64,000 bases of DNA. It comes from an uncultured Clostridia bacterium (lineage in GTDB: Bacteria; Bacillota; Clostridia; TANB77; CAG-508). Positions 1-64,000 of this stretch are shown one piece after another (the stretch's first letter is position 1; every line of letters begins with the position of its first letter). The position numbers and the translations under genes were made by a program. The stretch spans positions 109,195 to 173,194 of the forward strand of contig CAKOVX010000001.1 in the NCBI GenBank assembly GCA_934122155.1, written 5' to 3'. A model generated the notes under the pieces. That model was not told the origin of the DNA. It saw nothing but the letters and a program-made list of their open reading frames with translations, and made no database searches.

Positions 1-605
1 CCATTTAATTTGTTATATGCACTCATAACAGACCAAGGTTTTGCTTCTTTTACAAGCATTTCAAATGCTTGTAAATATATTTCTCTTAGAGTTCTTTCAT
101 CTACAACTACATTTATTGTTCTTCTTCTATTTTCTTGGTTGTTTGCAGCGAAATGTTTTACACATGCTCCAACATTATTGCTTTGTAAGCCTTTTACATA
201 TTGCGTAGCCATTATACCTGTTAAATATGGATCTTCTGAAAAGTACTCAAAATTTCTACCTCCAAGTGGAGACCTTTTTATATTTACTCCAGGTCCTAAT
301 ACTATGTTTATATTTTCGCTTTTAGCTTCTTCGCCAAGTGTTTTGCCAAGTTTATATGCAACATCTTTATCCCAGCTATTTGCAATTGTTGCAGATGATG
401 GAAAACATATTGCAACTTCACTTTTATTTACGCCTAAATTATCTCCGTTTTCTCTTTGAACTCTTAGTCCATGTGGTCCATCAGACATTTTTATAGATGG
501 TATACCTAATCTTTCTATATTTTCACTGTTCCAATAGTCTTTTCCTACACATAAGCTGGCCTTTTCTTCTAGTGTCATTTTATTAATTATTTCTTCATAT
601 TTCAT
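1..605 (-). CDS. Glycoside hydrolase family 3 (beta-glucosidase / beta-N-acetylhexosaminidase-like), N-terminal part; gene continues beyond the window start
   Basis: Minus-strand translation from the ATG at 605-603 gives MKYEEIINKMTLEEKASL...KMSDGPHGLRVQ...KHFAANNQENRR, the typical GH3 N-terminal motifs. GAGGT RBS 8 nt upstream. The listed + ORF 10..459 is antisense to this gene. Confidence 0.7.
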   Translation of the reverse strand, partial: MKYEEIINKMTLEEKASLCVGKDYWNSENIERLGIPSIKMSDGPHGLRVQRENGDNLGVNKSEVAICFPSSATIANSWDKDVAYKLGKTLGEEAKSENINIVLGPGVNIKRSPLGGRNFEYFSEDPYLTGIMATQYVKGLQSNNVGACVKHFAANNQENRRRTINVVVDERTLREIYLQAFEMLVKEAKPWSVMSAYNKLN

Positions 606-659
606 ATTTTTTACCTCGTGACTATTATATAATATTTAAAATGTATTTGCAATTTTTTA

Positions 660-688
660 TTGACTTTTTGTAGTATACATAATATAAT
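660..688 (+). promoter_or_regulatory. Sigma-A-type promoter (TTGACT-17-TATAAT) for the GT2 gene
   Basis: TTGACT at 660-665, 17-nt spacer, TATAAT at 683-688, ~50 nt upstream of the ATG at 740. Confidence 0.6.
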
Positions 689-739
689 TGTCTTAACTTC
701 ATTATTTATTTCTATCTAGTTATTAAATGGGGGGATTTT

Positions 740-1603
740 ATGAAATTTAGCATCGTTGTTCCTGCATACAATTCTGAAAAAACTATTCGGAACTGCCTTA
801 ACAGTATCTTGTCTCAAACTTTTAATGATTTTGAAGTGATTGTAATTAACGACGGTTCCAAAGACAGCACGTTAGACATTTTAAGCGACTATGCATATCA
901 TCATAAAAGAATTCATGTTTATAGTTTTAAGAATGCTGGGGTATCAATTGCCAGGCAAAGAGGTGTGTCATTATCAAATGGAGATTATATTGTGTTTGTA
1001 GATGCAGATGATTCTATTAATCATGATTTACTGCAAAATCTTTATTTTGCAATTTGCACTTCTAATCAGCCTGAGGTTATTCGCTTTCAGGCAAATTTAG
1101 TAGATGATTCCAGTTACAAAGACCATCAAAGGTATAATTTTTTTGATGCCACTAAAACAACATTGACTGGAATGTCCGCTTTAAAGCACTGGTCTGTCCC
1201 TGGTAAAAAGTATGCTGTTTATTGGATATTTGCATTTAAGAAAACGGTTTTTAATGACATTTTATTTTTTCCACATTTAAAATGCTATGAGGACATAGCT
1301 CTAATACCTGTATTAATTGCAAAATCTGATAGAGTAGTAACCCTCAATTATGTTGGGTATAATTATACCTGTAATAACCCTGATAGTTTGACAAATACCA
1401 GAAGTATAGAAGCCGAAAGATCTAGGGCTATTGATTTTGTTAAAGCATACAATTATGCTGTTGGCAATATCACTAAGCTTGATAATATTTCTTCTTTAGA
1501 GTTTGCTTTTTTTGTTGAAGATTATAACAAACGTCTTCAAGCAAAATTTCAATCTTTAAGTGAAGATTTAAAGGCTGAACTTGCTCCTCTATTTGGCATT
1601 TAA
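740..1603 (+). CDS. Glycosyltransferase family 2
   Basis: N-terminus MKFSIVVPAYNSEKTIRNCLNSILSQTFNDFEVIVINDGSKDST and a DAD motif (VFVDADDS) are typical of GT-A fold GT2. Confidence 0.8.
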   Translation: MKFSIVVPAYNSEKTIRNCLNSILSQTFNDFEVIVINDGSKDSTLDILSDYAYHHKRIHVYSFKNAGVSIARQRGVSLSNGDYIVFVDADDSINHDLLQNLYFAICTSNQPEVIRFQANLVDDSSYKDHQRYNFFDATKTTLTGMSALKHWSVPGKKYAVYWIFAFKKTVFNDILFFPHLKCYEDIALIPVLIAKSDRVVTLNYVGYNYTCNNPDSLTNTRSIEAERSRAIDFVKAYNYAVGNITKLDNISSLEFAFFVEDYNKRLQAKFQSLSEDLKAELAPLFGI

Positions 1604-1606
1604 AAA

Positions 1607-1646
1607 ATGAATTGAGTGCTTCTTAGCACTCAATTCATTTTTTTAT
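1607..1646. terminator. Bidirectional rho-independent terminator between convergent genes
   Basis: Perfect hairpin AATGAATTGAGTGCT/AGCACTCAATTCATT flanked by A-run and T-run. Confidence 0.75.
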
Positions 1647-1654
1647 TAATATTA

Positions 1655-3136
1655 TTATTCTCCTAACATTTCGTCTATTTTCTCTTTAGCATTGTTTACT
1701 GAAGTAGCTGTTGGTACCATTACATATAGTTTTGTACTTCCCATTGAATATGTTGATGAACTTGCACCTGTACCTGTTAAAGAATTTGATTTTATTGTCC
1801 ATGAAGACATGTTATTTATTTGGTCTTTTACCAATCTGCTAATATCTTCTTGCTCCATGTTAGTTTGAAAACTTTCTTTTAATGAATCTAAAATGTCTGT
1901 ATATTTTGTTAATAATGTTGTACTATTTAATACTTTCTTCATAATAGCTTCAATAACATGTTGTTGGTTTTTAACTCTTTGATTATCACCTGCATTAAAT
2001 GCATATCTTTCTCTACTAAATGATAATGCTTCTTGTCCATTTAGATGATTATATCCTTTATTAAAAGAATATGGATCATAAGTAGACTTAAATGTATAAT
2101 CAGAATATACATCAACACCACCTAATGTATCAACTAATTTAATTACAGTTGTAAAGTTTACTCTAACATAATAGTTTATTTCAGTATCTAGTAAATCTTC
2201 TACTGTTTTAACTGTTTCATTTACACCATATATTCCAGAATGTGTTAATTTATCTTTTGCTCCATAACTATGAAGTGTAACATAATAGTCTCTTGGAATT
2301 GATGTTAATAATACTTCATGTGTTTTAGTATTTACAGTAGCAAGAATATTAGCATCACTTCTTGATACATTGCTTATACTTCCTGATGTATCTATTCCAC
2401 TAATATATACATTAAACTTTCCACTCTTCACATTATATTTTGATGTTGTTTCTTCCACCTTTGTGTTTGTACTTGTTTGCAACTCATGTTTTTCTGTATA
2501 TATAATTTTTGTGTTTGCTTTAAAATCTTTTAATTCATCAGAAATCATACTATATTGAGTTGAGCTTACTAAAATAATATCAATATCTTTTTGTAGCAAT
2601 TCATTACCTACGTCTTTTAAGTTATCCTTTGTGTTAAATGTAACTTTTATTTTGCTTGATATTTTGGTTTTAACATCATCTGCAACTTGAAACATATATA
2701 CATCTTTGTTTGATATGTCTTCTATTTTATTGTATGAACTATCTTTTCTTACAACAATATAATAGTCCTCAGTTTCTGCTACCTCTTGAAATACATTACC
2801 TAAAAAGCTAGTTGTTGCTAGTGCATATTTTGTTACATATAAATATATTCCTGAAACAAACAAAATGATTATAAAACATAGTACAGTTAGCTTATAGGTT
2901 TTATGTCTTTTTAGCAAACCAATTACCATTGCTAGTGTAAAAACTATTTCAGCCATTGTAAATATTGTAATAATCCATCCAGGTAATAAGTTCATTTTTA
3001 ATATTGAAATATAAAAAATTATTGTAATTACAACATATGCAAATGCTATTAATTTAAAAAACACATTTAAGTTTTTGTTTCTTTTTTTGCCTTTTGTGCT
3101 TGTCTCTTCTGATTTCATTCTTCTTCCTTGTGCCAT
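1655..3136 (-). CDS. LytR-CpsA-Psr (LCP) family polysaccharide-to-peptidoglycan ligase, last gene of the polysaccharide operon
   Basis: N-terminal basic region plus TM helices; the extracellular domain has LCP motifs (ISGIDTSG..., RSDANILATVN, TSIPRDYYV, GYNHLNGQEALSFSRERYAF). Confidence 0.8.
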   Translation of the reverse strand: MAQGRRMKSEETSTKGKKRNKNLNVFFKLIAFAYVVITIIFYISILKMNLLPGWIITIFTMAEIVFTLAMVIGLLKRHKTYKLTVLCFIIILFVSGIYLYVTKYALATTSFLGNVFQEVAETEDYYIVVRKDSSYNKIEDISNKDVYMFQVADDVKTKISSKIKVTFNTKDNLKDVGNELLQKDIDIILVSSTQYSMISDELKDFKANTKIIYTEKHELQTSTNTKVEETTSKYNVKSGKFNVYISGIDTSGSISNVSRSDANILATVNTKTHEVLLTSIPRDYYVTLHSYGAKDKLTHSGIYGVNETVKTVEDLLDTEINYYVRVNFTTVIKLVDTLGGVDVYSDYTFKSTYDPYSFNKGYNHLNGQEALSFSRERYAFNAGDNQRVKNQQHVIEAIMKKVLNSTTLLTKYTDILDSLKESFQTNMEQEDISRLVKDQINNMSSWTIKSNSLTGTGASSSTYSMGSTKLYVMVPTATSVNNAKEKIDEMLGE

Positions 3137-3156
3137 TAATTTTCCTCCTTTAAAGG

Positions 3157-4452
3157 TTATCTTCCAATAGAGTAATATTCTACTCCTGCTTTCTTCATAT
3201 CTTCTAAGTCATATATATTTCTTCCATCATATACTAGTGGAGTTTTCATTAACTCTTTATATGTTTTTGGTTTTACAGCCTTTATTTCATTCCATTCAGT
3301 AAATATAAAGCATACATTTGCATCTTTTAGTGCATCTTCTGCATTACTTACATATATAATTTGATCTGGATATTTCTTTTTAAAGTTATCTATTCCAACT
3401 GGGTCATATGCATAAATTTTAGCGCCTTGTTTTAATAATAATTCTACATTATCTAGTGATGGTGCTTCTCTTAAATCATCTGTACCTGGTTTAAATGTCA
3501 AACCTAAAACTGCAACCTTAAGCCCATTAAATGTAATAAGTCTATCACTTGCTTTTTTATATAATTTTGTTTTTTGTGCTGTATTTACATCAACTGCTGC
3601 TTCAACAGTTTTTAATGTATATCCATATTGTTTTGCTAAATATTTTAAAGCTTTAGTATCTTTTGGGAAGCAGCTTCCGCCATAACCAATACCAGCTCTT
3701 AAAAAGTTAGCTCCTATTCTATCATCATATTTCATCCCTTCAGCAACATCTTCAATGTTTGCGCCAACTAATTCGCAAAGGTTTGCAATATCATTCATAT
3801 ATGAAATTTTTAAAGCTAAAAAGTCATTTGAAGCATATTTTATCATTTCTGCACTTCTTCTATTTACAGAAACTATTGGTAAATCAAATGGTTTATATAT
3901 TTCCATTAATTTTGCTTCAGCTTCTTTGCTTTCTGTTCCTATTACTATTCTCTTTGCTTGTAGAGTATCCCTTACAGCTGTACCTTGTGCTAAAAACTCT
4001 GGGTTACTTGCAACTTCTACCTTTATATTTTTATTTGGTAGAGAATCTTTTATAAATTGTTCTACTTTGTCATTTGTTCCAATTGGAACTGTAGATTTTA
4101 CAACAACTAGGCAATCATGCTCAACAGATTCTGCAATTTGTCTAGAAACTGTTGCAACATAAGTAAGGTTTGCAGAACCATCTGGTTGCTCTGGTGTTCC
4201 AACTCCTATAAATATTGCATCTGCATCTTTATATGCACTTTTATAATCTGTTGTATAATCAATTCTTCCCTCTTTATAATTTTTTTGCATTAATTCTTCT
4301 AGGTCTTGTTCATATATTGGTGACTTTCCACTTTTCATCATCTCAACTTTGTTTTCATCAACATCAACGCAAACTACGTTATGTCCTTTTTCTGCAAAAC
4401 ATACTCCTGCTACTAATCCTACATATCCTGTTCCAGCTACTGCTATTTTCAT
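3157..4452 (-). CDS. ugd: UDP-glucose 6-dehydrogenase
   Basis: MKIAVAGTGYVGLVAGVCFA Rossmann N-terminus and GGSCFPKD catalytic-cysteine motif of the UDP-glucose/GDP-mannose dehydrogenase family. Confidence 0.85.
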   Translation of the reverse strand: MKIAVAGTGYVGLVAGVCFAEKGHNVVCVDVDENKVEMMKSGKSPIYEQDLEELMQKNYKEGRIDYTTDYKSAYKDADAIFIGVGTPEQPDGSANLTYVATVSRQIAESVEHDCLVVVKSTVPIGTNDKVEQFIKDSLPNKNIKVEVASNPEFLAQGTAVRDTLQAKRIVIGTESKEAEAKLMEIYKPFDLPIVSVNRRSAEMIKYASNDFLALKISYMNDIANLCELVGANIEDVAEGMKYDDRIGANFLRAGIGYGGSCFPKDTKALKYLAKQYGYTLKTVEAAVDVNTAQKTKLYKKASDRLITFNGLKVAVLGLTFKPGTDDLREAPSLDNVELLLKQGAKIYAYDPVGIDNFKKKYPDQIIYVSNAEDALKDANVCFIFTEWNEIKAVKPKTYKELMKTPLVYDGRNIYDLEDMKKAGVEYYSIGR

Positions 4453-4478
4453 AATTTACCTCCTAAAACTAATTTGTT

Positions 4479-5453
4479 TTATAAATACAAATCTTTATTT
4501 ATTTTATACCATTTTACAAAATTTTCAATACCTTCTTTAAAAGAAGTTTTTGGTTCATAACCTATTAGCTCTTTTGCCTTTGATACATCTGCAAAAGTTC
4601 TTTCAACATCACCTGGTTGCATAGGTAATTGATTTATTTTTGGTTCTTTTCCTAATGCTTCTCCAATTGTTTGTATCATTTCTTTTAATGTTACTGGTGA
4701 TGAATTTCCTAAATTTAAAATTTCATAAACATTTGAATTGTTTTCAACATAGCTTATTGATTTAATTACTCCGTCTACAATGTCATCAATATATGTATAA
4801 TCTCTTGATGTTGAACCGTCTCCAAACATGGGTATTTCTTTATCTTCTAACATTAATCTTGTAAATTTATTTATTGCTAAGTCAGGTCTTTGCTTTGGAC
4901 CATATACTGTAAAAAATCTAAGCATTATAACATTAAAATCAAATAATTTATGATATACATGTGTCATAACTTCATTTGCTTTTTTAGTTGCCGCATATGG
5001 GCTAATTGCAAAATCCACTATCATATCTTCTTTAAATGGTACTGTTTTACAGTTACCATATACACTACTAGATGATGCCATTACCAAATTAGTAATATTA
5101 TGTTTTTTCATTTCTTCTAATATGTTTTGAGTTCCAACACAGTTTACCTCTTGATATAACACTGGATTTTCAATTGATGGTCTAACACCTGCCATTGCAG
5201 CTAAATGTATAACCACATCAATTTTATTTTCATTAAAAACTTCTTTTACAGCTTGTCCGTCTCTAATATCTGTTCTATATAATTTAAAGTTGTCATTTTT
5301 ACTTAGCTCTTTTACATTATTTTCTTTTATGCTTGGATTGTAAAAATCACAAAAGTTATCTATTCCTACAACATTATTTCCTTCTTTTAATAATCTTTCT
5401 GCTAAACTAGATCCAATAAATCCAGCAGCACCTGTAATTAAGTATGTTTTCAT
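4479..5453 (-). CDS. NAD-dependent nucleotide-sugar epimerase (short-chain dehydrogenase/reductase family), probable UDP-glucuronate 4-epimerase
   Basis: ITGAAGFIGSSLAERLL glycine-rich motif and an YxxxK-type fold; sits directly downstream of ugd. Likely start is MKTYLITG (5453), giving a 4-nt overlap with the upstream gene. Specificity is inferred from context. Confidence 0.65.
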   Translation of the reverse strand: MKTYLITGAAGFIGSSLAERLLKEGNNVVGIDNFCDFYNPSIKENNVKELSKNDNFKLYRTDIRDGQAVKEVFNENKIDVVIHLAAMAGVRPSIENPVLYQEVNCVGTQNILEEMKKHNITNLVMASSSSVYGNCKTVPFKEDMIVDFAISPYAATKKANEVMTHVYHKLFDFNVIMLRFFTVYGPKQRPDLAINKFTRLMLEDKEIPMFGDGSTSRDYTYIDDIVDGVIKSISYVENNSNVYEILNLGNSSPVTLKEMIQTIGEALGKEPKINQLPMQPGDVERTFADVSKAKELIGYEPKTSFKEGIENFVKWYKINKDLYL

Positions 5454-6544
5454 ACAACCTCCCATTTTTTATATAACTTTGTTTGTTTTATTTTTGTTAC
5501 TAGTTTGTCATATGCCTTATATACTAGAGGCAATAGATTTCTTTCTATAATATATTTTCGAAGTAATTCAATAATTGTACATATTATATATGTAATAGCT
5601 ATACTACCCAACGCATGTAAAATTAGTATTGGTTTATTATAAAATAAACTATTTTTTAATATCTTTTCCCATAAAAACGGTCTTACATATGTATTTTCAT
5701 GTATTAAATATACTCCAAATGTTGCACTTGCTATAATATTTATAGCTGTACTCTGTATGTTAATGTCCTTGAAATGTAGTACCAGCATTACTGAACACAT
5801 TATAGTTGGTAATGAGTATAATGAAATAAAGTGATCCATATAGTTTGTAAATTTTACTTCAAAAATCAACTGTGTAGCAAATATAAGCAAATAACTTATT
5901 ATAGCTACCACTAAGCTATACTTGAACTTTTTTTCCTTATAATATGTACTTATATATGCTCCTAATATATACAAAAATACAAATACAAACAAATTATTAA
6001 TTCCTCTATTTACATGTAACAAAGTTATAACTATTCCACATGATAATATGCCCATAATTATTAGTAGTTTTTCAACTTCTTTTTTCTTCAAACTATTAAA
6101 AAGCTTATTAATATATGGACTTACTAGATATAAAATGCAATATGCAGTCATAAACCAGTAGACTGAAAATGTTGTTGGAAAACACATCTTTATAAATCCT
6201 TTTAAGCCTATCCAACCATTTATTGATATATTTATTATACCGAATATTACCGTATAAAACACAACTTGTAATATTATTTTTAACAGTTTTTTAAAATTAA
6301 ATTCCGACTTTATTCCAAAGTATCCAGCAATTAGAATAAATATTGCTACTCCTATTTTTCCGCCAATAATTAGAAAATCTAATATAGCATTATTTAAACT
6401 TAATCCTGGTGTTTTGTTCCATTCTCCGTATAAGCAATAATGATGCGCTATAATCATTATCATTGCTAATATTCTTAATAATTCAATATTTGATTTTCTG
6501 TTAGATTCTTTCTCCATCTTATTCATTATAGATAATCCTTCCAT
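5450..6544 (-). CDS. Acyltransferase family 3 (membrane O-acyltransferase)
   Basis: Multi-TM protein with the N-terminal LRILAMIMIIAHH motif typical of acyltransferase_3 / OatA-like enzymes. Confidence 0.7.
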   Translation of the reverse strand: MEGLSIMNKMEKESNRKSNIELLRILAMIMIIAHHYCLYGEWNKTPGLSLNNAILDFLIIGGKIGVAIFILIAGYFGIKSEFNFKKLLKIILQVVFYTVIFGIINISINGWIGLKGFIKMCFPTTFSVYWFMTAYCILYLVSPYINKLFNSLKKKEVEKLLIIMGILSCGIVITLLHVNRGINNLFVFVFLYILGAYISTYYKEKKFKYSLVVAIISYLLIFATQLIFEVKFTNYMDHFISLYSLPTIMCSVMLVLHFKDINIQSTAINIIASATFGVYLIHENTYVRPFLWEKILKNSLFYNKPILILHALGSIAITYIICTIIELLRKYIIERNLLPLVYKAYDKLVTKIKQTKLYKKWEVV

Positions 6545-7947
6545 CCATCTGTTGCTTTAAAATGCTTATTATATTTTTTCATATCTTTTACAAGTCCATT
6601 TTCGTTGTAAACATTAAATTTATTGTCTGCAGATATCTTTAATTCTTTTAGTTTATATCCATTTTCTATATACTTTATCTTTTGGGGATCAAATCCCATA
6701 ATTTGTGCAATTACATAATCATTATTTAATTGGTTAAATCCTGCCACAACTAATCCAACTTTTTTATCGCTTGGAAGCAATGGTCCTTCTTTTTCTCCTG
6801 AAATTATCATATCACAAATATTGAATATTTTTCTTTGTGGAATATCTGTTAAAATTCCATTTTTATCTGTATAAATAATTAGTTTATTTAAGTCTAATAT
6901 AGTTCTCCATATAGTATCATTTCCATACCATGATCCTTCTCTAAATCTTCCTTTGCCTAGCTTGTTCATGATAAATGATACACATTTTCTGATAAAATTA
7001 ATAATTGGATTGTGTTTATATGTATATTTAGATAGCCATGAAAAAATATTTTTTATAAAATCATTTTCTGGGAATTCATCTCCATTTTTGTTTGGCCCCC
7101 CTGTTCTATGATGTGGTAAACACTCTTTGTTACCATTTATTCCAACAAAATTTTTCATACATGCAGTCATTCCTGCTTTTCTATGTGTTTTAGGTTTTGG
7201 CATATTTATTATTACATCTGCATTTAAAACATCTTTTGGTACTATATACTCATGCGTAGTTCCAGTATGATGTGCGTTCATTAATTTTAAATCATAATTT
7301 GTAATTGAATATTCTTTTTCCATATTATCTAGTTCAGAAAATGAACTTTTTTCATTTATTTTTACTGTTACACATTCTACTTCTGCATTTTGATTTTTTC
7401 TAAAATCCATAAGTTTGATTTTGGGATAAATTTCTTTGTATTTTTCTATACTTTCTTCCAAATTATTGATAAGCTTTATCTCATTAAAATCACAATCTTG
7501 AACTGGTGCATCACCAACTATAATGCTACCAGTACCATTTAGTGCTAATATAGCATAATCAATTACCGGACGTATTAATGAAAAATTTGTAATCATACAG
7601 TCTATTGTTCCTTTTGGATTAATATGACTAACAAAGTTTGGTTTTATTAAAACATTATCATTTTCTTTTATAAAATCTCTAAAAGGATTCCATTTGCTTG
7701 TTCCTATATTCTCTTTATCTAATTTCATATTTACAAAAAGTTGTCTAATATCATCATATATTCTATTATCACTTTTTATTTTTACAATTATGTTCTTTAA
7801 TTCGCTATATTTTTCACTTGGGGTAAAAATTATATTATGATAATTTTCAACAGTATTTTTTATATAAACATTTTCTTTATTCATCTTTTTATTCTTCTTT
7901 CTTAAAAAATTGTCTGGATTCATCTCTATATATAATTGCAAATCCAT
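6526..7947 (-). CDS. DUF362-like domain protein of unknown function
   Basis: VLIKPN and MPKPKTH motifs resemble the DUF362 family. No other recognisable catalytic motif. Embedded in the polysaccharide operon. Confidence 0.45.
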   Translation of the reverse strand: MDLQLYIEMNPDNFLRKKNKKMNKENVYIKNTVENYHNIIFTPSEKYSELKNIIVKIKSDNRIYDDIRQLFVNMKLDKENIGTSKWNPFRDFIKENDNVLIKPNFVSHINPKGTIDCMITNFSLIRPVIDYAILALNGTGSIIVGDAPVQDCDFNEIKLINNLEESIEKYKEIYPKIKLMDFRKNQNAEVECVTVKINEKSSFSELDNMEKEYSITNYDLKLMNAHHTGTTHEYIVPKDVLNADVIINMPKPKTHRKAGMTACMKNFVGINGNKECLPHHRTGGPNKNGDEFPENDFIKNIFSWLSKYTYKHNPIINFIRKCVSFIMNKLGKGRFREGSWYGNDTIWRTILDLNKLIIYTDKNGILTDIPQRKIFNICDMIISGEKEGPLLPSDKKVGLVVAGFNQLNNDYVIAQIMGFDPQKIKYIENGYKLKELKISADNKFNVYNENGLVKDMKKYNKHFKATDGWKDYL

Positions 7948-8022
7948 GGCAGCTAACAGCTATACTGATAGCAACAACATTACATTTTATAAGAAAAATT
8001 TAATTTAAAATATTTTCTTCTA

Positions 8023-9018
8023 TCATTTTTTTACTTTGTCTAAATCAATATAATTTCCTATCTTTGTATTCCATTCTTCTGGAATAAAGTAATTGGATAA
8101 ACCACTTCCATGAAAAAATGTTAATTCTCCAAAATATATTTTTCCATCTATGTTGTACAAATCAACTCTAACATGTGGTATTCCCTTTGATAAATTTTGA
8201 GCTATTTCAACCATTTTACTAAAATTTTTTGGTTTATTAATTTTGGTAGGATAATTGCTTCTTGTTTCTAATACTGGCAACAATTCAAATTTCTCGTCAT
8301 ATACATTTCTATAATATTCTTTAGCATGACCTGTTCCTGTTCCTATTACTCCTATGTCTAAAAACATTAATTTAACTTCACCGTTAAAGCACATAAATTT
8401 ATAGTCTAATAGTCCTTGTTCTTTTTGTAAAGTTTCTGCGTCAATATTTTTTTTATGTTTAGTTTCTATTTTAGTATTACTATCAGCTACTTCCATAAAT
8501 TTTTCTATTATTATTCTTGGTTTCACATCTTTATATGGCCATTCCCTTCCGTGAAAATAAAAATTGTTTTTTAAACTTTTATTTATGATTTTTCGAGCTG
8601 AGTTCAAATCAAGTTTTTTCTTATCCTTACATATTATGATTCCACCACTATCATGCGTACATTTCATTACAAACTTATCTGGAAGTGTATCAAAATTTAT
8701 ATCTTCAAATCTTTCAAAAACTCCAAGTGTTGGTATAATATATTCCTTTCCAATAGTATTTTCTATATATTTTTTTACTTCATATTTATCTACTAAATTG
8801 GTATATTTAGGATTTCTATTATATAGTTTTAACCATTGAAGTTTTTCATTATAATTTTGTGGATTATTCAGGTCCAATTTTTTTCCATATGCAACTCTAT
8901 ACTTTAATTTTAAAAAAGCCTTATCTGACAATATATTAAATATTTTCATATCTAAAATATATATCATAGCATCTTTAGGGCTGTTCAATGCCTTTTTTAT
9001 TTTATTTACTAATTTCAA
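8023..9018 (-). CDS. ATP-grasp fold amidoligase, TupA-like (copy 1)
   Basis: KLQWLKLYNRNP...FVMKCTHDSGG...YKFMCFNGE... matches the teichuronopeptide TupA-like ATP-grasp family. Paralog of 10524..11402. Confidence 0.65.
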   Translation of the reverse strand: MKLVNKIKKALNSPKDAMIYILDMKIFNILSDKAFLKLKYRVAYGKKLDLNNPQNYNEKLQWLKLYNRNPKYTNLVDKYEVKKYIENTIGKEYIIPTLGVFERFEDINFDTLPDKFVMKCTHDSGGIIICKDKKKLDLNSARKIINKSLKNNFYFHGREWPYKDVKPRIIIEKFMEVADSNTKIETKHKKNIDAETLQKEQGLLDYKFMCFNGEVKLMFLDIGVIGTGTGHAKEYYRNVYDEKFELLPVLETRSNYPTKINKPKNFSKMVEIAQNLSKGIPHVRVDLYNIDGKIYFGELTFFHGSGLSNYFIPEEWNTKIGNYIDLDKVKK

Positions 9019-10522
9019 TATTTTTTCTCCTCTTTATTTTATTTTCAACTATGTCAACAATTTCTTTATTATAAACAAATACATTAATAGCGCATATTAC
9101 TATTAAAGATATTATTGCAACTATTATAGCATATATAAAGAAATTCGTATATGTATTATTTAAGTCAAATTTGATTATTCTTGATATTGCGTAAATTAGT
9201 ACTATTTCTATTGTGGCAAAGAATATTTTCTTACTTGTCTCAAAAACGTTTCTTTTTATTATGTTCTTTGACAAGTATATTATTATTTCTAGTGTTCTAG
9301 TTAACGTAGAAATCAATGTTCCTATTGCTACACCAACAATTCCCAACCTAAATACTAATATTATAGATATTAAAATATTTAATATAGTTTCTGTCCAAGC
9401 AAATTTTTCAGTTTGCTTAAAATGGCCGGCAGCTAATACTATATTAAGGTATGGTACTCTTATTGCTGAACTAAACTGTGCAAAAATCATTATATACGCA
9501 AACGCTGGTCTAATGTAATTTACATCATTTATTCCTAATGTATATATTCTGATAAATGGGATCTGTAATGCTAATGTACATGCAAACAGAAATGTAGTAG
9601 TAGAAAAATAAAATAACTCATAGAAATTTAGATTTCTATTTAGCATTCTATAATCTTCTTTTGCAAGCGTCTTTCCAAACCATGCGTCAATTCCACTTGA
9701 TAAAGATGTACATAGTTCCTTAATACTATTTATAATTAACATATGTACTGAATATACTGACACTTCTAGAGGCGTTGACAAAAATGTAAGTATTGCAACG
9801 TCCACAGAGTTATGAACAATTGCTGCTATGTGTTGTGAAAATCCTGCCCACTTGTTTTGTAGGACATGTCCAGCCTTTACTTTTCTTAAATTTATCTTAT
9901 ACTTTCTTTTTACATATATTGTAAGAAAGACTGGAGTAATTAAAAACACCAATGAACTAGCTAATTTTACTGTTTGAATACTAAAGTTATTTAGCACTAA
10001 TACTATAACTATTACTGTATTTAATATTTTACTTATTGTTCTTAGTATAGATACAATATAGTTTTTTTGTATAGCTTGTAAATATATGTTATATGTCATG
10101 CCAAAGAAATACTCAAAAAATGTACTAATTGAAATTATTATTAACAAAGATAATGTAAAACCAATTTCATATTCATGGCTATAAAATTTTGGAAATATTA
10201 TACACAATATAGCTAAATATACTATAAATATTACTGCTATGGTTCTAAAAAAGTTCTCCGCTGTTTTTAGTAATTTCTCAATTTTTTCTTTTTCACAATT
10301 TACAATTGGTTTGTATAGGGCTGCTTTTACAACTGGTGAAATTCCAGCTTCTAATAATGTAATATATCCTAAAAATTGTGTGATTGAAGTAACTATTCCA
10401 TTTACATTTGATCCATATGTAGATAAAATAAGTCTTGGAACTATAAAACCACATATCACTCCTACAATTTGCTGTATAATTGATGACATTATATTTCTTG
10501 TTACGTCATTATTTTTTTTCAT
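9002..10522 (-). CDS. wzx: Polysaccharide flippase (Wzx-like, MOP/MATE superfamily)
   Basis: 506 aa with ~12-14 predicted TM helices, in the typical position within a Wzx/Wzy-dependent locus. Confidence 0.65.
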   Translation of the reverse strand: MKKNNDVTRNIMSSIIQQIVGVICGFIVPRLILSTYGSNVNGIVTSITQFLGYITLLEAGISPVVKAALYKPIVNCEKEKIEKLLKTAENFFRTIAVIFIVYLAILCIIFPKFYSHEYEIGFTLSLLIIISISTFFEYFFGMTYNIYLQAIQKNYIVSILRTISKILNTVIVIVLVLNNFSIQTVKLASSLVFLITPVFLTIYVKRKYKINLRKVKAGHVLQNKWAGFSQHIAAIVHNSVDVAILTFLSTPLEVSVYSVHMLIINSIKELCTSLSSGIDAWFGKTLAKEDYRMLNRNLNFYELFYFSTTTFLFACTLALQIPFIRIYTLGINDVNYIRPAFAYIMIFAQFSSAIRVPYLNIVLAAGHFKQTEKFAWTETILNILISIILVFRLGIVGVAIGTLISTLTRTLEIIIYLSKNIIKRNVFETSKKIFFATIEIVLIYAISRIIKFDLNNTYTNFFIYAIIVAIISLIVICAINVFVYNKEIVDIVENKIKRRKNIEISK

Positions 10523-10523
10523 T

Positions 10524-11402
10524 TTATTTCCTTTCAGGTAAACTTATCCAACTTCCCAATGTATAGTCCCATATTTCTGGTGAGAATTCTTCTAATCCAC
10601 TACCTGGAAAAAATGTAATTTCTCCGAAATAAATCTTCTCATTTGCTTCATAAAAATCTATTCTAGCAAAAGGTATATCCCTTGACAATTTTTCTGCTAG
10701 TTCTATCATTTTAGCATAATTTTTGGGTTTATCAATTTTTTTACTAGATGATGGGTAATGTCTCTCAAATGGCATCTTATTCCAGTCAATATCAAAAAAT
10801 GTAACTTTTAATCCTTCTAAACTTCTTCTTTCCGTACATACAAATGAGCACCTAACTTTTCCATTAAAGCACATGAATTTATAGTCATTTAGATCATCAT
10901 TTCTATGATCATTAATAAGTTCTTCCACTATTATTCTTGGTTTTACATTCTTATATGGCCACTCTCTCCCACAGTAAAAAAAATTAGTTTTCAAGCATTT
11001 ATTTATTTTTTTTCTTGCTTCTATTATGTTTAATTTTTCTTTATCCTTGCAAATTATTACTCCCCCTGAGTCATGTGTACATTTTATTACAAATTGATTT
11101 GGTAACTTATCAAAATCTATCTCATCAAATGTAGAATACACTCCTATTGTTGGTATTATATATTCATCTCCTATAACATTTTTAACATATTGCTTAACTT
11201 CATATTTATCAACCATTACTGTGTATAGATCATTTCTATTGTATAACTTTAGCCATTGAAGTTTTTCATTAAATGTTTGTGGCTTTTTTAAATTAATTTT
11301 TTTTCCTATTGTATTGTAATATAATATTTTTAAATATATTTTATCTGGTATCCAATTAAGTAAATGTCTCCTAGACATTGCACCCCAAATTTTATTTTTC
11401 AA
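10524..11402 (-). CDS. ATP-grasp fold amidoligase, TupA-like (copy 2)
   Basis: Same family motifs (KLQWLKLYNRN, FVIKCTHDSGGVIICKDK, YKFMCFNGK). The two paralogs flank the flippase. Confidence 0.65.
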   Translation of the reverse strand: MKNKIWGAMSRRHLLNWIPDKIYLKILYYNTIGKKINLKKPQTFNEKLQWLKLYNRNDLYTVMVDKYEVKQYVKNVIGDEYIIPTIGVYSTFDEIDFDKLPNQFVIKCTHDSGGVIICKDKEKLNIIEARKKINKCLKTNFFYCGREWPYKNVKPRIIVEELINDHRNDDLNDYKFMCFNGKVRCSFVCTERRSLEGLKVTFFDIDWNKMPFERHYPSSSKKIDKPKNYAKMIELAEKLSRDIPFARIDFYEANEKIYFGEITFFPGSGLEEFSPEIWDYTLGSWISLPERK

Positions 11403-12487
11403 TTTTTTCCTCCAATAATTTTTTTAAAGTATTCTATATATTGATTATATATTTTTTCAGTTGAATGTGTCGTGTTGATTTTTTTGCTATTTTTAGATAT
11501 TTGTTTTCTAAGTTCTGCATTAGATATCAGATTTCTAATTTTTTGAGTTATGCTTTCCACATCATCTACTGGAACCAAATAGCCATTTATTCCGTCTTCA
11601 ATTAGCTCTGCTGGTCCCATATCACAATTTGTAGATATACATGGAATTCCTAATGCCATTGCCTCCATTAACGCATTTGGCATTCCTTCAAATCTTGAAG
11701 TTAACAAAAATAGTTGTGACTTAGCTACCTCAAAAATCGCATATTGTGTATTGCCCGGCAAAAAAATTTGATTTTTCATTTTTAGAGTATCAATTAAATT
11801 TTCTAGATCATTTCTCAGAGTTCCTTCTCCATATATTATCAACTTATACTCTGGATGTTCTCTAAGTATAGGTGCGCATGCTTTTATCATAACGTCATGA
11901 GCTTTTTGATATTCTAGTCTCCCCATTGTTGTTATTAAATTTTCAGACATTATACTTTTTGGGTCCACCTTATCTAGTATTGGATTTCCAATAGCATTAT
12001 GTATCACTATACTCTTGGCCTGCACTTTTTTAGAATAACATTCTTTTGCACGTTCTGTTTGGAATATAAATCCGTCACAATTGCGGCTTGAAATTTTGGA
12101 TAATATTTTTTTTATGCCTTTAACTTTATTAGGATTACATCTTTCCGATGAAACTAGCTTTATTTTTGATTTTCCAAACCATTTGTACATTAATGCATAT
12201 ATATTTATATCCCAAAACATCGTAAATACTAGGTCTGGTTTTATTGAATATAAAGTATTAAACATAAAACTCACTCTTTGTTTAATTCCCGCTATCTTTC
12301 CACATTTCTTTTTAACTTTGTTATTTATGAATTTAACTTTTGGATTTAATGTATAGCTAGATTCTCTTTCATCAAAACTAATCAAATATGTTTCTATTCC
12401 ATTCTCAGATAAGTATGATGATAAGGTTGTTGCTACTCTTTCTGCTCCTCCCATTGTCAGAGATCCCATTAGAACTACAATCTTCAT
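11399..12487 (-). CDS. Glycosyltransferase family 4 (GT-B fold)
   Basis: EGMPNALMEAMALGIPCISTNCDMGPAELIEDGINGYLVP is the E-X7-E GT4 C-terminal motif. Confidence 0.75.
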   Translation of the reverse strand: MKIVVLMGSLTMGGAERVATTLSSYLSENGIETYLISFDERESSYTLNPKVKFINNKVKKKCGKIAGIKQRVSFMFNTLYSIKPDLVFTMFWDINIYALMYKWFGKSKIKLVSSERCNPNKVKGIKKILSKISSRNCDGFIFQTERAKECYSKKVQAKSIVIHNAIGNPILDKVDPKSIMSENLITTMGRLEYQKAHDVMIKACAPILREHPEYKLIIYGEGTLRNDLENLIDTLKMKNQIFLPGNTQYAIFEVAKSQLFLLTSRFEGMPNALMEAMALGIPCISTNCDMGPAELIEDGINGYLVPVDDVESITQKIRNLISNAELRKQISKNSKKINTTHSTEKIYNQYIEYFKKIIGGKN

Positions 12488-12509
12488 TAAAACATTCCTT
12501 CCTTAACAC

Positions 12510-13670
12510 TTACATAAATAATATATTATAGTATGGCATCAAGCAATATCCATCCCACATTCTCCATATTCTAAATGCAAGCCATAGTAAGCATACTGTT
12601 ACTGCAGTCACATCATAAATTATAGTATATTTTTTAGGTATTTTTTTTCTATAAAACATATATATATCTGCGTATAATATATATCTTAATAACTCAAAAA
12701 ATAGTAACATTCTTCCAGCACCATTTATTATAAGAAATACCGGTAATACAATAACTTGAAAAATATAAGTTTTATATAATATTTCATGATTATGTTTTTT
12801 AATATCTTCAACTAAATTATCATTTAGCATTAGCATTACATAAAAAATAATTATAGGTATATATCCATATAATGATATTTCAGTACTATTTATATATCTA
12901 CTAAATCCAGTATGATTTAGCATTAACTGAACTATTGGTATCATAACCATGCTTAATAAAAATATTGAACCACTAAATATTAATAGCTTTTTCTTGCTAT
13001 TAATAATCTTGGATATAATTTTGTCAAAAATACCATAAATAATTAGTATTATTGCAATATAATGATTTAAAAAAGCTATAATACAAAATAGTAAATATTT
13101 TATATATTTTTTCTGACTCAGAAAATAGAGAGCAATATATCCTATAAAAGTTGCATATATATTTCGAATTATATTTAAACTTCTCAAAATTGGTATGAAT
13201 GAAAGTATTATCATTAAGCATTCTCTTTCATCATTTATAAACTTATCTACTATAAATATATATGCTATTATCATAAACGAATAAATAAAAAACTCAAATA
13301 TTGTAAAGTTGCCTCCAAAAAACTTTACTAAACACATAAAATTGTAAAATAAATATTCATATCCACTCAAACTTATAATATCTTTTATGTCAAACTTTAT
13401 ATATGTAAATCCGTCGAAAAATCCCATATAATTATAGGTATCTGCTCCACCGACTTCATTTCCGATGTATCTAAATACTAAAAAGATTATAAGTATACTG
13501 TAAATTATAGTATAATATATGTACTTTGTCTCTATATTTAATTTATAAATTTTAAAAGTTTTATGTTTATTTTTGCTTCTAATCGCTAATGCAAATAAAA
13601 TAGATATCAAACTTGCAAGTAAAAGGTATATCATTAGAGTATTTGTACTCCACTGTTTCGCTATTTCCAT
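12510..13670 (-). CDS. wzy: Polysaccharide polymerase (Wzy / EpsG-like multi-TM protein)
   Basis: 386 aa, ~10-11 TM helices, no soluble domain; located between glycosyltransferases in a Wzx-dependent locus. Confidence 0.5.
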   Translation of the reverse strand: MEIAKQWSTNTLMIYLLLASLISILFALAIRSKNKHKTFKIYKLNIETKYIYYTIIYSILIIFLVFRYIGNEVGGADTYNYMGFFDGFTYIKFDIKDIISLSGYEYLFYNFMCLVKFFGGNFTIFEFFIYSFMIIAYIFIVDKFINDERECLMIILSFIPILRSLNIIRNIYATFIGYIALYFLSQKKYIKYLLFCIIAFLNHYIAIILIIYGIFDKIISKIINSKKKLLIFSGSIFLLSMVMIPIVQLMLNHTGFSRYINSTEISLYGYIPIIIFYVMLMLNDNLVEDIKKHNHEILYKTYIFQVIVLPVFLIINGAGRMLLFFELLRYILYADIYMFYRKKIPKKYTIIYDVTAVTVCLLWLAFRIWRMWDGYCLMPYYNILFM

Positions 13671-13684
13671 TTTTTCTCCTATCC

Positions 13685-14776
13685 TTAAAACATAACATTG
13701 ACAAAGTTATCCACAACATTCTGTATAAGATATCCTTTATTCTTAAATTCGTTATATGTATTATTTCTTTTTTTTGAATATAATTTTTTAACTGTATTTG
13801 CCCATTTATTCGCACTGTCACTTAATGACATATATTTTACTAGACCAGTTATATTAGCCTCTTTAGTAATTGTATCTGATATAACCGAATTAAGCCCTGA
13901 TGCTTGAGACTCAATAATTACATTAGGCATTCCTTCATAGAATGAAGGAAACACAATAATATCAAATGCAGAAAAAAATTCATTTGCTTTGTCTGACATT
14001 CCATAAAATATAATATTATTTTCTATTTTTAATTTTTGGGCATATCTCTTAATTTCTTCCTCTAGTGGTCCTGTACCAATTGTTAATAAAACATATTTAT
14101 TAGAAGTAGAAATTAATTCTTTCATTATATCTAATAAAAATTTATGATTTTTTTGATTACTATATCTTCCAATATGCCCTACAACTATTTTATCTTGAAT
14201 ATTAAGTTTCTCTCTGATTTTTTTTCTGTTTTCATTATTAAAGGCATATTTTTCAAATTCTAATCCATTTCTTATGTATATTACTTTGCCTTTCTTTGTA
14301 GCTCTTTTTCCAAACATATATATACCAGCTTCAGTTGATGGTGCTATTTTAATATTTACTATCCAATTTGAAATTGGTCTAAATATATAATGTAATGCTT
14401 GGTTTAGCTTACTTCCACAACTATTTGTATTGCTAGATCTTAACGCAAGTTTTTTAGCTCCTCCAATTCGAGCAGCCAAAAGTTCTAAACTAGAAATGGA
14501 ACTTTGAGATATTCTAAGAACATTTTGATAGTTATTTTTTCTTACAATTTCTTTTATCGATATAAAATTTTTTAAAATTCCTTTTGTTTTAGGTACAACA
14601 TGAAAAATTCTTCCTCCCATAGACAAAATTTCATCATCATAAAAGCATTTTTCTGTTTTAGCTACTGCAAAATCCATTTGATATTTAGTTTTATCTAATC
14701 GCCTATATATTTTCATCAAAAAAGTTTCTGCTCCTCCAGCTTCCATTCCGCCTACAATACATAAAAGCCTTTTCAT
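13685..14776 (-). CDS. Glycosyltransferase family 4 (GT-B fold)
   Basis: FPSFYEGMPNVIIESQASGL motif; GGAETF N-terminal motif. Confidence 0.75.
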   Translation of the reverse strand: MKRLLCIVGGMEAGGAETFLMKIYRRLDKTKYQMDFAVAKTEKCFYDDEILSMGGRIFHVVPKTKGILKNFISIKEIVRKNNYQNVLRISQSSISSLELLAARIGGAKKLALRSSNTNSCGSKLNQALHYIFRPISNWIVNIKIAPSTEAGIYMFGKRATKKGKVIYIRNGLEFEKYAFNNENRKKIREKLNIQDKIVVGHIGRYSNQKNHKFLLDIMKELISTSNKYVLLTIGTGPLEEEIKRYAQKLKIENNIIFYGMSDKANEFFSAFDIIVFPSFYEGMPNVIIESQASGLNSVISDTITKEANITGLVKYMSLSDSANKWANTVKKLYSKKRNNTYNEFKNKGYLIQNVVDNFVNVMF

Positions 14777-14783
14777 ACTTCAC

Positions 14784-15681
14784 CTACTCTCTTATCTTCT
14801 GATATGCTTTTTTTATAAAAGCTCTCGTTTTGAAAAAAATATTTTTTTCACACTTTTCCCATTTTTCAGCATATTTTTTGAATACATCTATTTCCGTCAA
14901 GTCATATAACGCCATTAATAATTGTATATGAAGTTCATGATAAAACGGACTAGCAATTATTTTTTCGCTATCATACTTACTCCAATAGTTAAGATCAAAC
15001 TTTGAAATATATTCTTCTAATGTTTTTATTGTTCTATTTAAAAATTCTTTTGTTTCAATATCGTCATGTTTTATTATGCAATAGTCATATAAGCCAAATA
15101 TTGAAAAAATCCATCCATTTAAAACAGTTGGCAATGTTGGATATTCTTTCAAAAATATCTTATCACCTTCATAGTAGGTTACTCCACCTGTTTCTATGTC
15201 TTTTTTCATGAAATTCATTGCTTTTTCGGCAGATTCAAGATATACTCTTTTTTCAAGTTTTACATATGCTCTCAATAGCAATGAAATTCCCTCTCCTTGC
15301 GCCATTGATGAATATTGGTTTTCATAGTCAAATGACTTCCAACCTCCGGTTTTCGTCTTGATTGTTAACTGCCCAGTTAGCAGCTTTTTCTAAACAATCT
15401 ATGTATTTTTCATCATCGCTTGATAAATACAAATCATATGCCGCTAGTCCATATTGAAAAACACCTATGGAAAAGTAATATTTTGTGCCATCTTCCTTTG
15501 TGTACATTGGTAGTTCTCCAAATTTCTCTGTGCTCTTAGTAATTTTCTCTGTTAAATCATTGTAGTATCCCGCAATTCTGTATTTTGAGTAATTCTTTCC
15601 TATTTTTTGTTTTACATGCAATATACTTTTTCCAGTAATCATCAAATACCACTTTTTTAAGTTATACCTATTTAAAGCCAT
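14784..15681 (-). pseudogene. D-glucuronyl C5-epimerase-like gene (PF06662-type C-terminal domain), split into two ORFs by a frameshift
   Basis: ORF 15681..15328 ends ...AANWAVNNQDENRRLEVI*. The ORF beginning at 15305 (MAQGEGISLLLRAY...LNGWIFSIFGLYDY...) is open further upstream in another frame (GGWKSFDYENQYSSMAQGEG). The W-x-SMAQG-x-S-LL-RAY and LNGFxYSxxGLYD patterns parallel heparosan/heparan glucuronyl C5-epimerase. The shift lies near the A4 run in GACGAAAACCGG. Confidence 0.6.
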
Positions 15682-15695
15682 GCTATTTTTCCTTT

Positions 15696-16727
15696 CTATT
15701 CTATATATTTTGTAAGTGACTGTATTGCTTTACTAGGCATATATTTTTCAGCCTCTTTTAAACATATTTTTTTCATGTCTAAAATATTGTACCTTTTTGA
15801 GTATATATCTTCTAATATTTTTTCAAATTCTTCGTCATTTTTTGTTTCAAATATAAAACCATTTTCATTATTTCTTATTATGTCTTCATTATATCGCCAG
15901 TTTGATGCAACAACTGGCACTCCTGCTGAAAATGCATCTATTATTGTTCCTGCTAATCCCTCTCCCTCATAATAAGTTGGAAAAAGTAACAAATCGTATT
16001 GTTTTATGGTTTCTACTGATTCTTCTGATCTTACTATTCCTTTATAGCAAATACTAAATTGATTCTGCCTTTTCATTATGTTTTCAAACTTTTCTTTATA
16101 TTCATTTCCTATTGGGCCATAAATATCTAGTTTATATATAACCTTTTTATGTTTCATATTAATTTTATTTACAACATTTATTGCATTTTCAATTCCTTTT
16201 TCTTCTATTACCCTAGAAAAAGTACATACATTTAGTTGCGTATAATTCACATCCTTAATTTCACTTTCTTTTATAGGTTGAATATTTTTAAAATTTAACA
16301 TAATTTCAACATTTTGCACACCAAGCATATACAGTTTTTGTTTCATTTTATTAGTTTCAACAAATATTTTGGTTAATTGCTTTGTTTTCTTAAGTAACCA
16401 TTTATTATGTTCTAAAAATTCTGGTAGCCATCCTCCAACAACTGCATAGAAAATCTTTTTATGATAAAATTTGTTCCAAAAATTAAAAAATGGTACAAAT
16501 ACTTTAACTCCATTATGTGCGGGTAAAATTATTAAATTTTCTGTATTTTTTAGTTCTTTTCTACATTTTCTAGCAAAATATATTGGATGTTTTTTCCAAT
16601 TAAACGTATCTATTTTACTAATATTTTCTTCTCCATATTGCTTTACAAGTTCATTGTATATATTTTTTGTTTTTACTGTTTGCCCATCCAAAAAATTATT
16701 GTTTCCGACCAAAATGACCACAAACAC
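15696..16727 (-). CDS. Glycosyltransferase family 4 (GT-B fold)
   Basis: FPTYYEGEGLAGTIIDAFSAGVPVVASNWRYNEDIIRNNENGFIF E-X7-E motif. Confidence 0.75.
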   Translation of the reverse strand: MFVVILVGNNNFLDGQTVKTKNIYNELVKQYGEENISKIDTFNWKKHPIYFARKCRKELKNTENLIILPAHNGVKVFVPFFNFWNKFYHKKIFYAVVGGWLPEFLEHNKWLLKKTKQLTKIFVETNKMKQKLYMLGVQNVEIMLNFKNIQPIKESEIKDVNYTQLNVCTFSRVIEEKGIENAINVVNKINMKHKKVIYKLDIYGPIGNEYKEKFENIMKRQNQFSICYKGIVRSEESVETIKQYDLLLFPTYYEGEGLAGTIIDAFSAGVPVVASNWRYNEDIIRNNENGFIFETKNDEEFEKILEDIYSKRYNILDMKKICLKEAEKYMPSKAIQSLTKYIE

Positions 16728-16751
16728 ATACTTTATTCATTACATTTCTCC

Positions 16752-17498
16752 CTATTTTATATGTAATATTTTAATCATTCCCCACCAGCATATATGAAAA
16801 GCGGAACGTATTACTGATAAGTGTTCTATTTCTCTATATAATTGCCAATGGTATTTTATTAAACTTAATTTATTACTTGATATTGAATTGTTACGTATTC
16901 TGTATTCCATTAAAACATCTGGCATTCCATATATAAATTTTTCTTTTTTTAGTATTTGAAGCCATAATGCATCATCATTTCTTTTACGTATGTTAGGTAC
17001 CTCAAATTTTCCTAGATTGTCGACATTATACATTACTGTTGAATTTCCAACTGGACAATCCAATAGTATTCTATTGTAATTTGCTTTTTTCTTTGTCTTT
17101 ATAACTTTGTTTAATTTATTTCCTTCTTCGTCAATCTGTTCGTATGCTGTACACGTAAAATTGTAATTGTTTTTTTTCATAAACTCTAGTTGTTTTTCTA
17201 ATTTTTCTTTTTTCCATAAATCATCACTATCCAAAAATGCCATATAATTCCCTGTTGCCATTTTCATAGCTGTAGTTCTTGCAACTGCCGCCCCACTGTT
17301 TTTTTCAAGTTTATGATATTTAATTCTTTTATCGTTAAAACTTTCTACAATTTCTTCTGTATTGTCATTTGAGCAATCATCTACAATTACTAATTCCCAA
17401 TTTTCATATGTCTGGTTAAGCACTGATTCTATTGTTTCTTTAATAAATTTTGCACAATTATATGTTGGCATTATTATTGATACTAGTTCGTTTTCCAT
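16752..17498 (-). CDS. Glycosyltransferase family 2
   Basis: SIIMPTYNCAKFIKETIESVLNQTYENWELVIVDDCSNDNT and DSDD motifs. Confidence 0.8.
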   Translation of the reverse strand: MENELVSIIMPTYNCAKFIKETIESVLNQTYENWELVIVDDCSNDNTEEIVESFNDKRIKYHKLEKNSGAAVARTTAMKMATGNYMAFLDSDDLWKKEKLEKQLEFMKKNNYNFTCTAYEQIDEEGNKLNKVIKTKKKANYNRILLDCPVGNSTVMYNVDNLGKFEVPNIRKRNDDALWLQILKKEKFIYGMPDVLMEYRIRNNSISSNKLSLIKYHWQLYREIEHLSVIRSAFHICWWGMIKILHIK

Positions 17499-17523
17499 AA
17501 ATTAAAATTCCTCATTTTTTATT

Positions 17524-18210
17524 TTAAAATACTGTTTTAAAACAAATTTTTATATCTTCCCATATATTAAATTTTTTAATATACTCTAAATTCCATTTCA
17601 TCTTTTCTGGCAAAATTCTTTTAACATAAATATCGTCTATTTTTTCGCCTTTATTTAGGTATTTACTTATTATTTCATCTTCATCTTTGTATTCTATACT
17701 TGCTCTTGATGATATACCTGCTGGCATAAGTAATGTTGCCTTCATTTTATTTGAATATTCTTTTACATATTTTTCAACCTCAGGTCTTGTTCCTACAAAT
17801 GACATTTCACCTTTTATTACATTTAAAAGTTGGGGTAATTCATCAAGTCTACATTTTCTTATCTTATTTCCAACTTTTGTTATTCTTGGGTCTTGCCCCA
17901 TTGTAACTAAGGCTCCTTTTTTATCTGCATCTTGCACCATTGTTCTGAATTTGAATATTCTGAATTTTTTGCCATATTTAGTTATTCTTTCTTGCCTATA
18001 AAACACTGGACCTTTTGATTCTAATTTTATCATTATTGCTAGTAATAGCATTATGGGAGATAAAATTATTAATAAAATCAAAGCTGCCAAGAAATCAAAA
18101 ATTCTTTTTATTATTAAGCTAATCTTTTTATGTTTAAGAATTTCATAGTATTCTTTTGTTTCATTATTTTTCATACATTCTGGCAAGTCTTCATATTTTT
18201 TTAATATCAT
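17524..18210 (-). CDS. Small monotopic phosphoglycosyl transferase (bacterial sugar transferase, PglC/WbaP C-terminal-domain type), the initiating enzyme
   Basis: Re-entrant helix motif RIFDFLAALILLIILSPIMLLLAIMIKLESKGPVFYRQER and LDELPQL...GEMSFVGTRPE. The size and the neighbouring PglE/PglF-like genes suggest a 4-amino-4,6-dideoxy-HexNAc or diNAcBac donor. Confidence 0.8.
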   Translation of the reverse strand: MILKKYEDLPECMKNNETKEYYEILKHKKISLIIKRIFDFLAALILLIILSPIMLLLAIMIKLESKGPVFYRQERITKYGKKFRIFKFRTMVQDADKKGALVTMGQDPRITKVGNKIRKCRLDELPQLLNVIKGEMSFVGTRPEVEKYVKEYSNKMKATLLMPAGISSRASIEYKDEDEIISKYLNKGEKIDDIYVKRILPEKMKWNLEYIKKFNIWEDIKICFKTVF

Positions 18211-19424
18211 TTTGTATATTCCTCAACAATTTCTTTAAAGTTGTCTATAATATAATCTACTTGTTCATCTGTTAATTTACTATATAATGGTAAAGTAATT
18301 TCATTTTTATAAAAATCAAACGCATTAGGATAGTCTTTTATGTCAAAGCCTAATTTTTGGTATGCTGTAAGCATTGGAAGTGGTTTATAGTGTACATTAC
18401 AAGCTATTCCTCTTTCTGCCATTTTTACTATTATTTCATTTCTTTGTTTCTCATCTATTCCATTTACTCTTACAAAATACAAATGTCCTGATGATCTATG
18501 ATTTTCATCTTTATGATTTAGTAGCATTACTGGTAAATCTTTAAATGCTTCATTGTATTTTTTTATGATTTCGTGTCTTCTCTCTATTAGTCCTTCATAT
18601 CTTTCCATTTGAGCAAGACCTATTCCTGCCATTATATCTGTCATATTGCATTTGTAATATGTGTCCACAATGTCATATTCCCATGCTCCTAATCCATTCT
18701 TGTGCATAGCATCTTTTGTTTGTCCATGTAAAGAAAGTAACTGATATTGTTTATATATTGCTTCATTATCTAAACCTTCTTTGCTTTTCCAAGTTGCAGC
18801 ACCACCTTCTGCTGTTGTTAAATTTTTAACTGCATGAAATGAAAATGTTGTAAAATCTGCAAACTCTCCTGACATTTTTCCATCTTTTTGTGCTCCAAGT
18901 CCATGAGCACTATCTGATACAACAATTATTCTGTTATATAGTTCTTGTATTTCATTATTAGGTTTAAATAAATTTTTCTTTTCTTCTACTATTTTAAATA
19001 TTTTATCATAATCAACTATAATTCCTGCTATATCAACTGGTATTATTACTTTTGTCTTTTCTGTAATAGCATTAGCAAGTTGTTCATAATCCATTTCAAA
19101 TGAATCTTTTTGTGTATCAACTAAAACTAATTTAGCACCTAAGTGTGCAACTGGGCTAGCTGAAGCTGTATATGTATAGCTTGATGTTATTACTTCATCT
19201 TCCTCTTTTACACCTAATATTCTTAAAGTTAGTTCAAGTGCTGCTGTTGCTGAATTTAAGCATACAGCTCTTTCTGTTCTACATAAATTTGCAATTTCTT
19301 TTTCAAATTGTTTTGTTTTAGGTCCTGTTGTAATCCAGCCTGATCTTAATGTATCTACAACTTGTTCAATTTCCTTTTCTCCAATATCTGGAGGTGAAAA
19401 AGGTATATTCATTTTTGTATTCAT
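18207..19424 (-). CDS. DegT/DnrJ/EryC1/StrS family PLP-dependent aminotransferase (PglE/Cap8-like UDP-4-keto-6-deoxy-HexNAc 4-aminotransferase)
   Basis: Family-typical N-terminus (FSPPDIGEKEIEQVVDTLRSGWITTGPKTKQFE); predicted lysine region (SFHAVKNLTTAEGG). Confidence 0.8.
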   Translation of the reverse strand: MNTKMNIPFSPPDIGEKEIEQVVDTLRSGWITTGPKTKQFEKEIANLCRTERAVCLNSATAALELTLRILGVKEEDEVITSSYTYTASASPVAHLGAKLVLVDTQKDSFEMDYEQLANAITEKTKVIIPVDIAGIIVDYDKIFKIVEEKKNLFKPNNEIQELYNRIIVVSDSAHGLGAQKDGKMSGEFADFTTFSFHAVKNLTTAEGGAATWKSKEGLDNEAIYKQYQLLSLHGQTKDAMHKNGLGAWEYDIVDTYYKCNMTDIMAGIGLAQMERYEGLIERRHEIIKKYNEAFKDLPVMLLNHKDENHRSSGHLYFVRVNGIDEKQRNEIIVKMAERGIACNVHYKPLPMLTAYQKLGFDIKDYPNAFDFYKNEITLPLYSKLTDEQVDYIIDNFKEIVEEYTK

Positions 19425-21299
19425 TCATTTTTTCTCCTTATTTATCTCTTCTGGTTCCTTAAACGTTGGTACTATTTCTTTGATGTATTTTTTTACTTCA
19501 CTGTTTTCATCTTTTTCAAGTTTTAGTAATTCTTTTAGCTTTTCTAATTTTTCATCAAGCTCTTCCATCGTTATACTCATTGGCTCTGTTATAAATATTT
19601 TGTCATGTTTAGTTGAAGTTAGACCTTCTTCTGACATTAGTATTTCTTCATATAACTTTTCACCTGGTCTTAACCCTGTAATCTCTATTGGTATGTCTAC
19701 ATTTGGTTCATAGCCTAGCAATTTTATCAAGCTAACCGCTAAGTCATATATTTTTACAGGTTCTCCCATGTCTAATACAAATATTTCTCCACCTTTTGCA
19801 TATGTAACTGCTTGTAATATAAGTTGTACTGCTTCTGGTATTGTCATGAAAAATCTTGTAATATCTTTGTGTGTTACTGTAACTGGTCCGCCTCTTTCAA
19901 TCTGTTTTTTAAATAGTGGTATAACTGAGCCATTACTTCCTAGTACATTTCCGAATCTAACAGCTACATATTCTGTTTTGCTTACTTTGTTTTTAGCTTG
20001 TACTATCATTTCACAAACTCTTTTGCTTGCTCCCATTATGTTTGTTGGGTTTACAGCTTTGTCTGTTGATATTAATACAAATTTTTCTACTCCATATTCA
20101 TCTGCACAATTTACTACATTGTATGTTCCAAACACATTGTTCTTAATTGCTTCTAACGGACTTTTTTCCATAAGTGGTACATGCTTGTGTGCTGCCGCGT
20201 GAAATACTATTTCTGGTTTGTATGTCTCAAATACATTGTTTAGTCTTGCTTTATCTCTAACACTTGCAACAATTGCTTCTAAATTAAGTTTTGGATATTC
20301 TGCTCTTAGTTCCATTTCTATGTCATATAAATTGTTTTCATATATGTCCAATATTACTAGTCTTTTAGGATCATATTTAACAATTTGTCTACATAGTTCT
20401 GAACCTATTGATCCTCCACCGCCTGTAACTAATACAGTTTTGTTTTTAATCAATGAATTGATGTTTCTGTTGTCTAAATGTACTGGTTCTCTTCCAAGTA
20501 AGTCTTCAATTTGTACATCTCTTAAGCTGTTCATTGCCCCTTGCTTTGTAATTACTTCTTCTGTTGTTGGAAGTACTCTTGTTTTTATTCCTGTTTCTTG
20601 ACAAATTTCTAATATTTTTCTTCTTGAAATTGCATCTATTCTATTAATTGCAAAAAATATTAAGTCTACATTTTTTTCTTTTGCCACTTTAGGTATGTCA
20701 TATCTTGTTCCTAGTACTTTGACTCCTAAAATATAATGGTTTATTTTACTTATATCATCATCAATTATTCCTACAATATTGTATTTGTCTCTCATGTTGT
20801 TTTTTATTGCTATAATTATTTCTCTTGCACCCATTCCGGCACCAATTATAAGTAGATTATTTGCCTTGTTATCTTGGTTTTTGTTTATTTTTTCATATTT
20901 TGACATTTTTCTGCTTAAAATTGACCTTCCTGCTAGTCTGTACATAACGAAAGTGCCAGCAATTAATATACCTGACAATACATTTATTTTTAAATTTATA
21001 TATTCAAAATTAAAAGCTTTATTTATTAATGACAAAATTATCATAGATAAAAATGCACTCATTATATATTTTATATAGTCTTTTCCGACCTCATATCGCA
21101 TCATATTTTTATACATTCGAAAAACATTCAAAAATATTTGATATGTAATAACTACTATTGCCAGTTGTATAGCAAATGTTTTGATATCATTTATATGCAC
21201 ATCTAAAAACATCATTGATATTATATAACAGCTTATAATAATAACTACATCTATTAAAATTAAAAGAATATTTTTATTCTTTTTAATTATTTCTTTCAT
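19425..21299 (-). CDS. Membrane-anchored UDP-GlcNAc 4,6-dehydratase (PglF/CapD/WbpM-like polysaccharide biosynthesis protein)
   Basis: 4 N-terminal TM helices, a Rossmann linker (LLIIGAGMGAREII) and an SDR dehydratase domain VLVTGGGGSIGSELCRQI...; 624 aa. Confidence 0.8.
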   Translation of the reverse strand: MKEIIKKNKNILLILIDVVIIISCYIISMMFLDVHINDIKTFAIQLAIVVITYQIFLNVFRMYKNMMRYEVGKDYIKYIMSAFLSMIILSLINKAFNFEYINLKINVLSGILIAGTFVMYRLAGRSILSRKMSKYEKINKNQDNKANNLLIIGAGMGAREIIIAIKNNMRDKYNIVGIIDDDISKINHYILGVKVLGTRYDIPKVAKEKNVDLIFFAINRIDAISRRKILEICQETGIKTRVLPTTEEVITKQGAMNSLRDVQIEDLLGREPVHLDNRNINSLIKNKTVLVTGGGGSIGSELCRQIVKYDPKRLVILDIYENNLYDIEMELRAEYPKLNLEAIVASVRDKARLNNVFETYKPEIVFHAAAHKHVPLMEKSPLEAIKNNVFGTYNVVNCADEYGVEKFVLISTDKAVNPTNIMGASKRVCEMIVQAKNKVSKTEYVAVRFGNVLGSNGSVIPLFKKQIERGGPVTVTHKDITRFFMTIPEAVQLILQAVTYAKGGEIFVLDMGEPVKIYDLAVSLIKLLGYEPNVDIPIEITGLRPGEKLYEEILMSEEGLTSTKHDKIFITEPMSITMEELDEKLEKLKELLKLEKDENSEVKKYIKEIVPTFKEPEEINKEKK

Positions 21300-21348
21300 T
21301 TTTATTTCCCCTTAGTTTTTTCAAAAAATTATATTTTACGCATTTATA

Positions 21349-21377
21349 ATTCTATAATATTACCATATAAAAAGCAA
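21349..21377 (-). promoter_or_regulatory. Candidate sigma-A promoter of the polysaccharide operon (TTGCTT-17-TAGAAT on the minus strand)
   Basis: Minus strand reads TTGCTT, then TTTATATGGTAATATTA (17 nt), then TAGAAT. It lies between the galE terminator and the first operon gene; no other intergenic gap larger than 30 nt occurs until 1655. Confidence 0.5.
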
Positions 21378-21407
21378 CCCTTTTTACGACATTTTTCTGG
21401 TATTTTT

Positions 21408-21446
21408 AACTCAAAAATATACCTATAAGTACTTAAACTTATAGGT
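21408..21446 (-). terminator. Rho-independent terminator of galE
   Basis: 10-bp perfect stem ACCTATAAGT/ACTTATAGGT with a 6-nt loop, followed on the minus strand by ATATTTTTGA. Confidence 0.7.
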
Positions 21447-21461
21447 AATATCATCTGTCCA

Positions 21462-22466
21462 TTATTGTTGTTTTTCTATATAGTTCCATGAGTCTCTGCA
21501 CATGTCTTCTAAGTTCTTTTCTGCTTGCCATCCTAGCTCTTGCTTTGCCTTTGTTGGATCTGCATAGCAAGTTGCTATATCTCCTTCTCTTCTTTCTGTT
21601 ATTTTATATTTAACTGTTTTTCCTGTTGCTTTTTCAAATGCTTTTACAACATCTAGCACACTATAACCTGTTCCCGTTCCCAAGTTATAAATATATAGGC
21701 CTTTTTGTTCTTTTTCTAATTTTTCTAACGCATTTACATGTCCTTTAGCCAAATCTACAACATGTATATAGTCTCTAACTCCTGTTCCATCTGGGGTATT
21801 ATAGTCATTGCCAAATACTGATAACTGTTCTAACTGTCCGCTTGCAACTCTTACTATATATGGCATTAAGTTGTTTGGTATTCCATTTGGTTCTTCTCCT
21901 ATTAGTCCGCTTTCATGTGAACCAACAGGGTTGAAATACCTCAATATACATATATCCCAGCTATTATCAGATTTATATACATCTTTTAATATTCTTTCAA
22001 TAAATAATTTAGTTGTTCCATATGGATTAGTTGTTCCTCCCACTTTGCACTCTTCTGTTATCGGAATAGTTTCTGGCTCTCCATATACTGTTGCAGATGA
22101 ACTAAATATGAATTTTTTGCAATTATATTCTCTCATTACATCTAATAGAGTTAATGCTCCACTTATATTATTTGTATAATATTCTATTGGTTTTTTTACC
22201 GATTCTCCAACAGCTTTAAATCCAGCAAAGTTAATTACAGCTTCAATGTCATTTTCTTGGAATACTTTTCTTAATCCTTCTTTGTTTAAATAGTCTAACT
22301 CATAGAACTTAAAGTCTTTACCTGTTATTTGTTTTATTTTGTCTAATACTTCTGGTTTGCTATTTGAAAAATTATCAAGTATAACAATTTCTTTTCCTTT
22401 ATTTAATAATTCAACTGCTGTATGACTTCCAATATACCCTGCTCCTCCCGGTAATAAAATTGCCAT
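21462..22466 (-). CDS. galE: UDP-glucose 4-epimerase
   Basis: [21 protein letters not shown], YxxxK and typical GalE length and motifs ([22 protein letters not shown]). Confidence 0.85.
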
Positions 22467-22467
22467 A

Positions 22468-23145
22468 TTAGTGTTCCTCCTTTTTTTCTAATATTATCTT
22501 TTTAACTTCTTCTACTACTTGTCCAATATTTAAATTTGTTGTATCTAATACAATTGCATCATCTGCAATTTTTAATGCTCCAACTGGTTTATTCATGTCA
22601 TTATAGTCTCTTGTTTTTATAGCTTCTAGCACTTCTTCATATGTCATGTCAATACCTTTTTCTTGGTTTTCTTTAAACCTTCTTTTAGCCCTCTCTTCTG
22701 TGGTTGCATCAAGATATATTTTTACATTTGCATTAGGAAATACCACTGTTGTAATGTCTCTACCTTCCATTATTACATCTATATTTTGTGCCATTTTTCT
22801 TTGCAAGTCTACCATTATTTCTCTTACTTCTGGTATTGATGATACCGGAGAGACAAACGCTGATACCTCTTTGCTTCTAATATCTTTACTAACATTTTTA
22901 CCATTTAAGTATACTTGCTGTTCTTTTCCTTCTTTTTTCATTTTTATATCTGCACTTTTAGCAATTTGTATGATTTTATTTTTTTCTTTGATGTCTGTTA
23001 TTCCTTGTTCCAGTGCTTGAAGCGTAACACACCTATACATTGCTCCTGTATCTATATTTATAAGTCCTAACTCACTTGATATTAGTTTTGTTATTGTTCC
23101 CTTTCCTGTTCCTGCTGGTCCATCAATTGCTACTATAAATGACAT
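22468..23145 (-). CDS. cmk: Cytidylate kinase
   Basis: [14 protein letters not shown]-loop and the Cmk-specific NMP-binding region. Confidence 0.9.
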
Positions 23146-23163
23146 ATAATTATTCCTCCAAAC

Positions 23164-24063
23164 TTATTGTTCTTTTTTCTCTGGTACATATATAGCCTTA
23201 GCTACAATTGTAATATCTTTTACATTCATTGTTGTAAGTTTTTCTATTTCTTTTCTAATCTTGTCTTTGAACTCCCTCAAAGCTGTTAATATATTGTATC
23301 CAAAAATTATAGACACTTCCATATATATATTAGGTCCTTCTGGTGTACTTTCTACTCTTGTTTTTAGCACTTTATATATTGCATCTGAACGTGTTGCTAA
23401 ATACTCTGCTATTTGCCTAAATACAGAGTCTGAAATTGTAAAATTTCCTAAATAGCTAAATGTTGGTCTTATTATTGACTTTTCTGCTATGTATGGGTCT
23501 TTGTCTTTGCCTTTAAATTTAAAAATTTGAAGTGGGTCTAATATATACCCTGCAAAGTCTTTTTTTATTTCAAATGTTGGCACAGGAATAACATGTTTTC
23601 CTTGTGTTGTACGTATTCTCTTAGCCTCTTCCATTTCCGCTTCTGTTGCAACATCTTGAATATATATTCTTTTACTAACCTTAGGTAAGCCAAGGTTCTC
23701 AGCTATTTTGTCTATCATTCCATCAGAAGTACCCAAAATCAATATAGATTCCGGTTTGTATTTTTTTATTGCTTTTTTCATTTCATTTCTGTCTTTTTCA
23801 TTTATAAATATTGCTTTTTTTACAGTTTCAACTTTTGTTGGCGCTTTTTTAGCTGACGTTCCCGCAATAACATTATTTTCGCTTACAAGTAGTCCATCAT
23901 CAATAATGTATTTTACATTGTTTTCTTTTGCTACCATTTGTGCTCTGTAACTTTTACCTGTTCCTGACGGTCCAACAAACGCATATACTTTTATATCTTC
24001 ATTTGAATTCAAATTGTTAAATAATAATTGCAACGTCTTTTCTCCTTTAAAATTATTTTTCAA
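23164..24063 (-). CDS. Hypothetical P-loop NTPase with a C-terminal Asp23/Gls24-like region
   Basis: Walker A FVGPSGTGKSY; C-terminal segment ...YMEVSIIFGYNILTALREFKDKIRKEIEKLT resembles the alkaline-shock Asp23 family; function unknown. Confidence 0.3.
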   Translation of the reverse strand: MKNNFKGEKTLQLLFNNLNSNEDIKVYAFVGPSGTGKSYRAQMVAKENNVKYIIDDGLLVSENNVIAGTSAKKAPTKVETVKKAIFINEKDRNEMKKAIKKYKPESILILGTSDGMIDKIAENLGLPKVSKRIYIQDVATEAEMEEAKRIRTTQGKHVIPVPTFEIKKDFAGYILDPLQIFKFKGKDKDPYIAEKSIIRPTFSYLGNFTISDSVFRQIAEYLATRSDAIYKVLKTRVESTPEGPNIYMEVSIIFGYNILTALREFKDKIRKEIEKLTTMNVKDITIVAKAIYVPEKKEQ

Positions 24064-24451
24064 CAGTGATAATTTGATAGTCTGATCCTCTGTATGTAGT
24101 TCTTATTCTATTTCTAGCTATTTCTTTTAATTCATATTTTTCTACCATTTCATTATACCATTCTAGCCCCTCATGGTCAATTAGTATAATTCTTCCTTTA
24201 TAATTTTGTAAATCACTTTCTTCAAATATTATTTTCAATGGTGGGCTAAAGTTTTCAAATGGTTGTAAATCATGCTTTTCATCAATATCGTATAAACACC
24301 AATTGTATTCTGGCATTTGCACAAATATGTTTGTTGCATGATATATGTCTTTATATAAAATAATAGTGTTGTCTTGATATTGGCTTTTTACATACTCTAC
24401 TTCTGTTCCATTCACTGGCTTCATCAAACCATACTTCTGAGTGAAATGCAC
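24053..24451 (-). CDS. Hypothetical protein (GTG start). An out-of-frame upstream ORF with a signal anchor begins at 24524.
   Basis: 132-aa ORF with no recognisable motifs. The upstream ATG at 24524 opens MNKILEAKTFHILIFVLGIAFILIGAFHSE... in a different frame that overlaps this ORF. Confidence 0.3.
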   Translation of the reverse strand: MHFTQKYGLMKPVNGTEVEYVKSQYQDNTIILYKDIYHATNIFVQMPEYNWCLYDIDEKHDLQPFENFSPPLKIIFEESDLQNYKGRIILIDHEGLEWYNEMVEKYELKEIARNRIRTTYRGSDYQIITVEK

Positions 24452-24526
24452 CTATTAATATAAATGCTATTCCTAGCACAAATATTAAAATATGAAATGT
24501 TTTTGCTTCTAATATTTTGTTCATGT

Positions 24527-26056
24527 TTATCCCCTTTTATCTAGTAATGTAACAGAATATTTATATGCATGATAGTCTATTTCAAACATTTTTTGTTTTA
24601 TTAATTCAATATCTGAACCGTATCTTTGTACAAATTGATCATATATAGCATATGTTTCAGAATTTATAATCCATATTCTTCCTTTATAGTCATCTAATGG
24701 CTCTAATGTTTTTATTGTGGTCATGTTTTTTCCAAACGCCTCATATGCTGCTTCTTGATTCCAATAGCTCTCATCATAAAAGTATGTAGGCATATTATTT
24801 CCTAGTTGCATAGCTAGTGTAAATCCACTTCCTTCATTACCCCAAACTATTATGTCTCCATCTTCAAAATCTTGTTTAACATATTCTAAAGGTTGTGTGT
24901 TTGTTTCTGAATAGTTCATTTTTATTACATTTGTGTTTACTACTCCTGCTATTATTAATGTAGCAATACATATTAGTATTGGTATTATTTTAGTTCTTCC
25001 TTTTGCTATAAAGAATGATATAAAAAATATAAATAGTCCTGTTAAAACTAAGAAATATCTTGCATATAATATTGGCATTTTCATTGAAATAATTAAAGCT
25101 GTTAGCATTACTAGTATGTATATTGTAATAGCCCAATTACCAGCTCTTCTTTCTTTGCTCTTTATTGCTGTATATATAACATATGCAAGCATAATTCCGC
25201 CAAATATAAGTGCTACTATGTCACTTATAAATTTTGCATCCAAATTTCCTACAAATTGGAATATAAAAATTTGTTTAAATAATTCTAATGAAGGCCCTAA
25301 AATCCAATACCCTTTAGATACATGGCTTGTTTGGGTTAAAAAGCAAGCTATCCATGGCATATATAATATTATTTGTACTATTGCTGAAATTGTAAAACCT
25401 TTTAATTGTTTTGTATAGCACTTTTGTTTTATTGCTTGTCTTAGTAAGTATATAAATAGTATTAAATTTACTATTCCTGCTGTTACTAACGCATAATAAT
25501 GTGTATATGCTGATGCTAAACTAAATATAGCAAATATTATCCAATTTTTTGTACTTGAGTTTTTATATATTCTATAAGCATATATTGACATTAATGTTAC
25601 AAATAGCATTGCCCATGTATACATTCTAAGTTCTCCTGCATATATGCAGTTTATTGGTAAAAAGGATGTGAAAAATGAAAATAATATTCCTTCTTTTTCT
25701 CCAAAGTCTTTTCGTATATGTGTATATCCTAATATTCCAAGTACTACTAATGGAATTACTGACATTATTCTATAAGCGTATAAGTTTGTTCCAAATATTA
25801 AATAAATTATATGTAATATCCAATAATATAAAATTGGATGTACATCATTTCCACCAATTCTCCATATGTCTGCAAAACTATTTTTTACTATTCCTACTGT
25901 ATAACTTTCATCAAACCATAGATTGTTATGAAATACTGGTATTGTTATAAATATTATTCCTAATATTATTACAGCAATATGTAAATATTTTATTTTTTTC
26001 ATTTTTAATTTCATCCCTTCTTTTATGTGCAAATCTAGTTGATTTTTTTCTTTCAA
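24527..26056 (-). CDS. GT-C fold membrane glycosyltransferase (ArnT/PMT, GT39/GT83-like)
   Basis: ~12 TM helices with a DE motif in the first extracytoplasmic loop (NLWFDESYT), characteristic of GT-C lipid-linked-sugar transferases. Confidence 0.5.
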   Translation of the reverse strand: MKEKNQLDLHIKEGMKLKMKKIKYLHIAVIILGIIFITIPVFHNNLWFDESYTVGIVKNSFADIWRIGGNDVHPILYYWILHIIYLIFGTNLYAYRIMSVIPLVVLGILGYTHIRKDFGEKEGILFSFFTSFLPINCIYAGELRMYTWAMLFVTLMSIYAYRIYKNSSTKNWIIFAIFSLASAYTHYYALVTAGIVNLILFIYLLRQAIKQKCYTKQLKGFTISAIVQIILYMPWIACFLTQTSHVSKGYWILGPSLELFKQIFIFQFVGNLDAKFISDIVALIFGGIMLAYVIYTAIKSKERRAGNWAITIYILVMLTALIISMKMPILYARYFLVLTGLFIFFISFFIAKGRTKIIPILICIATLIIAGVVNTNVIKMNYSETNTQPLEYVKQDFEDGDIIVWGNEGSGFTLAMQLGNNMPTYFYDESYWNQEAAYEAFGKNMTTIKTLEPLDDYKGRIWIINSETYAIYDQFVQRYGSDIELIKQKMFEIDYHAYKYSVTLLDKRG

Positions 26057-26191
26057 TTCTTCGATACAAATTATATCACTCTTACATTTTATTGTCTACA
26101 CTAATTTGGTGACTCTGGAGACATGGTCAAGAGTCACCATTTTTGTCATTGGTCACATCTCCATTGCCACTCACTGGTATCGTATCTCCTA

Positions 26192-26410
26192 TCCATGGTC
26201 ACCACTCATTATTATTTTTGAAGAAGTTTGATTATTATACAACGCGATTCCTTGTAATAATCTATCTTCTAACATTGGGCTTGGCTTATTTCCCCATATT
26301 CCTGCTCCTAATACTAAAATACAATCTACATTTTCTAATTCTTTTGCTTGTTTCTCTGTAATTATTTTACTTTTTGTTTTATTTACTACTTTATAAACTA
26401 TTTTATGGGG
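26192..26410 (-). pseudogene. Remnant of a SanA/YdcF (DUF218) family gene, lacking its start/TM segment and its C-terminal half
   Basis: Minus frame reads PHKIVYKVVNKTKSKIITEKQAKELENVDCILVLGAGIWGNKPSPMLEDRLLQGIALYNNQTSSKIIMSGDHG*, which matches the conserved core of DUF218/SanA. There is no start codon, and a stop follows where ~130 more residues are expected. Confidence 0.45.
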
Positions 26411-26436
26411 TTAAGTATCTTTTAAATCACCTAAAA

Positions 26437-26472
26437 AAACGGCAAGAAAAGTTTAACCTTTCTTGCCGTTTT
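26437..26472. terminator. Rho-independent terminator downstream of the GT2 gene; structurally bidirectional
   Basis: GGCAAGAAA...TTTCTTGCC stem with A7 on one side and GTTTTATT on the other. Confidence 0.7.
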
Positions 26473-26476
26473 ATTG

Positions 26477-27733
26477 TTAACTTTGAACTTTTTCAGTTTC
26501 TGTTTCTGCCACTTCATGAATAGCAATTTTTCTAACATGTTCAATTTTTTCCCATGATGTATCACGTTTAAATAAACATTTAAAGTTTATAGCAATCCAT
26601 GAACCTAAGAATAATGGATAACATATTAATCCTTTAATCATTGGCTTGATTGGTCTTTTATCTAATAACATTATTAGTATTGCTGTTCCAATTGGTAATA
26701 AGAAAGTTGGTATTACATATCTTAGCATATTCATAGCTAAGTCAATATTTGTCATTCCGTTTCCTGCATACATAATAACATTTATTAATAGTAATACAAG
26801 TGTAAGAACAAACATTGGTATACTTCCTATAATGTATAAAAATCCGTCAAAGTTCATTATTGTTTTGTGTTCTTTAACTGCTAAAGCTAATGGCTTTGTG
26901 TATTCTTTTATACATTGCATATGTCCAACTGTCCATCTTGTTCTTTGTTTCCAGCTTTGTTTAAATCCTAAAGGTTGTTCGTCATAAACTACCGCATCTA
27001 CTGCCCATCCTAATTTTTTACCTTTAATTATTCTTTTTAGTGAAAACTCAATATCTTCTGTTAGAGTTTTTGTAACCCATCCTTCTGGTTTTACTACATC
27101 AAATCTAACCATAAAACCTGTACCATTGATTAATGGTGAAAGTCCTACATTATATCTAGCTAAATGATAAAAACGGTTCATTGTCCAATAGAATATTGCA
27201 TATCCTGCTGTAATCCAGTTATCTGTTGGGTTTTTAATATCTCTATATCCTTGAACAACATCTTCACCTTGGCAAAGTTTTTTGTTCATATTCTTTATAA
27301 AGTTTTTGTCTGCAACGTTGTCTGCATCAAATATGCAGAAAGCATCATATGGTGCATCTTCATCAATTTTTTGTCTCAAGAACCAGTTTAATGCATACCC
27401 TTTTGTTTTTTTGCTTGGGTCAAATCTTTCATATACAATTGCTCCTGCTGCTCTTGCAACATCTGCTGTTCTGTCTGTACAGTTATCTGCAATTACATAT
27501 ATGTCAAGCAATTCTTTTGGATAGTCTTGAGCTTTTAAACTTTCTATTAATTCTGTTACTACATTTTCTTCGTTATGAGCTGGAATAATAGCCATAAAAC
27601 GATGATTTTTGTCTACAAGCATTGGTTTATCTTTTAGTTTTACTAGTGAACACACACTAATTGCTAATTGATAAAACCAAAATATTGTTATAATCCATAC
27701 TAATGCTTGTTGAACAATATATAAATATTCCAT
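26477..27733 (-). CDS. Glycosyltransferase family 2 with a QxxRW motif (processive, PgaC/IcaA/cellulose-synthase-like, membrane-embedded)
   Basis: N-terminal TM, MAIIPAHNEENV, DAD (FDADN), QRTRW and 3-4 C-terminal TM helices. Confidence 0.65.
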   Translation of the reverse strand: MEYLYIVQQALVWIITIFWFYQLAISVCSLVKLKDKPMLVDKNHRFMAIIPAHNEENVVTELIESLKAQDYPKELLDIYVIADNCTDRTADVARAAGAIVYERFDPSKKTKGYALNWFLRQKIDEDAPYDAFCIFDADNVADKNFIKNMNKKLCQGEDVVQGYRDIKNPTDNWITAGYAIFYWTMNRFYHLARYNVGLSPLINGTGFMVRFDVVKPEGWVTKTLTEDIEFSLKRIIKGKKLGWAVDAVVYDEQPLGFKQSWKQRTRWTVGHMQCIKEYTKPLALAVKEHKTIMNFDGFLYIIGSIPMFVLTLVLLLINVIMYAGNGMTNIDLAMNMLRYVIPTFLLPIGTAILIMLLDKRPIKPMIKGLICYPLFLGSWIAINFKCLFKRDTSWEKIEHVRKIAIHEVAETETEKVQS

Positions 27734-27814
27734 TTTTTTCTCCTTTTTTATATTATAGAATTATTATATACATATCATTAAGATAATTCAACTATTTTAA
27801 TTAAATCTTAATAT

Positions 27815-29941
27815 TTATTCTTCTTCACTTTCATTGTTGCCTGCTTCTAAGTCTTTCATATTCAAGTTAATTCTACCTTGATTGTCAATTTCAGAAACTT
27901 TAACTGTTACTTCATCTCCAACGCTTAGAACGTCTTCAACTTTTTCTACTCTTTTGCTTGATATTTTAGAAATGTGTAATAGTCCTTCATTTCCTCCACC
28001 AATATCAATAAATGCTCCAAATGGCATAATTCTTGTTACTTTTCCATCGTAAATTCCACCAACTTCAATAACTTTAGCAATATCTAAAATCATATCCATA
28101 GCTTTTTTACCACTTTCTGAGTCATTAGCATATACACATACTTTTCCGTCATCATTTATATCAATTTTAACTCCTGTCTCATCAATGATTTTGTTAATCA
28201 TTTTTCCTCCAGGTCCGATAACATCTTTTATTTTATCTGTACATATATTTGCCATCATGATTTTTGGTGCATATTTAGAAACTTCTTTTCTTGGTTCGCT
28301 TATAACTGGTAACATTATATTGTCTAAAATATAATCTCTTGCTACTTTTGTTCTTTCAAAAGCTTCTTTAATTATATCATATGTTAGTCCGTCTATTTTA
28401 ATGTCTACTTGTATAGCAGTAATTCCATCTTTTGTTCCACCAACTTTGAAATCCATATCTCCAAAGAAGTCTTCAATTCCTTGAATATCTGTAAGCATAA
28501 TGTATCTGCTTGGATCGTTTTTATCTGTAACTAATCCTGTTGAAATACCTGCTACTGGCTTTTTAATTGGAACACCTGCATCCATTAATGCTAATGTGCT
28601 TCCACAAATACTTGCTTGTGATGTTGAACCATTTGAAGATAATACTTCTGATACAACTCTTATAGCATAAGGGAATTCATCTTCTGATGGAATAACTGGT
28701 ACTAATGCTTTTTCTGCTAAAGCACCATGTCCAATTTCTCTTCTTCCTGGTCCTCTTGATGGTCTTGCTTCGCCAACACTATATGATGGGAAGTTATATT
28801 GGTGCATATATCTTTTTGTTGTTTCTTCATCTAATCCATCTAACTCTTGTGCTTCACTATTTGTTCCTAATGTTACAATAGACATTACTTGAGTTTGACC
28901 TCTTGTGAATATTGCACTACCATGTACTCTTGGAAGTACTCCAACTTCACATGAAAGTGGTCTTATTTCATCTATTTTTCTTCCATCTGGACGTTTATGT
29001 TCTTCTAGAATCATTTCTCTTACACATGCTTTTTCTAGGTCGTGAACACTATCTGCAATAGCTGTCTTCTTTTCTTCTGCTGATTCTTCTCCATATTTTT
29101 CAACAAAGTATGCTGTAATATCCTCTGTAATTTTTTCAATGTTTGCATCTCTTACAGTTTTATCTGTAGCTTGTACATCTTGATACATTCTGTCTTTGAA
29201 GTTTGCTACTATTTCGCTATATACTTCTGGATCTGTTGCAAATGATTTATATTCAAATTTTGGTTTTCCTATTTCTGCTTTTATATCAGAAATAAAGTTA
29301 CATATTTTTTTGATTTCTTCATGTGCTGTTTTAATTGCTTCAAGCATTGTATCATTTGGTATTTCGTCAGCACCAGCTTCAATCATAGTAATTTTTTCAA
29401 GTGTTCCTGCTACTGTTAATGTTAATCTACTTTTTTCTCTTTGTGCTAATGTTGGGTTTATAACTATTTGATTATCAACATATCCAACTGCTACTGCTGC
29501 TGTAGGCCCTCCAAATGGAATATCTGATATAGAAAGAGCAGCTGATGCACCAATCATAGCACATACTTCTGGGCTATTGTCTGGATCTACTGATAATACA
29601 GTTGCTACAACACATGTATCATTTCTAAAATCTTTTGGGAATAATGGTCTTAAAGGTCTATCAATTGCTCTTGATGTTAATATTGCTTTGTCTGCTGGTT
29701 TTCCTTCTCTTTTTGTAAATCCTCCTGGAATTTTGCCTACTGCATATAGTTTTTCTTCATAATCTACTGATAATGGAAAGAAGTCAACTCCTTCTTTTGG
29801 TTCTTTTGCTGCTGTTACGTTTACCATAACAACTGTTTCTCCATAACGTACTACTACACTTCCATTACTTAGTTCTGCAATTTTTCCTGTTTCAATTGAT
29901 AAAGGTCTTCCTGCTAATTGTGTTTCAAATTTTTTAAACAT
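27815..29941 (-). CDS. pnp: Polyribonucleotide nucleotidyltransferase (PNPase)
   Basis: Two RNase PH domains, KH (IGPGGKMINKIIDETG) and C-terminal S1 domains; 708 aa; downstream of rpsO as in the conserved rpsO-pnp arrangement. Confidence 0.95.
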   Translation of the reverse strand: MFKKFETQLAGRPLSIETGKIAELSNGSVVVRYGETVVMVNVTAAKEPKEGVDFFPLSVDYEEKLYAVGKIPGGFTKREGKPADKAILTSRAIDRPLRPLFPKDFRNDTCVVATVLSVDPDNSPEVCAMIGASAALSISDIPFGGPTAAVAVGYVDNQIVINPTLAQREKSRLTLTVAGTLEKITMIEAGADEIPNDTMLEAIKTAHEEIKKICNFISDIKAEIGKPKFEYKSFATDPEVYSEIVANFKDRMYQDVQATDKTVRDANIEKITEDITAYFVEKYGEESAEEKKTAIADSVHDLEKACVREMILEEHKRPDGRKIDEIRPLSCEVGVLPRVHGSAIFTRGQTQVMSIVTLGTNSEAQELDGLDEETTKRYMHQYNFPSYSVGEARPSRGPGRREIGHGALAEKALVPVIPSEDEFPYAIRVVSEVLSSNGSTSQASICGSTLALMDAGVPIKKPVAGISTGLVTDKNDPSRYIMLTDIQGIEDFFGDMDFKVGGTKDGITAIQVDIKIDGLTYDIIKEAFERTKVARDYILDNIMLPVISEPRKEVSKYAPKIMMANICTDKIKDVIGPGGKMINKIIDETGVKIDINDDGKVCVYANDSESGKKAMDMILDIAKVIEVGGIYDGKVTRIMPFGAFIDIGGGNEGLLHISKISSKRVEKVEDVLSVGDEVTVKVSEIDNQGRINLNMKDLEAGNNESEEE

Positions 29942-30109
29942 AAATTTTTCTCCTTTTTATTTTATTTATATTATAAGCAATATGAAAATTAGCGTAACCT
30001 CTATTATATGCTATTGTTTAGTAGCACATGATACAAGCTACTTTCTAATTTTATTATTGCTTTTAATACCTATTTTTATTATTTTTTACATTTTTTTATA
30101 CAATATTCG

Positions 30110-30148
30110 CAAATTTGGACGTTTAGCATAAAAGCAAAACGTCCAAAT
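30110..30148 (-). terminator. rpsO terminator / pnp leader hairpin
   Basis: TTTGGACGTTT...AAACGTCCAAA 11-bp stem immediately 3' of rpsO, inside the ~210-nt pnp leader. Confidence 0.7.
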
Positions 30149-30154
30149 TGTAAA

Positions 30155-30418
30155 TTATTTTCTTAGTCCTAATTTTTCAACGATGTCTCTGTATCTTTGA
30201 ACATCTTTTTTAGCTAAGTAGTTAAGTAAGTTTCTTCTTGCACCTACCATTTTTAAAAGTCCTCTTCTAGAATGATTGTCTTTCATATGAACTTTTAAGT
30301 GTGCTGTTAATTCATTGATTCTTTCTGTTAAAAGAGCTATTTGAACTTCTGGAGAACCAGTGTCTTTTTCATCTCTTTTATAAGTATTAATGATTTCTTG
30401 CTTTCTTTCCTTTGTCAT
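30155..30418 (-). CDS. rpsO: 30S ribosomal protein S15
   Basis: 87 aa, [10 protein letters not shown]...[42 protein letters not shown]. Confidence 0.95.
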
Positions 30419-30526
30419 TTTATTTTCCTCCTATATTTATTTGCCTTAAGCTGAGTTTTAGTTTGGAGTATTATTCCCTAAAACTAAGTAAAAGGTATGT
30501 TTAGCATAATAAATAACGCTTTTTAT

Positions 30527-30555
30527 ATAATAACACATTTTGCTGATAAAAGCAA
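30527..30555 (-). promoter_or_regulatory. rpsO promoter (TTGCTT-17-TATTAT with TG-extended -10)
   Basis: Minus strand reads TTGCTT, then TTATCAGCAAAATGTGT (17 nt), then TATTAT. A leader stem AGTTTTAG/CTAAAACT lies between it and the RBS. Confidence 0.55.
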
Positions 30556-30580
30556 TAGTTTAGTGACTTTTTTTGATTAA

Positions 30581-30841
30581 TTATAAATTATTGACAAGTA
30601 GTATTATTACTCCTAAGCTTATATATATAAATGCAAATGCTGACAAGCCTATTATTCCTAATACCATTCCAGCCTTTCCCAGTTTACTTTCTATTTTCTT
30701 TGCTGACTTTGCCCCAAATATAATTGCTAATATTCCTGTTGGTAATGTTATATACCAAAATAGTATTGATAATGTAGATATTATTCCTAACACAAGTGCA
30801 GCTACACCCATTGCAGATTTGTTTTTATTGTTTTCTTCCAT
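30581..30841 (-). CDS. Small membrane protein (DUF4190-like)
   Basis: 86 aa, two TM helices with glycine-rich segments, reminiscent of the DUF4190 family. Confidence 0.45.
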   Translation of the reverse strand: MEENNKNKSAMGVAALVLGIISTLSILFWYITLPTGILAIIFGAKSAKKIESKLGKAGMVLGIIGLSAFAFIYISLGVIILLVNNL

Positions 30842-30843
30842 AC

Positions 30844-32910
30844 TTATATTCCTCCCTCAATTATATTAGTAATAATGTTTTCGATATTTTCATCTATTAT
30901 TTCAACTTTATCTGTTCCTTGAGATGATGGCTGTTGTTTTGTTTCACTCTCTGTATCTTTTAGCTTTAGTTCACTCACCAATTTTAATGTTTCAAGGTCA
31001 TTTACTTTTATTGCAGTTTCTGATACTGTATATAAATTATTATCTATATATAAGCCTCTTAAAAGCTTACTATTGCTATAATAATATGTTGCTTTTGCCT
31101 TTTCATGTGTTATAACGCCTTTTAATTTAAAGCCATCTTGCACATTTATGTTATATACAAAATATCCTTCTGCTATATATGGTTTACTATATTTCAAGTA
31201 ATTTCTTGTCATAATTTCATAATTATTTGATGCAGTTATTTCAAAGTTTTCTTTATAATTATTTACAGGTATTGCTATCAATGATTTTTCTTTTGAGAAT
31301 AATAACGCTTTTGGGTTTGTTAGTATTGCTGATGTTGTTCTGCTATCTCCTATTACTACACTTGAAACTTGAATTGGATTGCTTACATTTGAAACATTAA
31401 ATAAAGCCATTTTCATTCCCACTATTTTAGTTGTTGTCGAAATCACTCTTCCACTTGAATTTCTATTTATTGTTTCTTTGGTTTCCATTCCAATTCCAAT
31501 TATATAATTTTCATCATATGGGTGTAAATAAGTACTATATCCTGGTATCTTTAATTTTCCTAATACCTTTGGATTTGTTTCATCACTTAAGTCCATTACA
31601 AATAGTGGGTCCACAGTTTTATATGTTACGAAATAAACTTTATCTCCTATAAACCTTGAAGAATACATTTTCTCACCTTTTGCAACATTTTCTGATTCTC
31701 CTATTTGTTTCAAATTTTCATCAAGTATTGCTATTCTTGAGCCTTTATCTCCGTATAAAGCTATTCTTAAATGACCATCTTTCTCATCTAAAGAATATTG
31801 GTTTATGGTCTCTCCGTTTAATTTAGCTTTTGTTTTGTAATTTACATCTCCATTTTTATTCATATCAAATTTGTATATTTCTGTATAGTATCCACTATTA
31901 TTTCTATTACCATCAACTATTCCAAATACTCCCTTTATTCCAAATAGTGCCCAAATACCAATAGTGTTATATTTACGTTTTTCATTTAACAAATATATGG
32001 CATTTTTAGATACATACGCATTTGATATACTCATTAAATATGAGTCTAACTTTACTTCTGCTGTTTCATTATTCAAATCAACAATTGATATTAAAGTTTG
32101 TTTTTGTGTTTTTACATCTTTTAAGTATTTTATTTTATCAACAGAAAGTTCTTTTTCTGTATTGTCTTCTTTATATGCCACAACAACTTCATCATCTTCT
32201 TTTCTTAATGAACCTGATGAAATTACATACAAAGTATTATCTATACATCTTGAAGTATAATATGGTTGATACATTTCATAGCTCTTAGTTAGCACAGGAT
32301 TCTCTCTTGAAGTAATATTGTATATTTTTACCATTGTATTTGTTTTACTATCATAATAGTACAACATATTAGTTTGACTAACTACTGTTGATATTACTAC
32401 TAATTTATCTTTATATAATATCATATCTTCTGGTACATCATTATCATTTGACTTTATAGTAGCTGCTATTTTAGGTTCATTTGGATTTCTTACATCTGTT
32501 ATTATCACGTCATTTTCAGAAATTGAATAGATATAATTTCCATCTGTTTTTATAATATCTGCTTCATCTACATTTTCAACTTGTATATTTGTTGTTGAAT
32601 ATTCTTTACTAGAAGTTGAGTAATTTTTACTAGAATCTACACTACTTGTGAGTCCTGAAGTAATCGTCCCAGAACTTTTCATATCATAGTCCAAGTAACT
32701 ATCATAGTAGAATAAACTAAATGGCATAGCTATAATTCGAATTAACTTTTCTTTTAACTCAGTGTCCTCTCCTTGGTATATCCTTAGCAACTCTTTTTTT
32801 GACTCTATTGTTTTTAATTCTGCTTCATTCTTATGCATCATTGCAATTACTAGCGTAACTATTACTATCAGAATTAATATTGCAACAAATATCTTTAATC
32901 CCTTTTTCAT
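30844..32910 (-). CDS. Secreted/membrane-anchored beta-propeller domain protein
   Basis: N-terminal signal anchor; Ser/Thr-rich linker; the long C-terminal region has repeated blade-like hydrophobic/turn periodicity. Family assignment is tentative. Confidence 0.35.
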   Translation of the reverse strand: MKKGLKIFVAILILIVIVTLVIAMMHKNEAELKTIESKKELLRIYQGEDTELKEKLIRIIAMPFSLFYYDSYLDYDMKSSGTITSGLTSSVDSSKNYSTSSKEYSTTNIQVENVDEADIIKTDGNYIYSISENDVIITDVRNPNEPKIAATIKSNDNDVPEDMILYKDKLVVISTVVSQTNMLYYYDSKTNTMVKIYNITSRENPVLTKSYEMYQPYYTSRCIDNTLYVISSGSLRKEDDEVVVAYKEDNTEKELSVDKIKYLKDVKTQKQTLISIVDLNNETAEVKLDSYLMSISNAYVSKNAIYLLNEKRKYNTIGIWALFGIKGVFGIVDGNRNNSGYYTEIYKFDMNKNGDVNYKTKAKLNGETINQYSLDEKDGHLRIALYGDKGSRIAILDENLKQIGESENVAKGEKMYSSRFIGDKVYFVTYKTVDPLFVMDLSDETNPKVLGKLKIPGYSTYLHPYDENYIIGIGMETKETINRNSSGRVISTTTKIVGMKMALFNVSNVSNPIQVSSVVIGDSRTTSAILTNPKALLFSKEKSLIAIPVNNYKENFEITASNNYEIMTRNYLKYSKPYIAEGYFVYNINVQDGFKLKGVITHEKAKATYYYSNSKLLRGLYIDNNLYTVSETAIKVNDLETLKLVSELKLKDTESETKQQPSSQGTDKVEIIDENIENIITNIIEGGI

Positions 32911-32985
32911 ATATATACTCCTTTATTTTCTTATACTTATAGAATATACTAATATAGAAAATAAGTCAATTCACTTATCATTTTT

Positions 32986-33576
32986 TTAAAAATATTTACT
33001 TAATATTAATTCATAAGCTTTTTTTACATCTTTTTCTTCTGTTAAATTAATACCTGTATTTTTTATTTCATTAAACATATTATTTTTTGTCTCATTAATT
33101 TCATCTAATGACTTTCCTTCAAAATTCTTAGTATTTTCATATTCAATTAGTGTTCCTAAATTTTCAACGTCTTGAAAAGCATATTCTACTTTTTCTTTGC
33201 TATACACTATTACTTTATATTTTACTCTTATAAGTTCTTCAAATCCTAAGTGTTCAAATAAATCTTTAGCTTTTTCTAAGTCGTTACACTTCAAATCTAT
33301 CTTTTGTTCTGATATGACATCGCCTTTTTTATCAATCTCTTTATTTTTATATGTAATCTTTTTTATTTCTTTGTTTCTTAATTTTAAATTTCTTAATAAT
33401 ACTGAATTTTTTAAAATGTTCTGAATATTATCCTTATTTAACTCTTTCATTTTTGATGTCATATATAAATCATTTATTTCACTTTCTCTAATCTTTTTGA
33501 ATCCTTGTATTTCTAATTTTCTTATAGCACTTTGCATATTTTCATTTAATCTTACTGTTATTTCAATTTGTTTCAT
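32986..33576 (-). CDS. CYTH-like (CyaB/thiamine-triphosphatase, triphosphate tunnel) domain protein
   Basis: 196 aa; N-terminus MKQIEITVRLNE resembles the E-x-E-x-K opening strand of CYTH proteins. Assignment is weak. Confidence 0.35.
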   Translation of the reverse strand: MKQIEITVRLNENMQSAIRKLEIQGFKKIRESEINDLYMTSKMKELNKDNIQNILKNSVLLRNLKLRNKEIKKITYKNKEIDKKGDVISEQKIDLKCNDLEKAKDLFEHLGFEELIRVKYKVIVYSKEKVEYAFQDVENLGTLIEYENTKNFEGKSLDEINETKNNMFNEIKNTGINLTEEKDVKKAYELILSKYF

Positions 33577-33621
33577 AATATAATCACTCCTATTCTATTA
33601 AAGTGATTATATAACAAAAAG

Positions 33622-33658
33622 GAGAATTTTAAAAGTAAAATTCTCCTTCTTCATTCAA
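33622..33658 (-). terminator. Rho-independent terminator downstream of the GreA-like gene
   Basis: AAGGAGAATTTT/AAAATTCTCCTT 12-bp stem followed by a T-run on the minus strand. Confidence 0.7.
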
Positions 33659-33670
33659 AACTATTAAGTT

Positions 33671-34135
33671 TTAAATTTTTTCTATTGACTTAATAGTAAT
33701 TTTCATACCATTAAAATCAATTAACTCATTAATATGTTTATCAATAAGTGCCTTTGCTACTGGTGCAGCAGCCGATATTATATCATTGTCTAAATCCGAT
33801 TCATTATCTCCTAAAATAGTTAATGTCTCAGTTTCTCCATCAATATCATATACAACCTTTGAGCCAGGAATAACTTTTGAACCATCAAATGATTTAAAGA
33901 ATTCACATTCTTCAATTATCATACAATCATGCATTCTTTTATAAAGTTTTTCCTTTTCAGCTGGTAAAGTATACATAGCTTTTACACGTAGTTCCATAAA
34001 TTCAGGGTTTTCTCTTAAATCGTTATCTCTTTTTGCACTTTCTCCCATCTTTCTTTGTGTATCAACAATCTTTTGATCTATTGCTTGATATTCTTCACAA
34101 AGCTTTTCATATCCTTTTTTAGAAATCAATTCCAT
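33671..34135 (-). CDS. GreA/GreB family transcript cleavage factor-like protein
   Basis: 154 aa; an N-terminal coiled coil with acidic tip (DNDLRENPEF) and a C-terminal FKBP-like region (ISAAAPVAKALIDKHINELIDFNG) parallel the Gre factor architecture. Confidence 0.55.
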   Translation of the reverse strand: MELISKKGYEKLCEEYQAIDQKIVDTQRKMGESAKRDNDLRENPEFMELRVKAMYTLPAEKEKLYKRMHDCMIIEECEFFKSFDGSKVIPGSKVVYDIDGETETLTILGDNESDLDNDIISAAAPVAKALIDKHINELIDFNGMKITIKSIEKI

Positions 34136-34248
34136 CTAGCATTCCTCCTAATATTGTTCATTTCTAAGTTGTTTTCTTACTTTAATAAGAATTTTTCCGT
34201 AGTTATTTTGGCCATCATTATTCGGTCCGCACCCCCAATAGTTTTCTT

Positions 34249-35333
34249 TCACCGTTGCTTCAACAATTTCTGCGCAGGATACCCTGCAATCTGAAGTGCA
34301 GAAATATATGCATTTGCCATAGGCAAAATTTCCCCTATTACATAATCATATTTATTCTGCTGTCCATTTGACTTGTATCTGTTAGCCCTTTCCCTACAAA
34401 TATTCAGTACACTATATACATCTTTCCAAGTAGCAGTTTCAAATTTATCAAGGTTTTTTAACCCTTTAGTCTTTTTGAATTCAATAATGCTATTTACCAA
34501 AAATCTTTCTAAAACAACATAGCCAGAAGTTTCTCTGATTTCTGTTTTTGGATAAATGCACATACCATAATTGCCGTCTTCAGTTATACTAGGATTAATT
34601 GCATAATACTCCCCATCATAATTGCTCATAAGGTAAATCTCTGCAATTTTATAATCCTGTAAACTTCCAATAATAAACTTATGACATGTTTTTTTAAGTT
34701 TTTCAACTGTTTCAAATGCTTCATATGTTTCAATACTATAAAACTCTGTTGCATCCTCAGTTAAAGTAATCTGATGGTCAAATGGATCTTTAATATGAGC
34801 TTCCTTCATCTCAACATTACACTGCTTAGAAATAAATAAATAATTTCCTACACAGATAATTTTATGACTCAAGACTTCAGTTTCGAATACTCTTTCGATT
34901 TCAACTAAAGGCTTATATCTGAGTTCCACACACATCTTTCTACTTCCTGCACCGCACGTCTCATAATATGGCTTATAAATTTCTAGCAAATTAGCCATAT
35001 CAAGTGTGTAGTCGAACTGACTATATGCGGCATTTTTACTACACCAACCAACTTCATAAGGAGTAAATGAAAGTCTCACTCCTCCAAGTCCATTTTCATG
35101 AAGAAGATTAATTCTCTTATGCATGTCATTTAGTTCTTCATTATATCTGCTATAACTCACAGTTGAAATTCTGGTTGTTACGCCTAATTCTTTAAATGCC
35201 AATCTGATAAAAGAATCCAGATATGGATAATTTCCAATATCATTATCTAGATACGGAAAAATTACTCCTTCATCATAATCCTGCTCACAAAGATTCACTT
35301 CATCCGTTAAAAGATACTTATTTTTAATCATAA
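34249..35333 (-). CDS. Hypothetical protein (361 aa), no recognised family
   Basis: Probable start MIKNKY at 35333, preceded by AAGGAAAGAGG. The track ORF extends to 35424 without an RBS. Cys-containing segments (CGAGSRKMC, ICVGNYLFISKQC) but no radical-SAM CxxxCxxC. Confidence 0.5.
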
Positions 35334-35457
35334 TGTCTACCTCTTTCCTTAATTGTTTTAAATAGTTCTCCAACATTTCTCTGAATATCTGCACTATCAT
35401 TATTAAAAACAATAGTTGGACCATTTTCTAAAGAAAAAAACAGTAGTAAAGTCAATA

Positions 35458-35503
35458 AACTTTACTACTGTAAGAAATGGTGCCTCGAACTGGAATCGAA
35501 CCA
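35458..35503. repeat. attL-type direct repeat: 46-bp copy of the tRNA-Phe 3' end
   Basis: TGGTGCCTCGAACTGGAATCGAACCAGTGACACAGGGATTTTCAGT, identical to 43188-43233. Confidence 0.85.
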
Positions 35504-35828
35504 GTGACACAGGGATTTTCAGTTTTTAAATACCTAATCGAATAGCTTCTCCTCTTTAATAATTAAACTAACTTGCGAGAATGCTTTTGCACCTTTTTAT
35601 AAATATATTATATAAAATTATATGCCGAGAAAATCATTGCCAATGAGTTAAAATGTGATATAATATTGACCTTTTGGGTTGTTTTTTCTTTTCTGCCCGC
35701 AAGGAAAACTATTCATATTTTTAGAGGCTCGTTGGCAATGAGGAATTGGAATATATTTTTATATGATATATTGTACTTTGTGCAAAGGGCTGGGATGGTT
35801 TTTGGGATTTTGTTTAACATTCTCGCTT

Positions 35829-36461
35829 TTAATATATTAGTAAGTCTTGTTGTAATAATTTTTTTATTTCTTCTTTGTCATAATTATTACTTACTTCTAT
35901 TCTATGTAAGGGTATTCCTACTTTTTCAAACAATTCATTCTTAAATTCATCAGCTTTTTGTGCTTTTTTAGTGTTATGTGTATAGTCGTCTAATTCTATA
36001 CAACATAAAATTTTGTAACTTGTATTTTTTACTATTGTATAATCTATATTTCTTGATTTTATTCTGTTTCTATCTCTATAATTATTATCAATTACTTTTA
36101 TTATTCTTTCTAGGTCCACTTGTGGAAAAATTGTCATATCTAGTTCATCTGTTATTTTTTTTAATTCAATATAAAATTTTCTTTCTGTTCTTGTCATTAT
36201 ATATTCTTTTGCAATATATTTTTCTAAATCTTCATTATAAGTATTATAACTTGTCGCAATATTATTTTCTATGTTATTATTGTATTCTTTTTGTAAATTC
36301 AAATATCTATTATAAGATTGGTCTTCTAGATTTTGATATTCATTATAATTTTGCGTCATTTCGTTTTTTATTTGATTTTCTTTAGTTGGAGAAAAAGCAA
36401 TATCTACTATTAGTATTAAAAATAATGTTATTATTATAATTGCTAATATTAAAATAAACAT
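35829..36461 (-). CDS. Membrane-anchored DUF2726-like (restriction-endonuclease-fold / NERD-like) protein; cargo of the element
   Basis: N-terminal TM, then MTRTERKFYIELKK...FPQVDLERII...IDYTIVKN...ILCCIELDD.TH...KADEF...LFEKVGIPLHRI, matching the DUF2726 pattern. Confidence 0.5.
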   Translation of the reverse strand: MFILILAIIIITLFLILIVDIAFSPTKENQIKNEMTQNYNEYQNLEDQSYNRYLNLQKEYNNNIENNIATSYNTYNEDLEKYIAKEYIMTRTERKFYIELKKITDELDMTIFPQVDLERIIKVIDNNYRDRNRIKSRNIDYTIVKNTSYKILCCIELDDYTHNTKKAQKADEFKNELFEKVGIPLHRIEVSNNYDKEEIKKLLQQDLLIY

Positions 36462-36464
36462 TTT

Positions 36465-36689
36465 TTATTCCTTTCTTTTGTATGGTCTAATTTCATCTGT
36501 TAGTTCTAGAATATAATCCGTAGAAGTTTTATAAAATATTGCTAATTGTTTTATATATTCTGCTGGAATATCTCTCTTTCCTGTTTCGTATAAGCCATAT
36601 TGTTGTCTTGTTATTTTTAATTCTTCTGCAATATTTATTTGTTTTAATTCTGTATCTTCTCTTAAATCTTTTAATCTTTTTAAATACAT
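36465..36689 (-). CDS. XRE-family helix-turn-helix transcriptional repressor (prophage maintenance)
   Basis: 74 aa; QINIAEELKITRQQYGLYETGKRDIP is a classic Cro/C1 HTH; divergent from the structural genes. Confidence 0.8.
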   Translation of the reverse strand: MYLKRLKDLREDTELKQINIAEELKITRQQYGLYETGKRDIPAEYIKQLAIFYKTSTDYILELTDEIRPYKRKE

Positions 36690-36736
36690 ATTTTTTACCT
36701 CTTTTTAAATTTTATCATGCATTTGTTTAAATTCTC

Positions 36737-36765
36737 TTGACAAGCATTTATTTGAATGCTATAAT
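36737..36765 (+). promoter_or_regulatory. Consensus sigma-A promoter (TTGACA-17-TATAAT) with a palindromic operator in the spacer
   Basis: TTGACA 36737-42, TATAAT 36760-65. The spacer holds the dyad GCATT-N6-AATGC (36744-36759), with a half-site-like repeat downstream (GCATTCAAACAGATGC). Confidence 0.65.
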
Positions 36766-36817
36766 TCTTTCAGTAAGGCATTCAAACAGATGCTATTTAT
36801 AAAGGAGAGTAAAAAAA

Positions 36818-37105
36818 ATGAAATTAAAAGATGAATTTAAGTTTTTAAAAATTGACAGTATCAGAAGAAAAAATGCTGAAGAGCTTCCAGCAGATGAACA
36901 ATATTTTTATGTTGTGAATGTGCTTGATAAAGAAAATAACCCAGTAAGATTTTTCAGTTTTGATAACAAATTAAATAGTCAGCTTACAAAAGATATACAA
37001 AGTGGCAAAGTTAAAGGTTTACAAAATTGCTTAATAGATTTTGAATTAAAATTCACTAATAATAATTGGAACGTTTCACTTGAAAATGTAACATTCCAAT
37101 ATTAA
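36818..37105 (+). CDS. Hypothetical 95-aa protein; candidate ssDNA-binding protein (gpV analogue) by position and size
   Basis: First gene after the divergent promoter; small and hydrophilic; no motif-level support. Confidence 0.3.
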   Translation: MKLKDEFKFLKIDSIRRKNAEELPADEQYFYVVNVLDKENNPVRFFSFDNKLNSQLTKDIQSGKVKGLQNCLIDFELKFTNNNWNVSLENVTFQY

Positions 37106-37377
37106 ATTTATTATTAAAGTATTGACAACAATCCATACTTTAGCAGTTACAAGAGTAATAGTTCATTAGTGAACTGTTACTCGCGTAGCCCCGCATATTA
37201 TTCGTGATAAACCGGCGAAACGGTTTAGAAAATAGCCCACCGGCGCATGAGGTGGTGCAACCTCTCTACATGCTATCTCCTTACTTAGTTGTAGTAAATA
37301 TTTTATTCATGCGTGCTTTTAAATTTGTGCATAACAAATTTTACTAAAGATAAAGAGAACAGAAAGGAGAAATTCAT

Positions 37378-37554
37378 ATGGAAGAAGTCTCAAATGAAGT
37401 TGTAAATGAAGTAGTTAATAATGTAGTCATGAATGAACTAGAATTGCTAACTGCAATTCATAGTCAATTAGGTGTATTTACATCATTTCTATTATTCTTT
37501 ATAGTCGTCATTTTATGCTACTTCTCATATAAGTTTTTCAATATGTTCTTTTAG
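37378..37554 (+). CDS. Small coat-like protein (58 aa, acidic N-terminus, single TM, basic C-terminus)
   Basis: MEEVSNEVVNEVVNNVVMNELELLTAIHSQLGVFTSFLLFFIVVILCYFSYKFFNMFF; AAAGGAGA RBS 7 nt upstream; not in the >=60-aa ORF track. Confidence 0.45.
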   Translation: MEEVSNEVVNEVVNNVVMNELELLTAIHSQLGVFTSFLLFFIVVILCYFSYKFFNMFF

Positions 37555-37582
37555 ATTACGTAAGAGAAAGGAGCATGTGAAT

Positions 37583-37765
37583 ATGGAATCAGGAGCAACT
37601 GCAACAGCAACATCTGTTTTATCAAAAATAGTAACTGGTGATATGTTAGCTGGTGTTTTAACAGAAATTACTAGCTTATTACCAATAGTTATACCTGTAA
37701 TGATAGGCTTTATTGCTATCAGAAAAGGAATTGGCTTCTTATCAAGCATTTTACACTCTGCATAA
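37583..37765 (+). CDS. Major-coat-like protein (60 aa, amphipathic N-terminus, TM, basic C-terminus)
   Basis: MESGATATATSVLSKIVTGDMLAGVLTEITSLLPIVIPVMIGFIAIRKGIGFLSSILHSA; AAAGGAG RBS 9 nt upstream of the ATG at 37583. Confidence 0.5.
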   Translation: MESGATATATSVLSKIVTGDMLAGVLTEITSLLPIVIPVMIGFIAIRKGIGFLSSILHSA

Positions 37766-37849
37766 TGTCCCTATTTTTATTGCAGTTTGTAGAAAAAGGA
37801 ACAGCAATAAAAAAGCTGTTCCTTATTTTTATTTAGAAAGGTTTTACAA

Positions 37850-39154
37850 ATGACAAAAAAATTTATATATATTTTGCTATTTATTTTAGCTTTTATAGTA
37901 ATACTTAGTATTCAAAATAAAGTAGAAGCAGTTTTGTTTACTGACGTTAATGATAATACCTATAATATTGATACTAATGATGATTTTTTTGAAGATTATT
38001 ATATTGTTTATCAATATTATGGGTCTACTGATTTTGTTGCTGTTTTTACTTCTACTTCTGAATTTTACTTAAGAAAAGAGTCAGGTGAGACATACTTTTT
38101 TATTAAAAGTTCTTCTGATTTTAAAGCAAGATATTATTATGCTGATGGAACTAAGGGAGACGTTAAAGATATGGGTAGTGCCTATTCATGTCCGATTTAT
38201 AAAGATTATCAAATAATTTATAACAACCATGATTTAAAACACACTTCTGGTAATATTATTTTTCCAGCTTCAGTCAAAGACCTTAATACATATTTGAATT
38301 TTGAATCTGGTGGCTTGATTTATAGCATATATGGTTTAGGTCTTACAATTCGTGACTATATTGCTGTTTTTAAATCCGATGGTGTTGCAGTTATTTTTAT
38401 GAGTGATGATCACCCAACTTATAGATATGAAAATAATACATATTATTTACATACTACTTCTTCAACGAGTATTGATATTTTTGATTTTAAAACTAATAAA
38501 TTAGTTTATGGAGATTATAGTAAATATTCTACTGGCGGTTTAGATATGGCTTTTAAAAAGGAACAACTTATTTTTTGTAATTTTGTTTTATATGATGAAG
38601 ATGGCTATGTTGTTTTTAATCCTATGGGTACTCGTTTATCAGATAATAAAAAAGGAAGTGACGCTACCGGCAATTTTGTCGAAGGCGGCTCAGTTAATGG
38701 AAATTCTTACTTAGATGATTATATTACTGGTAGTGATTCTGATTATAATGGTTCTGGTAAACATGGTTCTGATACTATATCTGGTGGTTTTAACCGTGTT
38801 TACAATAATTTTGGTTTTACTGAAGATGTTAAAAAGAATGTTAATGGAATGGTAGATGTTATTACTAATACTAAAGAGGTTCCGAAGTTTCAAATTAATG
38901 TTAATTCTAAATATTATAAAGGAACTTTAACTATTGTAGATTTAAGTTGGTATGCCCCATATAAGGATATGGGCGACAATGTTATTTGTATATTTGCTTA
39001 CTTAACATTTTTATGGCGAATATTTATTAAATTGCCTGACATTATTAGAGGTGCTGGAGCTAGTTCTTATGCTTCTAACATGTTAGGAGATATTGAGGCA
39101 TTTAGAAAAACAGGTTTTGGCCGTTCTTCTAGTCCTAGAGATAAAACATTTTAG
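37850..39154 (+). CDS. pIII-like minor coat / adsorption protein (secreted, C-terminal membrane anchor)
   Basis: Signal peptide MTKKFIYILLFILAFIVILSIQNKVEA; Gly/Ser-rich segments; C-terminal TM NVICIFAYLTFLWRIFIKL; 434 aa; no enzymatic motif. Confidence 0.5.
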   Translation: MTKKFIYILLFILAFIVILSIQNKVEAVLFTDVNDNTYNIDTNDDFFEDYYIVYQYYGSTDFVAVFTSTSEFYLRKESGETYFFIKSSSDFKARYYYADGTKGDVKDMGSAYSCPIYKDYQIIYNNHDLKHTSGNIIFPASVKDLNTYLNFESGGLIYSIYGLGLTIRDYIAVFKSDGVAVIFMSDDHPTYRYENNTYYLHTTSSTSIDIFDFKTNKLVYGDYSKYSTGGLDMAFKKEQLIFCNFVLYDEDGYVVFNPMGTRLSDNKKGSDATGNFVEGGSVNGNSYLDDYITGSDSDYNGSGKHGSDTISGGFNRVYNNFGFTEDVKKNVNGMVDVITNTKEVPKFQINVNSKYYKGTLTIVDLSWYAPYKDMGDNVICIFAYLTFLWRIFIKLPDIIRGAGASSYASNMLGDIEAFRKTGFGRSSSPRDKTF

Positions 39155-39171
39155 AAAGGTGTGTGTGTTAA

Positions 39172-39435
39172 ATGGTTGAAACAATTTTTAAAATTGCTGT
39201 TTGGGGTATTATTATAGCTATTGTTATTGGTCTTTTAGGTACTGTTGTTTTTAAATGGTCGCTAGATACTAGCCCATATCTTCAAGGTTTGACTAATTTT
39301 TTACATGTTATTTATTACGTTTTGCCTATTGCAAAACTTAGCCCTATTATTGTTATATTTGTAGGTACTATGGTGTTTAGAATTATTATTAGTATTATTA
39401 GTACTATATGGAATCTTATTCCTATTGGGAAGTAG
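39172..39435 (+). CDS. pVI-like small membrane protein
   Basis: 87 aa, 3 TM helices, immediately after the pIII-like gene. Confidence 0.4.
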   Translation: MVETIFKIAVWGIIIAIVIGLLGTVVFKWSLDTSPYLQGLTNFLHVIYYVLPIAKLSPIIVIFVGTMVFRIIISIISTIWNLIPIGK

Positions 39436-39605
39436 TGGTGTTTATGTTTATTTTATTATTAATATTTTTTATAGTTTTTATAATTAGTTTTGTTTATTTA
39501 TTTTATAAAATAAAAGTTATTGAGGAAGATATTGAGGCATTGTATGACACATATTTTACGTTTGTAGAGAATTCTTTTAGAAAGGATGATAAAGATGTGG
39601 CTTAG
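39408..39605 (+). CDS. Small membrane protein (start probably at the ATG at 39443)
   Basis: Single TM FMFILLLIFFIVFIISFVYLFY followed by an acidic tail; overlaps its neighbours. Confidence 0.35.
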   Translation: MESYSYWEVVVFMFILLLIFFIVFIISFVYLFYKIKVIEEDIEALYDTYFTFVENSFRKDDKDVA

Positions 39606-40470
39606 TTCTTTATTTAGTGTTTTAAAGGCATTTTTGTCTATTTTAAAGATACCTTTTTATATTATTTCAATTATTATTGTTTTATTTACTATTTTATATT
39701 GTATCTGGTTTATTTATTATACTTGTAAAGGTATGAGACTGAAAAAAGGTTCTAGAGTTTTTGTAAAAAAAGATGGGTTTTTTAAAAAATTGTTTTTTAA
39801 ATTACCTCAAAGAATGGTTTTAGATAATTTTGATAGAGACCCCGACTTTTTTAGGTATCAAGGTTTAGTTATTTTTGAAGGTAGACAAGGCTCTGGAAAA
39901 ACTATAAGTATGATAGAGTATGCTAGAACTATGCAGCAAGAGTACCCTAAATCGCTTTGTACTACTAACTTAGCTTATACTGGAGAGAATGAACCCCTTC
40001 TTGATTGGAGAATGTTGTTAAGATATAAAAATGGTATTTATGGTGTAATTGTTTGTATGGACGAGCTTCAGAACTGGTTCAGTTCTAATGATAGTAAGAA
40101 CTTTCCTCCAGAAATGCTCACAATTATTACCCAGAACAGAAAGAATAGACGTATAATTTTAGGTACTTCTCAAAATTTTTATTTACTAGCCAAAGCCATC
40201 AGGTCACAGGCAACCGAAGTACGTCGATGTTCGACGTTCTTCGGTGCCTTGACACTGGTTAGAAAATTTGAGCCTATTCTTGATTCTGAAGGAAATGTTC
40301 AGGAATACAAAAGACGTGGATGGTATTTTTTTGTGCATGATAAAGAATTACGTGAGAGTTATAATACATTTAAAGTAATTGAGCGAGCTACAAAAGTTGG
40401 TTTTCAAGATGTACCAAAGATAGAAGAAAACAATGTTTATAATTTAATTAATGTGAAAGGAAAAAAATAA
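39586..40470 (+). CDS. Zot/pI-like P-loop assembly ATPase
   Basis: N-terminal TM; Walker A FEGRQGSGKT; Walker B VCMDELQNW; length and architecture match the zonula-occludens-toxin N-terminal (pI) domain. Confidence 0.65.
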   Translation: MIKMWLSSLFSVLKAFLSILKIPFYIISIIIVLFTILYCIWFIYYTCKGMRLKKGSRVFVKKDGFFKKLFFKLPQRMVLDNFDRDPDFFRYQGLVIFEGRQGSGKTISMIEYARTMQQEYPKSLCTTNLAYTGENEPLLDWRMLLRYKNGIYGVIVCMDELQNWFSSNDSKNFPPEMLTIITQNRKNRRIILGTSQNFYLLAKAIRSQATEVRRCSTFFGALTLVRKFEPILDSEGNVQEYKRRGWYFFVHDKELRESYNTFKVIERATKVGFQDVPKIEENNVYNLINVKGKK

Positions 40471-40472
40471 TT

Positions 40473-40673
40473 ATGTATGATTTTTTTGATAATTTTTTAG
40501 ATATATGTTTATTTCTTGCTTTATCTGTGGTTTTATTTTCTACTCTTTCTTTTTTTATTGATTTTGATTCTAATAATTTAGAAGAGCGTGTTGAAGTATT
40601 AGAAAAATACCATGAAAATGAGTATAATTGTCTTTATTGTAATAATGTTATTGATAATGTAAAGGAGATTTAG
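40473..40673 (+). CDS. Hypothetical small membrane protein
   Basis: 66 aa, one TM; C-terminus has a CxxC pair (CLYCNNV). Confidence 0.3.
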   Translation: MYDFFDNFLDICLFLALSVVLFSTLSFFIDFDSNNLEERVEVLEKYHENEYNCLYCNNVIDNVKEI

Positions 40674-40677
40674 TTTT

Positions 40678-40887
40678 ATGAAGAATAAAAATTTTTTATA
40701 TATGATTTTATATGGTTTAGGTATTTGTGCTTTAACTGTTGTATTTAATTTAATTTTTAACATGTATCAGGTAACTACATTACATAGAGTTGTTTGTATT
40801 ATAACTATTAGTATTTCGACTGCATTATATATTCCGTTTTACAGATTATTTTTTGCAGAATTGCATAAGCCTAGAAAGGGGATTTAG
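40678..40887 (+). CDS. Hypothetical small membrane protein
   Basis: 69 aa, two TM helices. Confidence 0.3.
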   Translation: MKNKNFLYMILYGLGICALTVVFNLIFNMYQVTTLHRVVCIITISISTALYIPFYRLFFAELHKPRKGI

Positions 40888-40889
40888 AA

Positions 40890-41159
40890 ATGGAAGAAAA
40901 AAATTTAGATTTTAATATTTTTTACTTTCTTCCTCCTTCTATTATGTTTTTTGGTTTAAAAAAGATGAAAGGAATTATTATGGAAAATTGTTGTTTGAAA
41001 GATTTAGATAAAAAAGATGTTTTTGATTATTTGATTTGTAATAGAGTTTTTATTGATAGTTTATCTGATGAAGAAATAAAAAAATATAAAAAATATTTTG
41101 TTGCTATCAACAGATCAAGATTTAAAAAGAAAATTTTTAAATTTTTTAAAATTCTATAA
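40890..41159 (+). CDS. Hypothetical small basic protein
   Basis: 89 aa, Lys-rich C-terminus. Confidence 0.3.
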   Translation: MEEKNLDFNIFYFLPPSIMFFGLKKMKGIIMENCCLKDLDKKDVFDYLICNRVFIDSLSDEEIKKYKKYFVAINRSRFKKKIFKFFKIL

Positions 41160-41197
41160 ATAAAAAGTTGGAGGGTTCTTAGTAACACCCTCCGAGA

Positions 41198-42274
41198 GTG
41201 ACACTAGTGACACTTTTTGATTTTTTAATAGGGGTTTTTGATATGATAGATACAATTAAAATTTATACTATGATAGATAAAAATATTTATAACAAAATAT
41301 ATAATAATTCTATCATTAAATCAAGTTATAATAAAAAGGATGGCGAAATTTATTACGAAATTGTAAATGACAAATTAGAAGGCTCTTATAGTTCTAGTTT
41401 GTCGGTTCGTGTTGGTTCTGGTGCTAAATATAAATTTGTTAATATGTATTATTTAGAGGTTGAAGGTTCTTATCATAAAATTATGAATGGCTTTAATTCT
41501 CATAATGGCTATTATAATTTGCAGAGCATTGTAAAATGGCTGATAGGTGCTGTTGAGAATGTTTATAATATTAAATTACCTACTTTGCGACATTGGTTTT
41601 TACAACGAATCGACATTGCTCTTTGTTTTGATTTAGGTACAAATGAAGAGGTTAGAAGATATATAAATAATTTGTCTCTTTGTTCTTTTCCCAGAAGAAA
41701 CAATATAAAACATTATCAGGATGAAAGTATTTATTGTTCTGGTACCTCTTCTACTTTGAAAATTTATAATAAAATGTTAGAATTTAAAAAACATGATATG
41801 AAAAAAATGTTTAATCTAAATTTTAATATTGATAATTATTTAGATAAAATTAAAGGATTTGTAAGGTTTGAATGTGAAATTAAGAAAAAAAAATTAGAAA
41901 ATATTTATTGTAAGAAATATATTAGAGTTAGAAACGTTAATTATAATGATTTTTATGAAGTTTGGAAGTGTGAATTTATGAAGTTATTAAATATGTTTGA
42001 AAGTGATTTGACTATTGTTAGAAATAAAGAAGATATTAAAAGAAGATTATATACTTGTTATAGTGAAAGAAGAGCTAGTGTTTTGTATGCTTTTTATAGT
42101 TCTATTATCTTAGACGGTATTACAGAAGTAAAAAAAACTGTTCCCAAAAGAACTTATTATAGATATATCAAAGATTTGAAAGCTGTTAATATTGATTTAT
42201 CTCAAAAATATACAGTTTCAGCTGAACGTGATACAGTAGATTTTAACCCATTTGAGTGGAAAGAGGTTGTATAA
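41198..42274 (+). CDS. Rolling-circle replication initiation protein (phage gene II / Rep_trans-like)
   Basis: RIDIALCFD and VRFECEIKKKK motifs and a conserved Tyr region (TLKIYNKM) resemble filamentous-phage/plasmid replication initiation factors. Alternative start MIDTIKIY at 41243. A hairpin plus AGTGACACT direct repeats lie just upstream. Confidence 0.5.
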   Translation: MTLVTLFDFLIGVFDMIDTIKIYTMIDKNIYNKIYNNSIIKSSYNKKDGEIYYEIVNDKLEGSYSSSLSVRVGSGAKYKFVNMYYLEVEGSYHKIMNGFNSHNGYYNLQSIVKWLIGAVENVYNIKLPTLRHWFLQRIDIALCFDLGTNEEVRRYINNLSLCSFPRRNNIKHYQDESIYCSGTSSTLKIYNKMLEFKKHDMKKMFNLNFNIDNYLDKIKGFVRFECEIKKKKLENIYCKKYIRVRNVNYNDFYEVWKCEFMKLLNMFESDLTIVRNKEDIKRRLYTCYSERRASVLYAFYSSIILDGITEVKKTVPKRTYYRYIKDLKAVNIDLSQKYTVSAERDTVDFNPFEWKEVV

Positions 42275-43171
42275 ATGAAATGTTCTGAAGTACTAGATAA
42301 ATTTATTACAAATCAAAAAGTTATTGGAAATACTAAAGAAACAATTGAATATTATAAAAAAAGAATTGGGTATTTTATTGATTTTGTGAATGATAAAGAT
42401 ATTGATAATGTTGTTATAGATGATTATAATTCTTATGCAATTTATTTAATAAATAAGATTACTGATAAAGGTACTAACTTATCAAGTGCAACTATAAAAA
42501 CTACTTTAAATGCTTCGAAAATATTTTTAAAATATGCTTATGATAATAAATATATGATTAGTGATGTTTATAAAAATATAAAGCCATATAAACAAGTTAA
42601 AAAAACTATTGTTGTTTTATCTGCTGAAGACATAAATAAATTGTTATCTTCTCAAAATGAATTTACTATTATTGGTCTAAGAAATTTGTTAGCTATAAGT
42701 TTGATGTTAGACGCTGGTCTTCGTGTTAGCGAAGTAGTGAATTTGAATGTTGATGATGTTAGTAAAGAACTAGGTGTTATTAAAGTTTTTGGAAAAGGTA
42801 AAAAAGAAAGATTAGTTCCATTAACAGATAGTATAATAAAATATTATGATAAGTATGTGTTTTTAGCTTCTTTGTATTCAGGTCCTTTATTTTTAGATAG
42901 TGATACAGGTCTTCGAATGACTTCTTCTGGAATTAGTCAGATACTTCGTAGAATTAAGAAAGAGCAACATTTTATGAAATTACACCCTCATTATTTAAGA
43001 CATACATTTGCAACCTTATTTTTAGTAAATGGTGGTGATCCAGTACATTTACAATTAATTTTAGGACATACTACCTTATATATGACAGAACAATATTTAC
43101 ACTTAGCAAATCAAATGACATTACAGAAGCAAAAAAAATTTAGTCCCCTTACAAATATAAAAAAGCCCTAG
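42275..43171 (+). CDS. Tyrosine recombinase/integrase (XerC/XerD-like, phage integrase family)
   Basis: R...HxxR...Y catalytic residues (LRVSE..., HPHYLRHTFAT, LGHTTLYMTEQY). Ends 17 nt from tRNA-Phe. Confidence 0.8.
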   Translation: MKCSEVLDKFITNQKVIGNTKETIEYYKKRIGYFIDFVNDKDIDNVVIDDYNSYAIYLINKITDKGTNLSSATIKTTLNASKIFLKYAYDNKYMISDVYKNIKPYKQVKKTIVVLSAEDINKLLSSQNEFTIIGLRNLLAISLMLDAGLRVSEVVNLNVDDVSKELGVIKVFGKGKKERLVPLTDSIIKYYDKYVFLASLYSGPLFLDSDTGLRMTSSGISQILRRIKKEQHFMKLHPHYLRHTFATLFLVNGGDPVHLQLILGHTTLYMTEQYLHLANQMTLQKQKKFSPLTNIKKP

Positions 43172-43187
43172 AAATAGGACTTTTTTT

Positions 43188-43263
43188 TGGTGCCTCGAAC
43201 TGGAATCGAACCAGTGACACAGGGATTTTCAGTCCCTTGCTCTACCAACTGAGCTATCGAGGC
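43188..43263 (-). tRNA. tRNA-Phe (GAA)
   Basis: Reverse complement GCCTCGATAGCTCAGTTGGTAGAGCAAGGGACTGAAAATCCCTGTGTCACTGGTTCGATTCCAGTTCGAGGCACCA folds as a cloverleaf with anticodon GAA. The 3' 46 nt is duplicated at 35458. Confidence 0.9.
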
Positions 43264-43277
43264 ATATATAAAAAAAA

Positions 43278-43354
43278 TGGCGACCTGGAACGGGCTCGAA
43301 CCGTCGACCTCTAGCGTGACAGGCTAGCGTTCTAACCAACTGAACTACCAGGCC
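43278..43354 (-). tRNA. tRNA-Asp (GTC)
   Basis: GGCCTGGTAGTTCAGTTGGTTAGAACGCTAGCCTGTCACGCTAGAGGTCGACGGTTCGAGCCCGTTCCAGGTCGCCA. Confidence 0.9.
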
Positions 43355-43401
43355 GTAAATTATTTACAAATTTACTTAATATTAAATTTTAAACAAAAAA
43401 A

Positions 43402-43477
43402 TGGTGGGCGCAATAGGGATCGAACCTATGACCTCCTGCTTGTAAGGCAGATGCTCTCCCAGCTGAGCTATGCGCCC
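43402..43477 (-). tRNA. tRNA-Val (TAC)
   Basis: GGGCGCATAGCTCAGCTGGGAGAGCATCTGCCTTACAAGCAGGAGGTCATAGGTTCGATCCCTATTGCGCCCACCA. Confidence 0.9.
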
Positions 43478-43572
43478 ATTTCCTTTGACTTGTTTAGTAT
43501 ACTAAATTTAATTATAATTGTCAATACATATTTAAAAAAATTTTTATTTTTTTGAATATGTATAACATTCAA

Positions 43573-43612
43573 AAGGTAAAAAGCCTTTAAGTATTATGGC
43601 TTTTTACCTTTT
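43573..43612. terminator. Bidirectional terminator between ctpA and the tRNA cluster
   Basis: AAAGGTAAAAAGCC...GGCTTTTTACCTTT palindrome. Confidence 0.7.
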
Positions 43613-43618
43613 GATATA

Positions 43619-44827
43619 CTATTTCAATATTTCTATTGCTTTTTGAAGTTGAGTGTCATCTTCTTGTTTTAAAGTAATTTGCTTTTTAGCTTTCTCTGAT
43701 AGTTCAACTTCAACATCTGGAGTTATGCCTATTTTATGAATTGAATTATGGTTTGGTGTGTAGTATTCACTCACTGTTATTTTTAGTCCACTTCCATCTG
43801 ATAATTGATGTAACTCTTGGATTATTCCCTTTCCATATGTTTTAGTACCAACTAAAGTAGCTTTTCCGTTATCTTTTAATGCTCCCGCCAAAATTTCTGA
43901 AGCACTGGCTGAATATCCATTCATAATTACAACTGTTGGCATATTTATTATTGGTTGCTCTGTTGCTTTTGTTACTTCTTCTTTATTATTTTTGTCTTTT
44001 GTTATTAATAGTGTAGAATTCTTTTCGACTAACATATCGGCAATTTCAAGTGCCTCATCAACAATTCCTCCACCATTATTTCTAATATCAATTATTAGTT
44101 TTGTTATTCCCTGTTTTTCAAGTTCTTTGTATTTAGTCTTAAATTCATCTGCACAATTTCCTTCAAAGTCTGATATTGCAATATATCCTATGTTTCCTGA
44201 AACTATATTTGCTGTAATATGGCTTACTGTAACTGTTGCTCTAGTAATTTCAAAAGTTTTAGTTTCTCCATCTCTATATATCTCTAATTTTACTTTTGTT
44301 CCTTCTTCTCCTCTTATTTTGTTTGAGGCTTCCTCTAGTTTATCTCCTGTATATTCTACATCATCTACTTTTGTAATAATATCACCTGGTAATATTCCCG
44401 CTTTTTCTGCTGGAGAATTTTCTATTGGTTTAATAACTAAAATTGCATTTTTTTCTAGGTTTTGTGTCATATATATACCAATACCAACAAAATTTCCATT
44501 TGTTTCTTCCATTATTTCTTTCATTTCTTTTTTATTATAGTATGTTGTATATGGATCTCCTAAAGCATTTACATATCCTTTTATTGCGCCTTCTATTAAT
44601 TCTTCATCATTTATTTCTCCAATATACTTTTTCTCTAATTCACTTCTAAATTGAGCTAGAGTATACTCTAGTCCATCTAAAGATGTGGTATTTATTTTTT
44701 TAGAGTATATGCCTTTGTCACTTAAATACTTATATGTTGTAAATGCTGTTACCATAGATGTAATTATTATTACAATTAATACAAGCATAATAATTTTATA
44801 TATTCTTTGCGTGTTTTTATTTTCCAT
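43619..44827 (-). CDS. ctpA: Carboxyl-terminal processing protease (S41 family, PDZ domain)
   Basis: N-terminal TM; PDZ (GDIITKVDD); S41 catalytic region (TASASEILAGALKD...KGIIQ). Confidence 0.85.
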   Translation of the reverse strand: MENKNTQRIYKIIMLVLIVIIITSMVTAFTTYKYLSDKGIYSKKINTTSLDGLEYTLAQFRSELEKKYIGEINDEELIEGAIKGYVNALGDPYTTYYNKKEMKEIMEETNGNFVGIGIYMTQNLEKNAILVIKPIENSPAEKAGILPGDIITKVDDVEYTGDKLEEASNKIRGEEGTKVKLEIYRDGETKTFEITRATVTVSHITANIVSGNIGYIAISDFEGNCADEFKTKYKELEKQGITKLIIDIRNNGGGIVDEALEIADMLVEKNSTLLITKDKNNKEEVTKATEQPIINMPTVVIMNGYSASASEILAGALKDNGKATLVGTKTYGKGIIQELHQLSDGSGLKITVSEYYTPNHNSIHKIGITPDVEVELSEKAKKQITLKQEDDTQLQKAIEILK

Positions 44828-44933
44828 CAGTTTTAATTTCCTCTTTTCTATTTTTATTGCATAATATGCTTTAGCTTAAGTAAAATTTCAGTATTAGTAT
44901 ATTATATTTACCTTTACTTTTAAATATTATTAT

Positions 44934-46148
44934 TTATGGTTCATTAACATATTTTAGTGGGTCAACTGTACTTCCATTAACTCTTACTTCAAAATGCAAA
45001 TGTGGTCCTGTTGAATTTCCTGTTGAGCCGGTTTCCATTATTATATCACCTTGTTTCACACTTGCTCCATGTTCTGTTAATATAGTTTGTCCATGGCCAT
45101 ACAACGTTGATATTCCATTGCCATGATTTATTATAACACAATTTCCATAAGAGCCTAGTTCTCCTGCATACGTAACTACGCCGTCTAATGCAGCAACTGC
45201 TGGTGCTCCAAAACCTGTGTTTCCTATATCTATTCCTAAGTGGAAGTTTGTAATTCCTTGTATTGGGTGTTGCCTTGTACCATAGTCAGATGTTATTTTA
45301 GTTCCCGTTTTAGCAACTGGCCATATCATAAGCCCTCCAGTATATTGAATACTATAATCACCTGTTTCTCCACTAATTTCTCTAATTCTTGTTTCTATTT
45401 GTATTGCCTCTGTTTTATATTTAGTAATTTTATCATTTAATTCTTTCTCACTTTTTGATAACTTTTCTATATATACTTCTTGTAAAGTCTTTGTGTTTTT
45501 ACATATTGTTTCTGACTTTTCTGCTTTTAATTTTAATGTTTTTAACTCTTGTGTCTCTTTTTCTATTTTTTGTTTTGATTTTTCTATTGTATCTTTTTCT
45601 TGTTCTACCGTAGATATTAGTTGATTATCAAACTCCATTATTTCTAGCATTTTGTAATATCTTGATAAAAAGTCGGATAAGGTCTTAGCTGAGAGCAGTA
45701 CATCTAAATATGAAACAGAACCAGCTTCATATAGAGCTACTAGCCTGTTTCTTAGTTGCTTCTCTCTTTTTTCATAATCATTTGTCACTATATTTAACTT
45801 ATCAGTAGTTTCTTGTACCGAAGCTTCTAGCACTTTAAGTCTTTCAGATAGATTTGTGTTTTCCTCTTCATATCCTCTTATTTTATCATCTAATTCTTGA
45901 ATCTTAACTAGTATATCTGACATTTCAGTTTTTACATATTGAAGTTCGAGTGTAGCCGAATTTATTTTATCAGTTATTTCATTTTTTTGATCTGTTAAAT
46001 CTTCTATGCTGTTTGTATTTATATCTACATTTTCTACATTATTATTTTCTATATTAGTAGTTTCATTTGTTGCTAATACACATGATGATAATATGTTTAA
46101 AATAAATATAAAGATAAGGAGAACACTTATAAACTTACTAATTTTCAT
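44934..46148 (-). CDS. M23 family metallopeptidase with N-terminal coiled coil (EnvC-like)
   Basis: Signal peptide, long coiled coil, C-terminal HxGIDI...GSTGNSTGPHLHFEVR LytM/M23 motifs. Confidence 0.8.
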   Translation of the reverse strand: MKISKFISVLLIFIFILNILSSCVLATNETTNIENNNVENVDINTNSIEDLTDQKNEITDKINSATLELQYVKTEMSDILVKIQELDDKIRGYEEENTNLSERLKVLEASVQETTDKLNIVTNDYEKREKQLRNRLVALYEAGSVSYLDVLLSAKTLSDFLSRYYKMLEIMEFDNQLISTVEQEKDTIEKSKQKIEKETQELKTLKLKAEKSETICKNTKTLQEVYIEKLSKSEKELNDKITKYKTEAIQIETRIREISGETGDYSIQYTGGLMIWPVAKTGTKITSDYGTRQHPIQGITNFHLGIDIGNTGFGAPAVAALDGVVTYAGELGSYGNCVIINHGNGISTLYGHGQTILTEHGASVKQGDIIMETGSTGNSTGPHLHFEVRVNGSTVDPLKYVNEP

Positions 46149-46184
46149 ATATGCATTCTCCTTTCTCTAATTATTTATTAAATT

Positions 46185-47327
46185 TTACCAGTGGCAATAA
46201 TCAAGAGGGTCTACCTCACTACCATAATATTGACTCTTACGAACTTCAAAGTGTAAGTGTGGTCCTGAGCTTACTCCTGTGTTTCCGCTTTTAGCAATTT
46301 TTTGTCCAACAGATACTGTTTGTCCTTTTGATACAAGAATTGAACTTAAATGTTGATATAATGTATATAAATTATCAGCATGTTTTACTATTACAAATTT
46401 TCCTCTAGCCCAATTTGAGCCTGTTGAAATTACTATTCCATTTCCTGCTGATAATACTGGCGTTCCTGTGCTAACCGCTATATCTATTGCTCCATGGTTT
46501 GTAGTAGCTCCCGGCACTGGTGCAGTTCTATTTCCAAAATATGATGTTATATAATGTAAAGATTTTGCAAGTGGCCAACTTAATGTTCCTACAAATCTTC
46601 CTGTATATGAATCATTATAATCATTTGCAGATTTTGCAAGTTCTTCTTCTAATTTTTGAATTTCTTTATTATATTTATTTATTTCAGTTTGTAATTTTTT
46701 TTGTTCAGCTGTTAAATTTTCAACCTTTGCCTCTTTGCTAGCTTTTGCAACTTTTATTTTGCTTTGTTTATCTTGTACTGATTTTTTACTACTTGCTAGT
46801 TCTTTTTTTTGTTTTTCTAATTCTGTTTTTGCACTTTCTACTTCATTTTTTTGGGCTTCTACCTTGTCCATTTGTTCATTATCTGCATCTGTTAATTGTT
46901 GAACTTTTGAACTCATAGAAATGTAGTCCCATATATTATCCGAAGCCAATAAAACATCTAAGAAGGTTATTCTTCCTTGTTCATAAATTGCAACAAGCCT
47001 ATCTTCTAATAATTGTTTTTTCTCATCATAGTCTTTTTGTAATTTATCAATCTCTGCATTTTTTTCTTTTATGCTTTTTTCCATCTTAGTTATTTTACTG
47101 TTTAATTCGTCAATTTCAGATTGATATTGTTCAATCTCATCATCTAGTTTATCAATTTCGTTTAAGACTGTTTCTTTTTCAGCTGTAACTGCTTTTTTAC
47201 TTTTTGTTGCTGTACTTAAATTATCTTTGGCTGCATTTAGGTCTGACTGTGTTGTTGCAAACACTCTTGCACATGCAGCTTGCAATATAATTAAAATTAA
47301 TAAAATAGATATAATTTTTCTTTTCAT
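46185..47327 (-). CDS. M23 family metallopeptidase with N-terminal coiled coil (second paralog)
   Basis: Signal peptide, coiled coil, HGAIDIA...GNTGVSSGPHLHFEVR. Confidence 0.8.
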   Translation of the reverse strand: MKRKIISILLILIILQAACARVFATTQSDLNAAKDNLSTATKSKKAVTAEKETVLNEIDKLDDEIEQYQSEIDELNSKITKMEKSIKEKNAEIDKLQKDYDEKKQLLEDRLVAIYEQGRITFLDVLLASDNIWDYISMSSKVQQLTDADNEQMDKVEAQKNEVESAKTELEKQKKELASSKKSVQDKQSKIKVAKASKEAKVENLTAEQKKLQTEINKYNKEIQKLEEELAKSANDYNDSYTGRFVGTLSWPLAKSLHYITSYFGNRTAPVPGATTNHGAIDIAVSTGTPVLSAGNGIVISTGSNWARGKFVIVKHADNLYTLYQHLSSILVSKGQTVSVGQKIAKSGNTGVSSGPHLHFEVRKSQYYGSEVDPLDYCHW

Positions 47328-47339
47328 ATTTTTTCTCCC

Positions 47340-48266
47340 TTATACCTCTAAATATTTTTTCATTGAAATTGCACTTCCTAATGCTCCAATTCCAATTCCC
47401 AATACCAAGTATACTATTAATAAAGTTTTAAATAATTCTTGGAATGTTAGTAGTGGTATATTTATCATACTGTTAATTAATGATTGCTGAATTTGAGCTG
47501 TTACTGCATTGTATGCAAATGCTAAAATTACTAATGAAATTAAAACTGAAATTAGTCCAATTAGCATACCTTCTACCATAAAAGGCCATCTAATAAACCC
47601 ATTAGTTGCTCCAACGTATTTCATGATAGAAATTTCTTTTCTTCTTGCATGTACTGTTAATTTTATAGTATTTGTTATAATGAATATTGAAATAAATATT
47701 AAAATAATTAATATAATTGTTGTAATAATATTAATTCCATCTGCTATTTTTATTAATGCATTAATTGTATCTGTTCTAACTTCAACACTTGATACTATTT
47801 TTGAAGTTTCAATTTCACTTTTTACCGCTTCTGCTTTTGTTAAATCTGTAAGTGTAATAACAAATGAATCTTTAAATGGATTGTTATCTCCATCATATGT
47901 ATCCCACAAAGACTTTTTGTCTTTAAACATCCTCTTCATTTCTTCTAAGGCTTCTGCTTTTGTTTTATCTTCTATTGTGTTTACATATTGGTTGCTTCTT
48001 ATCTTATTTTTCAATTCTGCCTTTTGTTCTGCTGTTGCCTCATTTAAAATAAAAACCTGCATTCCTTGTTGTTCTTCTATTGTTTTAGTAATATGGTTTA
48101 TATTTTGGCTTACTGCAAAAAATATTCCAAATACAAACATAGTTGCACACATTATAATTAGTGAAGCTATTGTTGATTTTTTATTTTTGAATACATTTCT
48201 AAATCCTTCACCAATCAAATAACCAAAAATACTATATCTCACTGCTATATCCACCCCTTCTATCAT
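47340..48266 (-). CDS. ftsX: Cell division ABC transporter permease-like protein FtsX
   Basis: 4 TM helices with a large extracellular loop and the FtsX C-terminal TM bundle; overlaps ftsE. Exact start uncertain (possibly a GTG slightly downstream). Confidence 0.8.
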   Translation of the reverse strand: MIEGVDIAVRYSIFGYLIGEGFRNVFKNKKSTIASLIIMCATMFVFGIFFAVSQNINHITKTIEEQQGMQVFILNEATAEQKAELKNKIRSNQYVNTIEDKTKAEALEEMKRMFKDKKSLWDTYDGDNNPFKDSFVITLTDLTKAEAVKSEIETSKIVSSVEVRTDTINALIKIADGINIITTIILIILIFISIFIITNTIKLTVHARRKEISIMKYVGATNGFIRWPFMVEGMLIGLISVLISLVILAFAYNAVTAQIQQSLINSMINIPLLTFQELFKTLLIVYLVLGIGIGALGSAISMKKYLEV

Positions 48267-48918
48267 CTCTTACGATATTGCCTTCTTCAATCTGTATAAC
48301 TCTTTTTTTCATTTTGTCTACAATATCTCTTGCATGTGTTGCCACTACCACTGTTGTTCCTCTTTTATTAATATCATCTAATAGTGACATAATTTCCCAT
48401 GCTGTTTCTGGGTCTAAATTTCCAGTAGGCTCATCTGCAATTAGCATAGATGGATTATTTACTAATGCTCTTGCTAGTGCAACTCTTTGTTGCTCCCCAC
48501 CTGATAATTCATTTGGATACATTTTGGCTTTATTGCTTAGTCCTACTAAAGATAATATCATAGGCACTTGTCTTCTAATATGCCTTGGTGTTGCTCTTAC
48601 AATATACATAGCATATGCTACATTATCATATACTGTTCTATCTGGCAAAAGCCTAAAGTCTTGAAATACCACTCCCATACTTCTTCTTAAAAAAGGGATT
48701 CTTTTTGGTTTTAAGAATGTTGTATCTTTTCCATTAATAATAATATTTCCTTTTGTAGGTTCTTCTTCTTTTAGTATTAACTTAATTAAAGTAGACTTAC
48801 CAGAGCCTGAACTTCCTACTAAAAATGCAAAATCTCCTTTTTCTATTGTAAAATTTGCATTGTGAACAGCTTCTGTTCCTGTGTCATAAGTCTTGCTGAC
48901 ATTTCTAAATTCTATCAT
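48232..48918 (-). CDS. ftsE: Cell division ATP-binding protein FtsE
   Basis: Walker A GSSGSGKST, ABC signature LSGGEQQR, Walker B LIADEPTGNLD. Confidence 0.9.
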   Translation of the reverse strand: MIEFRNVSKTYDTGTEAVHNANFTIEKGDFAFLVGSSGSGKSTLIKLILKEEEPTKGNIIINGKDTTFLKPKRIPFLRRSMGVVFQDFRLLPDRTVYDNVAYAMYIVRATPRHIRRQVPMILSLVGLSNKAKMYPNELSGGEQQRVALARALVNNPSMLIADEPTGNLDPETAWEIMSLLDDINKRGTTVVVATHARDIVDKMKKRVIQIEEGNIVRDDRRGGYSSEI

Positions 48919-49011
48919 TAAAGTTAACTCCTATCTAAGATTAGACATCTTATTTCATATTCTCCTTTATCATAACAATAAAACCTATTATTTGCAATAG
49001 TTTTTTTTGGA

Positions 49012-49066
49012 AAAAAGCAGAATAATTTTGCTTTAAACAAGCAATTATTCTGCTTTACCGCTCTTT
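49012..49066 (-). terminator. Terminator downstream of the transketolase genes
   Basis: AGCAGAATAATT...AATTATTCTGCT 12-bp stem, followed on the minus strand by TTTTTTCC. Confidence 0.65.
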
Positions 49067-49101
49067 TCTAGGTTTATTAAAAATTCACAAAAAATTCACA
49101 A

Positions 49102-50037
49102 TTATTCTTTTACCTTTTCTATAATAGCTTCACTATCTAGTTTAAAATATTTTAATAGTTGCTCTGCTTTTCCAGATTTTCCAAATTTATCTTTCATTCC
49201 CATTCTTGTTACTTTTGTTGGGCATTCTTCTGATAGTACTTCGCAAATTGCAGTACCTAATCCACCAATTATGCTATGGTCTTCAATAGTGATTAGCCTT
49301 TTAGTTTCTTTAGCACATTTTATTATCATTTCCTTATCAATTGGTTTTATTGTATGTACATCAATTACACGAATATTTATATTTTCCTTTTCAAGCTCCT
49401 CTTTGGCTTTTAATGCTTCTGCTACTTCAACACCTGTTGCAAACACAGTAGCGTCTGTACCCTCTCCTATTTGTACCATTTTGCCTATTTCAAATTTTTG
49501 ATTTTCATCATATATAACTGGTGTTGCAACTCTTGCTAAACGAATATATACTGGGCCATCAATTTTTGCCATTTCTTTTATAGCCCATCTAGTTTGTACA
49601 TCATCAGAAGTACATAGCACTGTCATATTTGGAATGCTTCTCATCAAGCTTAAGTCTTCTAACATTTGGTGTGTTGCTCCATCTTCTCCAACAGTAACTC
49701 CAGCATGTGTTCCACAAATTTTTACATTAAGATTTGGATAAGCAACACTATTTCTAATTTGGTCATATGCTCTTCCTGCTGCAAACATTGCAAAAGTACT
49801 TGCAAAAGGTATCTTTCCAGTTGTTGCTAAACCTGCTGATATTCCTATCATATTTTGTTCTGCTATTCCTACATTTATAAACCTATCTGGAAACTCTTTT
49901 TCAAAAAGACTAGTTTTAGTTGCTCCTGCCAAATCAGCTGTCAAAACAACTACATTTTCATTTTCCTTTCCTAACTCCACAAGAGCCTTTCCAAAACTCT
50001 CACGAGTAGCAATTTTATTATCTAAATCCATATTCAT
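49102..50037 (-). CDS. tkt: Transketolase, C-terminal subunit (pyrimidine-binding and C-terminal domains)
   Basis: 311 aa, typical split-tkt C-subunit (FGKALVELGKEN..., IGGLGTAICE). Confidence 0.9.
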   Translation of the reverse strand: MNMDLDNKIATRESFGKALVELGKENENVVVLTADLAGATKTSLFEKEFPDRFINVGIAEQNMIGISAGLATTGKIPFASTFAMFAAGRAYDQIRNSVAYPNLNVKICGTHAGVTVGEDGATHQMLEDLSLMRSIPNMTVLCTSDDVQTRWAIKEMAKIDGPVYIRLARVATPVIYDENQKFEIGKMVQIGEGTDATVFATGVEVAEALKAKEELEKENINIRVIDVHTIKPIDKEMIIKCAKETKRLITIEDHSIIGGLGTAICEVLSEECPTKVTRMGMKDKFGKSGKAEQLLKYFKLDSEAIIEKVKE

Positions 50038-50180
50038 ATATCTCCTTTTTAATTTTTAATTTGAAATAGAATTAGTATATTGCAAAGCGAGGTGTATTAA
50101 AAAGGCAAGGGCGCATACGTTGGTATGCAACTGCGTTTTTAATGCTCCTCAACGAAGCAAGATGCTGATTATATTTCAAA

Positions 50181-51017
50181 TTAACCTATAATATGTTGAA
50201 GCTTAAGCTCATTTATAGCCTCCTCATATTGCTCCTGATTTGGAGCTTTACCATGCCATTCTGCTTTTCCTTCCATAAATGAAACTCCCTTTCCTTTTAT
50301 GGTATGAGCAATCACAACACTAGGCACTTCCTTTTGATGTTTTGCAATAGCAAATGCATTTATCAATGCTTCTATATCATGTCCATTTACTTCAATAACA
50401 TTAAATCCAAAGCTTTCAAATTTTTCTTTTATATCTATTAACCCTGCTACGTCTTCTACATTTCCATCTATTTGTAAAGTATTATAGTCTACAATTGCAC
50501 ACAAATTGTCCAGCTTGTTTTTGCTTGCAGCCATTGCAGCTTCCCATACTTGTCCTTCTTCAATCTCTCCGTCTCCAAGTAAACAATATACTCTGTAACC
50601 CTCATGGTCTAATTTTGAGCCAATTGCCATTCCCACAGCAGCTGATAAGCCTTGTCCTAGTGAGCCTGTTGACATATCAACTCCAGGCACTTTTTTCATA
50701 TCTGGGTGACCTTGTAAAACGCTTTCTACTTTTCTAAAACCTTTTAAAAGTTCCTTATCAAAGTATCCCTTTCTTGCAAGTGTTGCATATAATGCTGGAG
50801 CACAGTGTCCTTTTGATAATACGAACCTATCTCTTTCTTTTGCATTTGGTTCTTCTGGGTCTATATTCATTTGATTAAAGTATAAAACAGCTAAAATGTC
50901 TGCACAAGAAAGTGAGCCTCCTGGGTGGCCTGAAGATGCGTTATATACTTGTTCAATAATTCCTATTCTAATATCATTAGCAATATTTGCCAAGCCTTCT
51001 GCTTTTGTAATTTTCAT
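50181..51017 (-). CDS. tkt: Transketolase, N-terminal subunit (TPP-binding)
   Basis: GHPGGSLSCADILAVLYF, GDGEIEEGQVWEA TPP motif. Confidence 0.9.
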   Translation of the reverse strand: MKITKAEGLANIANDIRIGIIEQVYNASSGHPGGSLSCADILAVLYFNQMNIDPEEPNAKERDRFVLSKGHCAPALYATLARKGYFDKELLKGFRKVESVLQGHPDMKKVPGVDMSTGSLGQGLSAAVGMAIGSKLDHEGYRVYCLLGDGEIEEGQVWEAAMAASKNKLDNLCAIVDYNTLQIDGNVEDVAGLIDIKEKFESFGFNVIEVNGHDIEALINAFAIAKHQKEVPSVVIAHTIKGKGVSFMEGKAEWHGKAPNQEQYEEAINELKLQHIIG

Positions 51018-51122
51018 TATATTTATCTCCTTTCACGGTTATGATATGCATATTATATATTTAAAATATGTTTAATTCAACAAATTCACAAAAAATCCAC
51101 AATCTAATTTTTATATTTGAAA

Positions 51123-51152
51123 AAGGCAGCTTATATTAAATAAGCTTGCCTT
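51123..51152 (-). terminator. upp terminator
   Basis: AAGGCAAGCTTAT...AAGCTGCCTT hairpin plus T-run immediately after the upp stop. Confidence 0.65.
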
Positions 51153-51158
51153 CTAAAT

Positions 51159-51785
51159 TTATTTTGTACCAAATATTCTGTCTCCAGCATCTCCTAATCC
51201 TGGTACAATATATTTATTTTCATTTAAGTGATCATCTATATGTGCACAATATATTGGTACATCCGGATGTTCTTTTTTTACTCTTGCTAGTCCTTCTGGT
51301 GCTGCAATTATGCACAAGAATTTCATTTTTGTGACTCCTTTGCTTTTTAAAAGTTCTATTGCATCAACAGCAGATCCTCCTGTTGCAAGCATTGGGTCTA
51401 ATATAATTACTTCTTTTTCTTCAATATGTTTTGGTACTTTAAAGAAATAGTTTACAGGTTCAAAGGTTTTTTCATCTCTATACATTCCTATATGTCCAAT
51501 TTTTGCATTTGGTATCACTCTAGTTATTCCTTCTAACATTCCCATTCCTGCTCTTAAAATTGGAACAAATGCATATTTGTCTTCATTTAATTTTCCTGAT
51601 TTAAATTTAGTAATTGGTGTTTCAACTTCTACTTCTTCTAGCTCGGCTTCTCCCATTGCTTCATAGCACAAAAACATTGCTATTTCACTAACTAACTCCC
51701 TAAATTCTTTTGTTCCCGTTTTTTTGTCTCTCAAAATTGCCAATTTATGTTCTATTAATGGGTGCTTTAACTCTTTTACTTCCAT
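51159..51785 (-). CDS. upp: Uracil phosphoribosyltransferase
   Basis: 208 aa; MEVKELKHPLIEHKLAILRDK...; PRPP-binding loop ILDPMLATGGSA. Confidence 0.9.
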   Translation of the reverse strand: MEVKELKHPLIEHKLAILRDKKTGTKEFRELVSEIAMFLCYEAMGEAELEEVEVETPITKFKSGKLNEDKYAFVPILRAGMGMLEGITRVIPNAKIGHIGMYRDEKTFEPVNYFFKVPKHIEEKEVIILDPMLATGGSAVDAIELLKSKGVTKMKFLCIIAAPEGLARVKKEHPDVPIYCAHIDDHLNENKYIVPGLGDAGDRIFGTK

Positions 51786-51806
51786 AAGCTTTTCCTTCTT
51801 TCTTTA

Positions 51807-53159
51807 TTATATTTTTACAGTTTCCTTTTTTATTTCTTTTTTGCTCTCTGCTGACTCTAGCCTTTTATTTTTTGTTTTATCACTTGGTATAAAAAGATTT
51901 AATAATATTCCAACTACTGCCGCTAAGCTCATTCCAGAAATGGTAAGTGAAAAATCTCCATTTACTATTGATACTACTGCTCCACCTAAGCCTAATACTA
52001 GCATTGTTGATGCAACTACTACATTTTTTGGATCTTCAAAGTCCAATTGATTTTGAATAAGTACTTTTAATCCATTTACTGCTATAAATCCATATAAAAG
52101 TAATGAAACTCCTCCTAATACTGGTTGTGGAATACTTGAAACTATTGCTGTGAATTTACCTAAGAAACCAAGTCCTATTGCTATAATAGCAGCTAAACCT
52201 ATTACCCAAACTGATGCAATTTTAGTCATTCCAACTACTGATGTGTTTTCTCCATATGTTGTATTAGCTGGTCCTCCTAGTGCTCCTGCTACAAATGTAG
52301 CAATACCATCTCCCAATAAAGTTCTGTCTAGTCCAGGGGTCTTTAATAAATCTTTATTTATAATTGCACTTAAGGCTGTGTGATCTCCAATATGTTCTGC
52401 CATTGTTACTAGTGCAATTGGTGCTATTGTTAGTACTGGTCCAAAGTTTAATGCATAATCTTTAAATGGTAGTATAAAGCTTGGCATACTGAAGAATCCT
52501 GCTTGTGCCACTTGAGTAAAGTCTACTAGTCCTAAGCAAATTGATAATACATAACCTGTTCCAATTCCAACTAAGAATGGAATTATTTTCAAAAATCCTT
52601 TTGCTTTAGTCATTACAATTGCTGTTACCAAGAATGAAACTGCTGCAACTAATACACCTTTCCATTCAAATGGTGTTCCTGAGGTTAATCCTATTTGTGA
52701 TATAGCACTTGGTGCTAACCCTAAGCCTATAATCATAATCATTGGTCCAATCACTACTGGTGGTAATAGTTTGTCAAGCCAGCCTTTTCCTGTAAAGTGA
52801 ATGATTGTTGCTACTATTACATAAATTAAACCTACTGCCATAATTCCTGTCATTGCTCCAGATGTTCCACCTTTCAAAAAGGCTGCTGCAATTGGTGTTA
52901 TAAATGCAAATGAGCTTCCTAAATAAACTGGTGATTTTCCTTTTGTGCATAGTATGTAAATTAATGTTCCTATTCCTGAAGTTACTAATGCTACTGGAAT
53001 TGTAAGTACTGTTTCTCCTGCTGCTGAATTTACTAGTATTGGTACTAAAATAGTTGCACCAAACATAGCAAAAACATGTTGGATCGCTAAAATAATCCAT
53101 TTGCCAATTGTTGGCTTTTCATTTACGTCTAAAATCATTTTGCTTTTGTTCATAAACAT
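51807..53159 (-). CDS. pyrP: Uracil permease (NCS2 family)
   Basis: ~12 TM helices; NCS2 signature regions (QHVFAMFGATILVP, GENTSVVGMTK); adjacent to upp. Confidence 0.85.
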   Translation of the reverse strand: MFMNKSKMILDVNEKPTIGKWIILAIQHVFAMFGATILVPILVNSAAGETVLTIPVALVTSGIGTLIYILCTKGKSPVYLGSSFAFITPIAAAFLKGGTSGAMTGIMAVGLIYVIVATIIHFTGKGWLDKLLPPVVIGPMIMIIGLGLAPSAISQIGLTSGTPFEWKGVLVAAVSFLVTAIVMTKAKGFLKIIPFLVGIGTGYVLSICLGLVDFTQVAQAGFFSMPSFILPFKDYALNFGPVLTIAPIALVTMAEHIGDHTALSAIINKDLLKTPGLDRTLLGDGIATFVAGALGGPANTTYGENTSVVGMTKIASVWVIGLAAIIAIGLGFLGKFTAIVSSIPQPVLGGVSLLLYGFIAVNGLKVLIQNQLDFEDPKNVVVASTMLVLGLGGAVVSIVNGDFSLTISGMSLAAVVGILLNLFIPSDKTKNKRLESAESKKEIKKETVKI

Positions 53160-53195
53160 TTCCTCCTTTTACTTTTTGACACAAAGCGCAAATAA

Positions 53196-53228
53196 AAAAC
53201 ACTAATAATATTTATTAGTGTTTTTTTA
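53196..53228 (-). terminator. Intrinsic terminator/attenuator in the pyrP leader, immediately upstream of the pyrP RBS
   Basis: AAAAAACACTAATAA...TTATTAGTGTTTTTT perfect stem with a U-run, 30 nt before the pyrP ATG. The 35-aa ORF (53331..53224) ends inside the 5' arm. Confidence 0.6.
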
Positions 53229-53388
53229 ATAATATAGAAAATAAAGAAATTATGAAAACAGCAATCGCTTGAATTGCTTGCTCTGTTTTAGCTAATTTCA
53301 TTTTACCTTCTAAAAATTTTGTCATTTTTTGTACCTCTTTTGAGAGATATTACTATACTTTTAAAAAAAATGCAATAGTTTTTTATAA

Positions 53389-53580
53389 TTATATATTAAA
53401 ATATATAATTAAAGCCCCTGCTATTGATATTAAAAAGCCTAATATTTTTAGTCCAGATGTCCCCTCATTTTGGTCGCCAAAACTAAATACTTTTTTTGTT
53501 ATTATTCTTGCATCAAAAATACATACTACTCCAACTGTTGCTATAATTAGTCCTATTATTATTAAAATTATTTTTTCCAT
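53389..53580 (-). CDS. Hypothetical small membrane protein (63 aa, two TM)
   Basis: MEKIILIIIGLIIATVGVVCIF...LISIAGALIIYFNI. Confidence 0.4.
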   Translation of the reverse strand: MEKIILIIIGLIIATVGVVCIFDARIITKKVFSFGDQNEGTSGLKILGFLISIAGALIIYFNI

Positions 53581-53589
53581 AATTACTCC

Positions 53590-54486
53590 CTAAAAGAATT
53601 CTACTGTATACTTGCACTCAAACAATGTATTTGGTTTTAATGATATAATATCTTGTTTTTGTGTAAATACTCCTGTGCTTTTTACATTGTCTGCTGTTGA
53701 ATACCATGGTTCAATACATATAAATGGTGCATTTGGTTTTGACCAAATAGCTAAATATGGAAACCCTGTAAAGTCCATAGTAAGTATTTTCTTTCCTGTT
53801 GCTTTATTTTTTAAACTTATTTTATTTGATGTAATACCTTTCATAATTAAAGCATCATTATCAAATGTATGTGAATCAATTAGTATTTTTCTTTTATCTA
53901 CTATGCGGTCTTTTGCATAGTCTATTCCAACCAACCCATCTACTAGGTATAAAAAGTGAATTTTTTCTTCGTCTTCTTCAAACTCTAAATAATAATTTCC
54001 TTTTTTTAGTTCTTGTGCATCTATTTTAAATGCTGGGTGCCCACCTATTCCAAATGGTAGGTTTATTAACCCTGTATTTACTACTCTATATATTGTAGTT
54101 AGTTTATTTTCCTCTGTACGATATGTATTATATAGCTCAAATTCATAAGGGTATCTTGTTAATGTATATTTATTGCTTTTTAAAACATAAGAATGGAAGT
54201 GATCTAGCTTAGTTATTGGCTCAAAGTCCATATCTCTTGCAAAGCCATGTTGCATTAGTTCATATGTTCTTCCACCTATTAATGTTTGATTTTTCTTTAG
54301 TTTGCCTACTATTGGGAATAATACTGGTGAATGTCTTTTCCAATATATTTTGCCATTTTCGTCCATGCATTGTTCGCCTTGATGTATTTTTTCTTCACCA
54401 TTTACTTTAAAGCTTATTAGTTCCCCACCTTTTTTTGATGTTAACATTTGAGTGTACATAGGCTGCTCCTTTCTTATTTTTACCAT
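53590..54486 (-). CDS. Aldose 1-epimerase family protein (galactose mutarotase-like)
   Basis: HSPVLFPIVGKLKKNQ...GGRTYELMQHGFARD and GGHPAF motifs of the aldose-epimerase superfamily; start may be the MYTQM codon. Confidence 0.6.
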   Translation of the reverse strand: MVKIRKEQPMYTQMLTSKKGGELISFKVNGEEKIHQGEQCMDENGKIYWKRHSPVLFPIVGKLKKNQTLIGGRTYELMQHGFARDMDFEPITKLDHFHSYVLKSNKYTLTRYPYEFELYNTYRTEENKLTTIYRVVNTGLINLPFGIGGHPAFKIDAQELKKGNYYLEFEEDEEKIHFLYLVDGLVGIDYAKDRIVDKRKILIDSHTFDNDALIMKGITSNKISLKNKATGKKILTMDFTGFPYLAIWSKPNAPFICIEPWYSTADNVKSTGVFTQKQDIISLKPNTLFECKYTVEFF

Positions 54487-54533
54487 ATATATAATATTGC
54501 TTTTTTATGTAAATGTCAATATTTTTAGCTCAA

Positions 54534-56603
54534 TTACAAGGAAACGCTTTGCTTTAATTTGTTATCTACTAATTTTCTAATTCTTTCATTTTTTTCTTGT
54601 ATTAAGCCCTTGTCTTCTCCTTCTATTCTTAAAGCCACACTTTGTACTGATTTTAGCATTGGCATGTCTACAAATAAGTTTGCTATTTTAAATTCTGGAA
54701 TTCCATGTTGCCTTGTTCCAAAAAATTCTCCTGTGCCCCTTAGTTCTAGATCTTTTTCTGCAATAACAAACCCATCATTTGTTTCTTGCATTGTTTTCAT
54801 TCTTTCTTTTCCTACTTGCGAGCACTTGCTATTATATTTTAGTATGCAATATGATTGATATTGTCCTCTTCCTACTCTTCCTCTTAATTGATGAAGTTGT
54901 GCTAGTCCAAATCTGTCTGCATTTTCCACTACCATTATATTTGCGTTTGGTACATTTACTCCAACTTCTATAACTGTGGTAGACACTAGTATGTCTATCT
55001 CTCCATCTTTGAACTTTTGCATTATTTCGTCTTTTTCTTTTGGCTTCATTTTTCCATATACACATTCTACTTTGTACTCTGGAAAGATTTGCTCTTTATA
55101 TATTTTTGTCCATTCTTTTACAGCTTTTAGGTCTTTTGTAGTCTCGTCTTCTTCCTCTTTTTCTTTCTCTTCTACTAGTGGGCATACTACATATATTTGT
55201 CTGCCTTCGTCAATATTCTTTTTTATGAAGTTGTTTATTCTTTCTTCCATGCTTTTGGTTACAGCATATGTTTCTATTTTCTTTCTATTTGGTGGAAGTT
55301 CATCAATTATAGATATATCCAAATCTCCATATAGTATTAGTGCTAATGTTCTTGGGATCGGAGTTGCTGTCATTACTAAAGTATCTGGATTGTTTCCTTT
55401 GGCTGCAATTGCAGTTCTTTGTTTTACTCCAAATCTATGTTGCTCATCTGTTACTACTAAACCTAAATTTTTAAATGTAACATTTTCTGTTATTAAGGCG
55501 TGTGTACCAATCAACACATCTATTTCTCCATTCTGGAGCCTCTCTAATATATCCTTTTTATTTTTAACTGTTGTGGCTCCTAATAGAAGTTCACATTTTA
55601 TGCCTAAAGGAGCTAATATTTTACCAAACTCTTCCATATGTTGTGTTGCAAGTATTGCTGTTGGTGCCATTATTGCTGCTTGATATCCTGATTTTACTGC
55701 TTTATATGCAGCTATAATGCTTATTACTGTTTTGCCTGAACCAACATCTCCTTGAAGTAGTCTGTTCATTGGCTTTTCCGATTCCATATCTGTATCAATT
55801 TCTTCTAATACTCTTAATTGTGCTTTTGTTAATTTGAAGGGCAATGTATTTATTACATCTGACATTTTTGCATTTTTATCAAATGTAATTCCTTTATTTT
55901 TTTCACTATTTCCTTTTAGCTCTAATAATGCAAGTTGCATTGTCAATAATTCTTCAAATACTAAACGTTTTCTAGCTTGCATTCTATGTTCCATATCTAT
56001 CGGAAAATGTATTTGGTTTAGGCTGTTCTGCAAATCTAATAAATTGTATTCATTTAAAAGATAGTCTGGTAAAGTTTCTTCTAGTTTTCCATTTACCATA
56101 TTCAAAGCATTTTCTACTGCTTGTCTAATTGCTGTTTGAGATAGTTTATATGTAGTTGGATAAATTGGCATTATTTTACCTGTGTTTTTTGATGTATCTA
56201 CTTTGTCAAATACAGGGTTTCTCATTTCAAAGTGATTAAACTCATTTACTGCTTTTCCAAAGAATTTGTAAGTTTCTCCTCTTTTTATATGTTGTTTAAT
56301 ATATGTTTGGTTAAACCATGTTATTGTGCACCTTCCTGTATTGTCTTCAACTGTTGCTTTTATAATTGTCATATTTTTGCGTATTCTATTTATAGTAACC
56401 TCTGACACTACTGTTGCTTGTATTGTAACTTCTTCTCCATTTACCAAATCTGCTATATTCTTAGTTTTGCTTCTATCTTCATAATCTCTTGGAAAATATG
56501 TAAGCAAGTCTTCAATTGTATATATATTTAAGCTATTTAGTAATGGTACTTTGGCTGGTCCAACACTTTTTACATATTGCACATTTTGCTTTAAATCAAT
56601 CAT
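54534..56603 (-). CDS. recG: ATP-dependent DNA helicase RecG
   Basis: N-terminal wedge domain; helicase motifs I (GDVGSGKT), II (DEQHRFG) and VI (QLRGRVGRG); 689 aa. Confidence 0.9.
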   Translation of the reverse strand: MIDLKQNVQYVKSVGPAKVPLLNSLNIYTIEDLLTYFPRDYEDRSKTKNIADLVNGEEVTIQATVVSEVTINRIRKNMTIIKATVEDNTGRCTITWFNQTYIKQHIKRGETYKFFGKAVNEFNHFEMRNPVFDKVDTSKNTGKIMPIYPTTYKLSQTAIRQAVENALNMVNGKLEETLPDYLLNEYNLLDLQNSLNQIHFPIDMEHRMQARKRLVFEELLTMQLALLELKGNSEKNKGITFDKNAKMSDVINTLPFKLTKAQLRVLEEIDTDMESEKPMNRLLQGDVGSGKTVISIIAAYKAVKSGYQAAIMAPTAILATQHMEEFGKILAPLGIKCELLLGATTVKNKKDILERLQNGEIDVLIGTHALITENVTFKNLGLVVTDEQHRFGVKQRTAIAAKGNNPDTLVMTATPIPRTLALILYGDLDISIIDELPPNRKKIETYAVTKSMEERINNFIKKNIDEGRQIYVVCPLVEEKEKEEEDETTKDLKAVKEWTKIYKEQIFPEYKVECVYGKMKPKEKDEIMQKFKDGEIDILVSTTVIEVGVNVPNANIMVVENADRFGLAQLHQLRGRVGRGQYQSYCILKYNSKCSQVGKERMKTMQETNDGFVIAEKDLELRGTGEFFGTRQHGIPEFKIANLFVDMPMLKSVQSVALRIEGEDKGLIQEKNERIRKLVDNKLKQSVSL

Positions 56604-56706
56604 TTTACTACCTCTTTCTAGGCATTATTCTATCAAAATTTTTATTCAAAATCAATTATTATTCTTGTTTATTTGCATAAAGTATTGTATAATATATATT
56701 GTACTT

Positions 56707-57071
56707 GGGGATGTATTTGGTTTCGACAATATCCTAGAAGTATTGATAGCGAGTAGTGGATCTCTCACTTGGCCACTTTAATAATGTGAGAAATTAAAAA
56801 TAAACGCTGATAATAGAGAATTAGCATACGCTGCCTAATTAATGGCGCGTCATCTTACTTTAGGTGCCCACGCTTAGAGATTAAGGTGTCAAATTAGTGG
56901 GAAACAAAACTATTTTTAGTTATGAAAATAGTGGGTACTCTTAAATAACTACCTTTTTAATAAATTTGTTTATTGTGTTATTATTTAGGGAATCTTTACA
57001 ATAAACTGCACTCGGAGAAGTTGATATGGAAAGAATATTGGACAGGAGTTCGACTCTCCTCATCTCCACCA
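56707..57071 (+). ncRNA. ssrA: tmRNA (SsrA)
   Basis: GGGGATGTATTTGGTTTCGAC 5' tRNA-like start and ...GGACAGGAGTTCGACTCTCCTCATCTCCACCA 3' T-arm/acceptor/CCA. The internal tag ORF ends ...GCT GCC TAA (...LAYAA*). A TTGTTT-17-TGTATAAT promoter lies just upstream. Confidence 0.85.
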
Positions 57072-57138
57072 ATTTTTTTATTAAAAATACTTGCACATTA
57101 TTTTGTTTTATGCTAATATAATAAAGTATTAAATATTT

Positions 57139-57213
57139 AGGGGTATAGTGTTAATGGTAGCACATCGGTCTCCAAAACCGCCTGTGAGGGTTCGAATCCT
57201 TCTACCCCTGCCA
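57139..57213 (+). tRNA. tRNA-Trp (CCA)
   Basis: AGGGGTATAGTGTTAATGGTAGCACATCGGTCTCCAAAACCGCCTGTGAGGGTTCGAATCCTTCTACCCCTGCCA. Confidence 0.9.
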
Positions 57214-57309
57214 TATAAAAGAAGTTGATTTTTTATCAGCTTCTATTTTATTGCTTGATATTTTATTTTTGTTAATGTATAATAATTACACTAAAGATTG
57301 GAGATTAAT

Positions 57310-57738
57310 ATGGAAAAATTAAAGAAACTATTAAATAGAGAAGTTATTTTTTATATTATTTTTGGAGTGTTAACTACACTAGTTAATATTATTACATCAT
57401 ATGTTTTAAAGGCATTTTTACATGTAGAAGCTAATATTGCAAGTACTATTGGAATTATACTTTCTATTTTGTTTGCATATTTTACTAACCGCAAATGGGT
57501 TTTTAATTCTGAAGCAGATACTATTAGAAAGAAATTAATTGAATTTTTCAAGTTTATTTTAGGAAGAGCATTTACTATGATAATAGAAATTGTGGGTGTA
57601 TTTTTATTAAATGATGTTCTTCACGCATTTTATAACTTTGGTGATAATATAGGCTTTTTAATTGATAAGTGTATTATTACTGTTATTGTTATTATATTAA
57701 ACTTTTTTATTAGCAAATTTTTTGCTTTTAAAAAGTAA
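57310..57738 (+). CDS. GtrA family membrane protein (polysaccharide-synthesis-associated small flippase-like)
   Basis: 4 TM helices; YIIFGVLTTLVNIITSYVL...FTNRKWVF GtrA signature; ATG at 57310 with a GGAGA RBS (the track uses an upstream TTG). Confidence 0.65.
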   Translation: MEKLKKLLNREVIFYIIFGVLTTLVNIITSYVLKAFLHVEANIASTIGIILSILFAYFTNRKWVFNSEADTIRKKLIEFFKFILGRAFTMIIEIVGVFLLNDVLHAFYNFGDNIGFLIDKCIITVIVIILNFFISKFFAFKK

Positions 57739-57791
57739 ATACTTAAATTTTATTGTATATAAATTGGGGGCTACTAGAATTGGAGGTATTT

Positions 57792-58393
57792 TATGTCTAG
57801 TAGTTTTTTCAAGCCTTTTTATTATTTATTTGTTTTTATTTTTATTTTGATTATATTTATTTCATGTTTTTTTGGTCCTTCAATAGCTCGGTATAGAGTT
57901 CTACCCTTTTGATTCTAACGAAGAATATGTCTGGCCATCTCCACGGCTATACTTATATAACCTCATATTTTGGTTATAGAGGGTTACCAACAGCTGGTGC
58001 CACTGCTTATCATGCCGGAATTGACATTGGTGCTCCTGAAGGTAGCAAATTTATTGCTATTTGTGATGGTACTATTACTTTTGCCGAATTTTTAGGCGGT
58101 GGTGGTTACACTATTACTTTAACTAATGATAATATGAAAGTAACTTATTGTCATGTTTCACCTAACTTTATTGTCAAAGTTGGAGATACTGTTTTAAAAG
58201 GACAAGTCATTGGAAATGTTGGCCCTAAAAATGTTTATGGCGTCAAACGGAAATCAGTATAAAGACGAAAACCGGTAACCCTACTAATGGAGCTACCACT
58301 GGTCCTCATTTACATTTAGGAGTAAGAATTGATGGAAAATATATTGACCCTTTAAGTTTATTTGAAAAGCAAAAAATCGCTAAATGCTTTTAG
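57792..58393 (+). pseudogene. M23 family peptidase gene interrupted by two frameshifts
   Basis: Three consecutive frames encode a signal anchor (MSSSFFKPFYYLFVFIFILIIFISCFFGPSIARYRVLPF*), an M23 core (YFGYRG...YHAGIDIGAPEGSKFIAICDGTITFAEFLGGGGYTITL...VLKGQVIGNVGP) and an M23 C-terminus (KTGNPTNGATTGPHLHLGVRIDGKYIDP). The junctions are at CCCTTTT (about 57905) and CCCTAAAAA (about 58228). Confidence 0.55.
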
Positions 58394-58408
58394 CATTTAA
58401 CGATTTTT
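58372..58408. terminator. Bidirectional terminator
   Basis: CTAAATGCTTTTAGCATTTAAC palindrome flanked by A/T runs. Confidence 0.6.
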
Positions 58409-58411
58409 AAT

Positions 58412-58903
58412 TTACATATCTTCATCATTGTCATCATCATTATTCTCGCAATCACATTCTTGTTCTTCATCAGAACAGCCATCACAATGTGAACAACATC
58501 CACCGCAACCTTCTTCTTCATTCCAATCTAATTCAATCACATTATGACATTCTGGACATTCTACATCTGAATTTTCTTCACTATTTATATCTGTTATAAA
58601 TTCATGATTACAATATGGGCATACAATTTCAAATTCATATGATTCATCGTCCTCATAAATATCATTTTCTATTCCGTCTACTGTTTTTTTGACCATTTCA
58701 ATTCTATTGTCAATTTCTTTTTGCTTTTCTTCTACTTCTTTTACTCTTATATCTGTTAAGTATGTTAGTCTGTCTATAACGTCCATAAACATCATAGATA
58801 ACTCTTGAAATTTATTTAGAACAAATGCTCTTTCTTCTTCATCTTGAAAATGATTTTCTAATTCTGTTAATATTTTTTGATAATGATTTTTTAAATCTGA
58901 CAT
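58412..58903 (-). CDS. Hypothetical acidic zinc-ribbon protein
   Basis: Coiled-coil N-terminus; two CPxCN/CPECH zinc-ribbon motifs; extremely acidic Cys-rich tail (GCGGCCSHCDGCSDEEQECDCENNDDDNDEDM). Confidence 0.4.
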   Translation of the reverse strand: MSDLKNHYQKILTELENHFQDEEERAFVLNKFQELSMMFMDVIDRLTYLTDIRVKEVEEKQKEIDNRIEMVKKTVDGIENDIYEDDESYEFEIVCPYCNHEFITDINSEENSDVECPECHNVIELDWNEEEGCGGCCSHCDGCSDEEQECDCENNDDDNDEDM

Positions 58904-58921
58904 TGTTTTATTCCTTTCAGT

Positions 58922-59488
58922 TTATACTCTTTCCATATATTCACCAGTTCTAGTATCTATACGAATAACATCTCCAATATTTACAAACATTGGAACTGAA
59001 ATTTGATATCCATTTTCTAGAGTAGCTGGTTTTCCAGAAGTTGTAGTTGTGTTACCTGCGAAACCTGGTTCTGTATATGTAACTTCTAACTCAACAAACA
59101 TTGGTGGTTCTACTGAAAATACATTACCTTTGTATGATAAAATTTTAACATTCATATTTTCTTTTAAGAATTTTAAACTATCACCAAGTTGATCTTTATT
59201 AAGTGGTAATTGTTCATAAGTTTCATTATCCATAAAATAATAAATATCACTATCATTATATAAATATTGCATTTCTCTTTTTTCAATTTGTGCTGCTGCA
59301 TATTTATCTGATGGGTTAAATGTTTTTTCAATAACTGCTCCTGAAATTACGTTTTTTAATTTAGTTCTAACAAAAGCTGAACCCTTTCCTGGTTTTACGT
59401 GTTGGAATTCAACTACTTTGAATACATTTCCATCCATTTCAAATGTTGTTCCATTTCTAAAATCTCCTGCCATGTATACGTCTGCCAT
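58922..59488 (-). CDS. efp: Translation elongation factor P
   Basis: 188 aa, three OB/KOW domains; [15 protein letters not shown] loop carries the conserved modified Lys. Confidence 0.9.
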
Positions 59489-59593
59489 GTTTAATTTCCC
59501 CTTTCAAAATATGTTTATTTCTGTAACTTTATGTTACTTGTTTTTTGTAAAGCCTTTATATTATACACCTTATTGCTACTAAAATCAAGCATT

Positions 59594-60667
59594 TTATTCT
59601 GCTTTATCTACTATAATATAATTTTTATCCGATTTTGTTAAATTTATGCAACCAGATTTTGTAATTAATGTTGTATCTTCTATTCTAATCCCAAACTCTC
59701 CAGGAATATATATTCCTGGTTCATTAGTTACAACCATATTTTCTTTAAGCATATTATCGTTTTTAAAACTTATAACTGGTGCTTCGTGAATATCAAGCCC
59801 TACGCCATGCCCTAAAGCATGTATTAAGCTATATCCATTTAATTTAAAATCGTTTTCAACATTTCTTGCTAAAATTCTAATACTTGCTCCTTCTCTCATG
59901 TCATTTTCTGTTTGTAATTGATTTTTTAGTACTAGATTATATATGCTTTTTACTTTTTCTGGCACGAACCCTGCAAATATAGTTCTTGTCATATCTGAGC
60001 AATATCCTTTATATTTACATCCAAAGTCTATTGTAATTGGATCTCCTACATCTATTTTCCTTTCTGTTGTTATTGCATGTGGTTTTGATGAATTTGGTCC
60101 AGATGCTACAATTGTCTCAAATGCTAGTCCATCTGCTCCATGGTCTAAAAAGTACTTTTCAATTTCAAATGCTACTTGTTTTTCTGTCATCCCTATTTTT
60201 ATAAAGTTGAGCAAATGTGAAAAACAGTTATCTGTTAATTCACAAGCTTTTTTTAAAAATTCAATTTCTTGTTCGTCTTTTATCAGCCTTTGTTTTTCAA
60301 TTATGTTCTCAGTTTCTTCTAGGTGGTTTGCTTTATATTTTTGCATATAGTTTTTATATGTTGCATATGTAATGTAATTTTCTTCAAAGCCGACATTTTC
60401 ACAAAATGAAAAAAAGTTTTCATAATCGTATTCACTAATATCTGTATAATTGCTTACAATAATTTCGTCATCTATTGTAACAGTTGCTCTTGCTGCCTCT
60501 ATATATCTAGCATCTGTAATATAGTAATTTTCTTTTCGCGTAATAAGCAATACTCCTTCTGCGTCAATCCCTGTCAAATACCTAATATTTGCAGGGTTGG
60601 ATACAATCATTCCTTGTATGTCTAGTCCTCTAAGCTTTTCTCTAAGGCATTTGATTTTTTCATTCAT
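59594..60667 (-). CDS. pepP: Xaa-Pro aminopeptidase (M24B family)
   Basis: Creatinase N-domain plus M24 pita-bread domain with the HALGHGVGLDIHEAP metal-binding signature. Confidence 0.8.
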   Translation of the reverse strand: MNEKIKCLREKLRGLDIQGMIVSNPANIRYLTGIDAEGVLLITRKENYYITDARYIEAARATVTIDDEIIVSNYTDISEYDYENFFSFCENVGFEENYITYATYKNYMQKYKANHLEETENIIEKQRLIKDEQEIEFLKKACELTDNCFSHLLNFIKIGMTEKQVAFEIEKYFLDHGADGLAFETIVASGPNSSKPHAITTERKIDVGDPITIDFGCKYKGYCSDMTRTIFAGFVPEKVKSIYNLVLKNQLQTENDMREGASIRILARNVENDFKLNGYSLIHALGHGVGLDIHEAPVISFKNDNMLKENMVVTNEPGIYIPGEFGIRIEDTTLITKSGCINLTKSDKNYIIVDKAE

Positions 60668-60691
60668 AAAACTCCACCTACTTTCTTCACT

Positions 60692-61444
60692 TTAAATTTT
60701 TCCTTTAAAAGTTCCTAAAGTAAATATTTTTAATACTATGGCTAACAGTAAATCAAATGGTGTAAATATAACAATAAATGTACTTGCTACAATAAATGGT
60801 CCAAATGGAATATATTCACCTGTTCCTTTTTTCTTTGTTATTAATATTCCAATACTTATAATTGCTGCTAATAAAAACGATATTACTGAAACAATTGCAG
60901 TGCTAGGCCATCCTAAAAATAGCCCAAGTGCTCCCATTAGCTTAACATCTCCAAATCCCATTGCTTCTTTCCCAGCAATTAAACCTCCTATTATAGTAAT
61001 TAATAAAAAGATTCCACCACCAATAAGCATTCCTAGCAAATTGTTTATAAATATATTCATGCCAAGTCCTGTGTCTATTATTACAGATAAAAATGTAAAA
61101 CCTAGTCCTGCTTCAAACATTGTTAGTGTTAGTCTATTAGGTATAATTTGAAATTTATAGTCTATAACAAATGCTATTAAAAGCATTGGTGTTAGCACTA
61201 AGTATTTAAACAAGTTAATGCTTACTCCCAATGAATACACTAGCCCTAAAAACATAATTACTGTTATTGTAATTAATATATAGTTTGGTTTGAAATTTTT
61301 AAAGTATTCTGTAAATATCTCCTTTGAAAAAACTTTTTTATACTCTGGTAGTCTTTTATTACACCAATCTATAAACTGTCCTACTATTATTCCTATTAAC
61401 CCTATAATTACATATACTAATATATGTGTGTCATTTATGTACAT
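60692..61444 (-). CDS. Prepilin peptidase (A24 family, PilD/ComC-like)
   Basis: Polytopic membrane protein with the GDVKLMGALGLFLGW region typical of type IV prepilin peptidases. Confidence 0.6.
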   Translation of the reverse strand: MYINDTHILVYVIIGLIGIIVGQFIDWCNKRLPEYKKVFSKEIFTEYFKNFKPNYILITITVIMFLGLVYSLGVSINLFKYLVLTPMLLIAFVIDYKFQIIPNRLTLTMFEAGLGFTFLSVIIDTGLGMNIFINNLLGMLIGGGIFLLITIIGGLIAGKEAMGFGDVKLMGALGLFLGWPSTAIVSVISFLLAAIISIGILITKKKGTGEYIPFGPFIVASTFIVIFTPFDLLLAIVLKIFTLGTFKGKI

Positions 61445-61445
61445 T

Positions 61446-61952
61446 TTATTTTCTCCTTTGTTCTTTTTGGCTTAAATATTTTTGTATAATTTTATTTTCA
61501 ATTGGCCTTTTTATTCTTGTGGCCCATATGTCTTTTTCATCAATTGGTTTTACTAATATTGGGAACATTTTAGCTCTATTAGCTCCAATTACATCTGTAA
61601 AAATTTGATCTCCAACTACCGCTATTTGTTCACTTGGTAATTCCATATTTTTCTTTGCTTTATTTAGTCCACTCTTTAGTGGCTTTTTTGCAAAATATGT
61701 ATATGGAATATTTAATTTTTTTGCAGTATTTTCAACCTTTTCTTTATGGTTGGAATTTGAAACAATATATAACTTTATATTATTTTGTTTTAAATTTTCT
61801 GCCCATTCTTTTATTCCTTCTGGCATTTTTTTGTTAAAGTCTATTAGCGTATTATCTACATCTAATATTAGCCCATTTATATTATTTTGCTCTAACATTT
61901 CAAGCGTTATTTCTTTTACATTGTTTAAGTATAGTTTTGGATATAAAATCAT
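61446..61952 (-). CDS. yqeG: HAD-IIIA family phosphatase (YqeG-like)
   Basis: DVDNTLI motif I, ~170 aa, conserved YqeG-like length. Confidence 0.65.
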   Translation of the reverse strand: MILYPKLYLNNVKEITLEMLEQNNINGLILDVDNTLIDFNKKMPEGIKEWAENLKQNNIKLYIVSNSNHKEKVENTAKKLNIPYTYFAKKPLKSGLNKAKKNMELPSEQIAVVGDQIFTDVIGANRAKMFPILVKPIDEKDIWATRIKRPIENKIIQKYLSQKEQRRK

Positions 61953-62135
61953 TTTGCCTCCAATAATTAGCTATTTTTTCATTTACAATATTATCAATAT
62001 GCTTTCCATTTGTCAATATGTATAATGGCAAAATTTAATTTAGCAAGACTCTTCACATATACAGAAAAATTGGCACGTTTTAATTAGTTAAACTAAAAAT
62101 TAAAAACGTGCCAATCTTCTGTCTTCACTGGCATT

Positions 62136-62822
62136 TTATTTGCAAAATCTGTGGTTTCCAATTGTTACAGTCATTGGTCTTGACCATATCCATTTGTTTG
62201 TAGCTGTATTAGGGTTAAAATAATAAATTGCTCCATAGCTTGGGTCCCAACCATTTAAAGCATCTTGTGCTGCTTTTTTTGAAGTCGAGTCTGGCGACAT
62301 ATTTATTTGCCCATCTGATACTGCATCAAATGCTCCTTTTTGATAAATAACACCTGCTACCGTATTTGGAAATGAGCTACTCTTAACACGATTTAATACA
62401 ACTGCCGCAACTGCAACCTTTCCTGTATATGGCTCTCCTCTTGCTTCTCCATGTACTAATCTAGCTAATAAATCTAAGTTGCTTGAATAACTTGAGCTTG
62501 AATTGCTATTTGATGAATTATATATTCCCATTGCTGCTAATGTATTCTTTCCGGCAATTCCATCAGCAGTTAGGCCATTTTTTGATTGAAACCATTTTAC
62601 AGCCTTTTGTGTTTTGGTTCCATATATTCCGTCTACACTTCCATTATAATATCCCCATCTTTTTAATTTTGTCTGTATTTGCTTTACTTCATCTCCTCTA
62701 GAGCCATATTTTGACAATGCCTCTACTTCGCTATTTCTAAAAAATACGTTATATGAAACAAATACAGTAAATACTAATATAATCGCTACTATTGAAATTA
62801 TAGCCTTTTTATTTTTTAACAT
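62136..62822 (-). CDS. sleB: Spore cortex-lytic enzyme SleB-like cell wall hydrolase (PG-binding domain plus hydrolase_2 domain)
   Basis: Signal anchor; PG_binding_1 (GSRGDEVKQIQTKLKRWGYYNGSVDGIYGTKTQKAVKWFQ); SleB catalytic region LARLVHGEARGEPYTGKVAVAAVVLNRV. Start likely MLKNKK at 62822. Confidence 0.75.
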   Translation of the reverse strand: MLKNKKAIISIVAIILVFTVFVSYNVFFRNSEVEALSKYGSRGDEVKQIQTKLKRWGYYNGSVDGIYGTKTQKAVKWFQSKNGLTADGIAGKNTLAAMGIYNSSNSNSSSSYSSNLDLLARLVHGEARGEPYTGKVAVAAVVLNRVKSSSFPNTVAGVIYQKGAFDAVSDGQINMSPDSTSKKAAQDALNGWDPSYGAIYYFNPNTATNKWIWSRPMTVTIGNHRFCK

Positions 62823-62889
62823 AAAAACACCTACTTTGGTAAAATTTATTATTATTTTAACCAAACTAGGTGTTTATATACACTAAACT

Positions 62890-64000
62890 TTAGAATATTC
62901 CAATAATGTTACCATTTTCGTCTAAGTCTATGTTCTCTGCTGATGGAATTCTAGGCAAACCAGGCATTGTCATAATTTTGCCTGTTAATACAACAATAAA
63001 CTCTGCTCCTGCTCTTAATACTACATCTTGTACATGTATATTAAAAGGTTCTTTGCATTCTAAATTTTTAGGATCATCTGAGAAAGAATATTGTGTTTTT
63101 GCAATACATACTGGTAGACCTGCATAACCTAAATTTTCAATTTCTTTAATATGTAATTTTGCTTCATCTGTAAATTCTACATCTTCTGCTCCATACACTT
63201 TTTGTGCTACTGCTTTGATTTTTTCTTCTATTGATTCATTTAGTTCATATGCAAATTTAAAGTTTGAAGGTTTTTCTGTTAAGTTTACAATTTTTTCTGC
63301 TAAGTCTTCTGCTCCTTCTCCGCCTTTTTCCCAGCTCTCAACTAAGCTTAAGTCAATGCCTTTTTCTTGCAATTTGTCTTGTAAAAATTTAATTTCTGCT
63401 TCAGTATCATGTGTATATTTATTTATTGCTACTATAACATTTAAGCCATAGCGATTTTTTAAATTATCTACATGTCTTTCTAGGTTTTCAAATCCTTTTG
63501 ATAAATACTCAATGCTCTCATTTTTTATTTTTTCTTTTGGCATTCCACCATGATATTTTAATGCTTTAATTGTTGCTACACATACTACTGCATCAGGTTT
63601 TATGTTTGCTTTTCTACATTTTATGTCTAAGAATTTTTCTGCTCCTAAGTCTGCTCCAAAACCTGCCTCTGTAACAACATAATCTCCTAATTTCAAAGCC
63701 AATTTAGTTGCAATTACACTATTACAGCCATGTGCAATATTAGCAAAAGGTCCACCATGAACTATTGCTGGAGTTTGCTCTAGACTTTGTACTAAATTTG
63801 GGTTTATTGCATCTTTTAATAATACTGTCATAGCTCCATCTGCTTTTAAATCTTTTGCTGTTATTGGTTTATTTTCTTTAGTATAACCAACTACAATATT
63901 TCCAATCCTTCTTTTCAAATCTTTTATATCTGTTGCTAAACAAAAAATTGCCATTATTTCAGATGCAACAGAAATATCAAACCCGTCCATTCTTGGTACT
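62890..64000 (-). CDS. fhs: Formate--tetrahydrofolate ligase, C-terminal ~370 aa; N-terminus lies beyond the window end
   Basis: ...HGGPFANIAHGCNSVIATKLALKLGDYVVTEAGFGADLGAEKFLDIKCR... is characteristic of FTHFS. Confidence 0.85.
   Translation of the reverse strand, partial: VPRMDGFDISVASEIMAIFCLATDIKDLKRRIGNIVVGYTKENKPITAKDLKADGAMTVLLKDAINPNLVQSLEQTPAIVHGGPFANIAHGCNSVIATKLALKLGDYVVTEAGFGADLGAEKFLDIKCRKANIKPDAVVCVATIKALKYHGGMPKEKIKNESIEYLSKGFENLERHVDNLKNRYGLNVIVAINKYTHDTEAEIKFLQDKLQEKGIDLSLVESWEKGGEGAEDLAEKIVNLTEKPSNFKFAYELNESIEEKIKAVAQKVYGAEDVEFTDEAKLHIKEIENLGYAGLPVCIAKTQYSFSDDPKNLECKEPFNIHVQDVVLRAGAEFIVVLTGKIMTMPGLPRIPSAENIDLDENGNIIGIF

Follow-up and report, generated by a model that had tools for sequence, protein, structure and literature searches.

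Positions 35478-43233 of the window, by which we mean the whole 64-kb stretch of DNA analysed here, very probably hold an integrated temperate filamentous phage (an "inovirus" in the broad sense, order Tubulavirales) of a monoderm gut Firmicute, an uncultured host with ~27% GC. The complete 7.7-kb prophage is real and looks intact, with all 14 of its genes uninterrupted and strong Shine-Dalgarno sequences at nearly all listed ORFs, and its group, a set of inoviruses from gut Firmicutes, has been catalogued since 2019; IMG/VR already contains a relative with 93% pI identity, so this kind of phage was known before. Compositionally, the module between its bordering repeats is compact and lies almost wholly on the + strand, and its GC skew is the reverse of the host's, the sign flipping exactly across the insert. 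An inovirus prophage had been proposed in the original prediction, and our analysis supports that reading: no capsid, terminase or tail gene was matched in the element with Pfam, PHROGs or NCBIfam, and every ORF that had been listed was recovered in its place. Three further genes had been missed, encoding a 95-aa protein (36818-37105), a 53-aa transmembrane (TM) protein (39444-39605) and a 210-aa DUF2726 protein (35829-36461).

The element is bounded by a 46-nt direct repeat of the 3' end of a tRNA-Phe gene. On the right, an intact tRNA-Phe(GAA) gene (43188..43263, - strand; ARAGORN; Rfam tRNA, 74.1 bits) includes attR, its phage-supplied 3'-terminal 46 nt (43188-43233); on the left, attL (35478..35523, unstranded) is an exact copy of these 46 nt, from the anticodon loop to the CCA. 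The repeat and its right copy are as first predicted, and the left copy had been placed 20 nt off, at 35458-35503. The 46-nt sequence is otherwise found once only in the 64-kb window, at a start-to-start spacing of 7,710 nt and with no third copy at up to three mismatches, and it is not a product of chance, since none of 100 shuffled sequences gave any match to it. In host DNA just outside the element, the host's own intrinsic terminator for its tRNA Val-Asp-Phe operon (35440..35471, - strand; a 14-bp stem and then a T-run) lies downstream of the orphan tRNA fragment, 6 nt away, a position showing that attB originally consisted of an intact tRNA-Phe with this terminator behind it. At the opposite end, a phage hairpin (43159..43186, unstranded), terminator-like in both directions by its A- and T-runs and in a - strand terminator scan, separates the integrase stop codon from the tRNA 3' end and stands in for the displaced native terminator. 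The tyrosine integrase (42275..43171, + strand; 298 aa, Xer-like; PF00589 1.5e-31; PHROG 1 1.5e-46) adjoins the tRNA, 16 nt from its 3' end, as had been noted; its translation shows the R...HxxR...Y residues, and its matches to Xer models fall under their cut-offs.

Searching related genomes, which had been suggested as a check, recovered the same gene order and the same 46-nt repeat in a sister species, again at tRNA-Phe and with host flanks ~81% identical. This repeat also borders the related prophages in L002 and L004, and the cassette and its repeat are also present in another species, where some contigs have different flanks. A relative with 75% pI identity, L006, is a circular contig of 6,969 nt whose attP, a terminator followed by 45 nt of tRNA-Met, repeats the hairpin-then-tRNA-fragment order, and this phage is also integrated in L005, at an intact tRNA-Met; the two are identical over 118 nt and diverge exactly at the tRNA fragment boundary. 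Found both as a circle and at tRNA-Met, this relative demonstrates the integration mechanism of the lineage. Two further, more distant relatives are circular as well (6.0 and 7.0 kb).

The left end of the element (35524..35828, + strand) is non-coding, and its ssDNA folds as a long imperfect hairpin of ~230 nt (-39.1 kcal/mol, z = -5.4) that carries a near-consensus promoter (35637-35664, 11/12 with TG); very tentatively, it may be a minus-strand origin. This region is 97.5% conserved in L003, missing from L002 and L004, and deleted in part in L106. It is followed by a DUF2726 cargo gene (35829..36461, - strand; 210 aa; PF10881 1.4e-26; TM residues 1-19), whose product is predicted to be membrane-anchored by an N-terminal TM helix and nuclease-like, of the PD-(D/E)XK type; the gene occurs in L002 and L103, not in L003 or L006, and had no PADLOC match. 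Divergent from the phage operon lies a candidate XRE-family HTH repressor gene (36465..36689, - strand; 74 aa; HTH_3 1.2e-8; PHROG 8 transcriptional regulator 3.8e-13), and the switch region beside it (36716..36794, + strand) contains the consensus promoter of the original prediction, a perfect sigma-70 promoter (TTGACA-17-TATAAT with TG, 36737-36765), together with three 16-bp palindromes (GCATT-N6-AATGC, at 36719, 36744 and 36778), the second of them inside the promoter spacer. Only four such sites with at most one mismatch exist in the 64 kb, three of them here.

Rightward of the switch, the first gene encodes a 95-aa OB-fold protein (36818..37105, + strand), a candidate that probably binds ssDNA as a functional analogue of gpV/RstB; the fold was good in one of five AlphaFold models, and a BFVD structure search gave no significant match, with an RstB-like protein among the weak ones. 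The intergenic region that follows (37106..37377, + strand) is structured (ssDNA fold z = -4.35) and conserved, aligning across relatives, and has three hairpins, at 37153-37182 (13 bp), 37208-37227 (TAAACCG/CGGTTTA) and 37237-37255, the last a short stem around a conserved 9-nt loop, GGCGCATGA, at 37242-37250. Four different stems of this third hairpin among the relatives are fully compensated (CACC/GGTG, CGTC/GACG, CGCT/AGCG and TTTC/GAAA), with 96% of cells paired versus 30-48% in slid controls. We regard 37106..37377 as a candidate origin or packaging signal.

Coat, pIII-like and pVI-like roles are assigned to the next genes, putatively, from size, position and hydrophobicity alone, as none of these proteins had a family or fold match. 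A single-TM protein of 58 aa whose N-terminus is very acidic (37378..37554, + strand; TM 31-49; SD AAAGGAG), kept at 58 aa in relatives and matching no family, is a candidate for a minor (tip) coat protein. The major coat protein candidate is a single-TM protein of 60 aa, acidic in its N-half and with an R/K C-terminus (37583..37765, + strand; TM 28-46; SD AAAGGAG), likewise constant in length, unmatched in Pfam, PHROGs and NCBIfam, and encoded directly upstream of the adsorption-protein gene. The latter's product, a putative pIII-like adsorption/terminal protein of 434 aa (37850..39154, + strand; TM 5-23 and 378-396), comprises a signal/anchor helix, a beta-rich N-half, a G/S/N/D-rich linker and a ~130-aa C-terminal domain with a TM anchor; against 25 aligned homologues its C-terminus is nearly invariant and its N-half has diverged past recognition, and no sequence or fold match was found in databases including Pfam and PHROGs. 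A polytopic, possibly pVI-like protein of 87 aa (39172..39435, + strand; TM 8-26 and 46-64 and a hydrophobic C-terminus, giving two or three TM segments) is kept at 87/88 aa in relatives, and a 53-aa single-TM protein (39444..39605, + strand; TM 2-20), whose gene overlaps the pI start, is called at 53 aa in L004, L005, L006 and L104.

The Walker A (GRQGSGKT) and Walker B (VCMDE) motifs on which a Zot/pI function had been predicted for ORF 39586-40470 are present, and the family assignment is borne out. The gene product, a pI/Zot-family morphogenesis ATPase (39595..40470, + strand; 291 aa), matches Pfam Zot (PF05707) at 22.7 bits (cut-off 20.3), only 2.4 bits over the cut-off and in the ATPase core only, with AAA-type families scoring nearly as high; Zot is the top family in 13 of 14 aligned pI relatives, and tblastn matched 19 annotated inovirus genomes (best 43.5% identity, 2e-45) and no plasmid-type partner. 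It has 1,830 homologues (about 1,800 pI homologues occur in gut Clostridia), and the family shares its topology, an N-terminal TM helix followed by the Walker A/B P-loop domain; a C-terminal extracytoplasmic domain is lacking. Three small genes come next (40473..41159, + strand; 66, 69 and 89 aa), all previously taken for tiny membrane ORFs; by TM predictions this holds for the 66- and 69-aa products, which are clearly single-TM, and not for the 89-aa product, which is soluble, has a basic C-terminus and differs in length between relatives, and none of the three matched a family. ORF 41198-42274 encodes, as anticipated and judging by its sequence matches, an initiator of rolling-circle replication from the gpII family of filamentous phages (Rep; 41243..42274, + strand, open from 41198; 343 aa): it matched PF05144 (Phage_CRI/G2P; 52.6 bits, 6.6e-14, profile positions 1-222 of 232), TIGR01629 rep_II_X (60.2 bits, cut-off 29), PHROG 702 (2.3e-31), weakly G2P_X_C, and directly f1 gene II/X by tblastn (8e-4). 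Gene calls in relatives favour the later starts used here for pI (39595) and Rep (41243).

Other origins for these features can be weighed against an inovirus prophage. A local partial duplication of the tRNA, unconnected with the genes between the copies, has the repeat's existence alone in its favour and is the least probable of all: the cargo includes a tyrosine integrase gene adjoining the tRNA, so that the repeat is the mobile-element signature it had been taken for, the cassette and repeat recur in another species, some of whose contigs have other flanks, and the native terminator stranded at the distal copy, together with L006 and L005, where the arrangement is seen at another tRNA in its attP and attR forms, rules such a duplication out. 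Scarcely more credible is an integrative rolling-circle plasmid or mobilisable island with a membrane P-loop ATPase and no virions, as might be argued from the weak, core-only Zot match, nearly equalled by AAA-type families, and from structural genes that carry no homology-based annotation. [quoted passage not shown]

The alternative deserving most attention, though still an unlikely one, is that an element of the same inovirus origin has become a fixed cryptic prophage without particles, perhaps kept for its DUF2726 cargo or for repressor-mediated immunity. The element is present in every contig found for the host species, 100% identical over 7,956 nt in independent samples. The circular form and empty attB, named originally as tests, were sought in sequence databases and neither was found for the exact element: its attP junction pattern had no match in IMG/VR and one in JGI metagenomes, which is another lysogen, and all contigs with the window's flank genes carry the prophage or end in the tRNA cluster. 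In a Hadza assembly, contig names give near-equal coverage for the contig with host flank and phage left half (5.08x) and for the host contig of the other half (5.17x), and thus no sign of episomal amplification. The adsorption gene is split in some close relatives, sister-species copies included, so decay does occur in the lineage, and L003 lacks attL. Crypticity is hard to square, however, with 14 of 14 intact genes, perfect att copies and promoter and strong Shine-Dalgarno sequences, with close relatives that are circular, and with a receptor-binding half of the 434-aa protein that diversifies fast while pI and the OB protein remain 93-95% identical, the pattern expected of phages that still infect.

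Mechanistically, we propose that the inovirus exists as a circular double-stranded form whose attP, the terminator hairpin and then the 46-nt tRNA-Phe 3' copy, would be recombined by the phage integrase with the host tRNA-Phe gene. The phage copy would then complete the tRNA and the phage terminator end its operon, moving the original 3' fragment and native terminator 7.7 kb away; this end result, a completed tRNA with a displaced fragment and terminator, is read directly from the sequence. In the lysogen, the XRE repressor would bind the three GCATT-N6-AATGC operators, one inside the promoter spacer, and so silence the rightward operon, with the DUF2726 nuclease-like membrane protein as accessory cargo presumably expressed from the lysogen side. 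Upon derepression and excision, Rep would nick the origin, probably in 37106-37377, and rolling-circle replication would yield ssDNA coated by the 95-aa OB-fold protein. The membrane-anchored pI ATPase and the small membrane proteins may then extrude this ssDNA across the single membrane, exchanging the DNA-binding protein for the 60-aa coat protein, with the 434-aa protein capping the filament and bearing the fast-evolving receptor-binding domain; a secretin is not encoded and would not be needed.

Compared with the Ff phages (f1/M13/fd), the element shares a gpII-family Rep, a P-loop pI, the order gV-like, small coat proteins, pIII-like, pVI-like and pI, structured non-coding regions, and a pIII-like plan of variable N-terminal domain, Gly/Ser-rich linker and conserved C-terminal anchor. 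Ff phages, in contrast, are not temperate and lack an integrase, and their coat, pIII, pVI and gV proteins have no detectable sequence similarity to the element's counterparts. In Ff pI, a cytoplasmic N-terminal ATPase is joined by a TM segment to a periplasmic domain in contact with the pIV secretin, whereas in the element's pI the TM segment precedes the ATPase and no C-terminal domain follows, and the element has no secretin. CTXphi, too, is temperate and filamentous and has in common with the element a repressor/promoter switch and a Zot-family pI, and an OB-fold, RstB-like DNA-binding function is plausible for the element; CTXphi, however, has no integrase and uses host XerCD at dif, whereas the element encodes a tyrosine recombinase of its own and inserts at a tRNA gene. 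The enterotoxic activity of V. cholerae Zot resides in its C-terminal region, and because the Zot match covers the ATPase core and not that region, no toxin function is to be inferred.

The nearest known group is that of uncultivated gut Firmicute inoviruses with B5-type gpI, such as IMG/VR UViG 3300029567_000337, bajarodino virus 76 (PQ006119.1), porcine "Inovirus sp." records (MT1352xx-3xx) and the pig-virome inoviruses of PMC9723715. They resemble the element in pI, which is 93% identical in the IMG/VR contig, 43.5% in bajarodino virus 76 and 32-37% in the porcine records, in its N-terminal TM helix and subsequent ATPase, in genome size (4-9 kb), in module order (repressor, ssDNA-binding-like, small TM genes, a ~440-460 aa gene, a short polytopic protein, pI) and in predicted Clostridia hosts (PMC9723715). 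Bajarodino virus 76 and the porcine records are nevertheless episomal circles with no annotated integrase, unlike the element with its tyrosine integrase and tRNA-Phe att; the Rep of bajarodino virus 76 is shorter (250 aa) and placed before the coat genes, and the DUF2726 cargo is restricted to a subset of the element's close clade.

Gram-positive inoviruses, described in the original prediction as sparsely known, are no longer so (PMC6813254, PMC9723715, PMC10061712), and those of gut Firmicutes are present in virus-particle fractions and secreted by Enterocloster (PMC9723715, PMC10061712). The Enterocloster/Hungatella prophages are 6.5-8.5 kb long, reside in gut Clostridia, lie between direct repeats, and have a pI/Zot homologue with 10-16 other ORFs (Burckhardt et al. 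2023, PMC10061712); the host here differs, being a much lower-GC (~27%) uncultured bacterium. Our GTDB pI scan found Lachnospiraceae loci at ~47-54% pI identity and no Enterocloster record. Secretion of the Enterocloster/Hungatella inoviruses has been shown experimentally, in vitro and in mice, and provides a precedent for the biology proposed here (PMC10061712).

The element is very probably an integrated inovirus-type prophage, comprising 7,710 bp and 14 genes, 12 of them on one strand and nearly all preceded by strong Shine-Dalgarno sequences. It interrupts a minus-strand Val-Asp-Phe tRNA cluster, in which ARAGORN calls tRNA-Phe(GAA) at 43188-43263, an intact gene at the right end of the insert that Rfam also recovers (74.1 bits). 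The 3′-terminal 46 nt of this tRNA (43188-43233), which reach from the CCA end across the T arm into the anticodon loop and take in the anticodon, are duplicated exactly once in the window, at 35478-35523; the original prediction had the right copy correct and set the left one 20 nt too far left, at 35458-35503. A third copy was absent from the window at up to three mismatches, and shuffled sequences gave 0 matches. This arrangement, a direct repeat of the 3′ part of a tRNA gene with the tRNA regenerated at one end, is the one that characterizes tRNA-integrating elements. The tyrosine integrase gene (42275-43171; PF00589, 1.5e-31) ends 16 nt from the tRNA 3′ end, and thus a recombinase gene adjoins the att site, as had been proposed; its product is Xer-like, yet scores under the Xer equivalog cut-offs.

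The repeat could also be read as a local duplication of the tRNA, and here the two junctions are decisive. At attL, the left junction, an intrinsic terminator with a 14-bp stem (minus strand, 35471-35440) lies 6 nt past the orphan tRNA fragment, which is where the terminator of the tRNA operon belongs had the tRNA there been intact. At the right junction, a second hairpin with A- and T-runs on its flanks (43159-43186) separates the integrase stop codon from the 3′ end of tRNA-Phe, and can act as a terminator for the tRNA operon and, in the opposite direction, for the integrase transcript. Together with the repeat, these two terminators mean that the phage supplied both a new tRNA 3′ half and a new terminator, which rules out simple local duplication and bears out the earlier reading of the repeat as a mark of integration. 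All host genes of at least 150 aa in the window are on the minus strand, with the insert as the sole plus-strand block, and GC skew flips sign precisely at the insert borders. The predicted attP junction reads AATAGGACTTTTTTT, the 46-nt att and TTTTAAATACCTAATCG, and the predicted attB junction reads CTTTACTACTGTAAGAAA, the 46-nt att and CCCTTGCTCTACCAACTGAGC.

Members of the order Tubulavirales, the inoviruses broadly defined, form filamentous virions that hold circular ssDNA and are released without lysis. Their genomes, of about 5-15 kb with short, tightly packed genes and no capsid, terminase, portal or tail genes, encode a small single-transmembrane (TM) major coat protein upstream of the morphogenesis ATPase pI, a rolling-circle initiator, and an ssDNA-binding protein that sequesters progeny strands; to our knowledge, the pI/Zot-like ATPase is the only marker conserved across the order. 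The element has a small, compact genome with both a pI/Zot ATPase and a rolling-circle initiator, and every ORF listed in the original prediction was found. The ATPase gene (39586/39595-40470), with Walker A and B motifs, matches PF05707 at 22.7 bits (cut-off 20.3), a short match restricted to the ATPase core (profile positions 79-146), where generic AAA families score nearly equally. Of 14 aligned relatives, 13 have Zot as their best-matching family, and a tblastn search of 50,697 phage records returned inovirus genomes only (19 annotated), the best partner being bajarodino virus 76 (43.5% identity, 2e-45), in which the gene is annotated as Zot. The Pfam name denotes the shared ATPase core only, and nothing in the element supports a toxin. 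For the initiator, Rep (41198/41243-42274), evidence comes from almost the whole profile of PF05144 (Phage_CRI/G2P N-terminal, 52.6 bits), TIGR01629 ‘rep_II_X’ (60.2 bits, cut-off 29), PHROG 702 (2.3e-31), a weak G2P_X_C match and a direct match to phage f1 gene II/X (8e-4). These searches agree with the functions first assigned to both ORFs; neither Rep nor the pI profile found anything meaningful in sequence searches of the PDB. Across Pfam, PHROGs and NCBIfam, no capsid or head, tail, portal, or terminase or packaging family passed, as anticipated, the sole matches of head, tail or packaging type being weak P-loop cross-matches of pI, and no relaxase or secretion-system gene was detected in the element with the same three collections. 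Taken as a whole, the inovirus-prophage interpretation is supported.

Strict Ff-like Inoviridae, which infect diderm hosts, encode a pIV secretin, and their pI continues past its TM segment into a C-terminal periplasmic domain. The element, in contrast, has no secretin match, and its pI carries the TM segment (residues 22-40) before Walker A, with no domain C-terminal to the ATPase, a TM-first topology common to all checked relatives, including the published bajarodino virus 76. CTXphi-type phages lack an integrase and are integrated by host XerCD at the chromosomal dif site, whereas the element has its own integrase and an att site in tRNA-Phe. The element matches exactly the signature by which Roux et al. 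(2019) recovered inoviruses in the thousands, among them families confined to monoderm hosts, namely direct repeats within a tRNA or beside an integrase, together with a pI homologue (PMC6813254). Hundreds of circular inovirus genomes with B5-type gpI have also been described from pig fecal viromes, with Clostridium, Roseburia and Ruminococcus as predicted hosts and with rep, ssb and TM structural genes (PMC9723715). The original prediction, in calling Gram-positive inoviruses sparsely described, therefore overstated the novelty of the find, given that the pig-virome inoviruses (PMC9723715) and the monoderm families (PMC6813254) were already published. The element is a further member of an already known inovirus group and leaves current understanding unchanged.

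Almost none of the structural proteins of this lineage belong to a recognizable family. The 58-aa and 60-aa products, each with one TM segment, an acidic N-terminal part and a short, basic C-terminus, are conserved in relatives and have the coat-like features first ascribed to them, with no match to a coat-protein HMM; we infer that the 60-aa product is the better major-coat candidate, because its gene lies directly upstream of that for the large anchored protein; the 58-, 87- and 434-aa proteins would be minor virion components. The large, 434-aa protein consists of an N-terminal signal/anchor helix, a beta-rich N-half, a Gly/Ser/Asn/Asp-rich linker, and 130 C-terminal residues with a TM anchor. 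Among 25 homologues, the N-half diverges beyond recognition and the C-terminal 130 residues are nearly invariant. The nearest non-identical homologue shares 60% identity over 72% of the length, unlike pI and the OB protein (a 95-aa OB-fold candidate ssDNA-binding protein, 36818-37105, plus strand), which have relatives at 94-95% identity. Such variability is the pattern expected of a receptor-binding protein under diversifying selection, and the protein would resemble Ff pIII in logic, where the domains that bind the receptor vary, the linkers are flexible and the assembly domain is conserved. The C-terminal anchor behind the original pIII-like designation was recovered; similarity in sequence or fold was not detectable. 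The remaining small products are a polytopic 87-aa protein in a pVI-like position, a 53-aa TM protein whose gene overlaps the pI start, and three encoded after pI, of which the 66-aa and 69-aa products are TM proteins, as proposed, and the 89-aa product is soluble and basic rather than membrane-bound. As a separate observation, the adsorption gene, intact in the window (434 aa) and in L003 (a near-identical prophage contig; 436 aa), is split into 302-aa and 100-aa ORFs at 8194-9556 in L002 and L004, two contigs from sister-species lysogens; some prophage copies of the lineage are decaying.

The predicted divergent switch was recovered. A 74-aa XRE helix-turn-helix repressor (36465-36689, minus strand) is separated from the OB-protein gene by 128 nt that hold a perfect extended sigma-70 promoter (TTGACA-17-TG-TATAAT, 36737-36765) directed into the phage operon. 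Three 16-bp palindromes, GCATT-N6-AATGC, are located at 36719, 36744 and 36778, the perfect copy filling the promoter spacer, and only four such sites occur in the 64 kb at up to one mismatch. Palindromes and promoter together form a classical operator arrangement that the XRE protein probably binds. On the lysogenic side, a minus-strand gene (35829-36461) encodes an N-terminal TM helix and a DUF2726 domain (1.4e-26), with a weaker match to the restriction-endonuclease-like family REase_MTES_1575; DUF2726 has been placed in the PD-(D/E)XK superfamily (PMC3424549). Since the gene is patchy, being present in some close relatives and absent from others, it constitutes accessory cargo on the lysogenic side of the switch. 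Neither the DUF2726 protein nor the three genes to the left of attL matched a defense system in PADLOC.

For the replication origin, a candidate lies in the 272-nt gap between the OB-protein and 58-aa genes (37106-37377). No part of the element is richer in GC than this gap, which as ssDNA folds well (z = -4.35) and can be aligned across relatives whose coding regions share only ~80% identity. It contains a 13-bp hairpin (37153-37182), a 7-bp hairpin with one compensatory C:G to G:C change (37208-37227), and a third (37237-37255) whose 9-nt loop, GGCGCATGA (37242-37250), is conserved and whose four stem pairs occur in four fully compensated versions. The fourth version came from a covariance-model search and belongs to Clostridium sp. 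CAG:780, at an equal distance upstream of pI. In the fitted alignment of the third hairpin, 96% of cells pair, versus 30-48% with slid partners, across 8 distinct sequences; the motif is restricted to the closest clade, and 8 distinct sequences are a small covariation sample. The covariance model of the hairpin region recovered only one extra instance (L007) across 1.2 Mb of related loci. We propose the 272-nt region as an origin of replication and/or a signal for packaging; rolling-circle nick sites usually take this form, a conserved loop carried by a covarying stem. At the left end, 305 nt (35524-35828) form a long hairpin (z = -5.4) that bears a near-consensus promoter and bears some resemblance to promoter-mimicking minus-strand origins. 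We give this resemblance low weight, because the hairpin is missing in the sister-species lysogens L002 and L004 and its core is deleted in a third, L106, and we accordingly downgraded it as an essential origin. The near-consensus promoter of this non-coding left end has a TG extension (35637-35664, plus strand) and faces the 3′ end of the convergent DUF2726 gene; an antisense or small RNA could start from it, or it could belong to a single-strand origin that mimics a promoter. The Rfam search returned tRNAs only.

Relatives are abundant, with 1,830 pI homologues at E <= 0.001, the nearest at 94% identity. Several human gut metagenomes hold the same host species with the identical element and site (100% identity over 7,956 nt); the exact element is in runs ERR7738595 and ERR7738936 and in the reads underlying ERZ27287205 and ERZ4560332. 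A sister species, with host flanks ~81% identical, has at this tRNA-Phe a version of 7,250 bp with an identical 46-nt repeat. When one genome per GTDB species was scanned, 64 loci emerged, nearly all of them from gut Clostridia, among them Clostridium sp. CAG:780 (the best GTDB relative of pI, only 67% identical), Lachnospiraceae, Oscillospiraceae and Ruminococcus albus, and 20 relatives came from IMG/VR, one with 93% pI identity. Clostridia-type pI (45-57% identity) was also seen in GTDB genomes labeled Methanobacteriota archaeon, Muribaculum, Dysgonamonadaceae and Bacteroidaceae (L023, L032, L065 and L067), with the L032 and L065 loci on short contigs; the most likely explanation is mis-binning of inovirus or Clostridia contigs, not that these organisms are true hosts.

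Evidence of mobility comes from a tRNA-Met-type phage. The Logan contig L006 (75% pI identity) has ends that overlap by 30 nt, which suggests a circular molecule of 6,969 nt, and in the stretch that separates its integrase gene from its repressor gene lie a terminator hairpin and then 45 nt of the tRNA-Met 3′ end. Contig L005, with a pI identical to that of L006, shares 118 nt of this stretch, after which comes the remainder of an intact tRNA-Met gene. The two contigs show attP and attR with the predicted junctions at tRNA-Met, in the design proposed for the window element at its own tRNA. Integrases of the tRNA-Met and tRNA-Phe types are only 46-47% identical, against ~82% nucleotide identity for the remaining genome, and the integrase/att module has therefore been exchanged. 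Two more distant relatives are circular, at 6,055 and 7,048 nt, and an IMG/VR contig of 4,201 nt with a 123-nt terminal overlap (L090; 56% pI identity) is apparently a circle of ~4.1 kb, either a very small inovirus or a deletion derivative. Two near-full-length Logan contigs (L103 and L104) give no demonstration of a circle, as they end inside or beside att with no terminal overlap. The search in related genomes that the original prediction had suggested thus yielded relatives; among contigs it yielded neither a circle nor an empty attB of the exact element. The exact 72 nt of the predicted attP junction had 0 matches in IMG/VR, a 32-nt pattern fitting attL or attP matched one JGI metagenome contig that is another sister-species lysogen and no circle, and exact-protein look-ups for an empty site, made with the gene on the left flank (as 391 aa and as 360 aa) and with CtpB on the right, returned only lysogens or contigs breaking in the tRNA cluster. 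We consider it reasonably probable that the window copy still produces particles; by a rough estimate from typical inovirus DNA packing, its filaments would measure about 1 micrometer.

Several features of the flanks were also recorded. Between a beta-propeller gene (30844-32910) and attL, positions 32972-35477 hold genes for a CYTH-like protein (196 aa), a GreA/GreB-like protein (154 aa) and a 360-aa product without a family match. The sister species (~81% identical flanks) has none of the three, its beta-propeller gene lying ~170 nt from attL. This stretch may represent an islet specific to the species, or what is left of an earlier insertion at this tRNA; the window has no further att copy. 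At the sister-species left junction, 57 nt of the phage right end (the terminator and the 3′ end of the integrase gene) are repeated directly before att, this copy and att together spanning 6160-6262 in both L002 and L004 and 4953-5055 (reverse strand) in L106; the flanking repeat there is consequently 103 nt at 96-97% identity, not 46 nt. The copy may be a relic of an earlier or tandem prophage, or a host locus of this kind may have been the source of the phage attP region. The near-identical prophages of L002, L003 and L004 have one host flank in common and the other different: L003 has a different left flank with no attL at up to three mismatches, and L004 a different right flank past the tRNA cluster. 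Several occupied tRNA Val-Asp-Phe loci, rearrangement between copies, and chimeric assembly across the repeat are all possible explanations. Elsewhere in the window, a tmRNA gene (56707-57071, plus strand; tag peptide ADNRELAYAA) is followed by tRNA-Trp (57139-57213, plus strand), and no integrated element was apparent at this site.

Mechanistically, it is conceivable, though on balance doubtful, that the clade departs from Ff in both assembly and replication and that its DUF2726 cargo adds a further function. The export machine would be built from a pI of inverted topology (TM first, no extracytoplasmic domain), joined by the lineage-specific 53-, 66- and 69-aa membrane proteins, which have no counterpart in described inoviruses. 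The gpII-family Rep would recognize a short stem-loop with the invariant 9-nt loop GGCGCMTGA, an origin more like the nonanucleotide origins of CRESS-DNA viruses than that of Ff. The membrane-anchored, lysogenic-side DUF2726 nuclease, finally, would provide a new superinfection-exclusion or anti-phage function. Some novelty remains at the level of the lineage, where the inverted pI topology goes together with additional small membrane proteins, and where the hairpin with the 9-nt loop and the DUF2726 cargo are found. Filamentous prophages at times alter host physiology and are secreted in the gut, with secretion published for Enterocloster (PMC10061712). That secretion and the circular contigs of relatives are indirect evidence for a filamentous virion here. 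In practical terms, the element is a clean, fully delimited reference case of a temperate Firmicute inovirus, with base-level positions for its full gene set, its att sites, the replaced terminator, the operator/promoter switch and the hairpins of the candidate origin. Because its lineage is widespread in human and animal gut Clostridia (~1,830 pI homologues, 64 GTDB species loci) and has structural proteins almost without families, the element has three features open to testing: the hairpin with a 9-nt loop and covarying stem, as a candidate origin, the hypervariable N-terminal half of the 434-aa protein, as a candidate receptor-binding determinant for a Gram-positive surface, and the swap of the integrase/att module between tRNA-Phe and tRNA-Met.
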